From a virus (Duplodnaviria > Caudoviricetes): DNA of 57,610 bases. The DNA lies in the IMG/VR virus record IMGVR_UViG_3300034103_001617, positions 1 through 57,610 of that record; one strand, 5' to 3'. The translations under genes were made by a program, and so were the position numbers. Below the pieces are notes generated by a model that did not search any database, was not told the DNA's origin, and was given only the letters and a program-made list of their open reading frames with translations. Shown here piece by piece: positions 1 through 57,610 of the stretch (positions within the stretch are counted from its first letter, which is position 1; each line of letters opens with the position of its first letter).

Positions 1-5
1 ATCAA

Positions 6-773
6 ATGTTACGTGAAGGACGTTGGCCCAGAGAAAGTACGCAGTTTTGGCAAGAGTTAGATCTCATAGCTGATCAAATACGTTATCTTGAGTTCACCGG
101 TGGCGAACCTTTTATGATTGCAGAACACTTTGATTTTTTGCAAACTCTTGTGGATAGAGGGTTAGCTGCAAATATTGAAATACACTACAATACCAATGGT
201 ACACATTATCCTGAACGTGGTATTGAACTTTGGCCACATTTCAAATTAGTTGAAATAGCATTTAGTATTGATGATCTTGGCAAACGATTTGAATATCAGC
301 GCACAGGGGCAAAATGGTTAGAAGTGCATGATAACCTATATAAGTTTAGACATCTACGCCAGCAAAGTAAAAATATTCAAATACAGTTGTGCTGTACAAT
401 CAGTGTTTGGAATGTGATTTACTTTCCTGAGATAGCTGCATGGGCAACATTGTTTCCATGGGATTTTGTTTACTGGAACTACTTACATGACAGTCCGGTA
501 TGGTGCATTGCCAATATCGCTAAATCCACCAAAGAAAACATTGCAAACTATTTGCGTGGTAAAATGATAGTGGATCAACACGCCGAAGATTTAGAAAAAA
601 TTATAGCATTTATGTTTAGTAAACAGGGTTGGATTGGCACAGGCGGTGGCGGCACACTGACTTATGAAATCAGCAAATTAGATAAACTTAGGCAACAGAG
701 ATTACAGGACGTTGCCCCAGAGCTGGCTGAAATAATAGGTTACCAAGGTCCTTATGAATATGCAGAAACCTGA
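6..773 (+). CDS. Radical SAM protein, C-terminal part (5'-truncated by window edge)
   Basis: FTGGEPF, YNTNGT and SIDD motifs of the radical SAM barrel; CxxxCxxC presumably upstream of the window. Confidence 0.8.
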   Translation: MLREGRWPRESTQFWQELDLIADQIRYLEFTGGEPFMIAEHFDFLQTLVDRGLAANIEIHYNTNGTHYPERGIELWPHFKLVEIAFSIDDLGKRFEYQRTGAKWLEVHDNLYKFRHLRQQSKNIQIQLCCTISVWNVIYFPEIAAWATLFPWDFVYWNYLHDSPVWCIANIAKSTKENIANYLRGKMIVDQHAEDLEKIIAFMFSKQGWIGTGGGGTLTYEISKLDKLRQQRLQDVAPELAEIIGYQGPYEYAET

Positions 774-2052
774 TACACTGTGTCTTGCTCCTTGGGTACA
801 CACGTACCTGAGTCCTCAGACTGAGCGCAGAATGTGCTGTGCCAGTCGCGAACCAGCACAAAACTTCAAACAATACATAGACACAGATTCAGGCACAGGA
901 AAGTATATTCCAATCACACTTGAACAACATTGGAACAGCGATCATATGCGAGGTGTAAGGCGTCGTATGTTGGCCGGGGAAACCTTACCAGAGTGCGAAG
1001 TATGTAATGATAAACTGCTGAATACCAGTGTGTATAGAGATTATTTTACACATTTGTTTGGACATAAAATCAATGAAATTTATGCTACCACTGACCACAG
1101 TGGTAGAACTACCATGGTTCCTGTGTCGTGGGACTATCGTTTCTCCAACCTGTGCAACTTTAAATGCAGAACTTGTGGGGATATGCTGAGTTCGTCATGG
1201 GAAGCTGAACAAAAAGCACAGGGGATGATTGACTGGACAAATCCAAAAAATAATTGGATGCGGAAGGACATACGTGAACACATCACTCAGTTTCAAGATA
1301 CACAAATTGAAGCTGAGTTTGCTGCCGCTGTTGAGCAACATCGTGTTGAAGAGGTTTATTGGGTAGGCGGTGAGCCATTGATGTACGAACAACACTGGCA
1401 CTACATGCCGCGTATTATTGAATTAGGTGATGGAGACAAAATTTATGTCAGGTATAATACTAATCTTAGTAGGGTTGATCATCGTGGAATCAATCTTTTC
1501 CGCGATATACTTGCGAAATGCCGTGATTGGCAAATCTGTGCCAGTCTCGATGGAGTTGGTGAAATCGGTGAATACATCCGTACAGGTCTTGATTACTCAA
1601 GATGGTTACAAAATTTTAGGCAAGGAATAGAGCACAGGACTCATGCAAGACAAATGCGTATTGATTTTACCTTGACGCTACCGGGCATGGATCAAATATT
1701 GCTGGTGGAAAATCTTGCAGAAGAACTAGGGGTAGAAATTTTAACCAAAGTGGTGTTTAGTTTTAGCCCCGAAATAGTCATGAGCCCGCTGTGTTTACCA
1801 AGAAAAATTTTAACCAATTGGGTGCAAGACATTTTATCCAAAGCCAAAACTCGCACAGTCAAAGACATGTTGACGCAGTTGTTGACTAGACCCACATTTG
1901 AAGAACAATGGCCAGAATCTTACCAACAAGGTCTACAGCAAGGTAAACAACGAATTCTTAAACTGGAACAAATTAGATCGCATTCAACGTCAATGGATAG
2001 TATACTGTCAACAAGAAGTGATGTTTACCAATGGTGGAATCAAATTGCTTGA
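754..2052 (+). CDS. Radical SAM protein with N-terminal twitch/SPASM-like Cys cluster
   Basis: CNFKCRTC motif, VGGEPL, YNTNLS, ASLDG; N-terminal CLAPW...CC...CEVC. Confidence 0.85.
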   Translation: MNMQKPDTLCLAPWVHTYLSPQTERRMCCASREPAQNFKQYIDTDSGTGKYIPITLEQHWNSDHMRGVRRRMLAGETLPECEVCNDKLLNTSVYRDYFTHLFGHKINEIYATTDHSGRTTMVPVSWDYRFSNLCNFKCRTCGDMLSSSWEAEQKAQGMIDWTNPKNNWMRKDIREHITQFQDTQIEAEFAAAVEQHRVEEVYWVGGEPLMYEQHWHYMPRIIELGDGDKIYVRYNTNLSRVDHRGINLFRDILAKCRDWQICASLDGVGEIGEYIRTGLDYSRWLQNFRQGIEHRTHARQMRIDFTLTLPGMDQILLVENLAEELGVEILTKVVFSFSPEIVMSPLCLPRKILTNWVQDILSKAKTRTVKDMLTQLLTRPTFEEQWPESYQQGLQQGKQRILKLEQIRSHSTSMDSILSTRSDVYQWWNQIA

Positions 2053-3082
2053 TAGAATTGAAATCTCGTTACGCAGCAAAGATCGCAATGTTCATCAAAT
2101 CTATGTTGATGTGCATGATAATTCTTTGAGCAAAAAATGGTTGCAGGCACTCAACAGTGCGCTGAATTCAAACTGTCATTTAGAAAAAAATTATTGTTGG
2201 CTTGGTTTTGTAGAAGGAGAGAGAAATCTAGAGTTCTTATGCAAACAAGTCAATGCTAGTATAGATGCTATCAACGCAGGATCTATTGGTTACAAAATCA
2301 ACGATGAGTTCAATGTTGGCAACGTTTTACATACTAACTTAGAATTAAATCATAATCACTTAAATCACTTACATAGATATTTTGAAGATTTGCAAGGGTC
2401 AAGTCATAACTTGAGCATTTATTACAAAAACGCAGATCCAACTACACGTTGGCATATTAGACAGTTGAATCTCTTGTGCCATGAAATTGAAAGCATGGCT
2501 TTGAGTGTAAAACAGTCTGTGAATGCGCCAGAATGGCGTAGACCAAGTCAACTCATGTGCTGGTTAAAGTCACAAAGATTTACGTTAGATGAAAGCGATT
2601 ACGAATTTTTTGGAATAGAAACCATAGCACGTGATCTTGGCGGTGTTTATCTTGGGGTAAACAAAGCAGTGGGCAAACATCATTGGGAGGTATTTTTGGA
2701 TGAAGGCCGTGACAGCAGAGTTGAGGAATTGGTCACGCAGGCTCTTAGTTCGCAGACTGAAGCAGCTGGCGATTTTGACATTGAATGGGCAAACAATCCT
2801 GGTGCCTACAGTTTTATGCAGAAACGACTTGCAGAATTCCGGCAATGGTTACAACAAAACAATTTTGACCCGGAAGATAAAAGTCTTACTATTGGGCATC
2901 CAAAAGTGGCACAGGTTGATCTACATGCTAGTTTTGGAACAACGGATTATCTTAAGATATGGCAAACTCTCGCAAGGCACATGGATGTATATTGTATAAA
3001 AACCAGTGAAGCCAAAGCCATATACGAATATCGCTGGGATGACCCAGATTACATAGATTTACAGATCAAGGAACTGATATGA
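2021..3082 (+). CDS. Hypothetical protein of the radical SAM/carbamoyltransferase operon
   Basis: Long ORF in operon; LNHLHRYFE and LNLLCHEIE His-containing motifs; start uncertain (track gives 1898). Confidence 0.6.
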   Translation: MFTNGGIKLLDRIEISLRSKDRNVHQIYVDVHDNSLSKKWLQALNSALNSNCHLEKNYCWLGFVEGERNLEFLCKQVNASIDAINAGSIGYKINDEFNVGNVLHTNLELNHNHLNHLHRYFEDLQGSSHNLSIYYKNADPTTRWHIRQLNLLCHEIESMALSVKQSVNAPEWRRPSQLMCWLKSQRFTLDESDYEFFGIETIARDLGGVYLGVNKAVGKHHWEVFLDEGRDSRVEELVTQALSSQTEAAGDFDIEWANNPGAYSFMQKRLAEFRQWLQQNNFDPEDKSLTIGHPKVAQVDLHASFGTTDYLKIWQTLARHMDVYCIKTSEAKAIYEYRWDDPDYIDLQIKELI

Positions 3083-3180
3083 AATGGATAAAAAATATTT
3101 GGTCAAGAATACGTTTAGAAATTCGGTATAGAAAAAAGCTTAGAGAACTTCGTAAACGAGATCCCTTTATTTACAAATGA
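3079..3180 (+). CDS. 33-aa basic peptide MKWIKNIWSRIRLEIRYRKKLRELRKRDPFIYK, coupled to carbamoyltransferase
   Basis: Translated by hand; ATGA overlaps with both neighbours; PFIY C-terminus. Confidence 0.7.
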   Translation: MKWIKNIWSRIRLEIRYRKKLRELRKRDPFIYK

Positions 3181-4658
3181 ACATACTAGGTATCAGTGCT
3201 GGATTTCACGATGCCGCTGCCGCGGTAATTGATCCTCATGGTGAAATTTTATTTGCAGCTCACAGCGAAAGATACAGCAAGATCAAAAATGATCAAACAT
3301 TGCACACAGAGCTATTGAATGCTGTAAATGAGTTTGCACCTATATCACATGTTGCTTACTATGAAAAACCCTGGAAGAAGCAGCTACGCAGATGGTTCAG
3401 CGGCGAAGGCTTTGATTGGAACCAAACTTTAACAGCAAAAGTCGTAACGCAACATCTCGGAAACTTGCCGCTTTTCACGGATGTCAGCAGTTATGATCAT
3501 CATCTAAGTCATGCCGCAGCAGGTTTTCAAACCAGTCCTTTCACAGACGCCACAGTGGTAGTTATAGATGCAATAGGCGAACTTGAAACTATTTCAATTT
3601 ATTCTGCAGAGTATGATAAGCAAGGCAATGCCAAGTATCGCAAACTATGGCAACAACAGTACCCACACAGCATTGGTCTTTTTTATTCCGCAATGACTCA
3701 ACGTGTGGGTTTGAAACCCATGGATGAAGAATACATTCTAATGGGCATGAGTGCCTACGGCAAGAAAAATCATTCAGAGTTTTTAAAAAGTTTGTTAATA
3801 CAAGATCTAAATGCTTGTACGTTCAAGCAAAATTTACACACAGGTGTTGATGAAGATTTGTTGCAGGGTGTAAACAAAAATGACATTGCACTGTCGTCGC
3901 AAAAGCTGTGTGAAGAACTAGTTTATAGCGTAATGCATCGTGCAAGAAAATTCCGTTGGAGTAATAATCTAGTGTACATGGGCGGAGTTGCCTTGAACTG
4001 TCTTGCAAATAGAAATCTTGGAAAAATCTTTGATAATATCTGGATCATGCCTAATCCAGGCGACGCAGGCAGCAGCCTAGGTGCTGCGGCACTGGCTTAT
4101 GGTAAACGTCTTAATTGGCAGCATCCATTTCTTGGGCATAACATAGAAGGCAGTTATCCTATTGGTGCAATTGTCAACGGTTTGTTGCGGGATCGCATAG
4201 TGGGAGTTGCAAGTGGCCGTGCAGAGTTTGGACCTAGGGCACTGGGCAATCGAAGTTTACTGGCAGATCCGCGAGGAGCAGATATCAAAGACAAAGTCAA
4301 CGTAATTAAAAAACGACAAAAGTTTAGACCTTTTGCACCAGTAATTCTAGAAGAAGTCGCCAATCAGTATTTTGACTTTCCAGTGGGATGGACTCAAAGT
4401 CCGTATATGCAAACTGTGGCAAGATGTAAACGCCCTGACTTGTTTCCTGCTATTTGTCACGTTGATGGTACCAGTAGAGTACAAACTGTGCCCGCTGATA
4501 GATCAGGGATTAGAAAACTGCTTGAAACTTGGTATCAAATCACAGAATGTCCAATGTTGTTAAACACCAGTTTAAACATCAGAGGTGAACCAATGGTCAA
4601 TGATAGACAAGATGCAAATAGATTTGAAAAATTGTACAAGGTAAAAGTATATTCATGA
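3177..4658 (+). CDS. Carbamoyltransferase, NodU/CmcH family
   Basis: ILGISAGFHDAAAA, HHLSHAA, GGVALNC, EFGPRALGNRS, FRPFAP, LLNTSLN motifs. Confidence 0.95.
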   Translation: MNILGISAGFHDAAAAVIDPHGEILFAAHSERYSKIKNDQTLHTELLNAVNEFAPISHVAYYEKPWKKQLRRWFSGEGFDWNQTLTAKVVTQHLGNLPLFTDVSSYDHHLSHAAAGFQTSPFTDATVVVIDAIGELETISIYSAEYDKQGNAKYRKLWQQQYPHSIGLFYSAMTQRVGLKPMDEEYILMGMSAYGKKNHSEFLKSLLIQDLNACTFKQNLHTGVDEDLLQGVNKNDIALSSQKLCEELVYSVMHRARKFRWSNNLVYMGGVALNCLANRNLGKIFDNIWIMPNPGDAGSSLGAAALAYGKRLNWQHPFLGHNIEGSYPIGAIVNGLLRDRIVGVASGRAEFGPRALGNRSLLADPRGADIKDKVNVIKKRQKFRPFAPVILEEVANQYFDFPVGWTQSPYMQTVARCKRPDLFPAICHVDGTSRVQTVPADRSGIRKLLETWYQITECPMLLNTSLNIRGEPMVNDRQDANRFEKLYKVKVYS

Positions 4659-5038
4659 AATCCAAAAAGAATCCTTGGAAAAAAATCTTGGCAAACGCAC
4701 AGGGTGCTCAAAACGGGTGGAACAAAAAACATCAACGGTTAGGAGTCAATCGTCCTGTTAAAACGTTTTCTTGTACTCCAGAAGACATTGAACGTATATA
4801 TAATGAGCAGGGCGGAGTCAGCCGCTGGTTAAAAATTCCTATTGACCCAATGGATGTTTTTAGAAAACATTATCCGTTGGCACCAAGCCTGGATAGACTA
4901 GATAACAACAAAGATTATACGCCAGATAATATCTGTGTCAGTACAAGATTTGAAAACTATGGATTTAACAAAGCCACAGATGAAATCAAAACAGAATGTA
5001 TTACAAAGCTAGTAGGATATATGTCTAATGGAAATTAA
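4655..5038 (+). CDS. HNH-like endonuclease-fold protein
   Basis: SLDRLDNNKDYTPDN...N pattern resembles the DRID-x-KGY-x-N motif of phage HNH nucleases. Confidence 0.5.
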   Translation: MKSKKNPWKKILANAQGAQNGWNKKHQRLGVNRPVKTFSCTPEDIERIYNEQGGVSRWLKIPIDPMDVFRKHYPLAPSLDRLDNNKDYTPDNICVSTRFENYGFNKATDEIKTECITKLVGYMSNGN

Positions 5039-5594
5039 AGCAATTGATGACACCAACACACTGTTTTCATTACATAATCTAGTAGATCAAGATTTAGTTG
5101 ACCAACTGCAAGACATAGATTGGGCCAGTGTGCCTACGTTGCCTTTTATGTCAGCTCAGCATAGAAAAGTTGTTGTACTTGAAGCTGTGCCCTTGTTGCA
5201 AAAAGTTGATACTCAAATGAGGCAAAAAAGCAAGGTAATTGCACACAAGCTAGGTTTGGAATTTGATTTTTATTACAACGATTTTTGGATTGACTTTCCT
5301 GGATGGTCAGTGCCCTTGCATGTTGACAGTCAAGTTTTTTGTTCATGGCAATCATACTGGTTTGGCCCTGAAAACACAGGCACCACATTTTATACTGATC
5401 GTCTTGGTACTGAAGTCAAGTACCAAGCAAGTTTTTCTCCAAACACCGGATACTTTATGTTAAACATGCCAGTTGACGGTGCACAACCGTTGAATTGGCA
5501 TGATATGAAACATACCATCCCAGAAGGACAACTAAGATTAACAAGTTACACTCGACTAGGCCCTTATCATGCAAGAACATATAACCACCACTGA
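5028..5594 (+). CDS. Putative 2OG-Fe(II) oxygenase-fold protein
   Basis: HxD (LHVD), GTTFY, distal WH and R (RLTSY). Confidence 0.6.
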   Translation: MEIKAIDDTNTLFSLHNLVDQDLVDQLQDIDWASVPTLPFMSAQHRKVVVLEAVPLLQKVDTQMRQKSKVIAHKLGLEFDFYYNDFWIDFPGWSVPLHVDSQVFCSWQSYWFGPENTGTTFYTDRLGTEVKYQASFSPNTGYFMLNMPVDGAQPLNWHDMKHTIPEGQLRLTSYTRLGPYHARTYNHH

Positions 5595-6372
5595 AACTAG
5601 ATATCATAAAGATTTTGCGTATTACGTAAACGACAGTATAATAGGACGTAGTCTAGAACTGTATGGCGAGTACGGCCAAAGCGAACTAGACTTTTTTCTA
5701 TGGCTTGCCAATCCTGAACATGTCATTTATGATATTGGAGCAAACATAGGCACATACACTGTGGCTTTTGCCAGCAGTGGCGCACAGGTGTTTGCATTTG
5801 AACCAAATCCTAAAAACTATGCACTGCTTGATACAAACACCAAAGATTTAAACAACGTAAAAGTCTATCATGTTGCTGTGGGTAGCAAAACACAAAAAGT
5901 TTTTTGCAATGATTTTGATTTAGATGTTCGCAGTAATTACGGAGCTATGAATATCAATGAATCAAGCGGCACAGCAGTTGATATGATAAGTTTAGATAAT
6001 CTAGCCATTCCTGCTCCTACAATGATAAAAATTGATGTAGAAGGCAGCGAACTTGATGTTTTGTTAGGTATGCAAAACAAGATAAAAGAAAACATGCCAG
6101 TGATTGTATATGAAGCACATGAAACCAAACAATTTGCAGAAATATTTAATCTTTTAAAAAGTCTAGACTATAGATTGGTTTGGCTTCAGTGTATGAATTA
6201 CAATCAAAAAAATTTCAAACAAAACACCAACAATGTCTTTGAAAACACAGCTTTGTTTAGCGTAGTGGCATGGCCTCCGCAAGCACCACAGGACATACTA
6301 ACTGGTCATGAAGTTACAGGACCAGATGATACTTGGCAAAAGTTTTGCAAACCAGTTGATAATCACAAGTAA
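5569..6372 (+). CDS. FkbM family SAM-dependent methyltransferase
   Basis: YDIGANIG, AFEPNP, IKIDVEGSE motifs. Confidence 0.9.
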   Translation: MQEHITTTETRYHKDFAYYVNDSIIGRSLELYGEYGQSELDFFLWLANPEHVIYDIGANIGTYTVAFASSGAQVFAFEPNPKNYALLDTNTKDLNNVKVYHVAVGSKTQKVFCNDFDLDVRSNYGAMNINESSGTAVDMISLDNLAIPAPTMIKIDVEGSELDVLLGMQNKIKENMPVIVYEAHETKQFAEIFNLLKSLDYRLVWLQCMNYNQKNFKQNTNNVFENTALFSVVAWPPQAPQDILTGHEVTGPDDTWQKFCKPVDNHK

Positions 6373-7400
6373 GTTTCTAATCCGCCACGCCGTCTGATAT
6401 CCTGGGTGCAGCAGCTGATGCCACCATCCCAGAAGTAGCTGTGTCTAAGTTCACACACTATAGGATTAATCTTATGTTGTTCACAAAAATCAAACACAGT
6501 CTTGTTGTATGCTGAAAAAATCACATTCTGTTCATCCAGCACAAGGCAATTCACATCAAACACAGTTTCTGCAACATATCCTGTCCAGTGATTTAGATAA
6601 GTGTTGACGTATTCTGTGAATTCAGGTGTGGGTGTTTGTCCCTGTACATACCACGCTCCAGGCGATTCTTCGTATCTAAACTTGCCGACTTCCATTGCTG
6701 CCCAGATACTGCTATCCCAAATTTTGCAAACTTCCCATCCAGGAAAATCTTGATCAAAGTTTAAATTTACATCGTGTTTTGAGCTTAGAATCACTCCAGG
6801 TTTTAGTATAGCAAACACAGCATCACCGTGACCATCTGTCACAGCTTCGTGTATTCTATAATTGCTGTCAAGAAGATTATCAACAATCCAAGCCGTTTGT
6901 TCTGGTTTTAAAAAATCACTGTTGTCAAAAAATATATCTCTACCAACACGTACGATGCAACTAGCACTGGCTCCGTTTAGAACGCAGTTAGGGTCAAAGA
7001 ATTTTCCATGCGGATTTACCACCGCGCCTGGTTGTTGCTTTTCATAGTTATTGGATATATCGTCTAGTTCTTGCATAGGCAATATTCTCAATAGCTTGTT
7101 GCCTAAAGTTATTTGCCAATCTCGTGGTGTTAACGGAGGTAACGGTACACCTTGATTAGACAACTGCATGTTCTCAAAAGATTTTTTATCTATTAGATTT
7201 GGTCTAACCACTGTGGCGCCATAGTCTTTGATTGTATTGGTAAGATTTTGTAAATCTTCTTCAGTTTCATGTAGTATTTGAGAAAGTTGATTGCGTACCT
7301 GTGCGTTGTCAATAAAATCAAAATAATCTGGTGGATAGGCTCTACCCACAATCACTTCTTCTAATGGTTGCCAACTGGTAAAACTGTTTATAACATTCAT
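6363..7400 (-). CDS. Amidinotransferase (glycine/inosamine-phosphate amidinotransferase family)
   Basis: NSFTSWQPLEEVIVG N-terminus, PRD, GHGD, DVNCL, WDGGISCCTQDIRR catalytic Cys region. Confidence 0.88.
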   Translation of the reverse strand: MNVINSFTSWQPLEEVIVGRAYPPDYFDFIDNAQVRNQLSQILHETEEDLQNLTNTIKDYGATVVRPNLIDKKSFENMQLSNQGVPLPPLTPRDWQITLGNKLLRILPMQELDDISNNYEKQQPGAVVNPHGKFFDPNCVLNGASASCIVRVGRDIFFDNSDFLKPEQTAWIVDNLLDSNYRIHEAVTDGHGDAVFAILKPGVILSSKHDVNLNFDQDFPGWEVCKIWDSSIWAAMEVGKFRYEESPGAWYVQGQTPTPEFTEYVNTYLNHWTGYVAETVFDVNCLVLDEQNVIFSAYNKTVFDFCEQHKINPIVCELRHSYFWDGGISCCTQDIRRRGGLETYL

Positions 7401-8566
7401 GACTGTAAACTCTTATAAAGTGCTTTTAATCTTTGAGTACCGCAGCTTGAAAAAACTTTTTGATTATGCTCAATATCTGATCTACACTGATCAAATATTT
7501 TTTGTAAGTTTTGGTTTTTAAGTTGTTTAATCAAGTCGTAAACTGCTGCCCATCTCAATGTGTTATTAGTTATACTATCATAACTTGAGTCTATGACATT
7601 TTCAAACGTGCGATATCCCATGTCACGTAACAGTTTTAAACTACCGGCGGGTGCAACAAGCACAAAAGGCTGTCCGTGTTTAATTGGTTTAAATGTTTTC
7701 TCAGTTAAAAATGTTCCTCCACTTTGATCTGCATCAAAGAAAGTTTCAAAAACCAAGTGGACGTAGCTTTGCTCAACATGTTCTCTTACCATAATGCTAT
7801 GATTGTTATGTTGATTTGATGTAAGATTATCGCAAGTGTATGGTGCATGGTTGACAAAGTCAATTGTTTGCTGTCTAAGATTCAACAAATCAATTTCAAT
7901 TGGATTGTCTTCAAATTTGTCATCACTATCAACATTGCCATAACTCCAAAATGAATTTGATAACAAGTTTGAACTTTGAAGATGAGTCATGGCTGTGGCT
8001 CTCCACCACTTGTGAATTCTATTGAGTGCAGTAAAGTCTTTGTTTCTAGTGCTGTTTAGAGGTTGTGCTGGTTGGTGTCTAAAATTAGCTTTATAATAAA
8101 ACAACTCATGATCAACAAAATGCACAAAGTTGGGTAAATCTTTTATAGCACTGTTTCCTGTTACAAATTTATAATTTTTGGGTATTTGATGAACATGGCA
8201 TTGGCTGTTTAAAGCTTGACATTGTAGATTTGGATTGTCTCCTTCGTGATAGTAAAAAAGTAGTTTTAATTTGTTTTCTCGCACCGCTTGTTTTACGCTG
8301 TCTGGAATCAACGAAATATAGTCAATTGAAAAATCAAACCATGCGAACGCGATAGGATAAAAGCTATCAGCAGGATAGTCATCATTGATATGATAGTCTG
8401 TGTAGGGAAATTTAAAAATACTAAAATAATAGTACAAACGCATAGGCACTGTTCTTGGATAAGAATTCCATAAAGATTCGTAGCCTTTGCTGATGTCTGT
8501 TGCCTGTGCTAGATTTGGGTAAGGCTTTCCATTGATATATTTGTCGTAAACAAAGTTGAATTTCAT
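7397..8566 (-). CDS. Glycosyltransferase-like phage protein (TEKTFKP family)
   Basis: LVFET...FLTEKTFKPI...PF...GYRTF...DSSYD, resembling the GT10 donor-binding motif. Confidence 0.55.
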   Translation of the reverse strand: MKFNFVYDKYINGKPYPNLAQATDISKGYESLWNSYPRTVPMRLYYYFSIFKFPYTDYHINDDYPADSFYPIAFAWFDFSIDYISLIPDSVKQAVRENKLKLLFYYHEGDNPNLQCQALNSQCHVHQIPKNYKFVTGNSAIKDLPNFVHFVDHELFYYKANFRHQPAQPLNSTRNKDFTALNRIHKWWRATAMTHLQSSNLLSNSFWSYGNVDSDDKFEDNPIEIDLLNLRQQTIDFVNHAPYTCDNLTSNQHNNHSIMVREHVEQSYVHLVFETFFDADQSGGTFLTEKTFKPIKHGQPFVLVAPAGSLKLLRDMGYRTFENVIDSSYDSITNNTLRWAAVYDLIKQLKNQNLQKIFDQCRSDIEHNQKVFSSCGTQRLKALYKSLQS

Positions 8567-9666
8567 ATACTTTCTAACATATTGTACAACTCTTGTTTGA
8601 GTACTTTTTCAAATCCACCGTTGTAAAAATGATCACGATTATGTTCTATAACTGGAATCATAGATTCAAACAATGCCTGTTTTTTGCTAGGACTTAACAT
8701 TTCAATGCGCTTTAGTTCTTTGGCAATCATTTCAGTTCTCAAAAACAAATCTGTTTCAAGATCGTAACTTTCGTCTATAAATTTGTCAAAGGTTTGAAAG
8801 CCATAGCTACGGAGATATTTTAGACTGCCAGGTGGAGCTTGCAAAATAAAAGGTAGTCCTAGTGCAATTGGCTTAAAAGTTTTTTCAGTTAGATGTTGAC
8901 GATCATCGAACACCACAGTCTCAGTAACTACATAGATTAAACTTTGATTACATTCTTTAAACAAGTCTAGCTTGTAACTGGTCATAGGGTGTCCGCTTTC
9001 TTGATCAAACTCAAACGGCAATGTTGTTCCAAAAGCCATTACATCAGATATATCAGAATATCTATTCCTGTAGAAATCTGCTAGTTCTTCTGCTGGTTCG
9101 TTATGAAACGGACATCGCGCAGGAAAGCTGATATGATTATGTTGCAATCCTTTTTTTACCAATAGATACATTAATAGTATTCTGTGGCGACGGTCACCAC
9201 CTATTATTCTATTTGGGCAAACAAAAGTTTTAGTTATTTGTCGAAGATGTGTAGGAACTATCAATTGGCTATAATTATAGCCCCGGTACCAATCTAGTGC
9301 AGCCCATCCATGGAAAAAATAGTATCTAGATTCAAAGTTGAATTTTTTACAAACTTCTTCAACTGCTGCGCTTTGATATTCACTTGTGACCAGTATAGGC
9401 AATTTATCATCAGTGGTGTGGCCGCGCTTTTGTAGATCTTGTCTTACGAATTCATTGAAAGTTTGACTTTGTCTTTCCAAATTAATTGGCTCTTGGTCAA
9501 GAAAAAATATATAATTATGTTCACGAGCATATGACAAATCAAAATTTTGCAAACTCTCTAGATCAGTTCTACCAAACGGATAACAATAAAACATTCGTAC
9601 GCCTGGACGGTGATTTTGCAGCCAAGGCCAAAACACGCCTTCGTATATTTCGTCAATTCTAATCAT
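8563..9666 (-). CDS. Glycosyltransferase-like phage protein (TEKTFKP family), paralog of 7397..8566
   Basis: VVTET...LTEKTFKPI...PF...GFQTF...DESYD. Confidence 0.55.
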   Translation of the reverse strand: MIRIDEIYEGVFWPWLQNHRPGVRMFYCYPFGRTDLESLQNFDLSYAREHNYIFFLDQEPINLERQSQTFNEFVRQDLQKRGHTTDDKLPILVTSEYQSAAVEEVCKKFNFESRYYFFHGWAALDWYRGYNYSQLIVPTHLRQITKTFVCPNRIIGGDRRHRILLMYLLVKKGLQHNHISFPARCPFHNEPAEELADFYRNRYSDISDVMAFGTTLPFEFDQESGHPMTSYKLDLFKECNQSLIYVVTETVVFDDRQHLTEKTFKPIALGLPFILQAPPGSLKYLRSYGFQTFDKFIDESYDLETDLFLRTEMIAKELKRIEMLSPSKKQALFESMIPVIEHNRDHFYNGGFEKVLKQELYNMLESI

Positions 9667-11281
9667 GTTTGATGTTTTTTATTTTACTCAGAAACCAAAT
9701 TTGTTCCCGCACGAACAAAAAGTAGAAAGCATTGAGCAAGCAAAAAAAATTGCCAAGACTCGCTTCTTTTGGATTGTAAATTACTTATCGGACTATGATG
9801 ACTTTGATTTTCTTTGGGAACCAGTGCCATGGGAAAGCAAGTTTAGACATGTATGGCCAAGCCAATGGCAAGAACACGGAGGCACAGAACTCATCCCTAA
9901 AGATTGGGACGGAGTTGATACCAAATACCATACTGAGCCAAAGATATCAAGACAAGGTTCGGTGCCAGCTTACATCATAGACTATGGTAACGGACAAGAA
10001 GTTAGGACACCAAACAACGTGTCTGTGATACGCACAGTAAGGTACGTGAACAGTTACCTAGACACTATTCGACGTATTGTTTTCAGTGCCAAAGAGGAAC
10101 ATATCTGGATTTTGTCTAGTTTGTGTAACTACGACATCTTTACATTTACATGGCATCCAAGCGAATGGCAGCAAGATCTTATTCACGTATTCGCTAGCAA
10201 TGATCAAAAATTTGGAGATACTTTTTATTTGCATGTTCCAACCGCAAGAAAAGTTTTAGACGAAGTAACATTACTTGACTATGCAAATTTAAATTTTGTT
10301 GAAGGTATGCTGGTATTAAGGCACAGAATGCCAACCATAGAACACAATGCAGACACTCATGTACAAGTCTTAAAGTTACTTGATCCTCAACAGCCTTTTA
10401 CACTGTTGCACACAGTTGATGATCCGCGGCAAGATGATTTTGCGGACTTGCCAACCATCAGTGTTTGGGACAAAACAAAAAAAACAGTGATGAGTTTGAA
10501 TCAAGGTTCATCAGCTGTGATAGTTCCAAGAGAGATACAGTCATATGTTAAAAATGAAATCTATGAATATCCATACATTTCAAAAATAAATTTGTATAAA
10601 CAAAAACCATTACCAATAATTTTTCTAAGCAACAATGAACAATGTGCTGATGAAAACTGGCAAGATTTGTGTGATAAGTTCTCAGCACACTACAAGTTGA
10701 TTAGAGTACACGGAATCAAAGGCAGAGTACAAAGCCAACTGGCCGCAGCAAAAGCAGCAGACTCGCCTTGGTACTTTGTAGTACCTGCAAAAATCAAGAT
10801 ACACGATACTTTTAACTTTAAATGGCAACCTGATCGTTTACAGCAACCAAAGCACTATATTTTTGACACCTATAACCCAGTAACTGAACTAAGCTACGGT
10901 CATATGGGCATGGTATGTTACTGTCGAAGTCTTGTTGAGCAAACCAAAGGTGATGGATTGGATTTTACATTGGAAAGTGCTCATGAAGTAACAGGAATAG
11001 AAGCAGGCGTGGCCACACTAGATCATGATAGCACAGTGGCGTGGCGCACTGCGTTTAGAGAAGTTACCAAACTACAGCACTATTATAGTGTTACAAAAGA
11101 CATAGACACAGAGTATCGTCTATCGCAATGGACCACAGTTGGAAATGCCGCAACCTTGTCTGGAGCCAAACATGCTCAAGAATTTTATCATAAAGTCAAC
11201 GGCAATATAAAAGAACTTTTAAAAACCTATGAATGGTCCTGGATTGATGACCAATACTCTGATGTGCTGAGCCAATTATAA
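9665..11281 (+). CDS. Hypothetical protein with internally repeated GT-A-like modules
   Basis: Repeated F-x-W-x-P motifs (FLWEP, FTWHP, FKWQP) and AWRTAFREVTKL. Confidence 0.5.
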   Translation: MFDVFYFTQKPNLFPHEQKVESIEQAKKIAKTRFFWIVNYLSDYDDFDFLWEPVPWESKFRHVWPSQWQEHGGTELIPKDWDGVDTKYHTEPKISRQGSVPAYIIDYGNGQEVRTPNNVSVIRTVRYVNSYLDTIRRIVFSAKEEHIWILSSLCNYDIFTFTWHPSEWQQDLIHVFASNDQKFGDTFYLHVPTARKVLDEVTLLDYANLNFVEGMLVLRHRMPTIEHNADTHVQVLKLLDPQQPFTLLHTVDDPRQDDFADLPTISVWDKTKKTVMSLNQGSSAVIVPREIQSYVKNEIYEYPYISKINLYKQKPLPIIFLSNNEQCADENWQDLCDKFSAHYKLIRVHGIKGRVQSQLAAAKAADSPWYFVVPAKIKIHDTFNFKWQPDRLQQPKHYIFDTYNPVTELSYGHMGMVCYCRSLVEQTKGDGLDFTLESAHEVTGIEAGVATLDHDSTVAWRTAFREVTKLQHYYSVTKDIDTEYRLSQWTTVGNAATLSGAKHAQEFYHKVNGNIKELLKTYEWSWIDDQYSDVLSQL

Positions 11282-12234
11282 TACGATTCAAACCCTTGTG
11301 CTACATCTACTTTAGGATCGTATCCTAGTTTTTTCCTTGCTTTGCTAATATCCAAGGCTCCTCTACTAGGGAAGTCAGCATCTTTGCCTCTTATTTCAAC
11401 ACTGCCTTTGCCAACTAAATCAATTATCATTTCAGCCGCTGTGAGCAAAGTCACTGAATGTGATTTTGTTATGTTGTAAGTATCGTTGGCTGCATGTTCA
11501 ACCAAAGCCGCTGCCAGAATACCATCGGCTGCATCGTCAACATAGGTAAAGTCAAGAGTTTCTTGAGCGCCATTTACTTTGAGAGTTTGCCCACGCATGG
11601 CTGTGAGCATAAACTTGGCAATAACTCTATCTTCTACATCCAATGGTCCATACACAGCAGAGGGACGAATGATTACATACTCCATGCCAGTTTTTCTAGC
11701 ATAGTCTTTTACAAGCCATTCGCCTGCTAATTTCAAGATACCATATTGTCCTTGAGGACAACAAGGCGAGTCCTCTGTAACTTGATCTTTGAAGTCTCCG
11801 TATACCATGCTTGAACTTATGTACACAAACTTATTAACTGCGTGACGTTTAGAACTTTCCAGCAAGTTTAACAGCCCTTCACTCATCACACGACTGCCAG
11901 CAGTTGGATTTATATTAACCACTTTTTGTCGTGGAAAACTGGCAAGATGAATCACAATGTCTGGTTTGTGTACTTGAAAGGTTTGTTCAATTAAAGCAGC
12001 GTTTGAAATATCATAATCGTACAACCAATCTAAACTAGGAATTTTTTTTGTACGCTCGGATATTAGGTAATTTATTTCACTTTGTGGAATGAGACCATAA
12101 GTGGTTCTATTATCAACAATTACAACACTATGTCCTTGTTGTTGAAGTTTGCTTACCACATTGTGACCAATAAGTCCTAGGCCACCAGTCACTAAAATTT
12201 TCATTTGTTTTCGTTGCCCCATTTTAGCTTCCAA
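11227..12234 (-). CDS. NAD-dependent epimerase/dehydratase (extended SDR)
   Basis: ILVTGGLGLIG, SSSMVYG, YGILK, DFTYVDD; likely start at MKILVTGG. Confidence 0.92.
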   Translation of the reverse strand: MEAKMGQRKQMKILVTGGLGLIGHNVVSKLQQQGHSVVIVDNRTTYGLIPQSEINYLISERTKKIPSLDWLYDYDISNAALIEQTFQVHKPDIVIHLASFPRQKVVNINPTAGSRVMSEGLLNLLESSKRHAVNKFVYISSSMVYGDFKDQVTEDSPCCPQGQYGILKLAGEWLVKDYARKTGMEYVIIRPSAVYGPLDVEDRVIAKFMLTAMRGQTLKVNGAQETLDFTYVDDAADGILAAALVEHAANDTYNITKSHSVTLLTAAEMIIDLVGKGSVEIRGKDADFPSRGALDISKARKKLGYDPKVDVAQGFESYYNWLSTSEYWSSIQDHS

Positions 12235-12530
12235 AATATTTCGTTGTGTTCACTTAGTCTGGCCATGATTTTGTATTCGTATGCACTGTAGAGATGATTT
12301 AAACTACTGGTCCAATAAGGTTTTTCCTCTGCGTGTTCCATTATAAACTTGCCAGAGTCTGTTTGTTGCCATTCCCATAATGGAGTAGCAGCATATAAAA
12401 CTGGATCTTCAACATCGCCTATTCTAAAAGTGTGTACGCATACATCGCGAAAACGCACTGGCCGCCCTTCAATTAGTTTGGTTTGATCAGGTTGCCAGAG
12501 TTCGCAAGGAGAATCGTGTGATTTAGCCAT
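12201..12530 (-). CDS. Hypothetical phage protein (F/WxLKW C-terminal family)
   Basis: ORF in operon; ends IFWKLKWGN. Confidence 0.6.
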   Translation of the reverse strand: MAKSHDSPCELWQPDQTKLIEGRPVRFRDVCVHTFRIGDVEDPVLYAATPLWEWQQTDSGKFIMEHAEEKPYWTSSLNHLYSAYEYKIMARLSEHNEIFWKLKWGNENK

Positions 12531-12544
12531 AACACATTATAGCA

Positions 12545-13213
12545 TTATGCTGCTACAATGTCATTGGCCATTGGAAAAATTATAGAGATTACTTCTGCAC
12601 AGGCCCTGGCCACTTCCATGTGTTCTTTTTGCGTTCCGTGGCCCGAGCGCAGTTCAATAAAGTGTATCCAACTACGCAGTGTACCGTTCATGTACATACG
12701 GCTTTCTGTAAGACCTTCTGGAAGCACAGCACGAGCTTGTTCTTTTGCAATACCGTTTTCAATGGCCCAAGTATATGCCTGTTTAGCTGCTTCAATCACA
12801 AAACGCTGCCTTGCCATCCATGTTTCTTGCAAGTCTTGATCATTGGTTTCCACACTGTTTTGTCTGTTTTTGGGATCTTGTAATCTTGCTTCGCGTGTTA
12901 CAAAATTCAAATCTTTTGTAGGGTCAGCATAACGTTGACTAAATTCTTGAAAACTAAAACTGCGATGTCGCAGAATTTGTCTGGCAATATCTCTTGTGGT
13001 AGTTATTTCAAGACACGCGGATACCATTTCCAATGGTGACCAGTGTTTGTGTTGAATAAGATAATTTATTAATTTGGTTGATGTTTCTGTGTTGAATTGA
13101 TTTGATGGATTGGATACTCTTGCACAAAACGCTATTAGGTCTTGTGCATCTCCTATTCCCTGTGACAAAAATTCTTGTGTTGGTTGGGAATAGGAAACAA
13201 GTTTAACATTCAT
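12545..13213 (-). CDS. thyX: FAD-dependent thymidylate synthase
   Basis: RHRSFSFQEFSQRY signature, KEQARAVLP. Confidence 0.96.
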   Translation of the reverse strand: MNVKLVSYSQPTQEFLSQGIGDAQDLIAFCARVSNPSNQFNTETSTKLINYLIQHKHWSPLEMVSACLEITTTRDIARQILRHRSFSFQEFSQRYADPTKDLNFVTREARLQDPKNRQNSVETNDQDLQETWMARQRFVIEAAKQAYTWAIENGIAKEQARAVLPEGLTESRMYMNGTLRSWIHFIELRSGHGTQKEHMEVARACAEVISIIFPMANDIVAA

Positions 13214-13554
13214 AGATTTCCTAAAATTTTGTTGGTTTCGGGTTGAACAGTTTGTGCCACTGCATGAACATCTACAACAAATTCTAAGTCAGTTAGGCTA
13301 TCGCCCAGCTCTTCAAGATGTCGTTGAATCAGAACTTCTATTTCATTAAGTTCTAATCCCTGTTTACGCAGTGTATGAAAGTTAATAGTTTTTCGACGTC
13401 TTCCGTCGTATCGTATTATTATCTTTTCTATGAATTCAAGAGGAACCTCAGTCTTTTCATCTAGGTTTGAAATTATGTGTTCCCATCGTTGGAAAAAATC
13501 ATCACTGAGTTGCATGAGTAGTTGGAGAAGCTTTGCTTGGCCGACCTCGACCAC
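13210..13554 (-). CDS. Hypothetical protein
   Basis: ORF overlapping neighbours in operon; start uncertain. Confidence 0.55.
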   Translation of the reverse strand: MVEVGQAKLLQLLMQLSDDFFQRWEHIISNLDEKTEVPLEFIEKIIIRYDGRRRKTINFHTLRKQGLELNEIEVLIQRHLEELGDSLTDLEFVVDVHAVAQTVQPETNKILGNL

Positions 13555-14212
13555 GTTTAACTGGTTCGGTGCTGGTGGCCAGTGGAGTATGCGTGTTTGC
13601 AGTTACATTAGGATGTAATCGTTCTGCATCTTTTTTCATTCTTGCTGCTTCTGCAACCAGGCCTTGAGCTTCGAGCTCCATGCGTTTTGCTTGTGTAAGC
13701 ATGTTTGCTGCGAGTTGAGCATCGCTAAGAGCGCCATCATTGTTGCCGGCAACAGGAGGAAGGTCACCTAGTTTAAATGCATTTTCAGCTGCACGTTTGG
13801 TTGGTGCATCAACTAACCCGCGATTGGCATCTTCAGCCGCACGTTGTGTTGCCTTGGCTGGGTCTTTCATTTCAGACAGCATTTTGTTTAGCTCATCTAA
13901 ACGCACTTGACTCTGTGGTGTGGGAGTAACTGTGACTGTGTCAGTTCTCACACGTTTGATCATTCTTTCATTGTGCAAGGTTTCTAGAATGTTTCTACCA
14001 TCAGGCAGTAGATTTCTGTGCAGAATGTCCGAAAGTTCGTTACTGGCTTGGCCTTCGGGGCTTTCCAACACACGCATGACAGCATCGTGCCATGCCGCAG
14101 GCAATGTTTCAGGAAAGATCACAAGACACATGTGATCTTCACCTGGAACTGTTCTAAACAAGATCGCAACCTTGCGGTCGCCTTGTTTTCCTATGTGTTT
14201 AAGAAACGGCAT
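13502..14212 (-). CDS. Hypothetical protein with coiled coil and C-terminal AT-hook
   Basis: GGAG RBS before ATG 14212; KRGRGRPSK AT-hook motif. Confidence 0.65.
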   Translation of the reverse strand: MPFLKHIGKQGDRKVAILFRTVPGEDHMCLVIFPETLPAAWHDAVMRVLESPEGQASNELSDILHRNLLPDGRNILETLHNERMIKRVRTDTVTVTPTPQSQVRLDELNKMLSEMKDPAKATQRAAEDANRGLVDAPTKRAAENAFKLGDLPPVAGNNDGALSDAQLAANMLTQAKRMELEAQGLVAEAARMKKDAERLHPNVTANTHTPLATSTEPVKRGRGRPSKASPTTHATQ

Positions 14213-14468
14213 TGTCATCTCCGGTTGGTGGTGCTGGGTGCTGTACTGGCGATATTCCTTGTTCATCTGGCGGGATTACTTTTGGAGCAACCGCAGCTAA
14301 GAAAGCATCCAGTTTTTCGTATATTTCTCCCACAGATTTCATTTCATTGCCACGAAACGCTCCGCGTTGACAAGCAGCATCTAAAATGTTTTTAACACTG
14401 GTTAGATCTACCAGTGTAAGACTTGGGAGTTCTTGCTCAGGTGTTTGGGGTGTAGTAGTATTTTCCAT
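14199..14468 (-). CDS. Hypothetical protein (MENTTTPQ...)
   Basis: ATG 5 nt after TAAATA and downstream of a terminator; RGAFRGNEM motif. Confidence 0.6.
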   Translation of the reverse strand: MENTTTPQTPEQELPSLTLVDLTSVKNILDAACQRGAFRGNEMKSVGEIYEKLDAFLAAVAPKVIPPDEQGISPVQHPAPPTGDDNAVS

Positions 14469-14485
14469 GTAAATATTTAACAAAT

Positions 14486-14519
14486 AAAATACCGCTAAAA
14501 TTCTTTTTAGCGGTATTTT
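14486..14519. terminator. Bidirectional intrinsic terminator
   Basis: AAAATACCGCTAAAA-ttct-TTTTAGCGGTATTTT inverted repeat after vWA gene. Confidence 0.75.
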
Positions 14520-14539
14520 GGTAAAACTGCGGTGTGAAA

Positions 14540-15841
14540 TTAGGAGTGCAACGTGCTTTCTTCGTAGTAAGCGTATTGACCCCAGGGCGGTACAATTGTT
14601 TTTGTACCGTGTAAGATCCAAACTGTGTCTGCGTAATTTTCATCGCCCCACGATCCACATGGATAACCATCTGTGAATACCACCAATCGTTTGGGTTCTA
14701 TGAGTTCTTTTTTAAGATAATCAAAAACACAGTCAAAGTCTGTGCCTCCGCCACCATCTACTTCATAGTCACATATACTATCTAAGTTATCTGAATCATA
14801 TGTAACCGGATGATAAACTTCTGTATCAAACGTAAACACATGAATTTTGTAAGCAGGGAATGATTCCATGATGCCCTGTATTTCACTTAGGAAATCTTTG
14901 AGCATGGTCTCACCAATTGATCCAGATGCGTCAATGGCAACAACGATGTCAATCATTTCGTCATTTTTCATTCCTGGCAAAACAGCATCTACATGCCAGC
15001 CCCTGCGACTACTACGCATCCATGTAAAGTCAGACTTGATAGTTGATTCTAGTTGCATACGCAGCAGCTCGCGCCAGTTCATTTTTGGTTCGGTGAGCTC
15101 TTGTACAATGCGTTTTACGCCGGCTGGCAAGTTTCCTGCGCCGCTGGCTTGAGCTGCACTCAACACCGCTTCTTTGATTTCGTCCCTGAGCTTTTGTCTT
15201 TCTTCTGCTGTCATTGGCTTTGGACGTTTACCTTCACCGGAGCCACCTTCCGCACCGCTGCCGTCACTAGAGTTGCTTTCTGATTCACCATCAATGTGTT
15301 CGTCAATGAGACGATCAATATATTTGTCTAAAGGTATTTTTTCTGCATTTTCATATAAGTCATCGTAGATTTCTTCGGAACTTAGACCGTCATACTTGGA
15401 ATCATATAAACACGGCACAGTGGTTATTTTTTCACCAATGGTGTGTTTTACAAGATCCCCATTCACTGCAAAGTCATTGGCCACATTCCACAACTGCGGA
15501 TCTCTCTCGTTGCGTCTTCCAAAATGATCATAGACCACATGCAACACCTCGTGTCCAAATAAAAATTCTAGTTCTTTTGGACGAAGCATTTTGATAAATC
15601 TACTGTTGTAATAAAAGTTTCTGCCGTCGGTGGCAGCGGTACTGCACCATTCATCTGCGTTAACTAGTTTGAGTCTAGTGGCCAGATTGCCAAAGAAACT
15701 TGCTCTCAACAGCAAACCAATCCTAGCAGTCACCAACAGCTCGCGTACCTCACGATCAAGCTTGGGATCCATTGGGCCAATAAGGTTAGCAAACTTTTTT
15801 GCTAACTCTTTGGTATTTTCAGTTGTGTTTTTCATAATCAC
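14540..15841 (-). CDS. DUF2201-type metallopeptidase + vWA domain protein
   Basis: TAATDG, HEVLH (HExxH), DASGS MIDAS, GGGGTDF, FTDG. Confidence 0.88.
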   Translation of the reverse strand: MIMKNTTENTKELAKKFANLIGPMDPKLDREVRELLVTARIGLLLRASFFGNLATRLKLVNADEWCSTAATDGRNFYYNSRFIKMLRPKELEFLFGHEVLHVVYDHFGRRNERDPQLWNVANDFAVNGDLVKHTIGEKITTVPCLYDSKYDGLSSEEIYDDLYENAEKIPLDKYIDRLIDEHIDGESESNSSDGSGAEGGSGEGKRPKPMTAEERQKLRDEIKEAVLSAAQASGAGNLPAGVKRIVQELTEPKMNWRELLRMQLESTIKSDFTWMRSSRRGWHVDAVLPGMKNDEMIDIVVAIDASGSIGETMLKDFLSEIQGIMESFPAYKIHVFTFDTEVYHPVTYDSDNLDSICDYEVDGGGGTDFDCVFDYLKKELIEPKRLVVFTDGYPCGSWGDENYADTVWILHGTKTIVPPWGQYAYYEESTLHS

Positions 15842-15861
15842 TCCTATCCACTATTTCAACT

Positions 15862-15890
15862 ATTATAGCATGAAGGTCTTTATTGGTCAA
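15862..15890 (-). promoter_or_regulatory. sigma70-type promoter
   Basis: TTGACC-17-TATAAT with extended TG. Confidence 0.7.
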
Positions 15891-16203
15891 ACCCAGGATG
15901 TTGTTTTTTTGTAAACAAATCTGTTTCACAAGGTGTGCATTCATCACGTTTACAAACACTGAAATCATCAAATAATTTAAAGTCTTGGTCAAAAAGATTA
16001 CCCAAGCAATCGTTACGGCATTGCCCACTGTAAACTGTGAAATCATGATCAACAAAGATCATGTCTTTGCCTGCCGAGCATTGCCAATCTTTCCAACGTG
16101 CAAGTCCAAGATCATACAGTCGACTTGCGTTCACAGCCACCTCTTGACCGTCGGCTGTGGTGACCACAGCGTTACAGTTCTGATCTTTGATCAATGCTAT
16201 CAT
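15880..16203 (-). CDS. SPASM/twitch-like Fe-S domain protein (split partner of 16172..16840)
   Basis: WQCSAG...C...LGNL...CKRDECTPC. Confidence 0.7.
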   Translation of the reverse strand: MIALIKDQNCNAVVTTADGQEVAVNASRLYDLGLARWKDWQCSAGKDMIFVDHDFTVYSGQCRNDCLGNLFDQDFKLFDDFSVCKRDECTPCETDLFTKKQHPGFDQ

Positions 16204-16840
16204 AAAATTTTATTTGTTGAGCCTGCCTCACAGGATAAGGATCTTTAGATTCGTTAAATTCTAAAATTGGATGCAGGTAACTGCGTATGCCATGACGATC
16301 CAAAAACTGTCTATATACCTTGTTTCTTTCTTTGTGCCAGGGCTCATCCATGATATTTACTGTTACCGTACAAGTGGTTTGCGCGGTACGATGCGCCTGT
16401 AACACATTTCTAAAAAACTTCCGTTCACTCATGAATTCGCTGTGGGTGCTAAAGGTTAACCAATCACACACAGATACCAAATTTTTGTACACTGATTCGC
16501 TGGCTGTTCCATTGGTGATAACACCTAGTTCAACAATGTGCGATTCAGACTCATATCGCAGCCATCGGCAAAAAGCTACAAAGTCCGGATTCAAAGTAGG
16601 TTCTCCGCCTAACAATGAAACTGAAAATTTCACTGATTCTTTATGCTTGGTGCTAGCAGCAATTTTATTCCATGCCTGTTTTAATTGATCCAGATTATGA
16701 TCTGCGGCATTACGACTGTGATAGATGTCAGGGCAGTAACTACAGTCAAAGTTACATCGCTTGGTCATCAACCAATGAACCACAAAAGAATCTTTGTAAG
16801 GCCTAACTTGAACTATTGGATTTTGATCAGATACTAACAT
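16172..16840 (-). CDS. Radical SAM core domain protein
   Basis: CNFDCSYC, LGGEPT, ITNGT. Confidence 0.88.
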   Translation of the reverse strand: MLVSDQNPIVQVRPYKDSFVVHWLMTKRCNFDCSYCPDIYHSRNAADHNLDQLKQAWNKIAASTKHKESVKFSVSLLGGEPTLNPDFVAFCRWLRYESESHIVELGVITNGTASESVYKNLVSVCDWLTFSTHSEFMSERKFFRNVLQAHRTAQTTCTVTVNIMDEPWHKERNKVYRQFLDRHGIRSYLHPILEFNESKDPYPVRQAQQIKFYDSIDQRSEL

Positions 16841-17088
16841 TATGTGTAAGCGTATTTAAGAGCAAACAATGTAGCATCATGCGGATTTTCAAAATGAAAA
16901 TCTATTGTATACCCATGTTCGATGTAGCTATGATCTGAGCAAGTAAAGAACCATTTGGTTCCTGGATAACCAAACGCCTTGCGTGTTTTGTTTAAAAGGA
17001 TTTGGGTTGCTTGATGCGAGTATTCATCAAACACAACTCTTACTGAGGTTGTACCCTCTGAGGATTTAAGATGGACTCGGCCCAACAT
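16840..17088 (-). CDS. Hypothetical phage protein (FxLKY C-terminal family)
   Basis: AAGGAGG RBS; ends ATLFALKYAYT. Confidence 0.55.
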   Translation of the reverse strand: MLGRVHLKSSEGTTSVRVVFDEYSHQATQILLNKTRKAFGYPGTKWFFTCSDHSYIEHGYTIDFHFENPHDATLFALKYAYT

Positions 17089-17124
17089 AGCCCTATGTCC
17101 TCCTTGCGGAGCCGGGCCGAGTCC
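17073..17124 (-). promoter_or_regulatory. GC-rich three-way RNA structure enclosing RBS and start codon
   Basis: 11-bp stem GGACTCGGCCC/GGGCCGAGTCC enclosing CTCC-GCAA-GGAG and ACATAG/CTATGT hairpins. Confidence 0.55.
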
Positions 17125-17129
17125 TAAAC

Positions 17130-18215
17130 TTAGTTTGTTGCATTAAGAATGTACTTGCCGTACTTCTCATGGAATGAATCAAAGTTTTTAAGCTTGCTAG
17201 GCAGTAATGGCAAGTCATAAGTGGTCAAAGCAATTCGCGCACCCATAACCACAAGCTCGGTTTCAAAGTTCTTCATCATGTAGGCGAAGAAGTGATCTGC
17301 CATGCTGTGGAAAGTGTCGCTATCAACTTTGTTTTCAACCGCTGCTTGAAGCTCGTAGCACATTGATGTCACCAGGCTGTACATAGCACTGACTTCTTTG
17401 ACATTAAGGTCAGTAATCTTGCCGCTAAGAATGTCTTCGGGCTTGGGCATACGAGCACTGATCTTGCGATGCGACGCAAATTTTACTGCAAGGCCTTCAC
17501 CCACAGTGCCAGCAATAAGATTGGTTGCAGTCTCGTCGTCCAGCGTTGGATCGTACAGCAACTCACTAACAAAGGTCCAAGTACGTGGTGTAGCAAAAGC
17601 ACGACTTGAACTTTTAGCATCAAAGTCATACAAGTCTTGTTTTGCAAAACTTAGGTAACCAGTGACGTCTGGATGTATCTTGTTCATAGCAGCCCAATCC
17701 AGCCAGCTCTGAAAGTCAACTTTCATCTCTTGGTGAATAAAGCGATTGCTCAGCGGACTAGGCATACGATATGTTACACCTTTGTCGCTTTCACGATTGC
17801 CTGCTGCTACCATCACAACATTGTCAGGCAAAAAGTATTTGCCAATGCGTCGGTTTAGAATCAGCTGATACGCTGCCGCCTGTACACTGGGCGCAGCTGA
17901 GTTCATCTCGTCCATGAACAAAACCACCAGTGGATACTGTGCAGCAAGTTCTTCGTCTGGCAATTCAACTGGTGGTGCCCAATCCATCTTGCCAATCTCT
18001 TTGTTATAGAATGGAATACCGCGAATGTCTGTGGGTTCCATCTGGCTTAGGCGTAGATCAATCATGTACCCGCCTAGCTCTTGGGTGATACCTTCGACTA
18101 ATTCACTCTTGCCAATGCCTGGAGGCCCCCAAAGAAATAGTGGGCGCTTGGCACGAAAAGCCTGCAAAATACTTTTACGGGCTTGTTTACTAGTAACTGT
18201 ACGAGTTTCTGACAT
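17130..18215 (-). CDS. MoxR-like AAA+ ATPase
   Basis: GPPGIGKS Walker A, LFMDE Walker B, AAGN, NRF, TPRTW. Confidence 0.9.
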   Translation of the reverse strand: MSETRTVTSKQARKSILQAFRAKRPLFLWGPPGIGKSELVEGITQELGGYMIDLRLSQMEPTDIRGIPFYNKEIGKMDWAPPVELPDEELAAQYPLVVLFMDEMNSAAPSVQAAAYQLILNRRIGKYFLPDNVVMVAAGNRESDKGVTYRMPSPLSNRFIHQEMKVDFQSWLDWAAMNKIHPDVTGYLSFAKQDLYDFDAKSSSRAFATPRTWTFVSELLYDPTLDDETATNLIAGTVGEGLAVKFASHRKISARMPKPEDILSGKITDLNVKEVSAMYSLVTSMCYELQAAVENKVDSDTFHSMADHFFAYMMKNFETELVVMGARIALTTYDLPLLPSKLKNFDSFHEKYGKYILNATN

Positions 18216-18257
18216 AGGGCTCTCCTTTGTTATTAAGCATGTAGTATATAATAATGA

Positions 18258-18965
18258 CTATTTGTGGTCAATGATCTTGGCCCTGTTTAACTGTGTGGCA
18301 TCCGGTCTAAATGCTTTGATCGTACCTTTGACATTGATTCGGTCTCCCATTTTGGCCGGAATCCTAAAACTAAAAAACACTCGTTGACCTAGATCTGTGA
18401 TACCTGTGATAAAGTTTACGCCATATTTGATACTGAATATGTTTTTTATAACTTCAATTTCTACTTCAACCTTGTCGCCTATGGCACCAAGATCTGGCGC
18501 GGCACTGTTATACTTTTGATTAACCTCATCTTCGTGTAGGTATCTAAAATAACTTGCTATTGAACTAATCACAACAGCATATTCAAGTTTATTCTTGTGA
18601 GTAAACTTTTCCATGTTGCAGGCATTGTAAACTGTTCGCTCAAAGTCATTGAGTTTACCGCTAAGTGCCGCGAAGCAAAATTTTGCGTTCAAGTAAGTTT
18701 TGGCTTTTTGCCCTTGATCATAATCATCTTGGGTGAGACTTGCTAAGTTTGCAAGTACGTTGTCACTGATTGTTCGGTTTGGTTCTTTGATTTTCACTGA
18801 AACATCGTTGATGTTTTCGTACACTGCCTGCTTGTAATAGCCTTGGTTGATATTGTAGGCATGCACCGCCGCTGCCCATATATCTCGTTGATCAAATTCA
18901 AATTCAACTTTGTTTGCTTGATTTGATTGTGTGGGCATAGGACGATTTCTATAGTAAGTGTACAT
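18258..18965 (-). CDS. Hypothetical protein with probable C-terminal OB fold
   Basis: GAIGDKVEVEIEV...KGTIKA...TQLNRAK pattern; own upstream promoter. Confidence 0.55.
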   Translation of the reverse strand: MYTYYRNRPMPTQSNQANKVEFEFDQRDIWAAAVHAYNINQGYYKQAVYENINDVSVKIKEPNRTISDNVLANLASLTQDDYDQGQKAKTYLNAKFCFAALSGKLNDFERTVYNACNMEKFTHKNKLEYAVVISSIASYFRYLHEDEVNQKYNSAAPDLGAIGDKVEVEIEVIKNIFSIKYGVNFITGITDLGQRVFFSFRIPAKMGDRINVKGTIKAFRPDATQLNRAKIIDHK

Positions 18966-19019
18966 AGCCTGCTTCCTGATTTTTCAATACTATAGCAAAC
19001 TATGAAAAAATGGTCAAAC

Positions 19020-19043
19020 AAAACCCTGCGCTAGGCAGGGCTT
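19020..19043 (-). terminator. Intrinsic terminator
   Basis: GCCCTGC-ctagc-GCAGGGTTTTT on minus strand. Confidence 0.65.
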
Positions 19044-19064
19044 GATGTTGCTAAATCAACAATA

Positions 19065-19295
19065 TTACTTTTTATACAAGTCTCGCATGAATTCTTGTGC
19101 AACATAGTAATCTACTAGTTTTCTTTGAATCATTGTAATGACATCACCAGCATCGTCATCTACAATGAATCTAACAGGACATCGACCCCAGGTGTGATGT
19201 TTTACAAATTCAGAATAGTATCGCCTATGATTCTTGTTTGTAGGATCAAACACTACCCAGGGTCTAGCAGAAAGTTGAAGTTTACTCAAAGTCAA
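19065..19295 (-). CDS. Hypothetical phage protein
   Basis: ORF coupled to ahcY stop; FDPTNKNHR...TWGRCPVRF. Confidence 0.6.
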
Positions 19296-20578
19296 TACCT
19301 GTAATGGTTTGGTTTATAAGGTCCGCTTGCATCAACACTGATATAAGCAGCTTGTGCTTGTGTAAGTTGCGTTAGTTTAGCACCAACATGTTCGAGATGC
19401 AACCTTGCTACCTCCTCATCTGCATGTTTTGGCAAAATATAAATTCCAATTTTGGAATAGTCCTGTGGTTTGGTCCATAATTCAATTTGGGCCAGCACTT
19501 GATTGGTAAAACTATTGCTCATTACATAACTAGGATGACCTGTGGCACAACCAAGATTTACCAATCTGCCTTTGGCCAAAACAATGATTCTGCGACCATC
19601 TGGCCAAATCACATGGTCAACCAATGGTTTGATTTCCTCCCATCGCAGATCCTGAAGCCCGGCGATATCAATCTCGCTGTCAAAGTGTCCTATGTTACAA
19701 ACAATGGCATTGTTACGCATTTTATCCATGTGCTGGCGAGTGATCACATCAATGTTGCCAGTGGCTGTAACAAAGATATCTGCCAGAGCACATGCGTCAT
19801 CCATGGTCACTACCTTGTAACCTTCCATAGCTGCCTGCAGAGCACAAATAGGATCAATTTCAGTTACCCAAACAATTGCACCCAATGCACGAAGTGCCTG
19901 TGCTGAACCTTTTCCAACATCACCATAGCCACAAACCACCGCAGTTTTTCCTGCAATCATAACGTCAGTGGCACGTTTTATACTGTCAACTAAACTTTCT
20001 CTACAGCCGTATAAGTTATCAAACTTGGATTTAGTTACACTGTCGTTGACATTGATAGCTGGCATCATCAAGGTTTGTTTTTGCACACGTTCATTCAACT
20101 TATGAATACCGGTTGTGGTTTCTTCGCTAACACCAACAATATCTGCAATCAATTCTGGTTTATGATCGTGAACATAGCCTGTGAGATCATGTCCATCATC
20201 TAACAATAGATTAGGAGTCCAACCATTTGGTCCTTGCAAAGTTTGTTCTATGCACCACCAATATTCTTCCTCGGTTTCACCTTTCCAGGCAAACACTGGA
20301 ATACCACGTGCAGCCAGTGCCGCAGCAGCATGATCTTGCGTACTAAAGATATTGCAACTACTCCAGCGTACTTCTGCTCCTAGATCAACCAAGGTTTCAA
20401 TTAAAACCGCAGTTTGTATTGTCATGTGTAAACTTCCGGTGATACGTGCTCCGGTAAGTGGTTTGCTGTGTTTGTATTTTTCTCTTACTGCCATTAATCC
20501 GGGCATCTCGGTTTCAGCAATGGCTATCTCACGTCGACCCCAATCAGCCAAACTGATGTCTGCTATTTTGTAATCCAT
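19292..20578 (-). CDS. ahcY: S-adenosyl-L-homocysteine hydrolase
   Basis: [48 protein letters not shown]-terminus. Confidence 0.97.
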
Positions 20579-20586
20579 AATTTCCT

Positions 20587-20826
20587 TTATTTTCTATATT
20601 CACGTTTTGGATAACGTGGTGGTTCTTTGTAAAGATATGCCTTGCCGACTTTGCCTTGTTCTATTTCGCTGAAAGCTGACGTCAACATGGTTTTGGCTGG
20701 TACTAGTGACGCATGCCCGGCTTTGAGTTCCCGCATGCGTTGACTAAGAATAAGCACTGTTTCAAAAATATTGCCTATTTGTTGTACAGCCGCTGCACTG
20801 CATAATGGTGTGGTATTTTCTGTCAT
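20587..20826 (-). CDS. rpoZ: RNA polymerase omega subunit-like protein
   Basis: [25 protein letters not shown]...[10 protein letters not shown] matches the RpoZ pattern (AVEKIGNRFDLVL..ARRARQ...ALREIEEG). Confidence 0.72.
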
Positions 20827-20874
20827 TGCATATTTACGTAAAAAAATATTTAACAGATTCTTTGCCCCTGGCAA

Positions 20875-21270
20875 TTATCGTGTTAATACACCAAGTTGAC
20901 GGTAGCCACGCACAGTGGGATGCACGCCGTCTTTGCTGACTTCGGGTATAGTGACAAACACATCACCAAATTCACGTGCAATTTTTTTCACAATACTTTG
21001 TTTGGCAGGCTTGTTAGCCGGAACGATCCAGTACACTGCACCGCTTTTGACTCTTGTACGCAGTGCCACTAACTCAACTTCGGTATTAAGACGATCATAG
21101 TCGTTGCTACCAAGACTGATGATTGTGGTACCTGCGGGTTTTACCTGCCGGCTGTACGTATCATTCCAGTCACGACTTGTAATACCCGTCTGTGCCAGAG
21201 TCACACATTCTGGCCTGTGCATAGCGATGCCGCGGGCAATGCTGTCGCCCAAGATCAGGCACTCAATCAA
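20875..21270 (-). CDS. SGNH/GDSL hydrolase-fold protein
   Basis: LGDSIA, LGSND, DGVHP. Confidence 0.8.
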   Translation of the reverse strand: MIECLILGDSIARGIAMHRPECVTLAQTGITSRDWNDTYSRQVKPAGTTIISLGSNDYDRLNTEVELVALRTRVKSGAVYWIVPANKPAKQSIVKKIAREFGDVFVTIPEVSKDGVHPTVRGYRQLGVLTR

Positions 21271-21857
21271 TGTGTCACTCGATCAAAGTCTGCCAACAGG
21301 CTCTGCACAGTGCCGTCAAATACCCGAGCACTGTGAGTGTATTCCACATGGTCCACCCCTAGTGTCAATGCAGCCTGATTTTGTTGCAACGAGCGGATCA
21401 TGTCTGGGGTAAATTCAAAACGCAAGAAATGCACCGCTGAGGTTTTGGTATCTGTGCTGCGATCAAGATCTTCGTCAGCAATGGCATACACAGGGTCATG
21501 GCCTTCCACTCGTGCATACACACGATCTTCCACGCCGTGCAAACGTGTGAGAGCAGCGGCTCGCAGCGCAGGATCACTGTACTCAATGGTCATAGTGGCC
21601 TTGAGATTGGTGCCTGTGGGAATCAGCGGATTGTACGCATCTAACTCGTCTTGAATTCCCTGTTGATTGAATGTGCGTTCAATCAACAACATTTCTTGAA
21701 TCTGATACTGCACAGTGTTGCGATCTTCAAAATGCATGGTCATGTTTTGCCCCAGTTTGATCTGTCTACGACGACGATGTTCCACTGCTTTGCGTTTGTA
21801 GTCTGAACGCATCACACTGTATGTTTCTAATGAATGTAGGTCTTGAGGTGTTAGCAT
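21267..21857 (-). CDS. DUF3501 family protein
   Basis: QYQIQEML.IER, ELDAYNPLIP, KTSAVHFLRF; typical neighbour of rubrerythrin. Confidence 0.85.
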   Translation of the reverse strand: MLTPQDLHSLETYSVMRSDYKRKAVEHRRRRQIKLGQNMTMHFEDRNTVQYQIQEMLLIERTFNQQGIQDELDAYNPLIPTGTNLKATMTIEYSDPALRAAALTRLHGVEDRVYARVEGHDPVYAIADEDLDRSTDTKTSAVHFLRFEFTPDMIRSLQQNQAALTLGVDHVEYTHSARVFDGTVQSLLADFDRVTH

Positions 21858-21898
21858 TTGTTGTCTCCTTACAGGGGCAATGCCCCCGCACTGTGTTG

Positions 21899-22333
21899 TT
21901 AGGCGCTCTCTGCGCGATATGCATCAAGGGTTTTCTTAAACTTACCTGCATGGCTACGCTCGGCCTTGGCCAAGGTATCAAACCAGTCGGCAATTTCGTC
22001 AAAACCTTCATCACGAGCATCACGTGCCATGCCTGGGTACATGTCTGTGTATTCGTGTGTTTCGCCATGGATAGCACTCTCTAATGCCTGCTCAATGTCA
22101 CCTGCTGGCAGGCCGGTTTCTGGGTCGCCTGAACCACCTGCAATTAGGTATTCCATGTGACCATGTGCATGGCCAGTTTCACCTTCTGCGGTGTGACGGA
22201 AAATACTTGCTACTTCAGGCGCACCAGCAATATCAGCCATGTTCGCGAAATACAAATAACGACGATTGGCTTTTGATTCACCTGCAAATGCATCCTTGAG
22301 ATGCTGTTCTGTTTTGGTTCCTGTTACGTTCAT
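21899..22333 (-). CDS. Rubrerythrin (short aerobic type)
   Basis: [39 protein letters not shown] di-iron motifs. Confidence 0.93.
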
Positions 22334-22368
22334 CTGGGTCTCCTTAAAAAGTTTTGCGATGCAATACT

Positions 22369-22458
22369 ATTATATAGCATCATAGTCGCTATTGTCAACA
22401 CAGATTTAGTAGATTTTGCCTAAATATTTTTTTATGAAGTCAATAGGTTTTTCTTATT
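22369..22458 (-). promoter_or_regulatory. Rubrerythrin promoter with upstream OxyR/LysR-like site
   Basis: TTGACA-18-TATAAT; upstream ATAA-N7-CTAT-N7-ATAA. Confidence 0.5.
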
Positions 22459-22636
22459 ATTTTTTACGATAACTAGAGCACATCATTTCAAATTCTTGTT
22501 GTTTTGATTGCATCTGCCCGTATGAAGCTTTGGGGTTTCTTTGTCTGTATTCTTCCTTTTGACGCTCTAGGCATAGATCATATTCACTGCTGCATGCCTG
22601 TAACAGTAACATAGATAGAACTACAATGTATCGCAT
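22457..22636 (-). CDS. Small lipoprotein (59 aa)
   Basis: Translated by hand: MRYIVVLSMLLLQACSS...; lipobox LQAC; AGGAG RBS. Confidence 0.65.
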   Translation of the reverse strand: MRYIVVLSMLLLQACSSEYDLCLERQKEEYRQRNPKASYGQMQSKQQEFEMMCSSYRKK

Positions 22637-22674
22637 CTTTGTCTCCTAAAACTGTATTTACATTATAACCCAAT

Positions 22675-22694
22675 AAAAAAGCCCCGTCAGGGGC
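22675..22694 (-). terminator. Intrinsic terminator ending the phosphoesterase/GT operon
   Basis: GCCCC-tgac-GGGGCTTTTTT. Confidence 0.7.
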
Positions 22695-22737
22695 AACCGG
22701 TTACGAGTTCCGGTGACGCTCTATCATTGCGCCCGTT

Positions 22738-23463
22738 TCAACTCCAATATCGTTGATGACTCATTTGATTCCAGTATGCAGGATTGTTGCGATTCACAAA
22801 GTTTTTTACTAGATATCCAGCCATGCCAAAGTAACCCATTTTTTTAAATCTACGATTGTCTTGACCAAAGTAGTGATTGAGAATCTGAAATTTTTTTGGA
22901 TCATACTGCCTTGATAGGAAAAAATCTTCGCTGGTAATGTAGTGTTCATCAAAGCCGCCCAGATTTTCAAATACAGTTCTGCGAGTCAGCATGAAAGCAC
23001 CCACAGCAAATGGACTAAATCTGCTCAACACTGAGTTCACAGCATTGAACATGCTGAATCCAAGTTCAGCTCGCCAGTCATCAGCATAGCAGTATATCTT
23101 GGCAGTGACTAGATCAAGATCCTGCGTTTCCATGGCCCCCACTGCGTCACGGATCACCCAATTGTCATGGAACAGTACATCGGCATCGAGAAACAAGATA
23201 TAGGGAGTAGTTGCCTTGGCAGCTCCAATGTTTCGTGCTTGCGACACAGTTCCACCATTCACGATTTCAATATTGAGAAATTGACTGTTTGCAGCTATCA
23301 TTGTTCGGGTGTTGTCCGTGGAACTGTCTGCAATTATAATTTTTGTGTCGCTGATCTTTTGTGCTCTTAAGCCTGTGAGCATATGACCAATATAACTTTG
23401 TTCATTTTTACAGGGCACAACTATGGTAAGTTTTTCACTGAGTGGAATCATTTTTGTATGCAT
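22738..23463 (-). CDS. Glycosyltransferase family 2
   Basis: IVVPCKNE, ADSSTD, ARNIGA, FLDAD, GGFDE, SEDF. Confidence 0.9.
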   Translation of the reverse strand: MHTKMIPLSEKLTIVVPCKNEQSYIGHMLTGLRAQKISDTKIIIADSSTDNTRTMIAANSQFLNIEIVNGGTVSQARNIGAAKATTPYILFLDADVLFHDNWVIRDAVGAMETQDLDLVTAKIYCYADDWRAELGFSMFNAVNSVLSRFSPFAVGAFMLTRRTVFENLGGFDEHYITSEDFFLSRQYDPKKFQILNHYFGQDNRRFKKMGYFGMAGYLVKNFVNRNNPAYWNQMSHQRYWS

Positions 23464-23538
23464 TTGCCTTCAATTCTAAATGAATCAAACTTTGTCCAGT
23501 ACTGCATGGTCTGTCGGCTTTGCTCGCAAGTGGCTTGG

Positions 23539-24369
23539 TCAGGAAATTGCAGCGTCACTCGAGCTGGCACGTCTCGCGGATCGTTTATGTGAACTGCTAT
23601 CAATATCATCAACCACATCATCCTTCTCCCGGGTCCATGTCACAATATTCCAACTACCGTCGTGATTTTCAACAAGAGCCGTTAAACTTTCTACCCAATC
23701 GCCGTCATTCATGTATACGACACCATTTATTTCTTTTATTTCTGCATGATGTATGTGTCCACAAATTACACCATCAAAGCCACGCTTCTTGCAGTAGCTA
23801 GCTAAATTTTGTTCAAATTGAAAAATAAAATCAACAGCCCGCTTTACCCTGTGCTTAAGGAAACGGCTAAGACTAAAATAACCAATACCAATTCTATGTA
23901 GGAACCAATTAAATCTATTATTAACTGATAAGATGAAATCATATGCTCTATCTCCTAAAAAACTCAACCACGGTGCCAATCTAGTAATACCATCAAACAA
24001 GTCACCGTGTATGACCAAATATCTTTTACCATCGGCACCCACATGCTCGTATTGGTTGTGCATTTCTACCATGCCAAAGTGTAAGTTATATTGTAGGAAT
24101 GGTCTGAAAAATTCATCATGATTACCTAAAACATAAATGACCTTGGTATCTCGTTTGGCATGTCCCAGTATTCTTCTTATCACATTGGTATGACTCTGCT
24201 TCCATCGCCACTTGTTTTGTTTGATTTTCCATCCATCAATTATGTCGCCCACTAGGTAAAGATATTCGCAGGTGTGATGTTTTAAAAAATTATTCAAGGC
24301 GTCGGCCTTGCAGTCTTTGGTTCCAAGATGCACATCACTGATAAAGATACTGCGATAGTCTCTAGGCAT
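23539..24369 (-). CDS. PlcP/LpxH-like metallophosphoesterase (UDP-2,3-diacylglucosamine diphosphatase family)
   Basis: FISDVHLG, LVGDIIDGW, LGNHD, HGDLFD, CGHIHHAE, NDGDWVES; start placed at MPRDY. Confidence 0.88.
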   Translation of the reverse strand: MPRDYRSIFISDVHLGTKDCKADALNNFLKHHTCEYLYLVGDIIDGWKIKQNKWRWKQSHTNVIRRILGHAKRDTKVIYVLGNHDEFFRPFLQYNLHFGMVEMHNQYEHVGADGKRYLVIHGDLFDGITRLAPWLSFLGDRAYDFILSVNNRFNWFLHRIGIGYFSLSRFLKHRVKRAVDFIFQFEQNLASYCKKRGFDGVICGHIHHAEIKEINGVVYMNDGDWVESLTALVENHDGSWNIVTWTREKDDVVDDIDSSSHKRSARRASSSDAAIS

Positions 24370-24391
24370 AACTTTATTTAAGATAATCCAT

Positions 24392-24409
24392 GTTACCGTT
24401 TTGTTACAA
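24392..24409 (-). promoter_or_regulatory. Pho-box-like direct repeat
   Basis: TTGTAAC-AAAA-CGGTAAC, 11-bp period, followed after 9 nt by CTTAAATA. Confidence 0.6.
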
Positions 24410-24414
24410 GCCAT

Positions 24415-24444
24415 AAAAAAAGGCACCGCAGTGCCTTTTTTTTT
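24415..24444. terminator. Bidirectional intrinsic terminator after porin gene
   Basis: AAAAAAAGGCAC-cgca-GTGCCTTTTTTTTT. Confidence 0.8.
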
Positions 24445-24456
24445 AGTGAGTGCGAC

Positions 24457-25863
24457 TTAGAAACTCAGCTGACTTCTAAACATCACTGCACGATCACCGT
24501 TCACGCGACTACCTGAACTACCTACTAGAGCATCAAACTTGGTATCAACATAGTTTAGCATGAATCTGAGGTTGTCGTTTACGAACCATGTCAATCCGTA
24601 TGTCATAGCAACCGCACGATTTGTTTTACCTGCTGCGACGGTGATATCGCTTGCGTCAAACTCACTTGCACGAACGCCTACTTGCCATGCACCACTGCCA
24701 CCTTTGCCTACTGGATTGTTTGGTTTGATCCAGTTGAACACACCATCTTTGTAAGCATGATTTTCGCCTGTTAAATTATAAAGTGCTTGTACATAGTAAC
24801 CTCGGATTTTTTGATCATTACCTGTGGTAGGATCATATGTGAAATCAAAATATTCGCCTTGTACTTTTGCACCCTTGAACGCCACGGCTGCTTCAAGACC
24901 TGCACGAGTTCTTTCGGTAGAACCACTCAAAGCAGGACCAACAAACCAACTGCTCTGTGTTCTTGCTTCAGTGCGACCACTTGAAGGAGTTACTCCACCT
25001 TTGATTGTGCCTATGCTGTAAGCTGCACCCAAGTGAGCGATAACATCTTTATTGCCTGCTAGTTCAGCCAAGTTAGTGGTGACACGACCAATGTAATCAA
25101 AGTTATCATTGACTGCATCTTTGTTACCACGACCACGGCTAACTGCTAATTGATAAGTTAGACCTGACACAGGAACACCATGCAACATAAAGCCAGTTTC
25201 TTTTGCAGGAATCAATTCACTATCATTCTGCCCAATCAAACTACGCTCCATGAAATCCAAATTATTAGAGCTAGTCATTTGTTCAAGACTGAATGGCATC
25301 TTAAACAAACCGAACTGAAACTGTGCTTCGGGATTGGCTGCATAGTTTACCCACATCTCGTCCATTGTGCTTGATGTTGATGAAGCACCTACATCGTTAC
25401 CAAAGTTAGCCAGTAACTGATATTTGAAATCTTTGTTGAACTGACCGCGCACACCAAATCTAGCACGACGAACTTCTGCTAGGTTCTGATACGAATCTGT
25501 GGTTTGACCGACACCGTAATCTGGTGTGAAGTGTCGATAGTCCATATGTAATCGACCTGTAAACTGGGCAGTGGTGTTTCCATCTTTGCTTTTGAGTCCG
25601 AGTCCGTTTTCTGTGACTGCACCGTCGTTGGCTCTAGCTTGTCTGTATTTGACTGAATCACTGACATCCTTGTCAATTCTTTGTTCTGCGAACTTTTTGT
25701 TTTCCGCTTTTTCTTCGTAGGCTTTGACTTTGGCATCATATTCTTTTTGTGTCAATACACCTTTATCTCGCAAGATATTTAGGGTATCAACATACTCATC
25801 TGCATAAGCCGATGTTGCAAAAACCAAAGACATGGCCAATGCAATTTTTGTAAATGTTTTCAT
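24457..25863 (-). CDS. Phosphate-selective porin, OprO/OprP family
   Basis: Signal peptide, RRARFG, KMPFSLE...SSNNLDFMERS, C-terminal Phe; downstream of pstS. Confidence 0.88.
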   Translation of the reverse strand: MKTFTKIALAMSLVFATSAYADEYVDTLNILRDKGVLTQKEYDAKVKAYEEKAENKKFAEQRIDKDVSDSVKYRQARANDGAVTENGLGLKSKDGNTTAQFTGRLHMDYRHFTPDYGVGQTTDSYQNLAEVRRARFGVRGQFNKDFKYQLLANFGNDVGASSTSSTMDEMWVNYAANPEAQFQFGLFKMPFSLEQMTSSNNLDFMERSLIGQNDSELIPAKETGFMLHGVPVSGLTYQLAVSRGRGNKDAVNDNFDYIGRVTTNLAELAGNKDVIAHLGAAYSIGTIKGGVTPSSGRTEARTQSSWFVGPALSGSTERTRAGLEAAVAFKGAKVQGEYFDFTYDPTTGNDQKIRGYYVQALYNLTGENHAYKDGVFNWIKPNNPVGKGGSGAWQVGVRASEFDASDITVAAGKTNRAVAMTYGLTWFVNDNLRFMLNYVDTKFDALVGSSGSRVNGDRAVMFRSQLSF

Positions 25864-25924
25864 TTGTTGTCCTTATAAAAAACCGCTAACACTTTATAAG
25901 AAATGTTAACGGTTGTCAAGTTGA

Positions 25925-26947
25925 TTACTTCCAGATTGGGTTGTTGTCTGGACCACGGAAATCCTTCTTCCAGTTTTCCTGCACTAACTTGATTACATCG
26001 GCTGGCATGTGAACATACTCTAGTTCTGTTGACATTTGACCGCCATTCTTGTAACTCCAGTCAAAGAATTTGAGAACCGCACGACCTGTCAATGCGTCTG
26101 CCTGTTGTTTATGCATCAGAATAAAACTTGCACCTGTTGCTGGCCAAGCATCCTTGCCTGTCTGCCATGTGAGTAACAAATACATACCAGGAGCATTTGC
26201 CCAATCTGCATTGGCTGTTGCTGCTTTGAATGTGCTGTCATCAGGTGACACAAAGTTACCATCACGATTTTTTAGTGATGCATAAGGAATCTTGTTTCTT
26301 TTGGCATAGGCATACTCAACATAACCAAAGGCACCTTTGATACGCTGCACTTGAGCTGCAACACCTTCGTTACCTTTACCGCCTACACCGGTTGGCCACT
26401 TCACTGCTGAGCCTTCGCCCACAGTCTTTTGGAAGTCTGCGTTGGCTTTGCTTAGGAAGTTGGTCCAAATAAATGTAGTACCAGAACCATCGGCACGATG
26501 AACAACTGTAATGTTAATGGCAGGAAGAGTAACTCCTGGATTTAGTTCTGCGATTGCCTTGTCATTCCACTTGGTAATCTTGCCTAGATGGATATTAGCA
26601 ATTACATCTGGGGTGAGTCGTAATTGACCTTGTGCTACACCGTCAAGATTGAACACAGGCACAACACCACCAATGATTGCTGGGAATTGAACAAGACCTT
26701 CTTTGTCTAGTTCTTCTTTCTTGAGTGGCATATCACTTGCGCCAAAGTCAACTGTCTTGGCCTTGATTTGACGAATACCGCCGCCCGATCCAATTGATTG
26801 ATAGTTTAGACCAATACCAGTTTGAGCTTTATAGGCTTCGGCCCACTTGGCATAGATTGGAAACGGGAACGTTGCTCCTGCTCCGGTAAATTCTGCTGAC
26901 CAGGCAAAGTTAGATACCAAAGTCAACAATAAAAGTAATTTTTTCAT
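25925..26947 (-). CDS. pstS: Phosphate ABC transporter substrate-binding protein
   Basis: GAGATFP, YQSIGSGGG, DFGASD, HRADGSGTT, GKGNEGV. Confidence 0.97.
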   Translation of the reverse strand: MKKLLLLLTLVSNFAWSAEFTGAGATFPFPIYAKWAEAYKAQTGIGLNYQSIGSGGGIRQIKAKTVDFGASDMPLKKEELDKEGLVQFPAIIGGVVPVFNLDGVAQGQLRLTPDVIANIHLGKITKWNDKAIAELNPGVTLPAINITVVHRADGSGTTFIWTNFLSKANADFQKTVGEGSAVKWPTGVGGKGNEGVAAQVQRIKGAFGYVEYAYAKRNKIPYASLKNRDGNFVSPDDSTFKAATANADWANAPGMYLLLTWQTGKDAWPATGASFILMHKQQADALTGRAVLKFFDWSYKNGGQMSTELEYVHMPADVIKLVQENWKKDFRGPDNNPIWK

Positions 26948-27003
26948 AATTTGTCCTTAAGGTTAGCAGTATTGCGCTGCAAAAATTATTTAAGTCTGCA
27001 TAT

Positions 27004-27021
27004 GTTACAGTTCAGTTACAT
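27004..27021 (-). promoter_or_regulatory. Pho-box-like direct repeat upstream of pstS
   Basis: ATGTAAC-TGAA-CTGTAAC, 11-bp period, followed after 9 nt by CTTAAATA. Confidence 0.65.
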
Positions 27022-27048
27022 TTGCGGTTTAATTGAAACTTTTTTTGC

Positions 27049-27294
27049 CTATTTGTTTTTTGCTGAAATACTGCTGTTGGGTGTGTCTTGTGATTGCTCT
27101 GGAGTGATAAACTTGGGAGTAGTTGAAGCTGTTCCATTGAACAAAGTAAAACTATCAACTGTGAATACTCTTACTGGTTTCCAATATTTGTGAATTAGAT
27201 TATTGATCACACATAGTCCGGCAACAATTATTACAAAACCTAAAATAATCAAAACTGAACCTGCTAAAAACACTGCTGCTTGATCTATGTTCAT
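27049..27294 (-). CDS. Small membrane protein
   Basis: N-terminal hydrophobic helix; HKYWKPV. Confidence 0.6.
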   Translation of the reverse strand: MNIDQAAVFLAGSVLIILGFVIIVAGLCVINNLIHKYWKPVRVFTVDSFTLFNGTASTTPKFITPEQSQDTPNSSISAKNK

Positions 27295-27321
27295 GCTATA
27301 CCTTGAAAGTTGAATGGAAAA

Positions 27322-27346
27322 TGTTGGTGGGACTAGCCCACCAACA
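27322..27346 (-). terminator. Hairpin after dnaK
   Basis: TGTTGGTGGG/CCCACCAACA inverted repeat followed by TTTT on minus strand. Confidence 0.65.
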
Positions 27347-27348
27347 CA

Positions 27349-29229
27349 TTATGCTGCCTTTGCTTCTTCTACGTCAATCACTGTGTCATCGTCGACATCT
27401 GATTTTGTTTGTTCTGCTTCGGCTTTTTTGGCAAAAATTGGAGCGAACACCTGATAAAGATCACTTACAGATTTGTTTATTGCCTCAGCATCGTCTTGCT
27501 TGATGACATCCTGTAACGTGGTCATTGCCTGTTCAATTTTTGTTTTTTCCTCGTCGGAGATTTGATCACTGTAAGCATCAAAGTCTTTTTTCACGCTATG
27601 ATACACACCTTCTGCACTGTTTCTAGCTTGAATCAATTCAATGGCTTTTTTGTCAGCCTCGGCATTTTCTTCGGCCTCTTGAACCATGCGTTGAATTTCT
27701 TCTTCCTTTAAGCCACTGTCACTCTTAATGGTAATTTTATTTTCTTTACCTGTGCCTTTGTCCTTGGCAGCAATGTGCATGATACCGTTTGCATCAATAT
27801 CAAAAGTTACTTCAATCTGTGGAACTCCACGTGGTGCAGGAGCGATACCATCTAAATTGAATTCACCCAGTGCCTTGTTGTAGTTAAACAGTTCACGTTC
27901 GCCTTGACCTACTTTGATAGTCACAGCAGGTTGATTGTCTTCGGCTGTGCTGAAGGTCTGACTTGCCTTGGTAGGAATGGTGGTGTTCTTTTGAATTAAC
28001 TTAGTAAACACACCGCCCATGGTTTCAATGCCCAGGCTTAATGGAGTGACGTCTAATAACAAAACATCTTTACGATCACCAACCAACACACTGCCTTGGA
28101 CAGCGGCACCCACTGCCACAGCCTCATCAGGATTTACATCGCGACGTGGAGCTCGACCAAACAGTTTTTCAACTTCTTCTTGTACCTTGGGCATGCGTGT
28201 TTGCCCGCCCACAAGAATAACTTCATCAATGTCCGCAGCAGAGACGCCTGCATCTTTCATTGCTGTTTTACAAGGTGCGATACTGCGTTGAATCAAATCT
28301 TCAACCAGTGTTTCAAGTTTTGCTCTTGACAGTTTGACATTGAGATGTTTTGGACCAGTGGCATCGGCTGTGATGTATGGTAAGTTTACATCAGTTTGTG
28401 TGCTGCTGCTCAACTCAATCTTGGCACGTTCTGCGGCGTCTTTTAATCTCTGCAGAGCCAGCATGTCTTTGGTTAGGTCAACACCGGTGTCTTTCTTGAA
28501 TTCACTTACCAAGTGATCCATGATACGCTGATCAAAGTCTTCACCACCAAGGAATGTGTCACCGTTAGTTGACAGCACTTCAATTTGCTTATCGCCGTCA
28601 ATATGTGCAATCTCAATAATGCTGACGTCGAATGTACCGCCACCTAGGTCGTATACCGCAACCTTGCGATCTCGTTTGTCTGCTTTGTCAACACCATAGG
28701 CCAACGCTGCTGCTGTAGGCTCATTGATAATACGCAACACTTCCAACCCTGCAATACGACCCGCATCTTTAGTAGCCTGACGTTGGCTATCATTGAAGTA
28801 GGCTGGCACTGTGATCACAGCCTGTGTTACTTCATGACCAAGATGATCCTCTGCTGTTTTTTTCATCTTACGTAAAATTTCAGCAGACACCTGCGGTGGC
28901 GCGAGTTTTTTATCGTTGGCCTCTACCCATGCATCGCCATTGGAATTTTCTACGATACTAAAGGGCATCAAGTCAATGTCTTTTTGTACAGCATCTTCTT
29001 TGAACTTACGGCCAATCAAACGCTTTACTGCATACAAAGTATTTTTTGGATTTGTTACTGCTTGGCGTTTTGCAGTTGCTCCTACTAAGATCTCTTCGTT
29101 GGTGTAGGCCACAATACTAGGTGTAGTACGTGCGCCTTCGCTGTTTTCAATTACTCTGGGAGTTCCGTTTTCGACCACTGCTACGCAGCTATTGGTGGTA
29201 CCAAGATCGATACCAATGACTTTACTCAT
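27349..29229 (-). CDS. dnaK: Chaperone DnaK (Hsp70)
   Basis: [35 protein letters not shown]. Confidence 0.98.
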
Positions 29230-29350
29230 GCTGTTTCTCCTTTATTAAGCAAGATAAAAATGTGTTACCCACGATGTGGCATAGCACAAAAATTATTTAT
29301 TTAGATTTTACGCTGGTTTTCAACAATTTGCAACTTTTTTGAGCCTGCTG

Positions 29351-29938
29351 TTACATAGCTCGTTTGATTTTTTCCAATATTATTTCAACAACTTTGCTAG
29401 AAAGCACAACTTCATAGTGATTTAGATCAACTTCAATGAGCTCAAAATCTTTTCTGTAGGTCATGCTGTCCAAAGTGACCACACCGTCATTTTTTTCTCT
29501 GATCCAAGGACTGTCACCTTTCATGGTTACAATATTGGTCCAATTTGGTGGAGCAGCAAGGCGTCTGGCTTCGGTCATGGGCTCAGACATTGTGCCGATG
29601 TCTTTCATAAGCCTACTAAAGGGCAAAAAGTAACGTGCAAAGTCTGCTTGGAAACAGCCTCCAAAAGGAGTACTCAATGAAATTCCGCCTTTGGTTCTGT
29701 CATTGTAATGATTGGCCAGATGCAGTGCATAGATACCGCCTAAACTATGAGATATGAAAAATAACTTTTCAGCGTCATCTAGCTTGCCATACATTTGATC
29801 AATGTTATGATCAAACCCATTTGCACTATCATATTCAAGTGCAACATCGGGTAGTTCTGTGTAATCTCTTACATATTGCCTAATGTACGAAAAACTTTCA
29901 GCAGTGGCACTGGCACCGTGTATGTAAACGATCACCAT
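29351..29938 (-). CDS. Alpha/beta hydrolase
   Basis: YIHG, SHSLGG nucleophile elbow, NDGVV, NH. Confidence 0.82.
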   Translation of the reverse strand: MVIVYIHGASATAESFSYIRQYVRDYTELPDVALEYDSANGFDHNIDQMYGKLDDAEKLFFISHSLGGIYALHLANHYNDRTKGGISLSTPFGGCFQADFARYFLPFSRLMKDIGTMSEPMTEARRLAAPPNWTNIVTMKGDSPWIREKNDGVVTLDSMTYRKDFELIEVDLNHYEVVLSSKVVEIILEKIKRAM

Positions 29939-29953
29939 ATGATATTTATCATG

Positions 29954-29977
29954 AAAAAGCCCGCCGAAGCGGGCTTT
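29954..29977 (-). terminator. Intrinsic terminator after tmRNA
   Basis: AAAGCCCGC-ttcg-GCGGGCTTTTT. Confidence 0.85.
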
Positions 29978-29984
29978 ACTATTT

Positions 29985-30275
29985 TTGGTGACAAGGCATA
30001 GTTGCCTCGGAGATTATGCTGCTAGAGCAAAAACCTCATCATTAGCTGCGTTTGCAGTTATAGTTTTGCTTGATTTACGGTCATCGCCTACCGTGTTGTC
30101 CGTATCCTTACTCATTGCCCTGTCGAAACCATGTCTAGCCCATCAAAAGCACACTTGGAAGATTTATTTACCGCTGACTATTACTCTTCCCCAGCGTCAC
30201 TATAGTATGCTTATGGTGGACCAGGCGGGAGTCGAACCCGCGTCCAGAACACCTTTCATTCAACTTCATACAACA
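29985..30275 (-). ncRNA. ssrA: Circularly permuted (two-piece) tmRNA, tag (A)ANAANDEVFALAA
   Basis: T-arm plus CTGGTCCACCA ends at 30214, upstream of the 5' motif GGGCTAGACATGGTTTCGAC starting 30141; G3-U70 pair; tag ORF 30055..30014; outer ends approximate. Confidence 0.9.
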
Positions 30276-30281
30276 ATAAAA

Positions 30282-31481
30282 TTATTTACTAAACTTTACT
30301 GCTTCCTCACTACCACTGGTTGTATTGCCTTTGCTGTAACTATGAGCACCAACGCCCGCTAGTTGTCCACCTTGAACCACTAGATATTCGTTACGCAGAG
30401 GACGACCTTCAAACCAGCACTCTAACACTTCGCGTACACCTGCTGCATATCTAGTTTGAGCACTGAGGCTGGTGCCAGATATGTGTGGAGTCATGCCATG
30501 CCAGGGCATGCTGCGCCAAGGATGATCTTGTGGGGCTGGCTGTGGGAACCATACATCACCTGCATATCCGGCCAGTTGACCCGATTCAAGTGCTCGGGCA
30601 ATTGCATCGCGATCACAGATCTTGCCACGAGCAGTGTTTACAATATAGCTGCCTCGTTTCATTCTGGCAATCATTGCATCGTCGAACAAGTGTTCGGTTT
30701 CAGGATGCAATGGACAGTTGATGGTCACAATGTCTAAGTGTGGCAACATACTTGCTACAGTATCGTGCCAAGTAAGATTAAGTTCTTTTTCTATGTGCTC
30801 TGGTAAACGATGGCGATCGTAATAATGCAAATGAACGTCAAACGGTTTTAACAGTCTCAAGGCTCGCAAGCCAATGCGTCCTGCTGCCACAGTGCCCACA
30901 TGCATTCCTTCAATGTCATAGCTGCGACTCACACAGTCAGCAATGTTCCAGCCGCCTTCCACAACCTGTTTGTAACTGGGAATATAGTTTCTTACAAGGC
31001 TCAACATCTGCATCACAATGTGTTCTGCCACACTGTTGCTGTTGCAGTAGGTAATTTCTGCCACTGTAATACCACGTTCCATAGCAGCCTGCAGGTCAAC
31101 ATGGTCCGAACCAATTCCGGCAGTTAGTGCCAGTTTAAGTTTTGGTGCCTTGGCAATGCGTTCTGCTGTGAGATAAGCAGGCCAAAACGGCTGACTGATC
31201 ACAACTTCAGCATCATGCAGGTGTCGTTCAAATTCACTGTCAGGGCCATCCTTGTCGCTGGTGACCACCAGTTCATGCCCTTCGCGAGCCAACCAATCAC
31301 GCAGGCCCAAAGCCCCAGTTACACTGCCCAATAACTCACCGGGAGTGAAATCAATTGCATGCGGGGTTGGTGCAGTCTGACCATCAGGGTAACCATCAAT
31401 TTTAGGAATGCTATCTCTAGCATAACTTGTTGGGTAACCATCAACGGGGTCATCATAAAGTACACATAAAATTTTTGCCAT
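30282..31481 (-). CDS. fdh: NAD-dependent formate dehydrogenase
   Basis: MAKILCVLYDDPVDGYP, ISQPFWPAYLT, AGIGSDHVDL, AAGRIG, GDVWFPQPAP, MTPHISG, as in Pseudomonas sp. 101-type FDH. Confidence 0.96.
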   Translation of the reverse strand: MAKILCVLYDDPVDGYPTSYARDSIPKIDGYPDGQTAPTPHAIDFTPGELLGSVTGALGLRDWLAREGHELVVTSDKDGPDSEFERHLHDAEVVISQPFWPAYLTAERIAKAPKLKLALTAGIGSDHVDLQAAMERGITVAEITYCNSNSVAEHIVMQMLSLVRNYIPSYKQVVEGGWNIADCVSRSYDIEGMHVGTVAAGRIGLRALRLLKPFDVHLHYYDRHRLPEHIEKELNLTWHDTVASMLPHLDIVTINCPLHPETEHLFDDAMIARMKRGSYIVNTARGKICDRDAIARALESGQLAGYAGDVWFPQPAPQDHPWRSMPWHGMTPHISGTSLSAQTRYAAGVREVLECWFEGRPLRNEYLVVQGGQLAGVGAHSYSKGNTTSGSEEAVKFSK

Positions 31482-31678
31482 ATTTTCTCCTAAGATTCAT
31501 CCTCTATTTCTTCAATAAAACACATCATGATTAAAAAACCACCACAACAAAGCAGCATACCAAATAAACTACCAAGATTCATTGAATATACCATTAGTAG
31601 CATAAATGCCACAATGTTCACAAACATTTTCATGTTTGATTATCCTACATGTTGCCACCTTTGAACTGATTAATAAAG

Positions 31679-31963
31679 TTAAACATATCTATCAGTAAAT
31701 ATTCCACGAACCGTGCTTCTAGCCAACAATCTTTGCTCTTTGATTGATTCGTAAAATTCGTAATTCCTAATCCATTCTGTGTCTTTTTGATAATTGTAAT
31801 TTCTAAGTAATCTGTGTGATTCTTGCATGGCCAGGAGCTTGCTTTGTTCTTCCCAATTCACTTCTCTGTTTTTTTCAGCATGCCATCTTCTCACTTGGTC
31901 ATTTCTCAAGGACCATTGAGATACTTCGTGTAACAAAGCAGAAGACACTCTAGGAATGTTCAT
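31679..31963 (-). CDS. Hypothetical protein
   Basis: ORF preceded by TAAATA. Confidence 0.5.
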   Translation of the reverse strand: MNIPRVSSALLHEVSQWSLRNDQVRRWHAEKNREVNWEEQSKLLAMQESHRLLRNYNYQKDTEWIRNYEFYESIKEQRLLARSTVRGIFTDRYV

Positions 31964-32109
31964 AACTGATTATTTATTGTCAACTTTTTTGCTATTTGTT
32001 TGGGCGGTTTCCGCTTGAGGGGGATTAGGTGGAAACCACTGATCCTTTAAATAGTTTGCGCCAAACCAGCCCCAGGCGCTGAAAAATCCCCACGTTACGA
32101 TTTCTAGTA

Positions 32110-32754
32110 TCATAGTCTCATTATACGATCTACAAATGATTTAAGCAAGGGTTTGTTGTTACGCCCGCTTAGATGTTTTGCCAGATAGGGTTTTGAATAC
32201 CAAAAGTCTTCGCTTTCCGGATGACACCCTATCAAGCCAATTCTATTTTGAATAATTGCCATTGGATCACCATTGCGATATCTTGCCACTACTTCAAAAT
32301 CTGCCGGATTGCCTATCATAGCGCATCCATCATAAAAATACATCTTGGTTGGTATGTTCTGCCACGTAACATCAATTGCCTTGGCATGCGGTCTGCGTGT
32401 ATCAGTTTTTGGTCTTTTGATGTACTGCTGTACTCTTACGTTTTTCAGTATATCAAAATAGTCTGCATCTGCCCAATATGCTCCCATGCATATACCAATA
32501 TATCTTCCACCCCAATGTATGTAGTCTTGTACCAATCTAACTTTGCTACGGTCTCTAAAAAAACGATCAAACTTGTCACTGTCACCTATGCCGCCAGGAA
32601 TTATAACACAGTCAAATCTGTCTAGAAAACCCGGCTCAATTTGTCCCTCGTTAAACAAGGTAACATAGTACTCAGGAAACAAGCTGGACATAACACCATT
32701 ACAACATTGCAGTGAACAATGCGGGTGCCTTGTGAATAAGGCAATAGTTTTCAT
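32110..32754 (-). CDS. BPL-N / class I glutamine-amidotransferase-like protein
   Basis: IIPGG, YIGICMGAY, GCHPE. Confidence 0.8.
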   Translation of the reverse strand: MKTIALFTRHPHCSLQCCNGVMSSLFPEYYVTLFNEGQIEPGFLDRFDCVIIPGGIGDSDKFDRFFRDRSKVRLVQDYIHWGGRYIGICMGAYWADADYFDILKNVRVQQYIKRPKTDTRRPHAKAIDVTWQNIPTKMYFYDGCAMIGNPADFEVVARYRNGDPMAIIQNRIGLIGCHPESEDFWYSKPYLAKHLSGRNNKPLLKSFVDRIMRL

Positions 32755-32779
32755 CTAAGTAGAGAATATTATTCAATAC

Positions 32780-33172
32780 TTAGCTCTGCTCAGCGGGTAC
32801 CCATCCCAACAGCGCAAAATCTTCCCTGATTTCCTCGGTAATTGTGCCTTCTGGTACGTACAGCCCAGGGCCAAAGTTTGGGTCAGCTTCGTCTCTGCTA
32901 AAGTCTTGAATACCTGAGCAATAAAAATCAAGGTAATCACCGCTGTTGATCATTTTTGCAACAATACTGCCAGCATATCGCCAACTGCATCCCCAGGTCT
33001 GGTCTTTGAGAATCGCCCACACCTGTTTTGGTTGCCATTCATTGCACAATGCTGCGTAAACGTTTTGAGCATAGTATTTTGAATTTTTGGCTTTGTCGCA
33101 GATCCAGGTGGATCGGTACAGATCTAAATCAAGGGCTTGTTTTTCCATTAGTGCCAGTTTCCTTGTAGGCAA
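32780..33172 (-). CDS. Hypothetical phage protein
   Basis: YAQNVYAALCN, CSWRYAG, YLDFYCSG, YVPEG conserved-looking motifs. Confidence 0.65.
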   Translation of the reverse strand: MPTRKLALMEKQALDLDLYRSTWICDKAKNSKYYAQNVYAALCNEWQPKQVWAILKDQTWGCSWRYAGSIVAKMINSGDYLDFYCSGIQDFSRDEADPNFGPGLYVPEGTITEEIREDFALLGWVPAEQS

Positions 33173-33474
33173 TGCAAAAATTCATGTCCTAAAGAATGCA
33201 TGGACACTGTTTGATTTACAATCACGGTGCATCGCTTTTCAGTAAAGTCAAAAAAACTACAGGCCTTGACGTTGTATCCAAACCCATTGTAGCCTCGACG
33301 TCTGCTTTCCTTTTCACACGTGGCCTGTACATTCGAAGTAGGCACTATGGTAATTGTAACAGTGTTGGAAAGATTCTTATCCATATCAAACACTCTTTGT
33401 GCGTCGTCCCAATCTGCGTTGGCGTCAACGCACACAAAACACAAGAGCAAAGTTAAAAAGCGAATCATATGCAC
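33148..33474 (-). CDS. Secreted small protein with HExxH motif
   Basis: Signal peptide; LGHEFLHC. Confidence 0.6.
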   Translation of the reverse strand: MHMIRFLTLLLCFVCVDANADWDDAQRVFDMDKNLSNTVTITIVPTSNVQATCEKESRRRGYNGFGYNVKACSFFDFTEKRCTVIVNQTVSMHSLGHEFLHCLQGNWH

Positions 33475-33486
33475 TCCTAACTAGAA

Positions 33487-34053
33487 TTAATCTGCGTTGT
33501 TAAAATTGCCATTCTTAAAACCCACTGTGCCACCTTCTTGTACAATACGTTTGATAACATCTTCAAACAGTATTGGACGGTAATCTGTTTGTTCTACACA
33601 AACGCAATGATATCTAACATCGATGACACCATCTTTCTTTACACGGTGATAATGTAAATGCCCATGAATGTTTGTACCAAATCGTGCTAAACTTTCTTCA
33701 TGCACAGGAATATGACTCAGTATCATACCGTTCATCACATGATAACCACGCACGTCACGAAAGTATTCAGTGTATTCATCTAATTTAAAGATATCGTGAT
33801 TACCTTTAATCAGCACTTTATCCCCGTTTAATCTACTCAGAGTTTTCAGTGCTTTGCGATTAATCACAACATCACCTAGGTGATAAACTTTATCATTAGG
33901 GCGAACTGTTTCGTTCCACCGACGGACCATTTCTTCATCCATTTCATCTGGATCGTCCCATGGACGCAGTTTTGTACCGTCATCACGTAGGAAGCGGCAT
34001 ACGCCAGCATGACCGAAATGTGTATCACTAACTAAAAAATTTGCTGGCATCAC
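33487..34053 (-). CDS. Calcineurin-like metallophosphoesterase
   Basis: SDTHFGH, YHLGD, KGNHD, HGHLH. Confidence 0.9.
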   Translation of the reverse strand: MMPANFLVSDTHFGHAGVCRFLRDDGTKLRPWDDPDEMDEEMVRRWNETVRPNDKVYHLGDVVINRKALKTLSRLNGDKVLIKGNHDIFKLDEYTEYFRDVRGYHVMNGMILSHIPVHEESLARFGTNIHGHLHYHRVKKDGVIDVRYHCVCVEQTDYRPILFEDVIKRIVQEGGTVGFKNGNFNNAD

Positions 34054-34302
34054 TTATTCCTCAATAGGTATTTCCCTGGTGGGTGCAGCAAGCTTGCTTT
34101 CTGCTACAAACACGTCAAACAGTGTTTCATCCTCAGGGCATTTTATTTCTTCTAAATATTCACTACCAAACTTGTTGCGGTAATAAACAAACACCTGTTT
34201 GTTGGCATTCCAACGTGCCAAACTAGAGTTACGACATCTGCCTTGATAGTAGGCTCCATGCTCTAGATCTTTTTTTGTAATCACCGGCGTATAATCTTTC
34301 AT
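34054..34302 (-). CDS. Hypothetical phage protein
   Basis: YYQGRCRN...ARW motif; operon position. Confidence 0.6.
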   Translation of the reverse strand: MKDYTPVITKKDLEHGAYYQGRCRNSSLARWNANKQVFVYYRNKFGSEYLEEIKCPEDETLFDVFVAESKLAAPTREIPIEE

Positions 34303-34781
34303 CGTGAATCTCCTAATAAGTTTATTTGTTCTTGTATTGTGTAAGGTCTTTCACTCACATCATAAGCCAAGTTCAATGCCTGCATGAGTTTGTGCTTCAC
34401 TCTTAGATTTGGAATACGAGTACGTCCTGTGTCCTGGAATCCAAGTGTAACACCTACTTCTGCCACCGCTCCGCTACGGCACAATCCTGCATAACAATGC
34501 ACAATCACGTTCATGCGATTGACCAATGCATGTTGTAAAAGTTGAGCTATCTCCTGTGCCTGACTATCTGAAATTTTGGCTTCTTCTGGAAAACCATCAT
34601 CATCGTCGGCATCTAAAAATTCAAACCTATGCACTTCTTTGAAGTCATGCGCTGGTGTAGGAAACCATCCAGCTGGATCCATGATCTGAATCAACATGCT
34701 GTTGGGACCGGGCTCATAATGATATCGCAAAGGCACGTCAGCTGCTGCAATGTTTTCAATCCAAGGCATGGTTATCTCCAA
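34299..34781 (-). CDS. Protein-tyrosine/dual-specificity phosphatase-like protein
   Basis: VHCYAGLCRS (HCxxGxxR). Confidence 0.82.
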   Translation of the reverse strand: MEITMPWIENIAAADVPLRYHYEPGPNSMLIQIMDPAGWFPTPAHDFKEVHRFEFLDADDDDGFPEEAKISDSQAQEIAQLLQHALVNRMNVIVHCYAGLCRSGAVAEVGVTLGFQDTGRTRIPNLRVKHKLMQALNLAYDVSERPYTIQEQINLLGDSR

Positions 34782-34790
34782 ACTAGTCTT

Positions 34791-34819
34791 ATTATAGCAT
34801 TTGGGAAATTAAAGGTCAA
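34791..34819 (-). promoter_or_regulatory. sigma70-type promoter
   Basis: TTGACC-17-TATAAT with extended TG. Confidence 0.7.
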
Positions 34820-34838
34820 TCGTGTCTGTGTGCCAGAT

Positions 34839-35441
34839 TTACTGGTTAGATTTGGGTGTTGGTATTCGATAGCTTGATTGTCTAATCCAAATTTGAGCTA
34901 TTGCCTTTTCGCCATATACTACTTCACACCCTTCGTGTTTGTAAAAAGCTAACTCATATTCTGGCGGATATTTGAAGTAACAAATTCTGCCTTTGTGCGG
35001 ATTTATCATCAATGGTATGTCTGTGAACAACGTACCACCACCTTGAAAATCATCATTGAGATATAATATAATTGTAGCTATTCTATCATTTGGTATTTGC
35101 GGCACATCGGGCAAATTAAAATGATCGTAATGAGAAGTGTAAAATTGTCCAGGTTTGTATCTTGTGAGTTGTAATATTTCGGTCTGCTCCAAGGTAAATT
35201 TATCGCCCGTGTTTTTGTAAACAACGTCTAGGCAGTGACCTATAATGTGATCAAACTTAGCGCCGCGATCAAAAAAGGTCAAACTGGTACGTTCTGATAC
35301 TTTTTCAGATGTCTGTGTTAAAGAATTGTAGCCCTCACTGTTTTGAAAATTTTTAACTTGCAACATGCTTTGAATCAAATCTTCTGACAGTTCGCTGTCC
35401 ATTGTTGTTATGTAAGGGTGCAGTGATAATAGTTCAAACAT
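34839..35441 (-). CDS. 2OG-Fe(II) oxygenase, prolyl-4-hydroxylase-like
   Basis: RYKPGQFYTSHYD, ILYLND, GGGTLF, KHEG, K...WIR. Confidence 0.88.
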   Translation of the reverse strand: MFELLSLHPYITTMDSELSEDLIQSMLQVKNFQNSEGYNSLTQTSEKVSERTSLTFFDRGAKFDHIIGHCLDVVYKNTGDKFTLEQTEILQLTRYKPGQFYTSHYDHFNLPDVPQIPNDRIATIILYLNDDFQGGGTLFTDIPLMINPHKGRICYFKYPPEYELAFYKHEGCEVVYGEKAIAQIWIRQSSYRIPTPKSNQ

Positions 35442-35457
35442 TTACATACTTATAAAT

Positions 35458-35547
35458 TGGCGGAAGCGGTGAGATTCGAACTCACGGACAATTTCTCGTC
35501 GTCTGTTTTCAAGACAGGTGCAATAAACCGGGCTCTGCCACACTTCC
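35458..35547 (-). tRNA. tRNA-Ser(TGA)
   Basis: Cloverleaf with long V arm, CCA encoded. Confidence 0.9.
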
Positions 35548-35559
35548 ATAAATATTTTT

Positions 35560-36393
35560 GTGAGTAAGTTACATTTAGATCATATCGAGTTCTATATTAC
35601 AAATGTTTGTAATCTTTCATGCGATAACTGTCGCAGTTTTAACAACTATAAATTTTCCGGCCATTACAAATTTGACGCAGAAGCCACACAGGCCTGGGCC
35701 GATAAGTTAGACATTGCGGACATAGCTATCATCGGCGGTGAACCAGCTTACCATCCTGATTTGGCAAGTTGGATTGTGGGACTGCGTAAATGTTGGCCAA
35801 ATGCTACTCTAAAGTTGATTTCAAATGGAACCAAACTTAGTCTAGTAAAAAATTTACACAAACTTCTTGCAGACAACAATTGTAAACTCAACATTTCAAC
35901 TCATGGTTATCATCTTAGACCGCAAATAGCTGAAGAAATCTTTTCAGCGTTCGGTGCATGCGAAGTATTACCTATAGAATCTTCAAAACTTTTTGGAGTT
36001 GTTAACAGTGTGTATTTTAGAACCAAGCTAGGTGTTATCATTGATTTGCAAAATGGCAACAGTTTACAAGAAATTTGTTTTGTAGACAACCAGTTTAATC
36101 TACACAATAGCGACGCTGAAAAAGCGCATTCCACCTGTGCCATACGCGAATGCCATCACATGATTGATTACAAGATATACAAATGTTCTATAGTGGGTCT
36201 GTTGCCTAGTTTTCTAAAACAGCAAAAACAAACCACGGATCATTTGCTGCCCTATCATGGCATTGACGTTGAGTCAGTTACACAAGACGTTCTTGATCAA
36301 CTTGCATTATCAATACCTCATTGCAAAATATGTCCTGAGGCCAATAGTTACAAACCCATAACCAGTGTGCTAAAGAAAATGCACAGAGTTTAG
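35560..36393 (+). CDS. Radical SAM protein
   Basis: EFYITNVCNLSCDNC, IGGEP, ISNGT, C-terminal CxxC. Confidence 0.88.
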   Translation: MSKLHLDHIEFYITNVCNLSCDNCRSFNNYKFSGHYKFDAEATQAWADKLDIADIAIIGGEPAYHPDLASWIVGLRKCWPNATLKLISNGTKLSLVKNLHKLLADNNCKLNISTHGYHLRPQIAEEIFSAFGACEVLPIESSKLFGVVNSVYFRTKLGVIIDLQNGNSLQEICFVDNQFNLHNSDAEKAHSTCAIRECHHMIDYKIYKCSIVGLLPSFLKQQKQTTDHLLPYHGIDVESVTQDVLDQLALSIPHCKICPEANSYKPITSVLKKMHRV

Positions 36394-36800
36394 TAAGGAT
36401 AGTCTTTGCTTATCCAATAGGACAAGGGAGTTTCAAAGTCAAATGCCAATGTTCCATCACAACCAACCACTGTGCCAAATTCTTCTATGGTGTGATCCCC
36501 GTATCCGTTGAAATTGTGAGTAAATGTGCCTTTGATCACAGGCATGACATCAATACCATCAAATGTTAGAGATTTCAATTCAACTGCTGCATCAACATTG
36601 TCAGTGGTTTCAATAAGTGCTCGTTTACCAGTAATTTCAATTTCAAACAAGTGTTTGATAATTTGTGTGTCATCTGCTTCAAACTCAAAGGTACATGCCT
36701 CATGATTTGCGAGCTGTTTGCCGTATGATATCTTGTCAACAAAGATTTCATAACTCAATGCGTCTTTGGTTAATGAAACAATTTGTAAGCCTATGTTCAT
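36390..36800 (-). CDS. Hypothetical protein
   Basis: ORF following tRNA-Leu. Confidence 0.55.
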   Translation of the reverse strand: MNIGLQIVSLTKDALSYEIFVDKISYGKQLANHEACTFEFEADDTQIIKHLFEIEITGKRALIETTDNVDAAVELKSLTFDGIDVMPVIKGTFTHNFNGYGDHTIEEFGTVVGCDGTLAFDFETPLSYWISKDYPY

Positions 36801-36808
36801 TGGTTAAT

Positions 36809-36892
36809 TGGTGCGGATAGAGGGACTTGAACCCCCACGCCTTTCGGCAACAGCTTCTAAGACTGCCATGGCTACCATTACATCATATCCGC
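36809..36892 (-). tRNA. tRNA-Leu(TAG)
   Basis: Cloverleaf with V arm, CCA. Confidence 0.9.
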
Positions 36893-36898
36893 AAAACT

Positions 36899-37468
36899 TC
36901 ATACAAAATGTGCTTTGAGAATTTCAGCTAGTTTGAAATAAGAAATTTCTTTATCACCATCTAAAAATGATACCTGACACAAATATCTATCTTTGCCAGA
37001 GTAATTGATTGCCGTATGCAGAATACCAGTGTTAACAAGCGTGGGGTTGGTGTGTATCTTGCTTCTATAGATTTCAGTTACGGAATCGTCTTCAACAGAA
37101 TAATTTTCTTTGTTTTCCCAATCACGTATCACTGTCATTGAATGTCCTGCCTTGAGTTCAAACCAAATTTGATCAGCATCATTGTGACCATATATCCAGT
37201 TTAATCGACCCCAGTCAGTGACACTAGGTCCGTCGATGTGTACTCTATGCGAAGGTGATTGTGCATTTGTTAGTCTAAAAAATGTTCTAAACAATACAAG
37301 TTCATGTGCTTCACAAAATTCAGTAAACTTTGGATTTATAAATTGTTTTGGCACAATTGGTGGAATACCTAGTTTTGGGTTCCAGGTGTTGTACCATTCA
37401 CATACATTTTCGAAACTAGTAAGTACGTCTGGTATACAAATATCTAAACTTTGACAAAATTTATTCAT
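36899..37468 (-). CDS. Hypothetical cupin/oxygenase-like protein
   Basis: HID...LNW...PTLVNTGILH...R pattern. Confidence 0.5.
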   Translation of the reverse strand: MNKFCQSLDICIPDVLTSFENVCEWYNTWNPKLGIPPIVPKQFINPKFTEFCEAHELVLFRTFFRLTNAQSPSHRVHIDGPSVTDWGRLNWIYGHNDADQIWFELKAGHSMTVIRDWENKENYSVEDDSVTEIYRSKIHTNPTLVNTGILHTAINYSGKDRYLCQVSFLDGDKEISYFKLAEILKAHFV

Positions 37469-38132
37469 TGCTTATCAGTGCTTGCTGCATCCAGTCAGTG
37501 CTTTGTGCTGATTCAATTTCGTGAACATAGTATAGATCAGGACCTGTCCAATATTTACTTAAGATTTTCCTATAAAAATCTTCGGTTCTTTGACTGCTGA
37601 TACTGTGTATGATTTTATGATAATCTAGAATTTGTGCGTCGTTGACTGCTATATTTGCAGGGGCAATATTAGACTGTGCCGGTTGGCCGCAAATGAAACA
37701 AAACTTGGTTGTGCGCTTGGCGATTTGGCCTAACCACCATTCAAAATCTTGATCCAATATTGAGCCTACTACCCAAATACACACTGTGCAATCGTATTGT
37801 TGATCCGGCCAGTGATCAATGCCAGGCACAGCAGGATCAAATTGATCGTATACATCCAGCCCAAAACGTTCAACTATGGTCATTGGCGCAGTAAGCGTAT
37901 TTGACACATGATCAATCCAACGTTGAGGTTCAAGTTGTAAACCTCGACCTGCACCTACTTCCAACATTGAGTGTGTATTGTACTTTTCTAGAAGATTGCA
38001 AATCAACGGCTCTGCTTTGAGTAGGCCTTGCCCATCTCCCCAGTGTCTACCATCAGATGATGCAAATGTCATAGGCCTTTGATGCATTAGCCTAGACATT
38101 CTAATTATTTCACTGTAACCATCACTGACCAT
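37461..38132 (-). CDS. Class I SAM methyltransferase-like protein
   Basis: LEVGAGRG, FDPAVP, QYDCTVC. Confidence 0.6.
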   Translation of the reverse strand: MVSDGYSEIIRMSRLMHQRPMTFASSDGRHWGDGQGLLKAEPLICNLLEKYNTHSMLEVGAGRGLQLEPQRWIDHVSNTLTAPMTIVERFGLDVYDQFDPAVPGIDHWPDQQYDCTVCIWVVGSILDQDFEWWLGQIAKRTTKFCFICGQPAQSNIAPANIAVNDAQILDYHKIIHSISSQRTEDFYRKILSKYWTGPDLYYVHEIESAQSTDWMQQALISNE

Positions 38133-38159
38133 GTTATATTTCTAATCTGTGTAAGCAAT

Positions 38160-38250
38160 TGGTGCTCCCGCCCGGAGTCGAACCAGGATTGGCCGTTTAT
38201 CTGACGCTACGGGATATAAGTCCGCTGTTTTACCATTAAACTACAGGAGC
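38160..38250 (-). tRNA. tRNA-Ile(TAT) with long variable arm
   Basis: GCTCCTG/CGGGAGC-A-CCA acceptor, loop CTTATAT, 21-nt variable region, TTCGACT T loop. Confidence 0.75.
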
Positions 38251-38254
38251 ACGG

Positions 38255-38554
38255 TTACTCATCATCTGGCATCAAACCATTGTGTTTTTTGTCTCTGACA
38301 TTGTCCAGATCTTGTTCAAGTTTGAGTTCTTGCGGTGTTTTCATTCCATGCACCTTTCGCGGATTACCACATAAAGCACATTCTGGACGACCACAATCCA
38401 TGGCATGATGTTTTACAAGCCTGTGTGGTTCTTTAAGCATAGCGTTTTTGTCAGAAATTCCACGTTGCTTGGCGATCTTGACTTGTCTCGCCACCGCGCT
38501 TTCATCTTTGTGTCTGCGCCGCGAGTTTGAAAATTTGTTTTGTTCGTTACTCAC
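38255..38554 (-). CDS. Hypothetical basic protein with Cys motif
   Basis: HAMDCGRPECALCGNPR. Confidence 0.65.
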   Translation of the reverse strand: MSNEQNKFSNSRRRHKDESAVARQVKIAKQRGISDKNAMLKEPHRLVKHHAMDCGRPECALCGNPRKVHGMKTPQELKLEQDLDNVRDKKHNGLMPDDE

Positions 38555-38564
38555 AGTGGTTCCT

Positions 38565-38639
38565 TGGTTGCAGGGGGCGGATTCGAACCGCCGATCCCCA
38601 GGTTATGAGCCTGGTGAGATGCCTCTTCTCCACCCTGCG
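38565..38639 (-). tRNA. tRNA-Met(CAT), initiator type
   Basis: C1:A72 mismatch, CTCATAA loop. Confidence 0.85.
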
Positions 38640-38996
38640 TCTAAATTTATTTAAGAATTCTTTTCACTCTTACGCGGAGCACGTGATTGATTTTTTACCA
38701 CTTCAACAAAGTCTCTTAAAAAATTATCGCGTTTTTGTTTATCAAAAATTCCAGCTGCCATGGCCTTGACTGGTTTGGTTAACTTAACTGCTTTTGGGTC
38801 ATATCCTCTACAGGTCATAAAATTCCTTTTAGCTAGGTATTACGTGGGGAATATATGGTACGTTTCTTGGACCACCATATAGTTGTTCAAAAAGTTTTTT
38901 TGCTTCTTGTGGAGTGTCTGCATACACACGTTTTTTTTCATCACCATTTGGTGTACGCACTGTGGTTTCATATAAAGGCATTTAATTTCCTTGCAA

Positions 38997-39074
38997 TGGT
39001 CGGGGAAGAGGGATTCAAACTCTCGATCTCCTGCTCCCAAAGCAGGCGCTTTAATCAGACTAAGCTACTCCCCG
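38997..39074 (-). tRNA. tRNA-Pro(TGG)
   Basis: Cloverleaf, TTTGGGA loop, CCA. Confidence 0.9.
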
Positions 39075-39117
39075 CTGTTTTTAGTTATACCGCACAGTAA
39101 CTAAAATTTTTTTCTAA

Positions 39118-39212
39118 CATATAGAAACACTCTTGATCTCCAGTCCATCATGGTGATCAATCCACTTTTGACCTTCAATGATCCTGCGTCCAGTTTAGAG
39201 TGTTTTTATATG
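39118..39212 (-). ncRNA. Candidate structured RNA closed by a 16-bp stem
   Basis: CATATAGAAACACTCT / AGAGTGTTTTTATATG inverted repeat abutting tRNA-Lys. Confidence 0.45.
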
Positions 39213-39287
39213 GTAGGTGCGGTGAGACTCGAACTCACAACTTATCGGTTAAAAGCCGATTACTCTAACCAGTTGAGTTACGCACCC
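39211..39287 (-). tRNA. tRNA-Lys(TTT)
   Basis: Cloverleaf, CTTTTAA loop, CCA. Confidence 0.9.
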
Positions 39288-39355
39288 ATACGTTTGGGAC
39301 CGTCGTCCGTTTTGTCACTGTCCATGTGTGGACTCTCCTTTGTTAACTTACACAC

Positions 39356-39384
39356 ATTGTACTATCGTTTCATATTATGGTCAA
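39356..39384 (-). promoter_or_regulatory. sigma70-type promoter inside tRNA array
   Basis: TTGACC-17-TACAAT. Confidence 0.65.
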
Positions 39385-39861
39385 GCCATAAAAGTAAGAC
39401 TACCGTCAAAAACACAACACTCAAAGCCCCATGATTGTTTCTCCTTTGTAGTACCTATTTTGCTATGTAAACACAGCCTGCATTGACTCTGTAACCGTCA
39501 ATCTTTACTGTGGCCAAGATTTGTTCTTTGGCCTTGATGCATTCGGCATGTCCGGCATATTTTAAATTTAAACTGCCATTGCTGGTCGAACTACCGGGCA
39601 TGATGCTAAACAACGTTATTACAAGTATCCACATCTTATTGCTCCTTTGATTATTTTTTAGTTGTTTTTGGACTGCACAACGCAACATGTTCAGGATGCT
39701 TGTCACTCCACTGCTTGTGAGCAATCATGCATTCTTGATAGTTTGGATATTCTTTTTTATACACAAACTTCATTGTTGGTGGTGGGTCGGTCCACAGTTG
39801 TATGATTAAAATCCAAGGCATTAAATCCATACAAGTCTCCTCTTTAGTAAAATGCCAAACT

Positions 39862-39935
39862 TGGTACCCCCGGATGGTAACGATCCAACGTCTATCGATT
39901 ATCAATCGATTGCTCTGCCTTTGAGCTACAGGGGC
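39862..39935 (-). tRNA. tRNA-Ile(GAT)
   Basis: TTGATAA loop; non-canonical T loop ATCGTTA. Confidence 0.85.
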
Positions 39936-40116
39936 ATTATTTTTGTACACAGTCAACTTTGAGTTTAGACTGTACTTTGTTGAGGTAGTATTCAAGTCTT
40001 GACTTTCGTTCAAGACAGGTGGGCAAATCATTTAACACTTCATGTTCTACATAATTGCTGGTTACGCCAAACCATATTATCAGTGCAAATTTCATTGTTT
40101 TGCCTCCTTGGCTGTT

Positions 40117-40192
40117 TGGTGCCGACTCTTGGTTTCGAACCAAGCCCTTGTGCTCTTCAGGCACACGCTTCCACCAGGTTAGCTTAGTCGGC
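40117..40192 (-). tRNA. tRNA-Phe(GAA)
   Basis: CTGAAGA loop, CCA. Confidence 0.88.
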
Positions 40193-40194
40193 AA

Positions 40195-40270
40195 TGGGGT
40201 ATCTGACCGGTATTGATCCGGTACTACCGCTTTCACAGAGCAGGGTGCAGGCCACTACACTACAGACACC
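40195..40270 (-). tRNA. tRNA-His(GTG)
   Basis: G-1:C73 pair, CTGTGAA loop; T loop ATCAATA. Confidence 0.85.
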
Positions 40271-40272
40271 AT

Positions 40273-40348
40273 TGGTAGGGGATGAGGGACTCGAACCCCC
40301 GAATGTCGGAATCAAAATCCGATGCCTTGCCAGCTTGGCGAATCCCCA
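40273..40348 (-). tRNA. tRNA-Gln(TTG)
   Basis: TTTTGAT loop, CCA. Confidence 0.88.
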
Positions 40349-40352
40349 GTTG

Positions 40353-40381
40353 AAAAAGAAAAGAGGTAGCAAGCTACCTCT
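40353..40381 (-). terminator. Terminator-like hairpin after pqqA
   Basis: AGAGGTAGC-tt-GCTACCTCT followed by TTTCTTTTT. Confidence 0.65.
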
Positions 40382-40405
40382 CAATGTATTACCTAAATTG
40401 ATGAA

Positions 40406-40477
40406 TCAACGATTTGCGATATACATTGTGATCTCGAAGCCGAAGCGTAGATCAGTTGCTGTTGGTTTGGTCCACAT
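40406..40477 (-). CDS. pqqA: Pyrroloquinoline quinone precursor peptide [23 protein letters not shown]
   Basis: Translated by hand (absent from ORF track); MWTKP...GFE-x-T-x-Y with invariant ExxxY; AAAGGAGA RBS. Confidence 0.93.
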
Positions 40478-40597
40478 GTTTTTCTCCTTTGAAATATACA
40501 TGTACTGCACATGTATTTAAAGCATGATAACACAGTCTAGCCAATATATCTATACATAATAAACTTAATGTACCGTAATGATTTTCATGAAACTTAT

Positions 40598-40672
40598 TGG
40601 CCCGGCGTGAGGGAATCGAACCCCCATTAAGAGTTTAGAAGACTCCTGTCCTATCCATTGAACGAACGCCAG
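40598..40672 (-). tRNA. tRNA-Arg(TCT)
   Basis: CTTCTAA loop, CCA. Confidence 0.87.
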
Positions 40673-40673
40673 G

Positions 40674-40749
40674 TGGAGCGGGTAATCGGGTTCGAACCGA
40701 TGACATCTACCTTGGCAAGGTAGTGCTCTGCCAACTGAGCTACACCCGC
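40674..40749 (-). tRNA. tRNA-Gly(GCC)
   Basis: TTGCCAA loop, U73, CCA. Confidence 0.9.
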
Positions 40750-40753
40750 ATGT

Positions 40754-41236
40754 TTATGCCGCAAGTTTTTTTAACCTGTCAGCGGCATAACTAGCCGCAA
40801 AAGCATTTGGCTTCACTAGAGGAATCACATTGCATGTACCACGAATGTAACCAATTGCCTGTGTTATAACACAACTTGATCCTGCATGTTCATCAGGATT
40901 GATATCAAGGTGAACTTCTACATGATAGTCTTCAAGCTCTGGCGCAAGACGTTGAAACACTTCACTGACTTTGTAGACTTCATTCATAAGTCGCATGCTT
41001 GGCTTTGATAGCTTGTGATCATAATCGCGTTCTCTACTGACTTCACCAAATATCTTACAACCATTGTTACCGTTGACATGGATGACCAATGCAACAGTGT
41101 ACTCTGCCCACCATTGTTTGCCTTCGCGATATCTAAAACTGTCTGCACCCAAATAAATTTTGGTATTTGGCCCGCAGGTGGCAAGATATTGTTGTACTGT
41201 TTCTAATTTGATTGTTCTTGCCATCAAGGCCTCCAT
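40754..41236 (-). CDS. RNase H-like YkuK/DUF458 family protein
   Basis: KIYLGADS, RLMNEV, EVHLDIN, KPNAFAASYAAD. Confidence 0.82.
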   Translation of the reverse strand: MEALMARTIKLETVQQYLATCGPNTKIYLGADSFRYREGKQWWAEYTVALVIHVNGNNGCKIFGEVSRERDYDHKLSKPSMRLMNEVYKVSEVFQRLAPELEDYHVEVHLDINPDEHAGSSCVITQAIGYIRGTCNVIPLVKPNAFAASYAADRLKKLAA

Positions 41237-41237
41237 T

Positions 41238-42368
41238 TTAGTTTATGGCCGGTCCGGAGAGATTCGAACTCCCGACAGCTGGTTTCGAAGACCAGAACTC
41301 TTCCGCTGAGCTACGGACCGTGTTGTAAAATTTTATTTTCTTAGTACCGGCTTCAAATTTTGAGTTATAATCTCCAGTGGACTGACAAAATTTACATTGT
41401 GCTATGGGTTTGTCTTTTTTCAATTCTAGCACAAAGTTTTCGAGTTCTCCATCAGTGGCTGTGACCTTGCAGTGTTTGTACTTGTTTAATAACTCAAAAT
41501 CTTCTGCACTGATATCAAATTGAAACTGGTTTAACATTTCTGGCAGTAGTGCCACTGTGCTGCATTTGTACAAGTTACCACGATTTAGATGATGAACCAT
41601 GATTTCAAGTTCACGATCACGACCGCAACACACAGCATAGGCAGCTTTGATGTTGCTGTTGTGCAATGACATGTTGCCAGTGGTGTTGTCATATATCACT
41701 GCACTGGTCCAAAATTGATTTTTTAACGAAACCGGAACAACTATGCCTAGATCATTTCTAACTTCGCTTACATATAAATTATTGATCCAATTGTTGTAAC
41801 TCAGTCCAAAGATCTCACTGCATTCATCTTGTATTTGAGACGGCAATTCTAGAAAGTCTTCGGGTGTCTTGCATTCTGGCCACAATGGATCTTTAATCTG
41901 CTGATAACTGTTTAGCCAAGTGGTTATTTCACTGTGATTGGGTTTGTGAGTCACAGTGGCATTGTTGCCCAACCAAGACATCAAGTCATTGCATATTTTT
42001 TGTTTCTGTTTGACACCATGAGCACTTATTGTTAACAGTAATCTACTTTTATATTTTTCCAAAAGTGATCTAACTTCTGGGTATCTATGCAGTTCAGTTC
42101 CATTGCTCAACAACTCAATGTTGCTGTTGGGCCACAGCTCCAGGACATTTTCAAGCCAAGGCATCAAATCTGGATGTACAAATGGTTCTCCGCCTAGTAT
42201 ACCTATGGTCTTGATATGAAGACGCTGACTCCAAGTTTTGTAAATTTGCTTGTAGTCGTTCCAACGTTGGTGACCTCGAAATGCAAAATTGTTGAATGTA
42301 ACACAATTAGGACAATTTAGATTACAAACATTTGTAATGTAGATCTCGCAACGTTCTATGCTAACCAT
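41238..42368 (-). CDS. Radical SAM protein (3' end reads through tRNA-Arg)
   Basis: EIYITNVCNLNCPNC, LGGEP, SNGT, C-terminal CKFC; start placed at MVSIER. Confidence 0.85.
   Translation of the reverse strand: MVSIERCEIYITNVCNLNCPNCVTFNNFAFRGHQRWNDYKQIYKTWSQRLHIKTIGILGGEPFVHPDLMPWLENVLELWPNSNIELLSNGTELHRYPEVRSLLEKYKSRLLLTISAHGVKQKQKICNDLMSWLGNNATVTHKPNHSEITTWLNSYQQIKDPLWPECKTPEDFLELPSQIQDECSEIFGLSYNNWINNLYVSEVRNDLGIVVPVSLKNQFWTSAVIYDNTTGNMSLHNSNIKAAYAVCCGRDRELEIMVHHLNRGNLYKCSTVALLPEMLNQFQFDISAEDFELLNKYKHCKVTATDGELENFVLELKKDKPIAQCKFCQSTGDYNSKFEAGTKKIKFYNTVRSSAEEFWSSKPAVGSSNLSGPAIN
41246..41320 (-). tRNA. tRNA-Arg(TCG)
   Basis: CGGTCCG/CGGACCG acceptor, CTTCGAA loop, CCA. Confidence 0.88.
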
Positions 42369-42555
42369 TACGTCTATTCGCTGATTTTGCTGCACGATAT
42401 TGTAGCACACCTTCGTAAGCCAAAACAAGCCAACCACACAGTGCCATGATGTAGGCGTTAACTGCGGCCCAGTTATTTGCCATGAAACTCAACACTAGAT
42501 TAACCAAAATGGCAACAACTGCAACTACTGGAAATAAATTTATAAAATGTAACAT
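42361..42555 (-). CDS. Small membrane protein
   Basis: GGAGG RBS before MLHFINLF; two hydrophobic helices. Confidence 0.6.
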   Translation of the reverse strand: MLHFINLFPVVAVVAILVNLVLSFMANNWAAVNAYIMALCGWLVLAYEGVLQYRAAKSANRRNG

Positions 42556-42575
42556 GACTACCTCCAAAAAAAATT

Positions 42576-42668
42576 TGGCGGAAACGGTGGGATTCGAACC
42601 CACGGACCATTGTTAAGATGATCGACGGTTTAGCAAACCGCTGCCTTCGGCCACTCAGCCACGTTTCC
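42576..42668 (-). tRNA. tRNA-Ser(GCT)
   Basis: Long V arm, TTGCTAA loop, G73. Confidence 0.9.
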
Positions 42669-42677
42669 AGATGTTGA

Positions 42678-42881
42678 TCACTTGTAACGATCTTTCATTT
42701 CATTAACTGTGGAATCAAATTCCAAGCGAGTTAAAATCAACGAATACATTACCACAACACAAACCATGATTCCAAACACAGGCAAAGCCCACCAACTCAG
42801 TTGACTCAGTACATACCCAATACCAAACGGTATTGCTAAACTTAAAAAAGTGTACAACGCTGCTTTGATTTTCAATGACAT
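42678..42881 (-). CDS. Small membrane protein
   Basis: AAGGAG RBS; two hydrophobic helices. Confidence 0.6.
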   Translation of the reverse strand: MSLKIKAALYTFLSLAIPFGIGYVLSQLSWWALPVFGIMVCVVVMYSLILTRLEFDSTVNEMKDRYK

Positions 42882-42912
42882 AGCTGTCTCCTTAACAAAC
42901 TGTATAACCTAG

Positions 42913-42941
42913 ATTTTACTTTAAGTTAGATATTTTGTCAA
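42913..42941 (-). promoter_or_regulatory. sigma70-type promoter inside tRNA array
   Basis: TTGACA-17-TAAAAT. Confidence 0.65.
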
Positions 42942-42949
42942 GTGAAATT

Positions 42950-43025
42950 TGGTGGTGAAGGAGGGATTTGAACCCCCGACACTCTCCGTATGAAGGAGGT
43001 ACTCTACCATCTGAGCTACATCACC
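42950..43025 (-). tRNA. tRNA-Met(CAT), elongator type (Ile2 not excluded)
   Basis: Paired 1-72, TTCATAC loop, A73. Confidence 0.8.
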
Positions 43026-43027
43026 TT

Positions 43028-43264
43028 TTAGTTGCCCCAAGCAAGAACGAACAATGTTCTATCTTGATCCCATTTAAAGGCTATACCAATGTTGTTGAGT
43101 ATATTACAATCATCATAAGCCCACACAGCATATCTTGGACCCACGCGATCTTTGAGCCAACTTTCAACAACAGTAATACCTTGTATCCAATCTACTTGGC
43201 AGTGATCAAACACAGGCCAAGGCACTGTAGCATGGTATTGAAAGCGGTGCCAGTCCACTAACAT
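43028..43264 (-). CDS. Hypothetical phage protein (FxLxW C-terminal family)
   Basis: ATG 5 nt after TAAATA; ends TLFVLAWGN. Confidence 0.6.
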   Translation of the reverse strand: MLVDWHRFQYHATVPWPVFDHCQVDWIQGITVVESWLKDRVGPRYAVWAYDDCNILNNIGIAFKWDQDRTLFVLAWGN

Positions 43265-43275
43265 GCCGATATTTA

Positions 43276-43353
43276 TGGAGCAACGGGCGTGATTCGAACA
43301 CGCGGTTTTCAGGATTTGCAGTCCCGTGCATTGGGCCTCTCTGCCACCGTTGC
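43276..43353 (-). tRNA. tRNA-Cys(GCA)
   Basis: CTGCAAA loop, U73. Confidence 0.88.
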
Positions 43354-43360
43354 ATAAAAT

Positions 43361-43434
43361 TGGTGCCCCTTGACAGAATCGAACTGCCAATCCATGATTA
43401 CAAGTCAAGTGTTATGCCATTTAACTAAAGGGGC
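43361..43434 (-). tRNA. tRNA-Thr(TGT)
   Basis: CTTGTAA loop, CCA. Confidence 0.88.
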
Positions 43435-43479
43435 AATCAATCATTACGATCTATAAAAATAAAGTTAATAAATATTTCA

Positions 43480-44355
43480 ATGCTGAAAATATTCACTGCT
43501 GAGTTCTACCTCACACACCATTGCAATCTTGACTGCGAGCATTGTAATCGATTTTCTAATTATAAAGCATTACGCGGTCATCGCAGTTGGCAAAATTATG
43601 CAGCAGAGTACCAAAGTTGGGCAAACAACCTTGATATAGATATCATAAGCATTCTTGGCGGAGAGCCATTGATGCATCCGGATATCTTAGAATGGATGCA
43701 ACAAATAAGAAGTTGGTGGCCAAAATCATCTTTGTACTTAATGACCAACGGCACACTGTTGAATCGTGTATCTGGTTTGTACGATGCGGCAAAAGATTAT
43801 CAATATGTAATTGACATCAATGTGCATAATCCAAGTTGGTACAACCAAACCGTTCAAAGTCTTGACAATTTTTTCCCCGGCCAATATACAATAGAACAGG
43901 CCAAAGATGATCCTATTTTTTCTAGACAAGTTGCAAAAGATCACAATGGGGTAGAAGTTCACATCAAACACAGCTCACGCATGCACCAAAGCACGGTGCT
44001 ACTCAATCAAGACAAGTTTCATTTACACCAAAGCGATCCAGTAAAAGCTCACAGTGTTTGCTGGAACGCAACATGCCATCACTTTTTCAATGGCAAACTT
44101 TTTAAATGTGCAATGCCACCATTGCTGAAAGAATTTTCCAATGTGTGCTATCTAGATCTATCCGAGGAAGACCGAGCACTTATTGATGGTCCCAGCGGGA
44201 TAACAGTGGATGACGCTGTGGCTGATCCTGATAAGTTTTATCAATATCTAAAAGGACCAATTGAGCATTGCCGCTTGTGTCCAGAAGAACTTGAATTTAA
44301 AAATATAGCAGCAAAGGTTGCCAAAACTGTTATACCAATTCAGCTGTATCGCTGA
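43480..44355 (+). CDS. Radical SAM protein
   Basis: EFYLTHHCNLDCEHC, LGGEPL, MTNGT, C-terminal CRLCP. Confidence 0.88.
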   Translation: MLKIFTAEFYLTHHCNLDCEHCNRFSNYKALRGHRSWQNYAAEYQSWANNLDIDIISILGGEPLMHPDILEWMQQIRSWWPKSSLYLMTNGTLLNRVSGLYDAAKDYQYVIDINVHNPSWYNQTVQSLDNFFPGQYTIEQAKDDPIFSRQVAKDHNGVEVHIKHSSRMHQSTVLLNQDKFHLHQSDPVKAHSVCWNATCHHFFNGKLFKCAMPPLLKEFSNVCYLDLSEEDRALIDGPSGITVDDAVADPDKFYQYLKGPIEHCRLCPEELEFKNIAAKVAKTVIPIQLYR

Positions 44356-44369
44356 TCACTGCATTGTAC

Positions 44370-44445
44370 TGGTGGGCGGTGACAGGTTCGAACTGCCGAC
44401 ATTCGCGGTGTAAGCACGACGCTCTACCAACTGAGCTAACCGCCC
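44370..44445 (-). tRNA. tRNA-Val(TAC)
   Basis: CTTACAC loop, CCA. Confidence 0.88.
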
Positions 44446-44452
44446 AAGAAAT

Positions 44453-44704
44453 TTAGTTGTCCTTGACGTCTTTGGCATCAACGCAGGTTTCACCTCTAAA
44501 CACATAGACGTCACTGTCTAATCTTAGCTGTTCAAACACTTGATTGTTTACGCAGATATAAGGATCTTTGTGATTTTCCATGTAAAAGAATATGCCGTAG
44601 CCTATGCCTGCCAACACCATTAGTATGGGTGTGTACTTTAGATACTTTACAATCTCAGGCATTGCACCCAAAATTTGCGGCAAATTTTTAAGCAGTTCTT
44701 TCAC
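44453..44704 (-). CDS. Small membrane protein
   Basis: GTG 5 nt after TAAATA; one hydrophobic helix. Confidence 0.55.
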   Translation of the reverse strand: MKELLKNLPQILGAMPEIVKYLKYTPILMVLAGIGYGIFFYMENHKDPYICVNNQVFEQLRLDSDVYVFRGETCVDAKDVKDN

Positions 44705-44717
44705 GCTGATATTTATG

Positions 44718-44792
44718 TGGTACACCATAGCGGAGTCGAACCGCTCTTGCTGGAATGAAAATCCAGAGTCCTAACCGATAGACGAATGGTGC
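44718..44792 (-). tRNA. tRNA-Glu(TTC)
   Basis: TTTTCAT loop, CCA. Confidence 0.88.
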
Positions 44793-44804
44793 ATAAAATT
44801 TAAT

Positions 44805-45243
44805 GCTAACAAGGAACTGACTGTTACATGATGCCGAAGTCATTACCGCATCAAACCCTTGCTAAACCCGCATTGCGGGACGATTCGCACTCAATCGTTT
44901 TGATCTAAATCTTGCTTAATGAAGCCAATATTAGTTTTGCAGTTTATACTATATGCCTCGCTCAACAGCTTTACACGTGATTACTGTTTATTGCTTCGGT
45001 TACATAATGCCTCGCGCCGGCTTCTGTGCTTACAAACTGCAAAATTAATATTGCTTAGGCTACTTGTTTTCCAGGCAAGCCCCTATGCTGAGTTGTTACC
45101 CTGTCCACATTTGTTTCAGCGTATCGTGCTACCGGTTGTGTCCGGATATCTAGGTGCTGTGCTCTGCATTGCGCTAACGGTAGCCTAGCCAACCGGTCTA
45201 ACTAACGTGTGACACCCGGCACTTTCAGGAAAGTGCTAACCGG
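44805..45243 (-). ncRNA. Tandem candidate structured ncRNAs between tRNA-Asn and tRNA-Glu
   Basis: Successive closed domains with terminal stems at about 44805-44917, 44926-45053 and 45056-45187, plus a hairpin to 45243; no credible ORF. Confidence 0.55.
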
Positions 45244-45246
45244 AAC

Positions 45247-45322
45247 TGGCTGCTCAGGTTGGGCTCGAACCAACGACACACGGATTAACAGTCCGCTGAT
45301 CTACCGACTGATCTACTGAGCA
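45247..45322 (-). tRNA. tRNA-Asn(GTT)
   Basis: CTGTTAA loop, G73. Confidence 0.88.
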
Positions 45323-45330
45323 ATAAACTT

Positions 45331-45408
45331 TGGCGACACTTACGGGATTCGAACCCGTGATCTCTGGCGTGACAGGCCAGCGCATTGGGCCAGCTATGCT
45401 AAAGTGCC
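45331..45408 (-). tRNA. tRNA-Asp(GTC)
   Basis: CTGTCAC loop, G73. Confidence 0.88.
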
Positions 45409-45417
45409 TTTTGCTAT

Positions 45418-45503
45418 TGGTACCCGGAGCCGGACTCGAACCGGCACGCCCTATCGAGCATTGGATTTTAAGTCCAAGGTGTCTACCATTCCACCACCCG
45501 GGC
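45418..45503 (-). tRNA. tRNA-Leu(TAA)
   Basis: V arm, CTTAAAA loop. Confidence 0.9.
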
Positions 45504-45545
45504 ATATTTTTTAAATTGTAAAAGATCAAGCACAACCAAGTTCGC

Positions 45546-45574
45546 ATTGTACTAGATTACAATTTTGGAGTCAA
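45546..45574 (-). promoter_or_regulatory. sigma70-type promoter inside tRNA array
   Basis: TTGACT-17-TACAAT; perfect palindrome TGTTGT-N6-ACAACA just upstream (45583-45600). Confidence 0.65.
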
Positions 45575-45616
45575 TAAAATTGTGTTGTATTTTTACAACA
45601 AACAATTGATGTAAGT

Positions 45617-45691
45617 TGGTGGAGGTACCCGGATTCGAACCGAGGACTCCGCGGTGCAAACGCAGTGTTTTCCCAATTATACTATACCCCC
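45617..45691 (-). tRNA. tRNA-Ala(TGC)
   Basis: G3-U70, TTTGCAC loop. Confidence 0.87.
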
Positions 45692-45699
45692 ACAGGTTA

Positions 45700-45773
45700 T
45701 GGAGCGGCGTGCGAGAATCGAACTCGCGACTTTAGCTTGGAAGGCTAAGGTAATACCATTTTACGAACGCCGC
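45700..45773 (-). tRNA. tRNA-Gly(TCC)
   Basis: CTTCCAA loop, U73. Confidence 0.9.
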
Positions 45774-45778
45774 ATAGA

Positions 45779-45852
45779 TGGCGACCCTTGAGAGATTTGA
45801 ACTCCCACCGACGGTTTTGGAGACCGGTATGCTGCCGTTACACTAAAGGGCC
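45779..45852 (-). tRNA. tRNA-Trp(CCA)
   Basis: CTCCAAA loop, G73. Confidence 0.88.
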
Positions 45853-45855
45853 GTG

Positions 45856-46089
45856 TCAAACTGAAACTATTTCAACTGATACTGGATTAAAGCCTTGCAC
45901 GTAGTTCAACAATATTTGAGCATCTGTTTCATTCATAAATGACCATTCCACAGTGGCATGCCCACTTGGTACGTCATCTTTTAACTCCCAGGCTAAAGCC
46001 TTGCCGGGGTAGTTTTCAAGGAAGGCTAGTGCTTCCTCTGGGTTTGGTGAACTCTCAGCGAACACAGCGCGAACAAGTTTAATTGTCAT
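45856..46089 (-). CDS. Hypothetical protein
   Basis: AGGAG RBS. Confidence 0.6.
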   Translation of the reverse strand: MTIKLVRAVFAESSPNPEEALAFLENYPGKALAWELKDDVPSGHATVEWSFMNETDAQILLNYVQGFNPVSVEIVSV

Positions 46090-46115
46090 AATGGTCTCCT
46101 AATACAATATTTATT

Positions 46116-46200
46116 TGGTGGGGATCCAGGGACTCGAACCCCGTATGTCAGAGACGTCGGATTTACAGTCCGATGCAGTAGCCAGTTCTGCTCGATCCCC
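46116..46200 (-). tRNA. tRNA-Tyr(GTA)
   Basis: V arm, CTGTAAA loop, CCA. Confidence 0.9.
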
Positions 46201-46203
46201 CGG

Positions 46204-46380
46204 CATTCTAAAACACACTATCAGTGCGTTTTAGAATACCCTGTGCTGTAGCACAGGATATGTTAGGGTCGACGCCCTAACCAGTAGTCTTACTAATACG
46301 TTACCGCCGTATTTTCATGTATACTGTCCGCCCATTCGCTGTTTTTAAGTGAACAGCAGGCTCTCGTTGCCTGTAAAACA
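46204..46380 (-). ncRNA. Candidate structured leader RNA upstream of tRNA-Tyr
   Basis: Back-to-back hairpins (AGGCAACGAGAGCCT, GCTGTT/AACAGC, AATACG/CGTATT, GTTAGGG/CCCTAAC, CCTGTGCT/AGCACAGG, ATTCTAAAAC/GTTTTAGAAT). Confidence 0.5.
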
Positions 46381-46550
46381 CATTATACGCTGTTTTGCTT
46401 TGTTTCGTAACGCTGTTTGGACAAAGCACGTTTGGCTCGTTCAATCTTGGCTTGTATCAGTTCTTGAAACTGAGTTGAACTAAGAGTGTGGTCTCGAAAC
46501 CATTTTTGCTCGCGTAGTTTATTTTTAAGTTTATCTTCTTCCATATTGCA

Positions 46551-46585
46551 AATAAAAAACCCTGGAGTTTTTAATTCCAGGGTCC
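46551..46585 (-). terminator. Attenuator terminator
   Basis: GACCCTGGA...TCCAGGGTT stem followed by TTTTATTT; its 5' arm also pairs with CAGGGTTC in the leader ORF. Confidence 0.8.
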
Positions 46586-46607
46586 GATAAAATCTTGTGA
46601 TACCTAA

Positions 46608-46733
46608 TTAAGATTTAAGAACCCTGAGTTTGGAATCCCCATTAATACGTGTGCGTGAATTAAACCAAACCAATGATTGACATTCACTGGTCATCTTGGG
46701 ATACGCCGACGAATAATGTAGTTCTAGTTTCAT
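46608..46733 (-). CDS. Putative attenuator leader peptide MKLELHYSSAYPKMTSECQSLVWFNSRTRINGDSKLRVLKS (41 aa, all 20 amino acids)
   Basis: Translated by hand; ATG at predicted +1 of promoter; overlaps antiterminator arm. Confidence 0.7.
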   Translation of the reverse strand: MKLELHYSSAYPKMTSECQSLVWFNSRTRINGDSKLRVLKS

Positions 46734-46739
46734 AGTTCT

Positions 46740-46768
46740 ATAATAATGCAAAGTTGTTTTATTGTCAA
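46740..46768 (-). promoter_or_regulatory. sigma70 promoter of tRNA-array leader (leaderless transcript)
   Basis: TTGACA-17-TATTAT-6nt-ATG. Confidence 0.75.
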
Positions 46769-46933
46769 CTTCAACTTGTTCTATTTATACCTCTAACGAC
46801 TTTGTATGATATTTATGTTTTTGGTTACGCTGATATTTAGTGCGAATACGCATGCGTTGGCAACGATTGTGGTTATTTTTTGCCACAAAATTTCTAGGCT
46901 TGAAATCTATCAACAATTGTTGAACCACGTCGT

Positions 46934-47203
46934 TCATTCTAAATCACCTTTAAGTGAGTGCCAAATTTTAGGATCACAGCCCAAATATATATGATACTTT
47001 TTGTAATTTAACCAATTTGTAATTCGTTGCACAATACGTTCAATATAATTAAAAAACCAATCTCTAAACCAAAATGGATTGCAAACTGCTACCAACAAAA
47101 CCAACAAAATGGGAACAATCAACACCGCAACACAGGTCCAATGAAACGCCATGGCATGATAAAAGTTCCCACCGTTTGGTTCAAGATTGATTTCTTTTTG
47201 CAT
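46934..47203 (-). CDS. Membrane protein
   Basis: Hydrophobic helix, NPFWFRD; own promoter. Confidence 0.6.
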   Translation of the reverse strand: MQKEINLEPNGGNFYHAMAFHWTCVAVLIVPILLVLLVAVCNPFWFRDWFFNYIERIVQRITNWLNYKKYHIYLGCDPKIWHSLKGDLE

Positions 47204-47246
47204 AATACCAATAGTACAATATCTTTGAATTTATGTCAACTGACTT

Positions 47247-47286
47247 GATGCTTCTCTCCGCGGCGGTAATCATAACCCATAGCATT
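47247..47286. repeat. Short copy of GATGCTT(C)CTCTCCGCGGCGGTAAT element
   Basis: Near-identical to the start of 47637..47679; ATGCT/AGCAT closing stem. Confidence 0.7.
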
Positions 47287-47294
47287 CTCCTTGT

Positions 47295-47576
47295 TTATTT
47301 CGCCCACACTAGAGCAAAGGCTGTGGCTAGACTATTGTTTGCAAATCTGTAACTGTCTCTGTACTCAAAATAATCATCGCCACAGCGGTAACCGTGTTTA
47401 GTGAACCATTGGGTAATATTTTCAAAACGCTGGTTGATTTCGTTTCTGATGCGGCTTCTTTCGCGCATGGATTCGTTGTGTTCTGCTTGATACCAAAGAT
47501 CCTCAAAGAAAGGGTCTTTGTCAAGAGCAACACAAAGATGCGGATAAGGATCTTTTTGTATTGTATCTGACCACAT
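47295..47576 (-). CDS. Hypothetical phage protein (FxLxW C-terminal family)
   Basis: AGGAG RBS, promoter TTGACT-17-TATAAT at 47602-47630; ends TAFALVWAK. Confidence 0.6.
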   Translation of the reverse strand: MWSDTIQKDPYPHLCVALDKDPFFEDLWYQAEHNESMRERSRIRNEINQRFENITQWFTKHGYRCGDDYFEYRDSYRFANNSLATAFALVWAK

Positions 47577-47636
47577 ACATGACTCCTATAACGAAAGTGT
47601 CATTATAACAAAATGAGTAATTAGAGTCAATCTAAA

Positions 47637-47825
47637 GATGCTTCCTCTCCGCGGCGGTAATTATACTGCATCAAGCATTGCTGCTATCACACACAGCCTC
47701 CACCCGCTCCCCGACCGGAGAGAATTCTCGCATTGCCAGCGCCGTTTGCACCAAACGGTAAGGTCCTGACCTACCACGGCCTTCTCATCCTCCGGACCAG
47801 AGTAGGGGGTGGCGCCCCCACGTCC
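47637..47825 (-). ncRNA. Candidate GC-rich structured ncRNA
   Basis: GC-rich island in AT-rich context with hairpins GTGGGGG/CCCCTAC and CCGTTTG/CAAACGG; 3' module duplicated at 47247. Confidence 0.5.
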
Positions 47826-48001
47826 TTTAATCTGCGGGATTGAGCAGATCTTCAAAAACCTTAAACACTTCATGTACAGAAATTTGTAGTTCTGAAGCAA
47901 TCCATTCTACTGTTTCCACTTCTTGACCGTAGCGGTCTCCTAGGTTTTGTGCTAGTTCCAAAATTTGTTTATCGATATTTTTCATTACTTTCTCCTTTAA
48001 A

Positions 48002-48343
48002 TTAATCTAAACGACTACCTGCGTAAGCATCAAAACCGTACTTGCGGAACACAAGAGCCGCTGCCCTAGCACCTTCTTCCAGCGTATCAATGTTCTGCGC
48101 CGGATAGCCTGCAGGATTCCATAGTTGGAAAGTCTTGGTGTAGTCTTGGCGCACACCTGCGGCCTTGAGCATACGGCCTAGTTTGGTATTGCCTTTGACC
48201 TTGAAAATGCTGGTCCATGCAAAGCCACAGGCATATTGGTCTACACCGCCCAGCCGCTCACGGAAGAACTTGTCCGATGCCTCATAGGCAGCATCTCGGG
48301 CTTCACGCACAATGGCGTTGACTTGATCTTGTGTAAAGTCCAT
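48002..48343 (-). CDS. Hypothetical phage protein
   Basis: ACGFAW...AYAGSRLD motifs; GGAGG RBS. Confidence 0.7.
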   Translation of the reverse strand: MDFTQDQVNAIVREARDAAYEASDKFFRERLGGVDQYACGFAWTSIFKVKGNTKLGRMLKAAGVRQDYTKTFQLWNPAGYPAQNIDTLEEGARAAALVFRKYGFDAYAGSRLD

Positions 48344-48591
48344 TTTAAATTACTCCTCCCAATTATAATCACTAAGGTCAGAATCATAGGAAACGTCCAC
48401 CAATTTACCTTGTTCGCCCAAACGAACAAAAAGAGCTACAAGGATGTCCATAAGGGCATCATTGGTAAGGTGATACTTCACAGCCACTTCCTCGAAGGAA
48501 AGTGGGCCCATCAAGTCTTTTTGGATTCGGTGTGTTGTGATGCAGGCAACGTTTGCCATGTTTTTTCCTTTTGGTTGTTTGTCTATAATAA

Positions 48592-48891
48592 TCAAGCACT
48601 CCAAAAAGTTTCGCTGGATGGGCTGCAATAGTACGGAGTATCATAACGCTCCAGATACTCTTTACCTGACATCATGTTCTTGCGAGAGACAAAAGTCTCA
48701 TACACATACACAACCAAGCCTTCCTTGCGGAAGTCATCGGCCAGTGTTTCGATGTAGTCACGGGTCACTGGTGCAAAGTCCTTGACTTCTACAAAACGCA
48801 GACCCTTTTTGTTACGACCGTAACGCTCGTCGCGCTTGATACGATTGTCTTTTTTGTAGATCTCGAACGTGTATTCAGTAAGTTTGCCCAT
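48592..48891 (-). CDS. Hypothetical phage protein
   Basis: RKNMMSGKE...DTPYYCSPSSETFWS; AAGGAG RBS. Confidence 0.7.
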   Translation of the reverse strand: MGKLTEYTFEIYKKDNRIKRDERYGRNKKGLRFVEVKDFAPVTRDYIETLADDFRKEGLVVYVYETFVSRKNMMSGKEYLERYDTPYYCSPSSETFWSA

Positions 48892-48898
48892 TTCGTAT

Positions 48899-48952
48899 GC
48901 TCCTTGTTATTCACTATACACATATTATAGCAAATCAGGATTTATTGGCCAA
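48899..48952 (-). promoter_or_regulatory. Early-type promoter/leader cassette, copy 1
   Basis: TTGGCC-17-TATAAT then GTATAGTGAATAACAAGGAGC (21-nt repeat shared with 50543-50563). Confidence 0.7.
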
Positions 48953-48986
48953 CCAATTTAAGTGTTACTGAAATTGCAACTGTTGC

Positions 48987-49292
48987 TTATTCAGCAACAG
49001 TTAGCATATTTGCAGGCACTGTCCAAGTGGTGTAGCCCTCGCGCACCTTGACATTTTTTATGTTGATTTTAACAACATTTCCTTGATGTGTACGCCCGCT
49101 GCGGGGATTTACAAATCTAACAACATCTCCCATGATGATAGACCGTTTGTTTTCTTTTACAATCTGACCACGACGGTATTTGATGGCGCTGACAATGCTA
49201 TTGAGTTGTTCATTGGTAAACGATCCAAACATGATTTGGCTATTGATTTGTTGAATGGACAAGTCAGACATGTATCGCTCCTTTATCAGCAA
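48987..49292 (-). CDS. Hypothetical SH3-fold-like protein
   Basis: GDVVRF...GNVVKIN.KNVKV...WTVPANML. Confidence 0.6.
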   Translation of the reverse strand: MLIKERYMSDLSIQQINSQIMFGSFTNEQLNSIVSAIKYRRGQIVKENKRSIIMGDVVRFVNPRSGRTHQGNVVKINIKNVKVREGYTTWTVPANMLTVAE

Positions 49293-49828
49293 AATTAATT
49301 TTGAGAGTCCGCCGGCGGTATTGTTAATAAATTTTGCAATCTATCCGCAGCGGAACGAATATCTTCGCTCAACAGCCCAGGGCCAATCTGATCTTCAATC
49401 AGTCTGGCTACATCGTGCAATTGTATCACAGCATCATGCAACAGTGGTTTTTGGCGCATCTTTTTTAGCCTTTGGAAATTTACTACACCATATACATTTC
49501 GTGGAACTTGTTCCATAAAAGTAAAGTCCGAGGTCAACAAACTTGCCACCGCATGCTTGACACTGATAGGTACTGATTTCTGCTTCTTCTGGACCGTTCA
49601 CGGCTTCTAGTTGCTTGGGTCCAAGCTCGTGACTCACAGCATGTGGCGTCATTGTTTATACTCCAAATTCATAGTCAGCAGGCACCAACATGTCAGCTTC
49701 TAGCACTGCATCGTGATAGGTTGCTGCATTCAATACCACGTTGGCACCATTGCTGAAACATGCTGTATAGGCACCGTTCACGGTGTCGTGCTGTATATCA
49801 ATAAGAAACGTATCCATTTCTGTGCCTT

Positions 49829-50071
49829 TCAGTTGTTGACAACATCAGCGGCTGCTTCTGCCGCCAATCGTTTAACGGCACGGCCTGCTGCCTCACGGCT
49901 ATTAGTAAAAGCATAATCGTCGCTGAGACTGTTAAAGCCGTGATACAGTGTCCACTCACCATCTTTGAGCCATTCTACCCTAACGTCGTAGGCTCGTTCA
50001 AACGGTGAACCATCGTGTACAATTCGTACGTTACCAAAATCTTGTGCAATATACATTATACCACCCCGCAA
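49829..50071 (-). CDS. Hypothetical phage protein
   Basis: FNSLSDDYAFTN motif; operon position. Confidence 0.55.
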   Translation of the reverse strand: MRGGIMYIAQDFGNVRIVHDGSPFERAYDVRVEWLKDGEWTLYHGFNSLSDDYAFTNSREAAGRAVKRLAAEAAADVVNN

Positions 50072-50223
50072 GCTTCATAAAATTTAGACATATTGAATCT
50101 AGGATTTGCTTGAGCACAGGTCCGTGCCATGGCCTCGGCTATGATAACCCTGGTCTCAAGATCCTCAATCTTTGCGATTGCTTCAGCAATCGCTCGAAAA
50201 TCTTTTCTAGTCATAATGCCTCC

Positions 50224-50538
50224 TTATGCCCACTCTAGTTCTTTTGCTGGATAAACGATCCGACCTTCATATTCCAATTGGTCACGCTCGTATTGGGTAA
50301 GGTAGTCGTCGTCAACGAGCTCCCAGTCTGCGATTGTTTCTGTGATGTAGTCGCTGGCTTTTTCAATCTGCTCGCGCACTGCCATCACCGTTGCAATTGC
50401 GGCGCTTGGGAGAACATCTCGCACAACGTATTCGTCACCGCCTTTGGCCTTCCAGTAAGCATCGTCGCCCTTGCCAATGGAACCATCTTCGTTCCATGCA
50501 TAGTTTTCGTAAACCTGGGTATAGATTACTAGTTTCAT
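50224..50538 (-). CDS. Hypothetical phage protein
   Basis: KLVIYTQVYENY...YWKAKGG; strong RBS. Confidence 0.7.
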   Translation of the reverse strand: MKLVIYTQVYENYAWNEDGSIGKGDDAYWKAKGGDEYVVRDVLPSAAIATVMAVREQIEKASDYITETIADWELVDDDYLTQYERDQLEYEGRIVYPAKELEWA

Positions 50539-50542
50539 GTTT

Positions 50543-50596
50543 GCTCCTTGTTATTCACTATACCGCTATTGTACAGAAATTGGCTTTTTTGGTCAA
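50543..50596 (-). promoter_or_regulatory. Early-type promoter/leader cassette, copy 2
   Basis: TTGACC-17-TACAAT then GTATAGTGAATAACAAGGAGC. Confidence 0.7.
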
Positions 50597-50634
50597 CAAA
50601 AAAAGGGTTGCAATTTATGCAACCCTTGGCAGAT

Positions 50635-51024
50635 TTATGCTGCTGTTTTAGCATTGAATCTGTTGCCTACCAAGGCTTCTTGCTTGGCGAACCACTGCTT
50701 GGTGAACTGATCTGGGTCTTGACCCTTGCGCGGCGCATCGCCCACCCGTTTGACTTTTACTGTTACTGTTGCATTTTTTGCAATCTTTGGTGCTTTTACT
50801 TTTGCTACTTTAGCAACACGAGGCGCTTTTGTAGCAGTGATGCCTTGTGCATTGAGATAATCAATTGCAGCTTCTTTACCCATTGCAAACGGTAGCTCAA
50901 TCATGCGAACATCTGTTGCACCCAACTTGGTTAACACTGCCGCACGATTTGCATCGTTAGCAAATTTGTAAACAGTTGCACCTTCAACAACACAAGTACC
51001 CGCAAAAGAAAAAAGTTTAGACAT
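50635..51024 (-). CDS. Basic Lys/Ala-rich protein (histone-like tail)
   Basis: KAPRVAKVAKVKAPKIAK; AGGAG RBS and own promoter. Confidence 0.65.
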   Translation of the reverse strand: MSKLFSFAGTCVVEGATVYKFANDANRAAVLTKLGATDVRMIELPFAMGKEAAIDYLNAQGITATKAPRVAKVAKVKAPKIAKNATVTVKVKRVGDAPRKGQDPDQFTKQWFAKQEALVGNRFNAKTAA

Positions 51025-51082
51025 TTGTACGGCTCCTAATCAGTTACAATACATCTATTATACAAAAATGGGATTTTTTGGT

Positions 51083-51418
51083 CTATCTTTTTTTTGGTTG
51101 CTTTTTTGCAACGGATTTGGATGTTGCTAAATCTGCAATTTTTGTTGCATTTTTGAGCCGGTGAAACAAATCTGTTGCACGTTTAAACTCAAAATTTGGA
51201 TGCTTATACATATAGTCAATTTTGCGCTCTAAAACTTGCAAAACTTCTAACAAGTCCATTTTTGTTGCAAAATCGCTATCCATTAGTATTTTGTTAATAT
51301 CATGCTTGTCCAACATGTACTCTACCCATTTTGTTGTAGCAGGTATTTTGTAATATTGAACTATTGCTTTTTTGTTATTGCCGGTTGCATATTTTGTAAC
51401 ATATGTACGAGCTTGCAT
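51083..51418 (-). CDS. Hypothetical basic protein
   Basis: AAGGAGG RBS; LERKIDYMYKHPNF. Confidence 0.65.
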   Translation of the reverse strand: MQARTYVTKYATGNNKKAIVQYYKIPATTKWVEYMLDKHDINKILMDSDFATKMDLLEVLQVLERKIDYMYKHPNFEFKRATDLFHRLKNATKIADLATSKSVAKKQPKKR

Positions 51419-51512
51419 ATATCCTCCTTTTACGAAGACTATGCATTGTATGCTAGAATGATTTGTTGGCCAACCAACTCTGGTTTTGAGATCCTGGTTG
51501 ATAAGTATTTTT

Positions 51513-51716
51513 ATGGGATACTACTACAGATATTGGGCTTGGGTGGCTGACATTGGATGCGACCCAGTGGATCTCATGCAAGATCTTGCTAGTTGGGGTT
51601 GTACAGTTGAATATGGGTCAGACAGCATAAACATCTGGATTCCAGAAAAAGAAAATATCCTACTGGTTCTAAAATATCCGGAGTTCAAACGCTATCCTAT
51701 CTTTGATAGGTATTAG
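51513..51716 (+). CDS. Hypothetical protein (LxLKY family)
   Basis: ATG 5 nt after TAAGTA. Confidence 0.5.
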   Translation: MGYYYRYWAWVADIGCDPVDLMQDLASWGCTVEYGSDSINIWIPEKENILLVLKYPEFKRYPIFDRY

Positions 51717-51717
51717 T

Positions 51718-51969
51718 TTACTTTCGATCTCGAGCTTTGACAGCATCTTTGAGCATGCCCTTGATCATCAGCAGCACTCTGTTTTTTTCTTTTTCGGTTA
51801 GATACTTAACCAGCACCAGCTTATCGTCATAACTTTTGGCGCCGTCTAAAAATTCAGCAGGAACAGTTAATTTTGATTTTGGCTTATTCTTTTTTAATTG
51901 TTTTTTTAAATCATCCTGATCCATGATTTTTCCTAGATATCCGATCTTACTTGTAACAATGCCAGCCAA
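51718..51969 (-). CDS. Hypothetical protein
   Basis: ORF in operon; likely start MDQDD. Confidence 0.55.
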   Translation of the reverse strand: MAGIVTSKIGYLGKIMDQDDLKKQLKKNKPKSKLTVPAEFLDGAKSYDDKLVLVKYLTEKEKNRVLLMIKGMLKDAVKARDRK

Positions 51970-52340
51970 CGTTCTACATCTCCATGTAGGCTAGCCATCA
52001 TTGCTTCTTTGCTGCCGAACATTTTTACTTCTTTCTTTTTTACATCAATATAATACGGGCTTGGAACTTTTTTGTCTAAAGTTTGCAGCAACTTTATATT
52101 TACATTAGGAAGGCGAATAGTCCAGTGCTGTATATCTAGGATTTTAGCAAACACCTGGAACCCTTGACTGCTCAAACGGTAGCCGCCATGCTTGGTTGGA
52201 TTTTGCCACCATGTTAATTTTGCTGTTTTTAGGTCTACTTTGTGATCCGGGGGCAGTGCGTTTAAAACATTTTCAGTGAGTGTGTCACGCGGTGGTTTCA
52301 TCGGGGTAGATTTTTTCACCCTGCGTGAGCAGCACAACAC
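51933..52340 (-). CDS. Hypothetical phage protein
   Basis: WWQNP...GYRLS.QG...SPYY; likely start MKPPR. Confidence 0.6.
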   Translation of the reverse strand: MLCCSRRVKKSTPMKPPRDTLTENVLNALPPDHKVDLKTAKLTWWQNPTKHGGYRLSSQGFQVFAKILDIQHWTIRLPNVNIKLLQTLDKKVPSPYYIDVKKKEVKMFGSKEAMMASLHGDVERWLALLQVRSDI

Positions 52341-52599
52341 TGAATTTGTTGGTCTTGAACTGCTGGTTAAGTTTTTTGGCTAGATTTTTGGCATGCCCAG
52401 GATTGCTGAAACTACATTTTTTGTATTTTGGCCCAGGGAACTGCATCAACAGGTTGGTGGTTTTTAGATTGATTGGTTTGTTGTCGAAGAAAACCGCCCA
52501 GATCCCTTCGCTTGCTAATACCTGTTCTGATTTGTAAGTGGTTTTGTCTGTGAGTTCTAACAAAACTTCGGGTTTAGGTCTAGACAACTTCTTCTCCAA
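52285..52599 (-). CDS. Hypothetical phage protein
   Basis: SRPKP.VLLE...GPKYKKCSFSNPGHA.NLAKKLN conserved-looking motif. Confidence 0.7.
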   Translation of the reverse strand: MEKKLSRPKPEVLLELTDKTTYKSEQVLASEGIWAVFFDNKPINLKTTNLLMQFPGPKYKKCSFSNPGHAKNLAKKLNQQFKTNKFSVVLLTQGEKIYPDETTA

Positions 52600-52618
52600 A
52601 ATAGTTGTCTATATTTAT

Positions 52619-52825
52619 CTACTTAAAACTGCCTCCGCCCAGCTCAACGGTTATAGTTGGTTCTTTGGCGTCTAGGATCTGTTGTTGTAGATCATCTAAA
52701 CGCATCAGCAGTTTGGTAAGGTCCGAATGTATGTCTTTGGCTTCTTGTATTGACAGCACAAAGTCCCTAGAGCCTCTAGATTCTGCTGCTTTTATTCTAT
52801 CAATTAGTTTGGTGATATGAATCAT
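52619..52825 (-). CDS. Hypothetical protein
   Basis: Coupled ORF ending GGGSFK. Confidence 0.6.
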   Translation of the reverse strand: MIHITKLIDRIKAAESRGSRDFVLSIQEAKDIHSDLTKLLMRLDDLQQQILDAKEPTITVELGGGSFK

Positions 52826-53265
52826 TGGGCTTCATCCTTGGTTTTAAAAGGTCCTCGATATTTGTATCTTTGTAGTGTGATCAGTTTTGGACTTTGTACT
52901 GCTTGCCATTTTTTGTTTTGGCAAACGTTATACCAACCAGCTGCAAACCAAGATTTGGATTTTTTGGTTTTTGTGAACAACGGTAAATGATGTTTTACTT
53001 CATAGATTGGATTGTATATTCTACAACCAGCAGGATAACCATACACATTGGTTTCTTTGGTATTGCCAGTGGTTACTTTAGCTGGGGATACAAAATCAAT
53101 GCCCACACGCTGTTTGACCATGTTAATGGTTTTGTAGATCTGCACATCACTGTTGATCTTTACAGAAAATCCATTATTGGTTGCTTCTATATTTCCTACT
53201 TTTTGGTCACCTTGTCTAAGTATCCAATACTGGTTCTTTCTCACTGGCTTTGCTACTATTGTCAT
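52822..53265 (-). CDS. Hypothetical phage protein
   Basis: SKSWFAAGWY...PKLITLQRYKYRGPFKT. Confidence 0.65.
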   Translation of the reverse strand: MTIVAKPVRKNQYWILRQGDQKVGNIEATNNGFSVKINSDVQIYKTINMVKQRVGIDFVSPAKVTTGNTKETNVYGYPAGCRIYNPIYEVKHHLPLFTKTKKSKSWFAAGWYNVCQNKKWQAVQSPKLITLQRYKYRGPFKTKDEAQ

Positions 53266-54259
53266 TTAGAACTCCTTTGTAAGTTTCATTGAGCCAGCGT
53301 CCGTATTGTTCTGCTGACTCTGAAATTTTTACCAAATCAAATTTACCACAAAATCTTATAAACCTTATGCCAACTTGACCAACGTCTTTGTGACTGATTT
53401 GTTCAACAATGGCTTGATCAACTTTGTTTTTTATTTCTTGCGGTTGTGCTTTAAGATCTATCAATGCTACGTTGCGATTATAATCATCCAACACTTTGTG
53501 TTCTTGACCTTCATGATCAGTCCAACGCTGTAGCATGAGATTGTTCCATGCATAACCTTTGCTTTTTCTATCTTCAAAAGCTTCAGTAAGACCAATTTTG
53601 TTTTTTGTGCCTTTGGTACGAACGCCTGGATAAGCAGAAAACACATTGTCACTGCTGTCGCCGCGCATGCATTTTTCAAACAACAACCATTCTGGATCTG
53701 GGATCACTTTTGGTTGCTTGGTTTTTTTATCAATCACCAAATTGTTCTTGCTGTCAAAGATACCTTCTAGGGTGATAAGTTCATCTGTGATACCATTGAA
53801 TTGGTCTACGTTTTTGGCCAGCAATTGTACAAAGTCAGTGTCACTGCTCACAATGGTATGATGATCATTTGGATGCAACGCAATGAACCTAGCAATGATA
53901 TCGTCAGCTTCTGCTTCGGGATGACGAATCACACTGCAATTTGTGTTGGTATTTAGAAACTTTGTGAAGTCATCGTAGGTCTGCCAAAACAGTCGATCTT
54001 CTTCTGCTTCAGACTCAGTGAGTGCGGCACGAGCCACTGCACGATTGGCCTTGTAAGGTTTGTAAAAGTCCTTGCGCCAACTGCGACCTTCCAACGCGAA
54101 TACCACATGATCCGCTTCAAACTTCTTTGCAACTTTGTTAATTGCAGCCAAGGTTATATGCAGTGCGTATCCCACTTTTTCTTCTGGTGAGCTTGCACGA
54201 AATGCAACGTGTCTTGCACGGAAAAACATATTTGCCGTGTCAATCAAAACGTAGTTCAT
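53216..54259 (-). CDS. T4 RNase H-like 5'-3' exonuclease (FEN/PIN family)
   Basis: LIDTAN, SWRKD.YKPYKANR, EADDII, SSDTDF.QL, RGDSSDNV..PGV. Confidence 0.88.
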   Translation of the reverse strand: MNYVLIDTANMFFRARHVAFRASSPEEKVGYALHITLAAINKVAKKFEADHVVFALEGRSWRKDFYKPYKANRAVARAALTESEAEEDRLFWQTYDDFTKFLNTNTNCSVIRHPEAEADDIIARFIALHPNDHHTIVSSDTDFVQLLAKNVDQFNGITDELITLEGIFDSKNNLVIDKKTKQPKVIPDPEWLLFEKCMRGDSSDNVFSAYPGVRTKGTKNKIGLTEAFEDRKSKGYAWNNLMLQRWTDHEGQEHKVLDDYNRNVALIDLKAQPQEIKNKVDQAIVEQISHKDVGQVGIRFIRFCGKFDLVKISESAEQYGRWLNETYKGVLNDNSSKASEKEPVLDT

Positions 54260-54266
54260 GTCAATC

Positions 54267-54971
54267 CTAGATGTTGTACTGATTGATGTATTGTAACACA
54301 AAATTGGCCCAAAAGCAATGGGCTTCGGCACCAAAATGATATGATTCGGGATTTACCGTTTCAAATCCATTTTGACGCAGAACCGAATCATAGGTTTGAT
54401 CTTCTTCATACGGACCAATAAAACAGTTGCTCCAGTCGTACTTTAAATTAACATTGTTAAAGCATGAGTTACCGTTGAACATTAGATGTCGGATTTTTCT
54501 TTGTTTGAGATAGTTATGAAAATCCCAGATTTTTTCGTGCCATTGAGCAATGCATTGGTTCCAATCAATGTTTGCTATGAATTCTTTGTAGCGTTGTTGC
54601 AAGTGATCTGGCACATGATCAATGCCACTGGCGTTGACTTGATAGTAGGTTCCGTCATCTAACCATTCTTCACGTTCCCAGGTGCTCCACTGTAGTACCA
54701 ACAAACTGTCTTTCAGTGTGCCCTCGTCTTGTTGATCAATCCAGTGCTGCGTGGTTCTAAGTATTCTTGAGTTAGAACTTGCGCTTTCTGCATCACACCA
54801 AAGCACAGCAAACCATGCATTGGCAATCTCACACCCATAACTTACACGTTCATTATACGGATGTGGCTTGCGTCCTAGACCCCAAAAGAATGGATCATCT
54901 TCAGCAAATGCGTATGGCACTGCTGCTTCTGCGGCGGCACTGTGACTATCACCGTTGACGTAAACTATCAT
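54267..54971 (-). CDS. SGNH-like hypothetical protein
   Basis: YVNGDSHS, SNSRILRTT, QWSTWEREE, YHFG..AH. Confidence 0.6.
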   Translation of the reverse strand: MIVYVNGDSHSAAAEAAVPYAFAEDDPFFWGLGRKPHPYNERVSYGCEIANAWFAVLWCDAESASSNSRILRTTQHWIDQQDEGTLKDSLLVLQWSTWEREEWLDDGTYYQVNASGIDHVPDHLQQRYKEFIANIDWNQCIAQWHEKIWDFHNYLKQRKIRHLMFNGNSCFNNVNLKYDWSNCFIGPYEEDQTYDSVLRQNGFETVNPESYHFGAEAHCFWANFVLQYINQYNI

Positions 54972-55519
54972 TTAATACGGAATTCTGCAAAATTATCAAT
55001 TACTGGTAGTTGTCTTACCAGAACTGGATCCTGTTCTTTATCAGGTTCGTCGCGTAACACTCTTTCTGTTTCAGCCATAGCCACTCTTCTCCTTAGGCTT
55101 GAACTTGAAAAACTATGGTCTCGCTTGTTGAAAATGATGTCAATACCACGAGCTTCGCACTCCCACTTGCCAGAAAACTCTCGACCATGATATTCGACGC
55201 CAAGTATTCTTACATCAATGGGCAGTATCAACAATAGATCAACTAGATCTTGTTCGGTGCTGTAGGTCACAACTTCATCTACATACCGACATGCAGCCAA
55301 TTGAATCTGTCGTTCAACTATGCTTTGCACTGGTTTGTTTTTGGTATCAGGTCTATCAATTGTGGGATCAGTTTGTAACCCACAAATAAGATAATCACAG
55401 TGATTTTTAGCTTCACTAAGCATGGCAACATGTCCAGCATGCAGCATGTCAAAGGTAGAAAAAGTTATACCAATTTTTTTACCATCTGCTTTGAGTTTTT
55501 TAATGTGATTGAATATCAT
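54968..55519 (-). CDS. Cytidylyltransferase (TagD/RfaE-like)
   Basis: FSTFDMLHAGH (HxGH), YVDEV, RDHSFSSSSLR. Confidence 0.88.
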   Translation of the reverse strand: MIFNHIKKLKADGKKIGITFSTFDMLHAGHVAMLSEAKNHCDYLICGLQTDPTIDRPDTKNKPVQSIVERQIQLAACRYVDEVVTYSTEQDLVDLLLILPIDVRILGVEYHGREFSGKWECEARGIDIIFNKRDHSFSSSSLRRRVAMAETERVLRDEPDKEQDPVLVRQLPVIDNFAEFRIK

Positions 55520-56228
55520 ACCATTTATCTAAAAGAAAATTTGCAAATTTACGATGACCATTGACTGACAAATGTCCGGTGATTGGATTGGCATCCGGAT
55601 CGTGTTCTTTTGCCCATCCTTGAATATAAACTTCATGTAAATCTAAAATGCGACGATCTAAACAAACTGCTTGTGCTTGATATAAACTTTCTATGTAAGG
55701 AAACGAATTTAATGGTACCGATGAATTATCGGCTGCAGAAAAAAACAGATAATCAACATTTTGATTCTGTAAAAATTGCGACAACAGATACACATTGGTA
55801 TAGAAGTCAGTTATTTGTTTATGTACAAATAAATCGTCGTTTATTAGACACTTTTGTTCTAGGCTGCATTCGTTGAGTTGAGCCAACATGTCTAATGTTA
55901 TAAATTTTGGATTAAGATGAATTTCTTTGGTTTGATCCGGGATTTGGTTCAAAACTGTTGATTTATTACCATAGTACCATACTTCAAGCCTGCGTACAAA
56001 AGACCACCCTACTATAACAATAAGCCTGTTGGTATTGTTTTTTTCTTGTAAAACTTGTTCAATTGTAGTTCTTGTAATTCTATCGTTACTTGAACCTGCA
56101 CTAGCAATGTTAACAAGAGGCAAGTTTAGTTGTTCAGCAAGTGTTGTAGCCCAGGGTATAGATATACCAGCCGCAGAATAACTATCACCATTGACAATAA
56201 TTTTGTCGTAGTCAATTCCAGAAGTCAT
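55500..56228 (-). CDS. SGNH-like hypothetical protein, paralog of 54267..54971
   Basis: VNGDSYS, GSSNDRITRTT, VGWSFVRRLE, GHLSVNGH. Confidence 0.6.
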   Translation of the reverse strand: MTSGIDYDKIIVNGDSYSAAGISIPWATTLAEQLNLPLVNIASAGSSNDRITRTTIEQVLQEKNNTNRLIVIVGWSFVRRLEVWYYGNKSTVLNQIPDQTKEIHLNPKFITLDMLAQLNECSLEQKCLINDDLFVHKQITDFYTNVYLLSQFLQNQNVDYLFFSAADNSSVPLNSFPYIESLYQAQAVCLDRRILDLHEVYIQGWAKEHDPDANPITGHLSVNGHRKFANFLLDKWYDIQSH

Positions 56229-56639
56229 CTAAGATATCTCTCTTCGGCCTCCGCCGAGGTCCTTATCTTGAATGTATCGTGAAGGGTTCATGGCTTGTTC
56301 CTGTTCCCAAGTTTCTAAAACCACATGTCTGCATACATTTTGAAACCATCTATCCACAATCACATTTTCTGGCTCGTTGGGTTTCATTTGATAACCAGCA
56401 CGTACTAAATTTGAAATAAACTTATCATTCCAATCTAGCTCAAATGCCCCTTGATGCAAGTTGTCTGGATCCAAATCAAAAGTGGTTATGGCCACATAGG
56501 GCTCGCCTTTTTCTGTTGCGATTTCTTTGTCAGATTTGATCACAGGAGGTGGAGCAGGTGGTGCTGCTGCTGGGGGTACAGCAGTTTGCGGTTTAGCTGT
56601 CTTTTTCTTCTTGGGCTTTAAAAAATTTAACCAACTCAT
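56229..56639 (-). CDS. Hypothetical phage protein
   Basis: ATEKGEPYV...GAFELDWN...VDRWFQNVC. Confidence 0.65.
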   Translation of the reverse strand: MSWLNFLKPKKKKTAKPQTAVPPAAAPPAPPPVIKSDKEIATEKGEPYVAITTFDLDPDNLHQGAFELDWNDKFISNLVRAGYQMKPNEPENVIVDRWFQNVCRHVVLETWEQEQAMNPSRYIQDKDLGGGRREIS

Positions 56640-56648
56640 AAAAGGTCC

Positions 56649-57610
56649 TTAAAATAAATCTATGTTTTCCCAAGGCAAATAATGTTTACCAAAATGTCCG
56701 TAGTTTGTGGTTTCACCATAGATTGGTCTAAACAAATCAAACCTATCAATGATGCCCTTGGGTGTAAGATCAACATTTTTAGTTATGTAGTCATACAACT
56801 CTTGATCGTTGCCATCGGGTGTGCGAATAGTAAAACTGGTTGGATCTGCTCTACCAATAGCATAGGAAATTTGAATCACTGCTTGAGTAGCACGACCACT
56901 GGCCACTATGTTTTTGGCTAGATAACGGGCCATGTACGCTGCACTTCTATCTATTTTAGTAGGATCTTTGCCACTAAATGCTCCGCCACCATGGGGCGCA
57001 TATCCACCATAGGTATCAACAATGATTTTTCTGCCTGTGAGTCCTGTGTCACCATCTGGCCCACCTATTACAAATCTACCAGTGGGATTGATCAACAATT
57101 CAGTATCATCATCTACTAGATCTCCTAGTGCAGAAAAAATAACATTGCTTACAATATTTTTGACTACTTCAGGATCAACATCTTCTACATGCTGTGTACT
57201 ACAAACCACTTTGGTGGCTCTTACTGGCACACCGTTGGAATATTCCAATGTTACTTGACTTTTGGCATCTGGGCCTAGTACAGACACAACTCCTTCTTTT
57301 CTCATCTGTGCTAATTGTTCAACAATTCTGTGACTATAATAAATTGCACTGGGCATCAATGAAGGAGTTTCTACTGTGGCATAACCAAACATCAAACCTT
57401 GATCACCTGCACCAAAGTTATCAGTGCCCAGAGCTATGTCAGCACTTTGTTCATGCATTAGATTAGTGATTTTTACAGTACGATAATCAAATCCTGGCTG
57501 CTCATAACCAATCCTACGAATAGTTGACCTAACAGTGTTCTCTACTTCATACGGATCCAACACACCTTTGTACTCGCCTGCTACAATCACCGTGTCTGTG
57601 GTAACAAGTG
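56649..57610 (-). CDS. metK: S-adenosylmethionine synthetase (5' end beyond window)
   Basis: GAGDQGLMFGYA, NPTGRFVIGGP.GDTGLTGRKIIVDTYGG, GGGAFSGKDPTK. Confidence 0.97.
   Translation of the reverse strand, partial: LVTTDTVIVAGEYKGVLDPYEVENTVRSTIRRIGYEQPGFDYRTVKITNLMHEQSADIALGTDNFGAGDQGLMFGYATVETPSLMPSAIYYSHRIVEQLAQMRKEGVVSVLGPDAKSQVTLEYSNGVPVRATKVVCSTQHVEDVDPEVVKNIVSNVIFSALGDLVDDDTELLINPTGRFVIGGPDGDTGLTGRKIIVDTYGGYAPHGGGAFSGKDPTKIDRSAAYMARYLAKNIVASGRATQAVIQISYAIGRADPTSFTIRTPDGNDQELYDYITKNVDLTPKGIIDRFDLFRPIYGETTNYGHFGKHYLPWENIDLF

What the first reader, a model, noticed from the sequence alone, without database searches (positions are those of the whole stretch)
46551..46768. Candidate 'all-amino-acid' attenuator controlling a phage tRNA array
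Seen in sequence (minus strand): promoter TTGACA-17-TATTAT, with ATG 6 nt later (leaderless). It opens a 41-codon ORF, MKLELHYSSAYPKMTSECQSLVWFNSRTRINGDSKLRVLKS. All 20 amino acids occur within the first 33 codons, and the ORF uses 31 different sense codons, including GC-rich ones (TCG, GCG, CCC, GGG, AGG). Codons 36-39 contain CAGGGTTC, which can pair with GGACCCTG, the 5' arm of a downstream intrinsic terminator (GACCCTGGA/TCCAGGGTT + U tract); an inner AAATCTT/AAGATTT stem extends this antiterminator. Downstream lies a 26-tRNA array covering all 20 amino acids. Established: trp/his-type attenuators use this geometry but with runs of one amino acid. Inference: a ribosome reaching the stop codon melts the antiterminator and causes termination, while stalling at any earlier codon (starvation, or host anticodon nucleases cutting any tRNA) allows readthrough. 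That would be a general sensor of tRNA shortage that induces replacement tRNAs. I am not aware of this being described.
Basis: partly seen in the sequence, partly recalled or inferred. Interest (0 to 1): 0.92.

Follow-up and report, generated by a model that had tools for sequence, protein, structure and literature searches.

The report
All-amino-acid attenuator before phage tRNAs
A short translated leader that holds nearly every amino acid, followed by a switchable transcription stop signal, sits in front of the tRNA gene array of a family of giant lake-water phages, and looks like a general sensor of translation trouble that turns the phage's own tRNAs on.

Summary
From this sequence alone it is not convincing. 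An all-20 span of 28 codons or fewer arises somewhere in 58% of random 57.6-kb sequences. The competing stem is only mildly unusual (4% of shuffles).

Relatives settle it. The module is promoter, short ORF, antiterminator and terminator. It recurs in 12 further copies from 11 IMG/VR loci of related giant phages, 11 of them directly ahead of the first tRNA.
- The leader frame has 0 stops in 478 codons (12 leaders), against 41 and 50 in the other frames.
- Peptide sequence is barely conserved.
- Both stems covary.
- 7 of 13 leaders hold all 20 amino acids and 3 more hold 19. Among the 12 non-discovery leaders 6 do, against 0.08 expected.

I read it as a ribosome-mediated attenuator. Finishing the ORF on time causes termination; slow decoding of any codon lets transcription run into the tRNAs.

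Direction and trigger are inferred, and nothing here shows expression. Exceptions exist: both L040 copies, L043, and arrays without a leader. Four literature searches found no description.

The parts
46740..46768 (-). Sigma-70-type promoter of the leader: -35 at 46768-46763, 17-nt spacer, -10 at 46745-46740.
   Evidence: It scores 11 of 12. The same layout (-35, 17 nt, -10) stands before 12 of 12 leaders examined.
46608..46733 (-). Leader ORF of 41 codons plus stop. It is leaderless: the ATG lies 6 nt after the -10. All 20 amino acids are present and complete by codon 33, before the antiterminator arm begins in codon 36.
   Evidence: The frame is open in 13 of 13 homologues. Over the 12 leaders counted there are 0 stops in 478 codons, against 41 and 50 in the other frames.
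46668..46692 (-). Hairpin inside the ORF body, part of a larger fold of the ORF body. It may be a pause or synchronising element.
   Evidence: The ORF body before the arm is more structured than shuffles (z of -2 or lower) in 8 of 12 leaders, but not in the window itself (z -0.78). Any role is inferred.
46619..46626 (-). Upstream (5') arm of the antiterminator, inside codons 36-39. It pairs with the terminator's 5' arm.
   Evidence: Own duplex -15.1 kcal/mol against a shuffle mean of -10.2 (2.2% of 1000 shuffles as low). Covariation.
46590..46616 (-). Inner stem-loop of the antiterminator: 7-bp stem 46616-46610 / 46596-46590. The stop codon (46610-46608) starts in its 5' arm.
   Evidence: An inner stem next to the stop codon is seen in the relatives read by eye.
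46551..46585 (-). Intrinsic terminator: 5' arm 46585-46576, 9-nt loop, 3' arm 46566-46557, T run 46559-46554.
   Evidence: In 12 sequences 97.9% of cells pair, 4 of 8 pairs change on both sides, and 0 of 500 shuffles reach the covariation score.
46383..46544 (-). First gene behind the terminator: a 53-aa charged protein of a conserved small family. No Shine-Dalgarno sequence; it starts 13 nt after the 3' arm.
   Evidence: An ORF of 52-55 aa stands at the same place in 9 of 12 leaders. Alignment A4 has 55% mean column identity. No Pfam, NCBIfam or PHROG match.
46116..46200 (-). tRNA-Tyr, the first tRNA of the array. It is the first of the genes reached only by reading through the terminator, unless an unlisted promoter exists.
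   Evidence: The scan lists no promoter between 46551 and 46200.

Best explanation
This is a ribosome-mediated transcription attenuator at the head of the tRNA array of a family of freshwater giant phages.

**Proposed course of events**
1. Host RNA polymerase starts at a strong sigma-70-type promoter. In most members the transcript begins at or next to the ATG.
2. A ribosome translates a 29-50 codon leader.
3. Without a ribosome at the end of the ORF, the last codons pair with the 5' half of a downstream intrinsic terminator. The polymerase then reads on into a small charged protein gene and the tRNAs.
4. If the ribosome reaches the stop codon in step with the polymerase, it covers or unwinds that upstream arm and the inner stem beside the stop codon. 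The terminator then folds and transcription ends.

**What the leader senses.** The leader has been kept rich in different amino acids: usually all 20, placed ahead of the arm. A delay at any one kind of codon would therefore keep the ribosome back and raise tRNA transcription. The delay could come from a missing amino acid, or from a depleted or cut tRNA.

**Shown in silico**
- The module is conserved.
- The frame stays open.
- Both stems covary.
- The stop codon is consistently placed.
- Amino-acid diversity is in excess.
- The module is linked to the head of the array.

**Inferred**
- That the ORF is translated.
- The direction of the switch.
- The physiological trigger.
For: **Conservation**
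- 13 copies: the window plus 12 from 11 loci. They were found by a terminator pattern and by covariance model R1, both blind to the peptide.
- 12 of the 13 lie directly upstream of the first tRNA of an array of 4 to 28 tRNAs within the fetched locus.
- In L047 the terminator's T run ends 5 nt before tRNA-Pro. That tRNA can only be made by read-through.

**Translation signals**
- 0 stops in 478 leader codons (12 leaders), against 41 and 50 in the other two frames.
- In 9 of 12 the ATG lies 6-10 nt after the -10. In the other 3 it lies 30-49 nt after it, behind an AGGA motif.

**Switch**
- In 12 of 12, the minimum-energy fold of the transcript lacking the 3' arm pairs the terminator's 5' arm with the last 0-26 nt of the ORF. 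The gap from the stop codon to the 5' arm is 19-33 nt.
- Each leader's own duplex beats 1000 shuffles. The fraction of shuffles as low is 0.000-0.056.
- Swapping arms between the two stem types costs about 5 kcal/mol.
- Antiterminator: 95.5% of 89 cells paired, 5 of 8 pairs changed on both sides, 0 of 500 shuffles as high. Sliding by one column leaves 59-63% paired.
- Terminator: 97.9% of cells paired, 4 of 8 pairs changed on both sides.

**Peptide not conserved as such**
- No BLASTP alignment between the window and L024.
- 33% mean column identity.
- pN/pS within clades 0.36-1.77.
- The neighbouring 52-55 aa protein is conserved (55%) and holds only 14-17 kinds of amino acid.

**Diversity**
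- 7 of 13 leaders hold 20 kinds, 3 hold 19, and one each holds 18, 16 and 15. The null mean is 14-17.
- 6 of the 12 non-discovery leaders hold all 20, against 0.083 expected.
- 5 of the 8 non-discovery lineages have an all-20 member (tail 6.5e-10).
- Fisher's test with the worst member of each lineage gives 4.7e-7, or 5.3e-6 without the window.
- In 6 of the 7 all-20 leaders the set is complete before the arm starts.
- Counting only codons before the arm, Fisher gives 2.7e-7, or 1.1e-5 without the window.
Against: **No expression data**
- The one RNA-library run laid (X24) gave a 151-nt contig at depth 2 over 46617-46767. It crosses the predicted start site, so it is either read-through from upstream or DNA in the library.

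**Exceptions to all-20**
- L040 carries two copies, with 16 of 29 and 15 of 34 codons distinct.
- L043 has 18 kinds; L032 and L033 lack Cys; L034 lacks Trp.
- The missing amino acids are not matched by missing tRNAs. L032, L033 and L043 all carry tRNA-Cys.

**Weaker under a stricter null.** Shuffling each ORF's own nucleotides and keeping only open frames gives Fisher 0.0025, or 0.013 without the window. This was computed before L047, which scores 0.0006 on its own.

**Geometry is not perfect**
- In L037, L043 and L041 the upstream arm lies 27 to 14 nt before the stop codon, at the edge of a terminating ribosome's footprint.
- At equilibrium the L030 terminator wins outright (P 0.99).

**Alignment bias.** The antiterminator counts come from an alignment fitted to the model's structure, which leans towards that structure.

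**Reach and distribution**
- The array has its own promoter-like sites and an internal terminator.
- Related arrays in L036, G001 and G003 have no such leader.

**Codon choice gives no clue.** Leader codons are no more matched to the phage's tRNAs than codons of phage genes are.
Confidence: 0.62

Rival explanations
1. The attenuator is real, but it reports only whether a ribosome follows the polymerase at all: ribosome supply, initiation on leaderless RNA, or general coupling. On this reading the amino-acid diversity is not what is sensed.
For: - The ORF, stems and stop-codon placement are conserved, and none of these requires codon-specific sensing.
- 9 of 12 leaders are leaderless, so initiation could be the variable.
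- Both L040 copies and L043 keep the switch with ordinary diversity.
- Single codons give a weaker stall signal than the codon runs of classical leaders (my knowledge of trp and his leaders; PMC1183508, abstract only).
Against: - It does not explain why 6 of the 12 non-discovery leaders hold all 20 amino acids against 0.083 expected.
- It does not explain why the set is complete before the arm in 6 of the 7 all-20 leaders.
- It does not explain why Cys sits at different positions in L030 and L031.
Confidence: 0.17
2. It is an ordinary small early gene with its own promoter and terminator. The peptide itself has a function, for example in host take-over, and the upstream complementarity is incidental.
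For: - Clean terminators follow other genes on this strand.
- pqqA at 40477-40406 is a small gene followed by a terminator inside the array.
- The neighbouring gene p89 and the DUF7230 gene of L023 also start 7-9 nt after a -10, so leaderless small genes are a habit of this group.
- A weak residue skeleton is shared: an aromatic residue followed by Trp, and an Asn or Asp followed by Arg.
Against: - pN/pS is 0.36-1.77, and the 12 aligned peptides have no invariant column.
- No homologue among 5.8 billion protein clusters, in Pfam, or in NCBIfam.
- The shared residues lie in RNA helices of the ORF body.
- Covariation of the upstream arm with the terminator is not expected for a plain gene.
- The fixed position at the head of the array goes unexplained.
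Confidence: 0.1
3. It is a non-coding RNA, either a small RNA of about 185 nt or a structured leader. The open frame is never translated.
For: - A promoter followed by a terminator about 185 nt later would release a small RNA.
- The ORF body is structured, with z of -2 or lower in 8 of 12 leaders.
- The window's copy has no Shine-Dalgarno sequence.
- Attenuator RNAs can also act in trans (PMC6614838, abstract only).
Against: - 0 stops in 478 codons in one frame, against 41 and 50 in the others.
- The ATG keeps its place after the -10, or gains an AGGA motif when the 5' end is longer.
- No Rfam family matches at E up to 1.
Confidence: 0.06
4. It is a precursor peptide for the radical-SAM enzymes encoded nearby, like pqqA. 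The terminator would set the ratio of precursor to enzyme.
For: - pqqA stands directly upstream of the leader in L024/L030.
- Three radical-SAM ORFs lie in the window's array.
Against: - No match to the PqqA model or to any other NCBIfam model.
- There is no conserved core or recognition motif.
- It does not explain the antiterminator or the amino-acid diversity.
Confidence: 0.03

Closest known systems
Leader-peptide transcription attenuators of amino-acid biosynthetic operons (trp, his, leu, thr, ilv and phe leaders of enterobacteria). Recalled from textbook knowledge. PMC1183508 and PMC3082878 were seen as abstracts only.
   Same: - A short ORF close to the promoter.
- An intrinsic terminator ahead of the regulated genes.
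- An antiterminator that shares the terminator's 5' arm.
- A stop codon placed so that a terminating ribosome masks the antiterminator.
- A peptide sequence that is otherwise free to drift.
- About 56 nt from the stop codon to the T run, which is similar in scale.
   Different: - There is no run of codons for one amino acid. Instead nearly every amino acid appears once or a few times.
- With no ribosome at all the fold predicts read-through, not super-attenuation: no 1:2-type competitor appears in 12 of 12 nascent folds.
- It regulates tRNA genes and a small protein in a phage, not biosynthetic enzymes.
- It is mostly leaderless.
Multivalent attenuation (ilvGMEDA senses Leu, Val and Ile; thr senses Thr and Ile). 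Recalled; not read here.
   Same: One leader responds to more than one amino acid through mixed regulatory codons.
   Different: Those leaders cover two or three amino acids, in clusters. This one covers up to 20, mostly as single codons.
Leaderless polycysteine short ORFs that act as cysteine-responsive attenuators in mycobacteria (bioRxiv 10.1101/834739; listing and start of the abstract only).
   Same: A leaderless short ORF is the first cistron, and its translation sets the expression of the genes behind it.
   Different: Those ORFs are specific for cysteine and belong to a cellular operon. Here there is no enrichment of one residue, the element is in a phage, and tRNA genes lie downstream.
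Antibiotic-sensing leader ORF attenuators, such as those of vmlR (PMC9226507) and msrD (PMC10314930). Abstracts only.
   Same: Ribosome stalling on a leader ORF switches a terminator off, which makes them general sensors of translation trouble.
   Different: There the stall is caused by a drug and a specific nascent peptide, and resistance genes are regulated.
T-box riboswitches.
   Same: The physiological logic is the same: sense tRNA charging and switch a terminator.
   Different: T-boxes bind uncharged tRNA directly, need no ORF, and each reads one tRNA. No T-box match was found here at E up to 1.

Membership tests
Ribosome-mediated (leader-peptide) transcription attenuator | A short ORF starts close to the transcription start, ahead of the regulated genes. 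| tested here: met
   The ORFs have 29-50 codons. In 9 of 12 the ATG lies 6-10 nt after the -10, and in 3 of 12 it follows an AGGA motif. The frame is open in 13 of 13.
Ribosome-mediated (leader-peptide) transcription attenuator | An intrinsic terminator lies between the leader ORF and the regulated genes. | tested here: met
   Hairpins of -14.7 to -21.1 kcal/mol followed by a T run in 12 of 12, with covariation. L047 shows the same by eye.
Ribosome-mediated (leader-peptide) transcription attenuator | An alternative antiterminator pairing uses the terminator's 5' arm. | tested here: met
   Seen in 12 of 12 nascent folds. Each beats shuffles. 95.5% of cells pair and 5 of 8 pairs change on both sides. 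That alignment was fitted to the model.
Ribosome-mediated (leader-peptide) transcription attenuator | The stop codon is placed so that a terminating ribosome masks the antiterminator's 5' strand. | tested here: inconclusive
   In 9 of 12 the arm ends 13 nt or less before the first base of the stop codon, or overlaps it. In L037, L043 and L041 it lies 27 to 14 nt before it, at the edge of a footprint. Footprint sizes are taken from PMC4824070, section 10.
Ribosome-mediated (leader-peptide) transcription attenuator | Regulatory codons for the sensed amino acid are clustered in the leader. | tested here: not met
   There is no run of any one residue. Instead diversity is in excess: 7 of 13 leaders hold all 20.
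Ribosome-mediated (leader-peptide) transcription attenuator | Read-through responds to translation of the leader. | not testable with these tools
   This needs a reporter, an in-vitro coupled system, Term-seq or Ribo-seq.
T-box riboswitch | Specifier loop and T-box antiterminator, as matched by Rfam's model. | tested here: not met
   No Rfam match other than tRNA, tmRNA and chance hits at E up to 1 over 29000-49000.
PqqA-type precursor peptide | Match to the PqqA model (TIGR02107). | tested here: not met
   The leader peptide matches no NCBIfam family. The true pqqA at 40477-40406 scores 40.1 bits against a cut-off of 20.

The most novel reading that the evidence does not exclude
The leader is a universal gauge of aminoacyl-tRNA supply. 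One or a few codons for each of the 20 amino acids sit ahead of the switch. Loss of any single tRNA species would therefore hold the ribosome back and switch on the phage's own replacement tRNA set. The loss could come from host anticodon nucleases, from phage-induced decay of host RNA, or from starvation. When decoding is fast again, the switch turns the set back off. That would be a self-regulating counter-defence and homeostasis circuit for a viral translation kit.
Probability: 0.35. Interest if true: 0.95.

Novelty: new variant of a known kind. Interest (0 to 1): 0.86.

Why it matters
Large tRNA arrays are common in big phages. They are thought to replace host tRNAs that are degraded, cut by defence nucleases, or ill-matched to phage codon usage. 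How their expression is set is largely unknown.

A leader that reads all 20 amino acids would be the first attenuator built to sense decoding in general rather than one amino acid. It would also be the first known feedback control of a viral tRNA set.

The idea is directly testable. Natural variants that lack Cys or Trp serve as built-in controls. The element is small (about 190 nt) and uses only host-type signals. If it works as read, it could serve as a compact reporter of translation stress.

The case also shows that excess amino-acid diversity in a short upstream ORF can be used as a search criterion.

Tried and rejected
**Searches for relatives of the immediate neighbours mostly failed**
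- The 113-aa gene at 48002-48343 gave 22 IMG/VR loci. None held the leader or a tRNA array within the flanks.
- p53, p77, p89, the 399-aa radical-SAM gene and p50 gave nothing in viral contigs.
- p53 gave nothing in metagenome contigs.
- p50 gave one metagenome locus, L023, without a leader or tRNAs.
- An exact 19-mer of the switch gave nothing in viral contigs.
- The leader peptide has no homologue in the 5.8-billion-cluster protein set. Against the phage collection it gives only chance hits at E 4-10. p77 gave none there, and DNA of 46100-47100 matched only tRNA-Tyr.
- p91 in genome contigs gave only a 564-bp contig.

**What worked:** tRNA positions in the relatives' whole records, then the array-embedded 91-aa gene as an anchor.

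**Pattern search on five records.** It found only the positive control, G005.

**Arrays without a leader:** G001, G003 and L036.

**Alignments**
- The MAFFT alignments A1, A2, A3, A6 and A7 do not align the upstream arm.
- RNAalifold on A6 returns only the terminator.
- I therefore used per-sequence folds and a covariance model.

**Sequencing runs**
- The three DNA runs laid carry the leader with 0 differences, so they hold no microdiversity to read.
- The RNA-library contigs are too thin to show starts or ends.

**Codon matching** to phage tRNAs showed no enrichment.

**Ideas considered and dropped**
- A conserved CGT Arg codon as the regulatory codon. It lies 1-7 codons before the arm in 11 of the 12 leaders (L040int has CGC, 11 codons before the arm), too close in several, and it sits in a long-range helix of the ORF body.
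- T-box.
- PqqA-type precursor.

Full report
**What is there**

Everything lies on the minus strand.
- A promoter matching 11 of 12 consensus positions spans 46768-46740. An ATG follows 6 nt later, with no Shine-Dalgarno sequence.
- It opens a 41-codon ORF (46733-46608). The ORF holds all 20 amino acids by codon 33 and uses 31 different codons.
- Twenty-two nt after the stop codon stands an intrinsic terminator: arms 46585-46576 and 46566-46557, then a T run.
- Codons 36-39 are complementary to the terminator's 5' arm, and an inner 7-bp stem begins at the stop codon.
- As isolated elements the antiterminator (-15.8 kcal/mol) and the terminator (-14.3) are about equal. Before the 3' arm is made the antiterminator forms with probability 0.88-1.0. 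In the full transcript the ensemble is split about 0.31 to 0.68.
- Downstream come a 53-aa ORF (46544-46383) and then 26 tRNAs for all 20 amino acids.

**Is it more than chance, judged from this sequence alone?**

Hardly.
- All-20 windows are rare per window: 15 of 29,956 at 33 aa and 148 of 24,077 at 41 aa.
- Yet five loci in the window reach 33 codons or fewer. Three of 205 short ATG ORFs hold all 20. And 58% of 200 random Markov-3 sequences of the same length contain an all-20 span of 28 codons or fewer.
- The competing stem weakens the terminator more than 96% of shuffles do. But a paired nascent 5' arm is common: 17% of shuffles are at least as high.
- Clean terminators follow many genes on this strand.

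At this point I rated the idea at about 10%.

**Relatives**

The window is a virus record. It occurs in lake-water metagenomes. It belongs to a group whose longest contigs are 355 and 365 kb.

Anchoring on immediate neighbours failed. Looking for tRNA arrays in the whole records of relatives showed that G005 carries the same module ahead of its array:
- a promoter with an ATG 10 nt after the -10;
- a 39-codon ORF that again holds all 20 amino acids;
- a stop codon beside an inner stem;
- a terminator whose stem differs from the window's by changes on both sides;
- an upstream arm inside the ORF that has changed with it.

BLASTP finds no alignment between the two peptides.

A 91-aa protein embedded in the array (92% identical between the two phages) then served as anchor and gave 19 loci.
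- A fuzzy match to the terminator found the module in 12 of the 19.
- L039 and L044 repeat L037 and L043, and I dropped them.
- L040 has two copies.
- A covariance model built from four of the copies was searched over 34 sources, 517 kb in all. It recovered all 12 known copies and one new one in L047. The only other matches were two reverse-strand echoes of terminators.
- L036, L038, L042, L045, L046 and L048 have none. In L038 and L042 the head of the array lies outside the contig.

**What is conserved**

1. Promoter. All 12 examined have a -35, a 17-nt spacer and a -10. The ATG lies 6-10 nt after the -10 in nine. In three it lies 30-49 nt after it, behind an AGGA motif. L047 has the leaderless layout by eye.
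2. Frame. There are 0 stops in 478 leader codons, against 41 and 50 in the other frames.
3. Switch. In 12 of 12, the fold of the transcript without the 3' arm pairs the terminator's 5' arm with the last 0-26 nt of the ORF. The stop codon lies 19-33 nt before the arm.
   - Each leader's own duplex beats 1000 shuffles, with a fraction as low of 0.000-0.056. Leaders of one stem type pair poorly with arms of the other type.
   - Terminator: 97.9% of cells paired, 4 of 8 pairs with changes on both sides, 0 of 500 shuffles as high.
   - Antiterminator, on the model-fitted alignment of 13: 95.5% of 89 cells paired, 5 of 8 pairs changed on both sides, 0 of 500 shuffles as high. Sliding by one column leaves 59-63% paired. 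That alignment leans towards the structure.
4. Place. Twelve of 13 copies stand directly before the first tRNA. The exception is the second copy of L040, which has six tRNAs upstream. In L047 the T run ends 5 nt before tRNA-Pro.
5. The first downstream gene. In 9 of 12 it is a 52-55 aa charged protein with 55% mean column identity, and no family is known for it.

**What is not conserved**

The peptide itself.
- Mean column identity is 33%, with no invariant column.
- pN/pS within clades is 0.36-1.77, from small counts.
- The few shared residues fall in RNA helices. The ORF body is more structured than shuffles, with z of -2 or lower, in 8 of 12 leaders.

**Amino-acid diversity**

- Distinct amino acids: 20 in 7 of 13 (window, L030, L031, L035, L037, L041, L047); 19 in L032 and L033 (no Cys) and L034 (no Trp); 18 in L043; 16 and 15 in the two short L040 copies.
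- The null is open windows of the same length in 350 kb of these phages, all six frames. Its mean is 14-17, and P(all 20) is 0.0002-0.03.
- Six of the 12 non-discovery leaders hold all 20, against 0.083 expected.
- Five of the eight non-discovery lineages have such a member (tail 6.5e-10).
- Taking the worst member of each lineage, Fisher's test gives 4.7e-7, or 5.3e-6 without the window.
- A stricter null shuffles each ORF's own nucleotides and keeps only open frames. It gives 0.0025 and 0.013 before L047, which scores 0.0006 on its own.
- In six of the seven all-20 leaders the set is complete before the upstream arm begins. Counting only those codons gives 2.7e-7, or 1.1e-5 without the window.
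- The conserved protein next door is longer, yet it holds only 14-17 kinds.

**Mechanism**

The geometry is that of a leader-peptide attenuator. A ribosome at the stop codon would cover or unwind the upstream arm and the inner stem, so the terminator folds. A ribosome held further back leaves the arm free, so the antiterminator forms first and the polymerase reads on.

Twenty-two nt between stop codon and hairpin is enough for the hairpin to fold behind a terminating ribosome. PMC4824070, section 10, reports about 90% termination at 28 bp and under 10% at 5 bp.

Unlike the trp leader, no competitor for the upstream arm appears when there is no ribosome. The default is therefore read-through, and termination needs timely translation.

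The structured ORF body may pause the polymerase until the ribosome arrives. Leaderless starts would load the ribosome as early as possible. Both points are inference.

Spreading all 20 amino acids ahead of the arm makes the delay sensitive to any one of them. That is the simplest reading of the diversity excess.

Which condition triggers it cannot be told from sequence. Candidates are starvation, decay of host tRNAs, anticodon nucleases, or simple feedback from the phage's own tRNAs. Codon choice gives no hint.

**Limits**

- No expression evidence.
- Exceptions to all-20 exist.
- In three leaders the arm is at the edge of a ribosome footprint.
- The array has internal promoter-like sites and a terminator, so the leader governs at most the first segment directly. 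In the window that segment is p53, tRNA-Tyr, a 77-aa gene, and tRNA-Trp, Gly and Ala.
- Some related arrays lack the leader.

**Known or new**

Four full-text searches found no attenuator ahead of a phage tRNA array and no leader peptide noted for holding all amino acids. Supplements were closed and subscription journals are not covered.

The nearest relatives in kind are:
- the amino-acid operon attenuators;
- multivalent ilv and thr attenuation;
- leaderless polycysteine ORFs in mycobacteria (10.1101/834739);
- drug-sensing leader ORFs (PMC9226507, PMC10314930).

I file it as a new variant of ribosome-mediated attenuation, with high interest.

Noticed in passing
window 40406-40477 (-), terminator 40361-40382: A 23-aa ORF with a good ribosome-binding site matches the PQQ precursor peptide PqqA (TIGR02107, 40.1 bits, cut-off 20). 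A clean terminator follows it. It lies in the middle of the tRNA array. In L024/L030 the homologue sits directly upstream of the leader.
   Followed up: partly
window 41238-42437 (-), 43480-44355 (+), 35560-36393 (+): Three radical-SAM ORFs lie among the tRNAs. None reaches any NCBIfam cut-off. Together with pqqA they hint at a phage-borne peptide-modification set.
   Followed up: no
window 46383-46544 (-); L030 2330-2497, L031 3679-3846, L032 5294-5458, L033 6988-7152, L034 9482-9646, L035 7823-7981, L041 7625-7792, L040 4445-4609: A conserved 52-55 aa charged protein is the first gene behind the terminator in 9 of 12 modules. It matches no Pfam, NCBIfam or PHROG family, and its function is unknown.
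   Followed up: partly
window 47203 (p89 start); L023 about 3967-4008: Other small genes of this phage group also start 7-9 nt after a consensus-like -10 and have no Shine-Dalgarno sequence. Leaderless early genes seem to be a habit here.
   Followed up: partly
window 47640-47835 (-), and about 47245-47270 and 47636-47661: A GC-rich block of about 190 nt without an ORF lies between a 52-aa gene and the promoter at 47630. No Rfam match. A roughly 25-nt repeat stands just upstream of the -35 of two promoters.
   Followed up: no
window 29923-30306 (-): A phage-borne tmRNA. The best Rfam matches are the betaproteobacterial model (136.8 bits) and the permuted model (138.8 bits). This is a hint to the host group.
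   Followed up: no
window 27349-29229 (-), 3177-4658 (+): The contig encodes a full-length Hsp70/DnaK and a carbamoyltransferase. DNA hits to pstS were also seen.
   Followed up: no
L036 9287-9361 (+): A tRNA with anticodon CUA, which ARAGORN labels Pyl, stands in a related array. It may be an amber suppressor.
   Followed up: no
L032 5681-5775, L033 7408-7502; window 38160-38250: Unusually long tRNA-Ile(UAU) genes of 91-95 nt. In the L030 clade this tRNA is the first one behind the module, and neither Rfam nor ARAGORN called it in L024/L030.
   Followed up: no
L040 4286-4436 and 7701-7881 (+): One phage carries two copies of the module, one at the head of the array and one after six tRNAs. 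Both have short leaders of ordinary diversity, 16 and 15 kinds of amino acid.
   Followed up: partly
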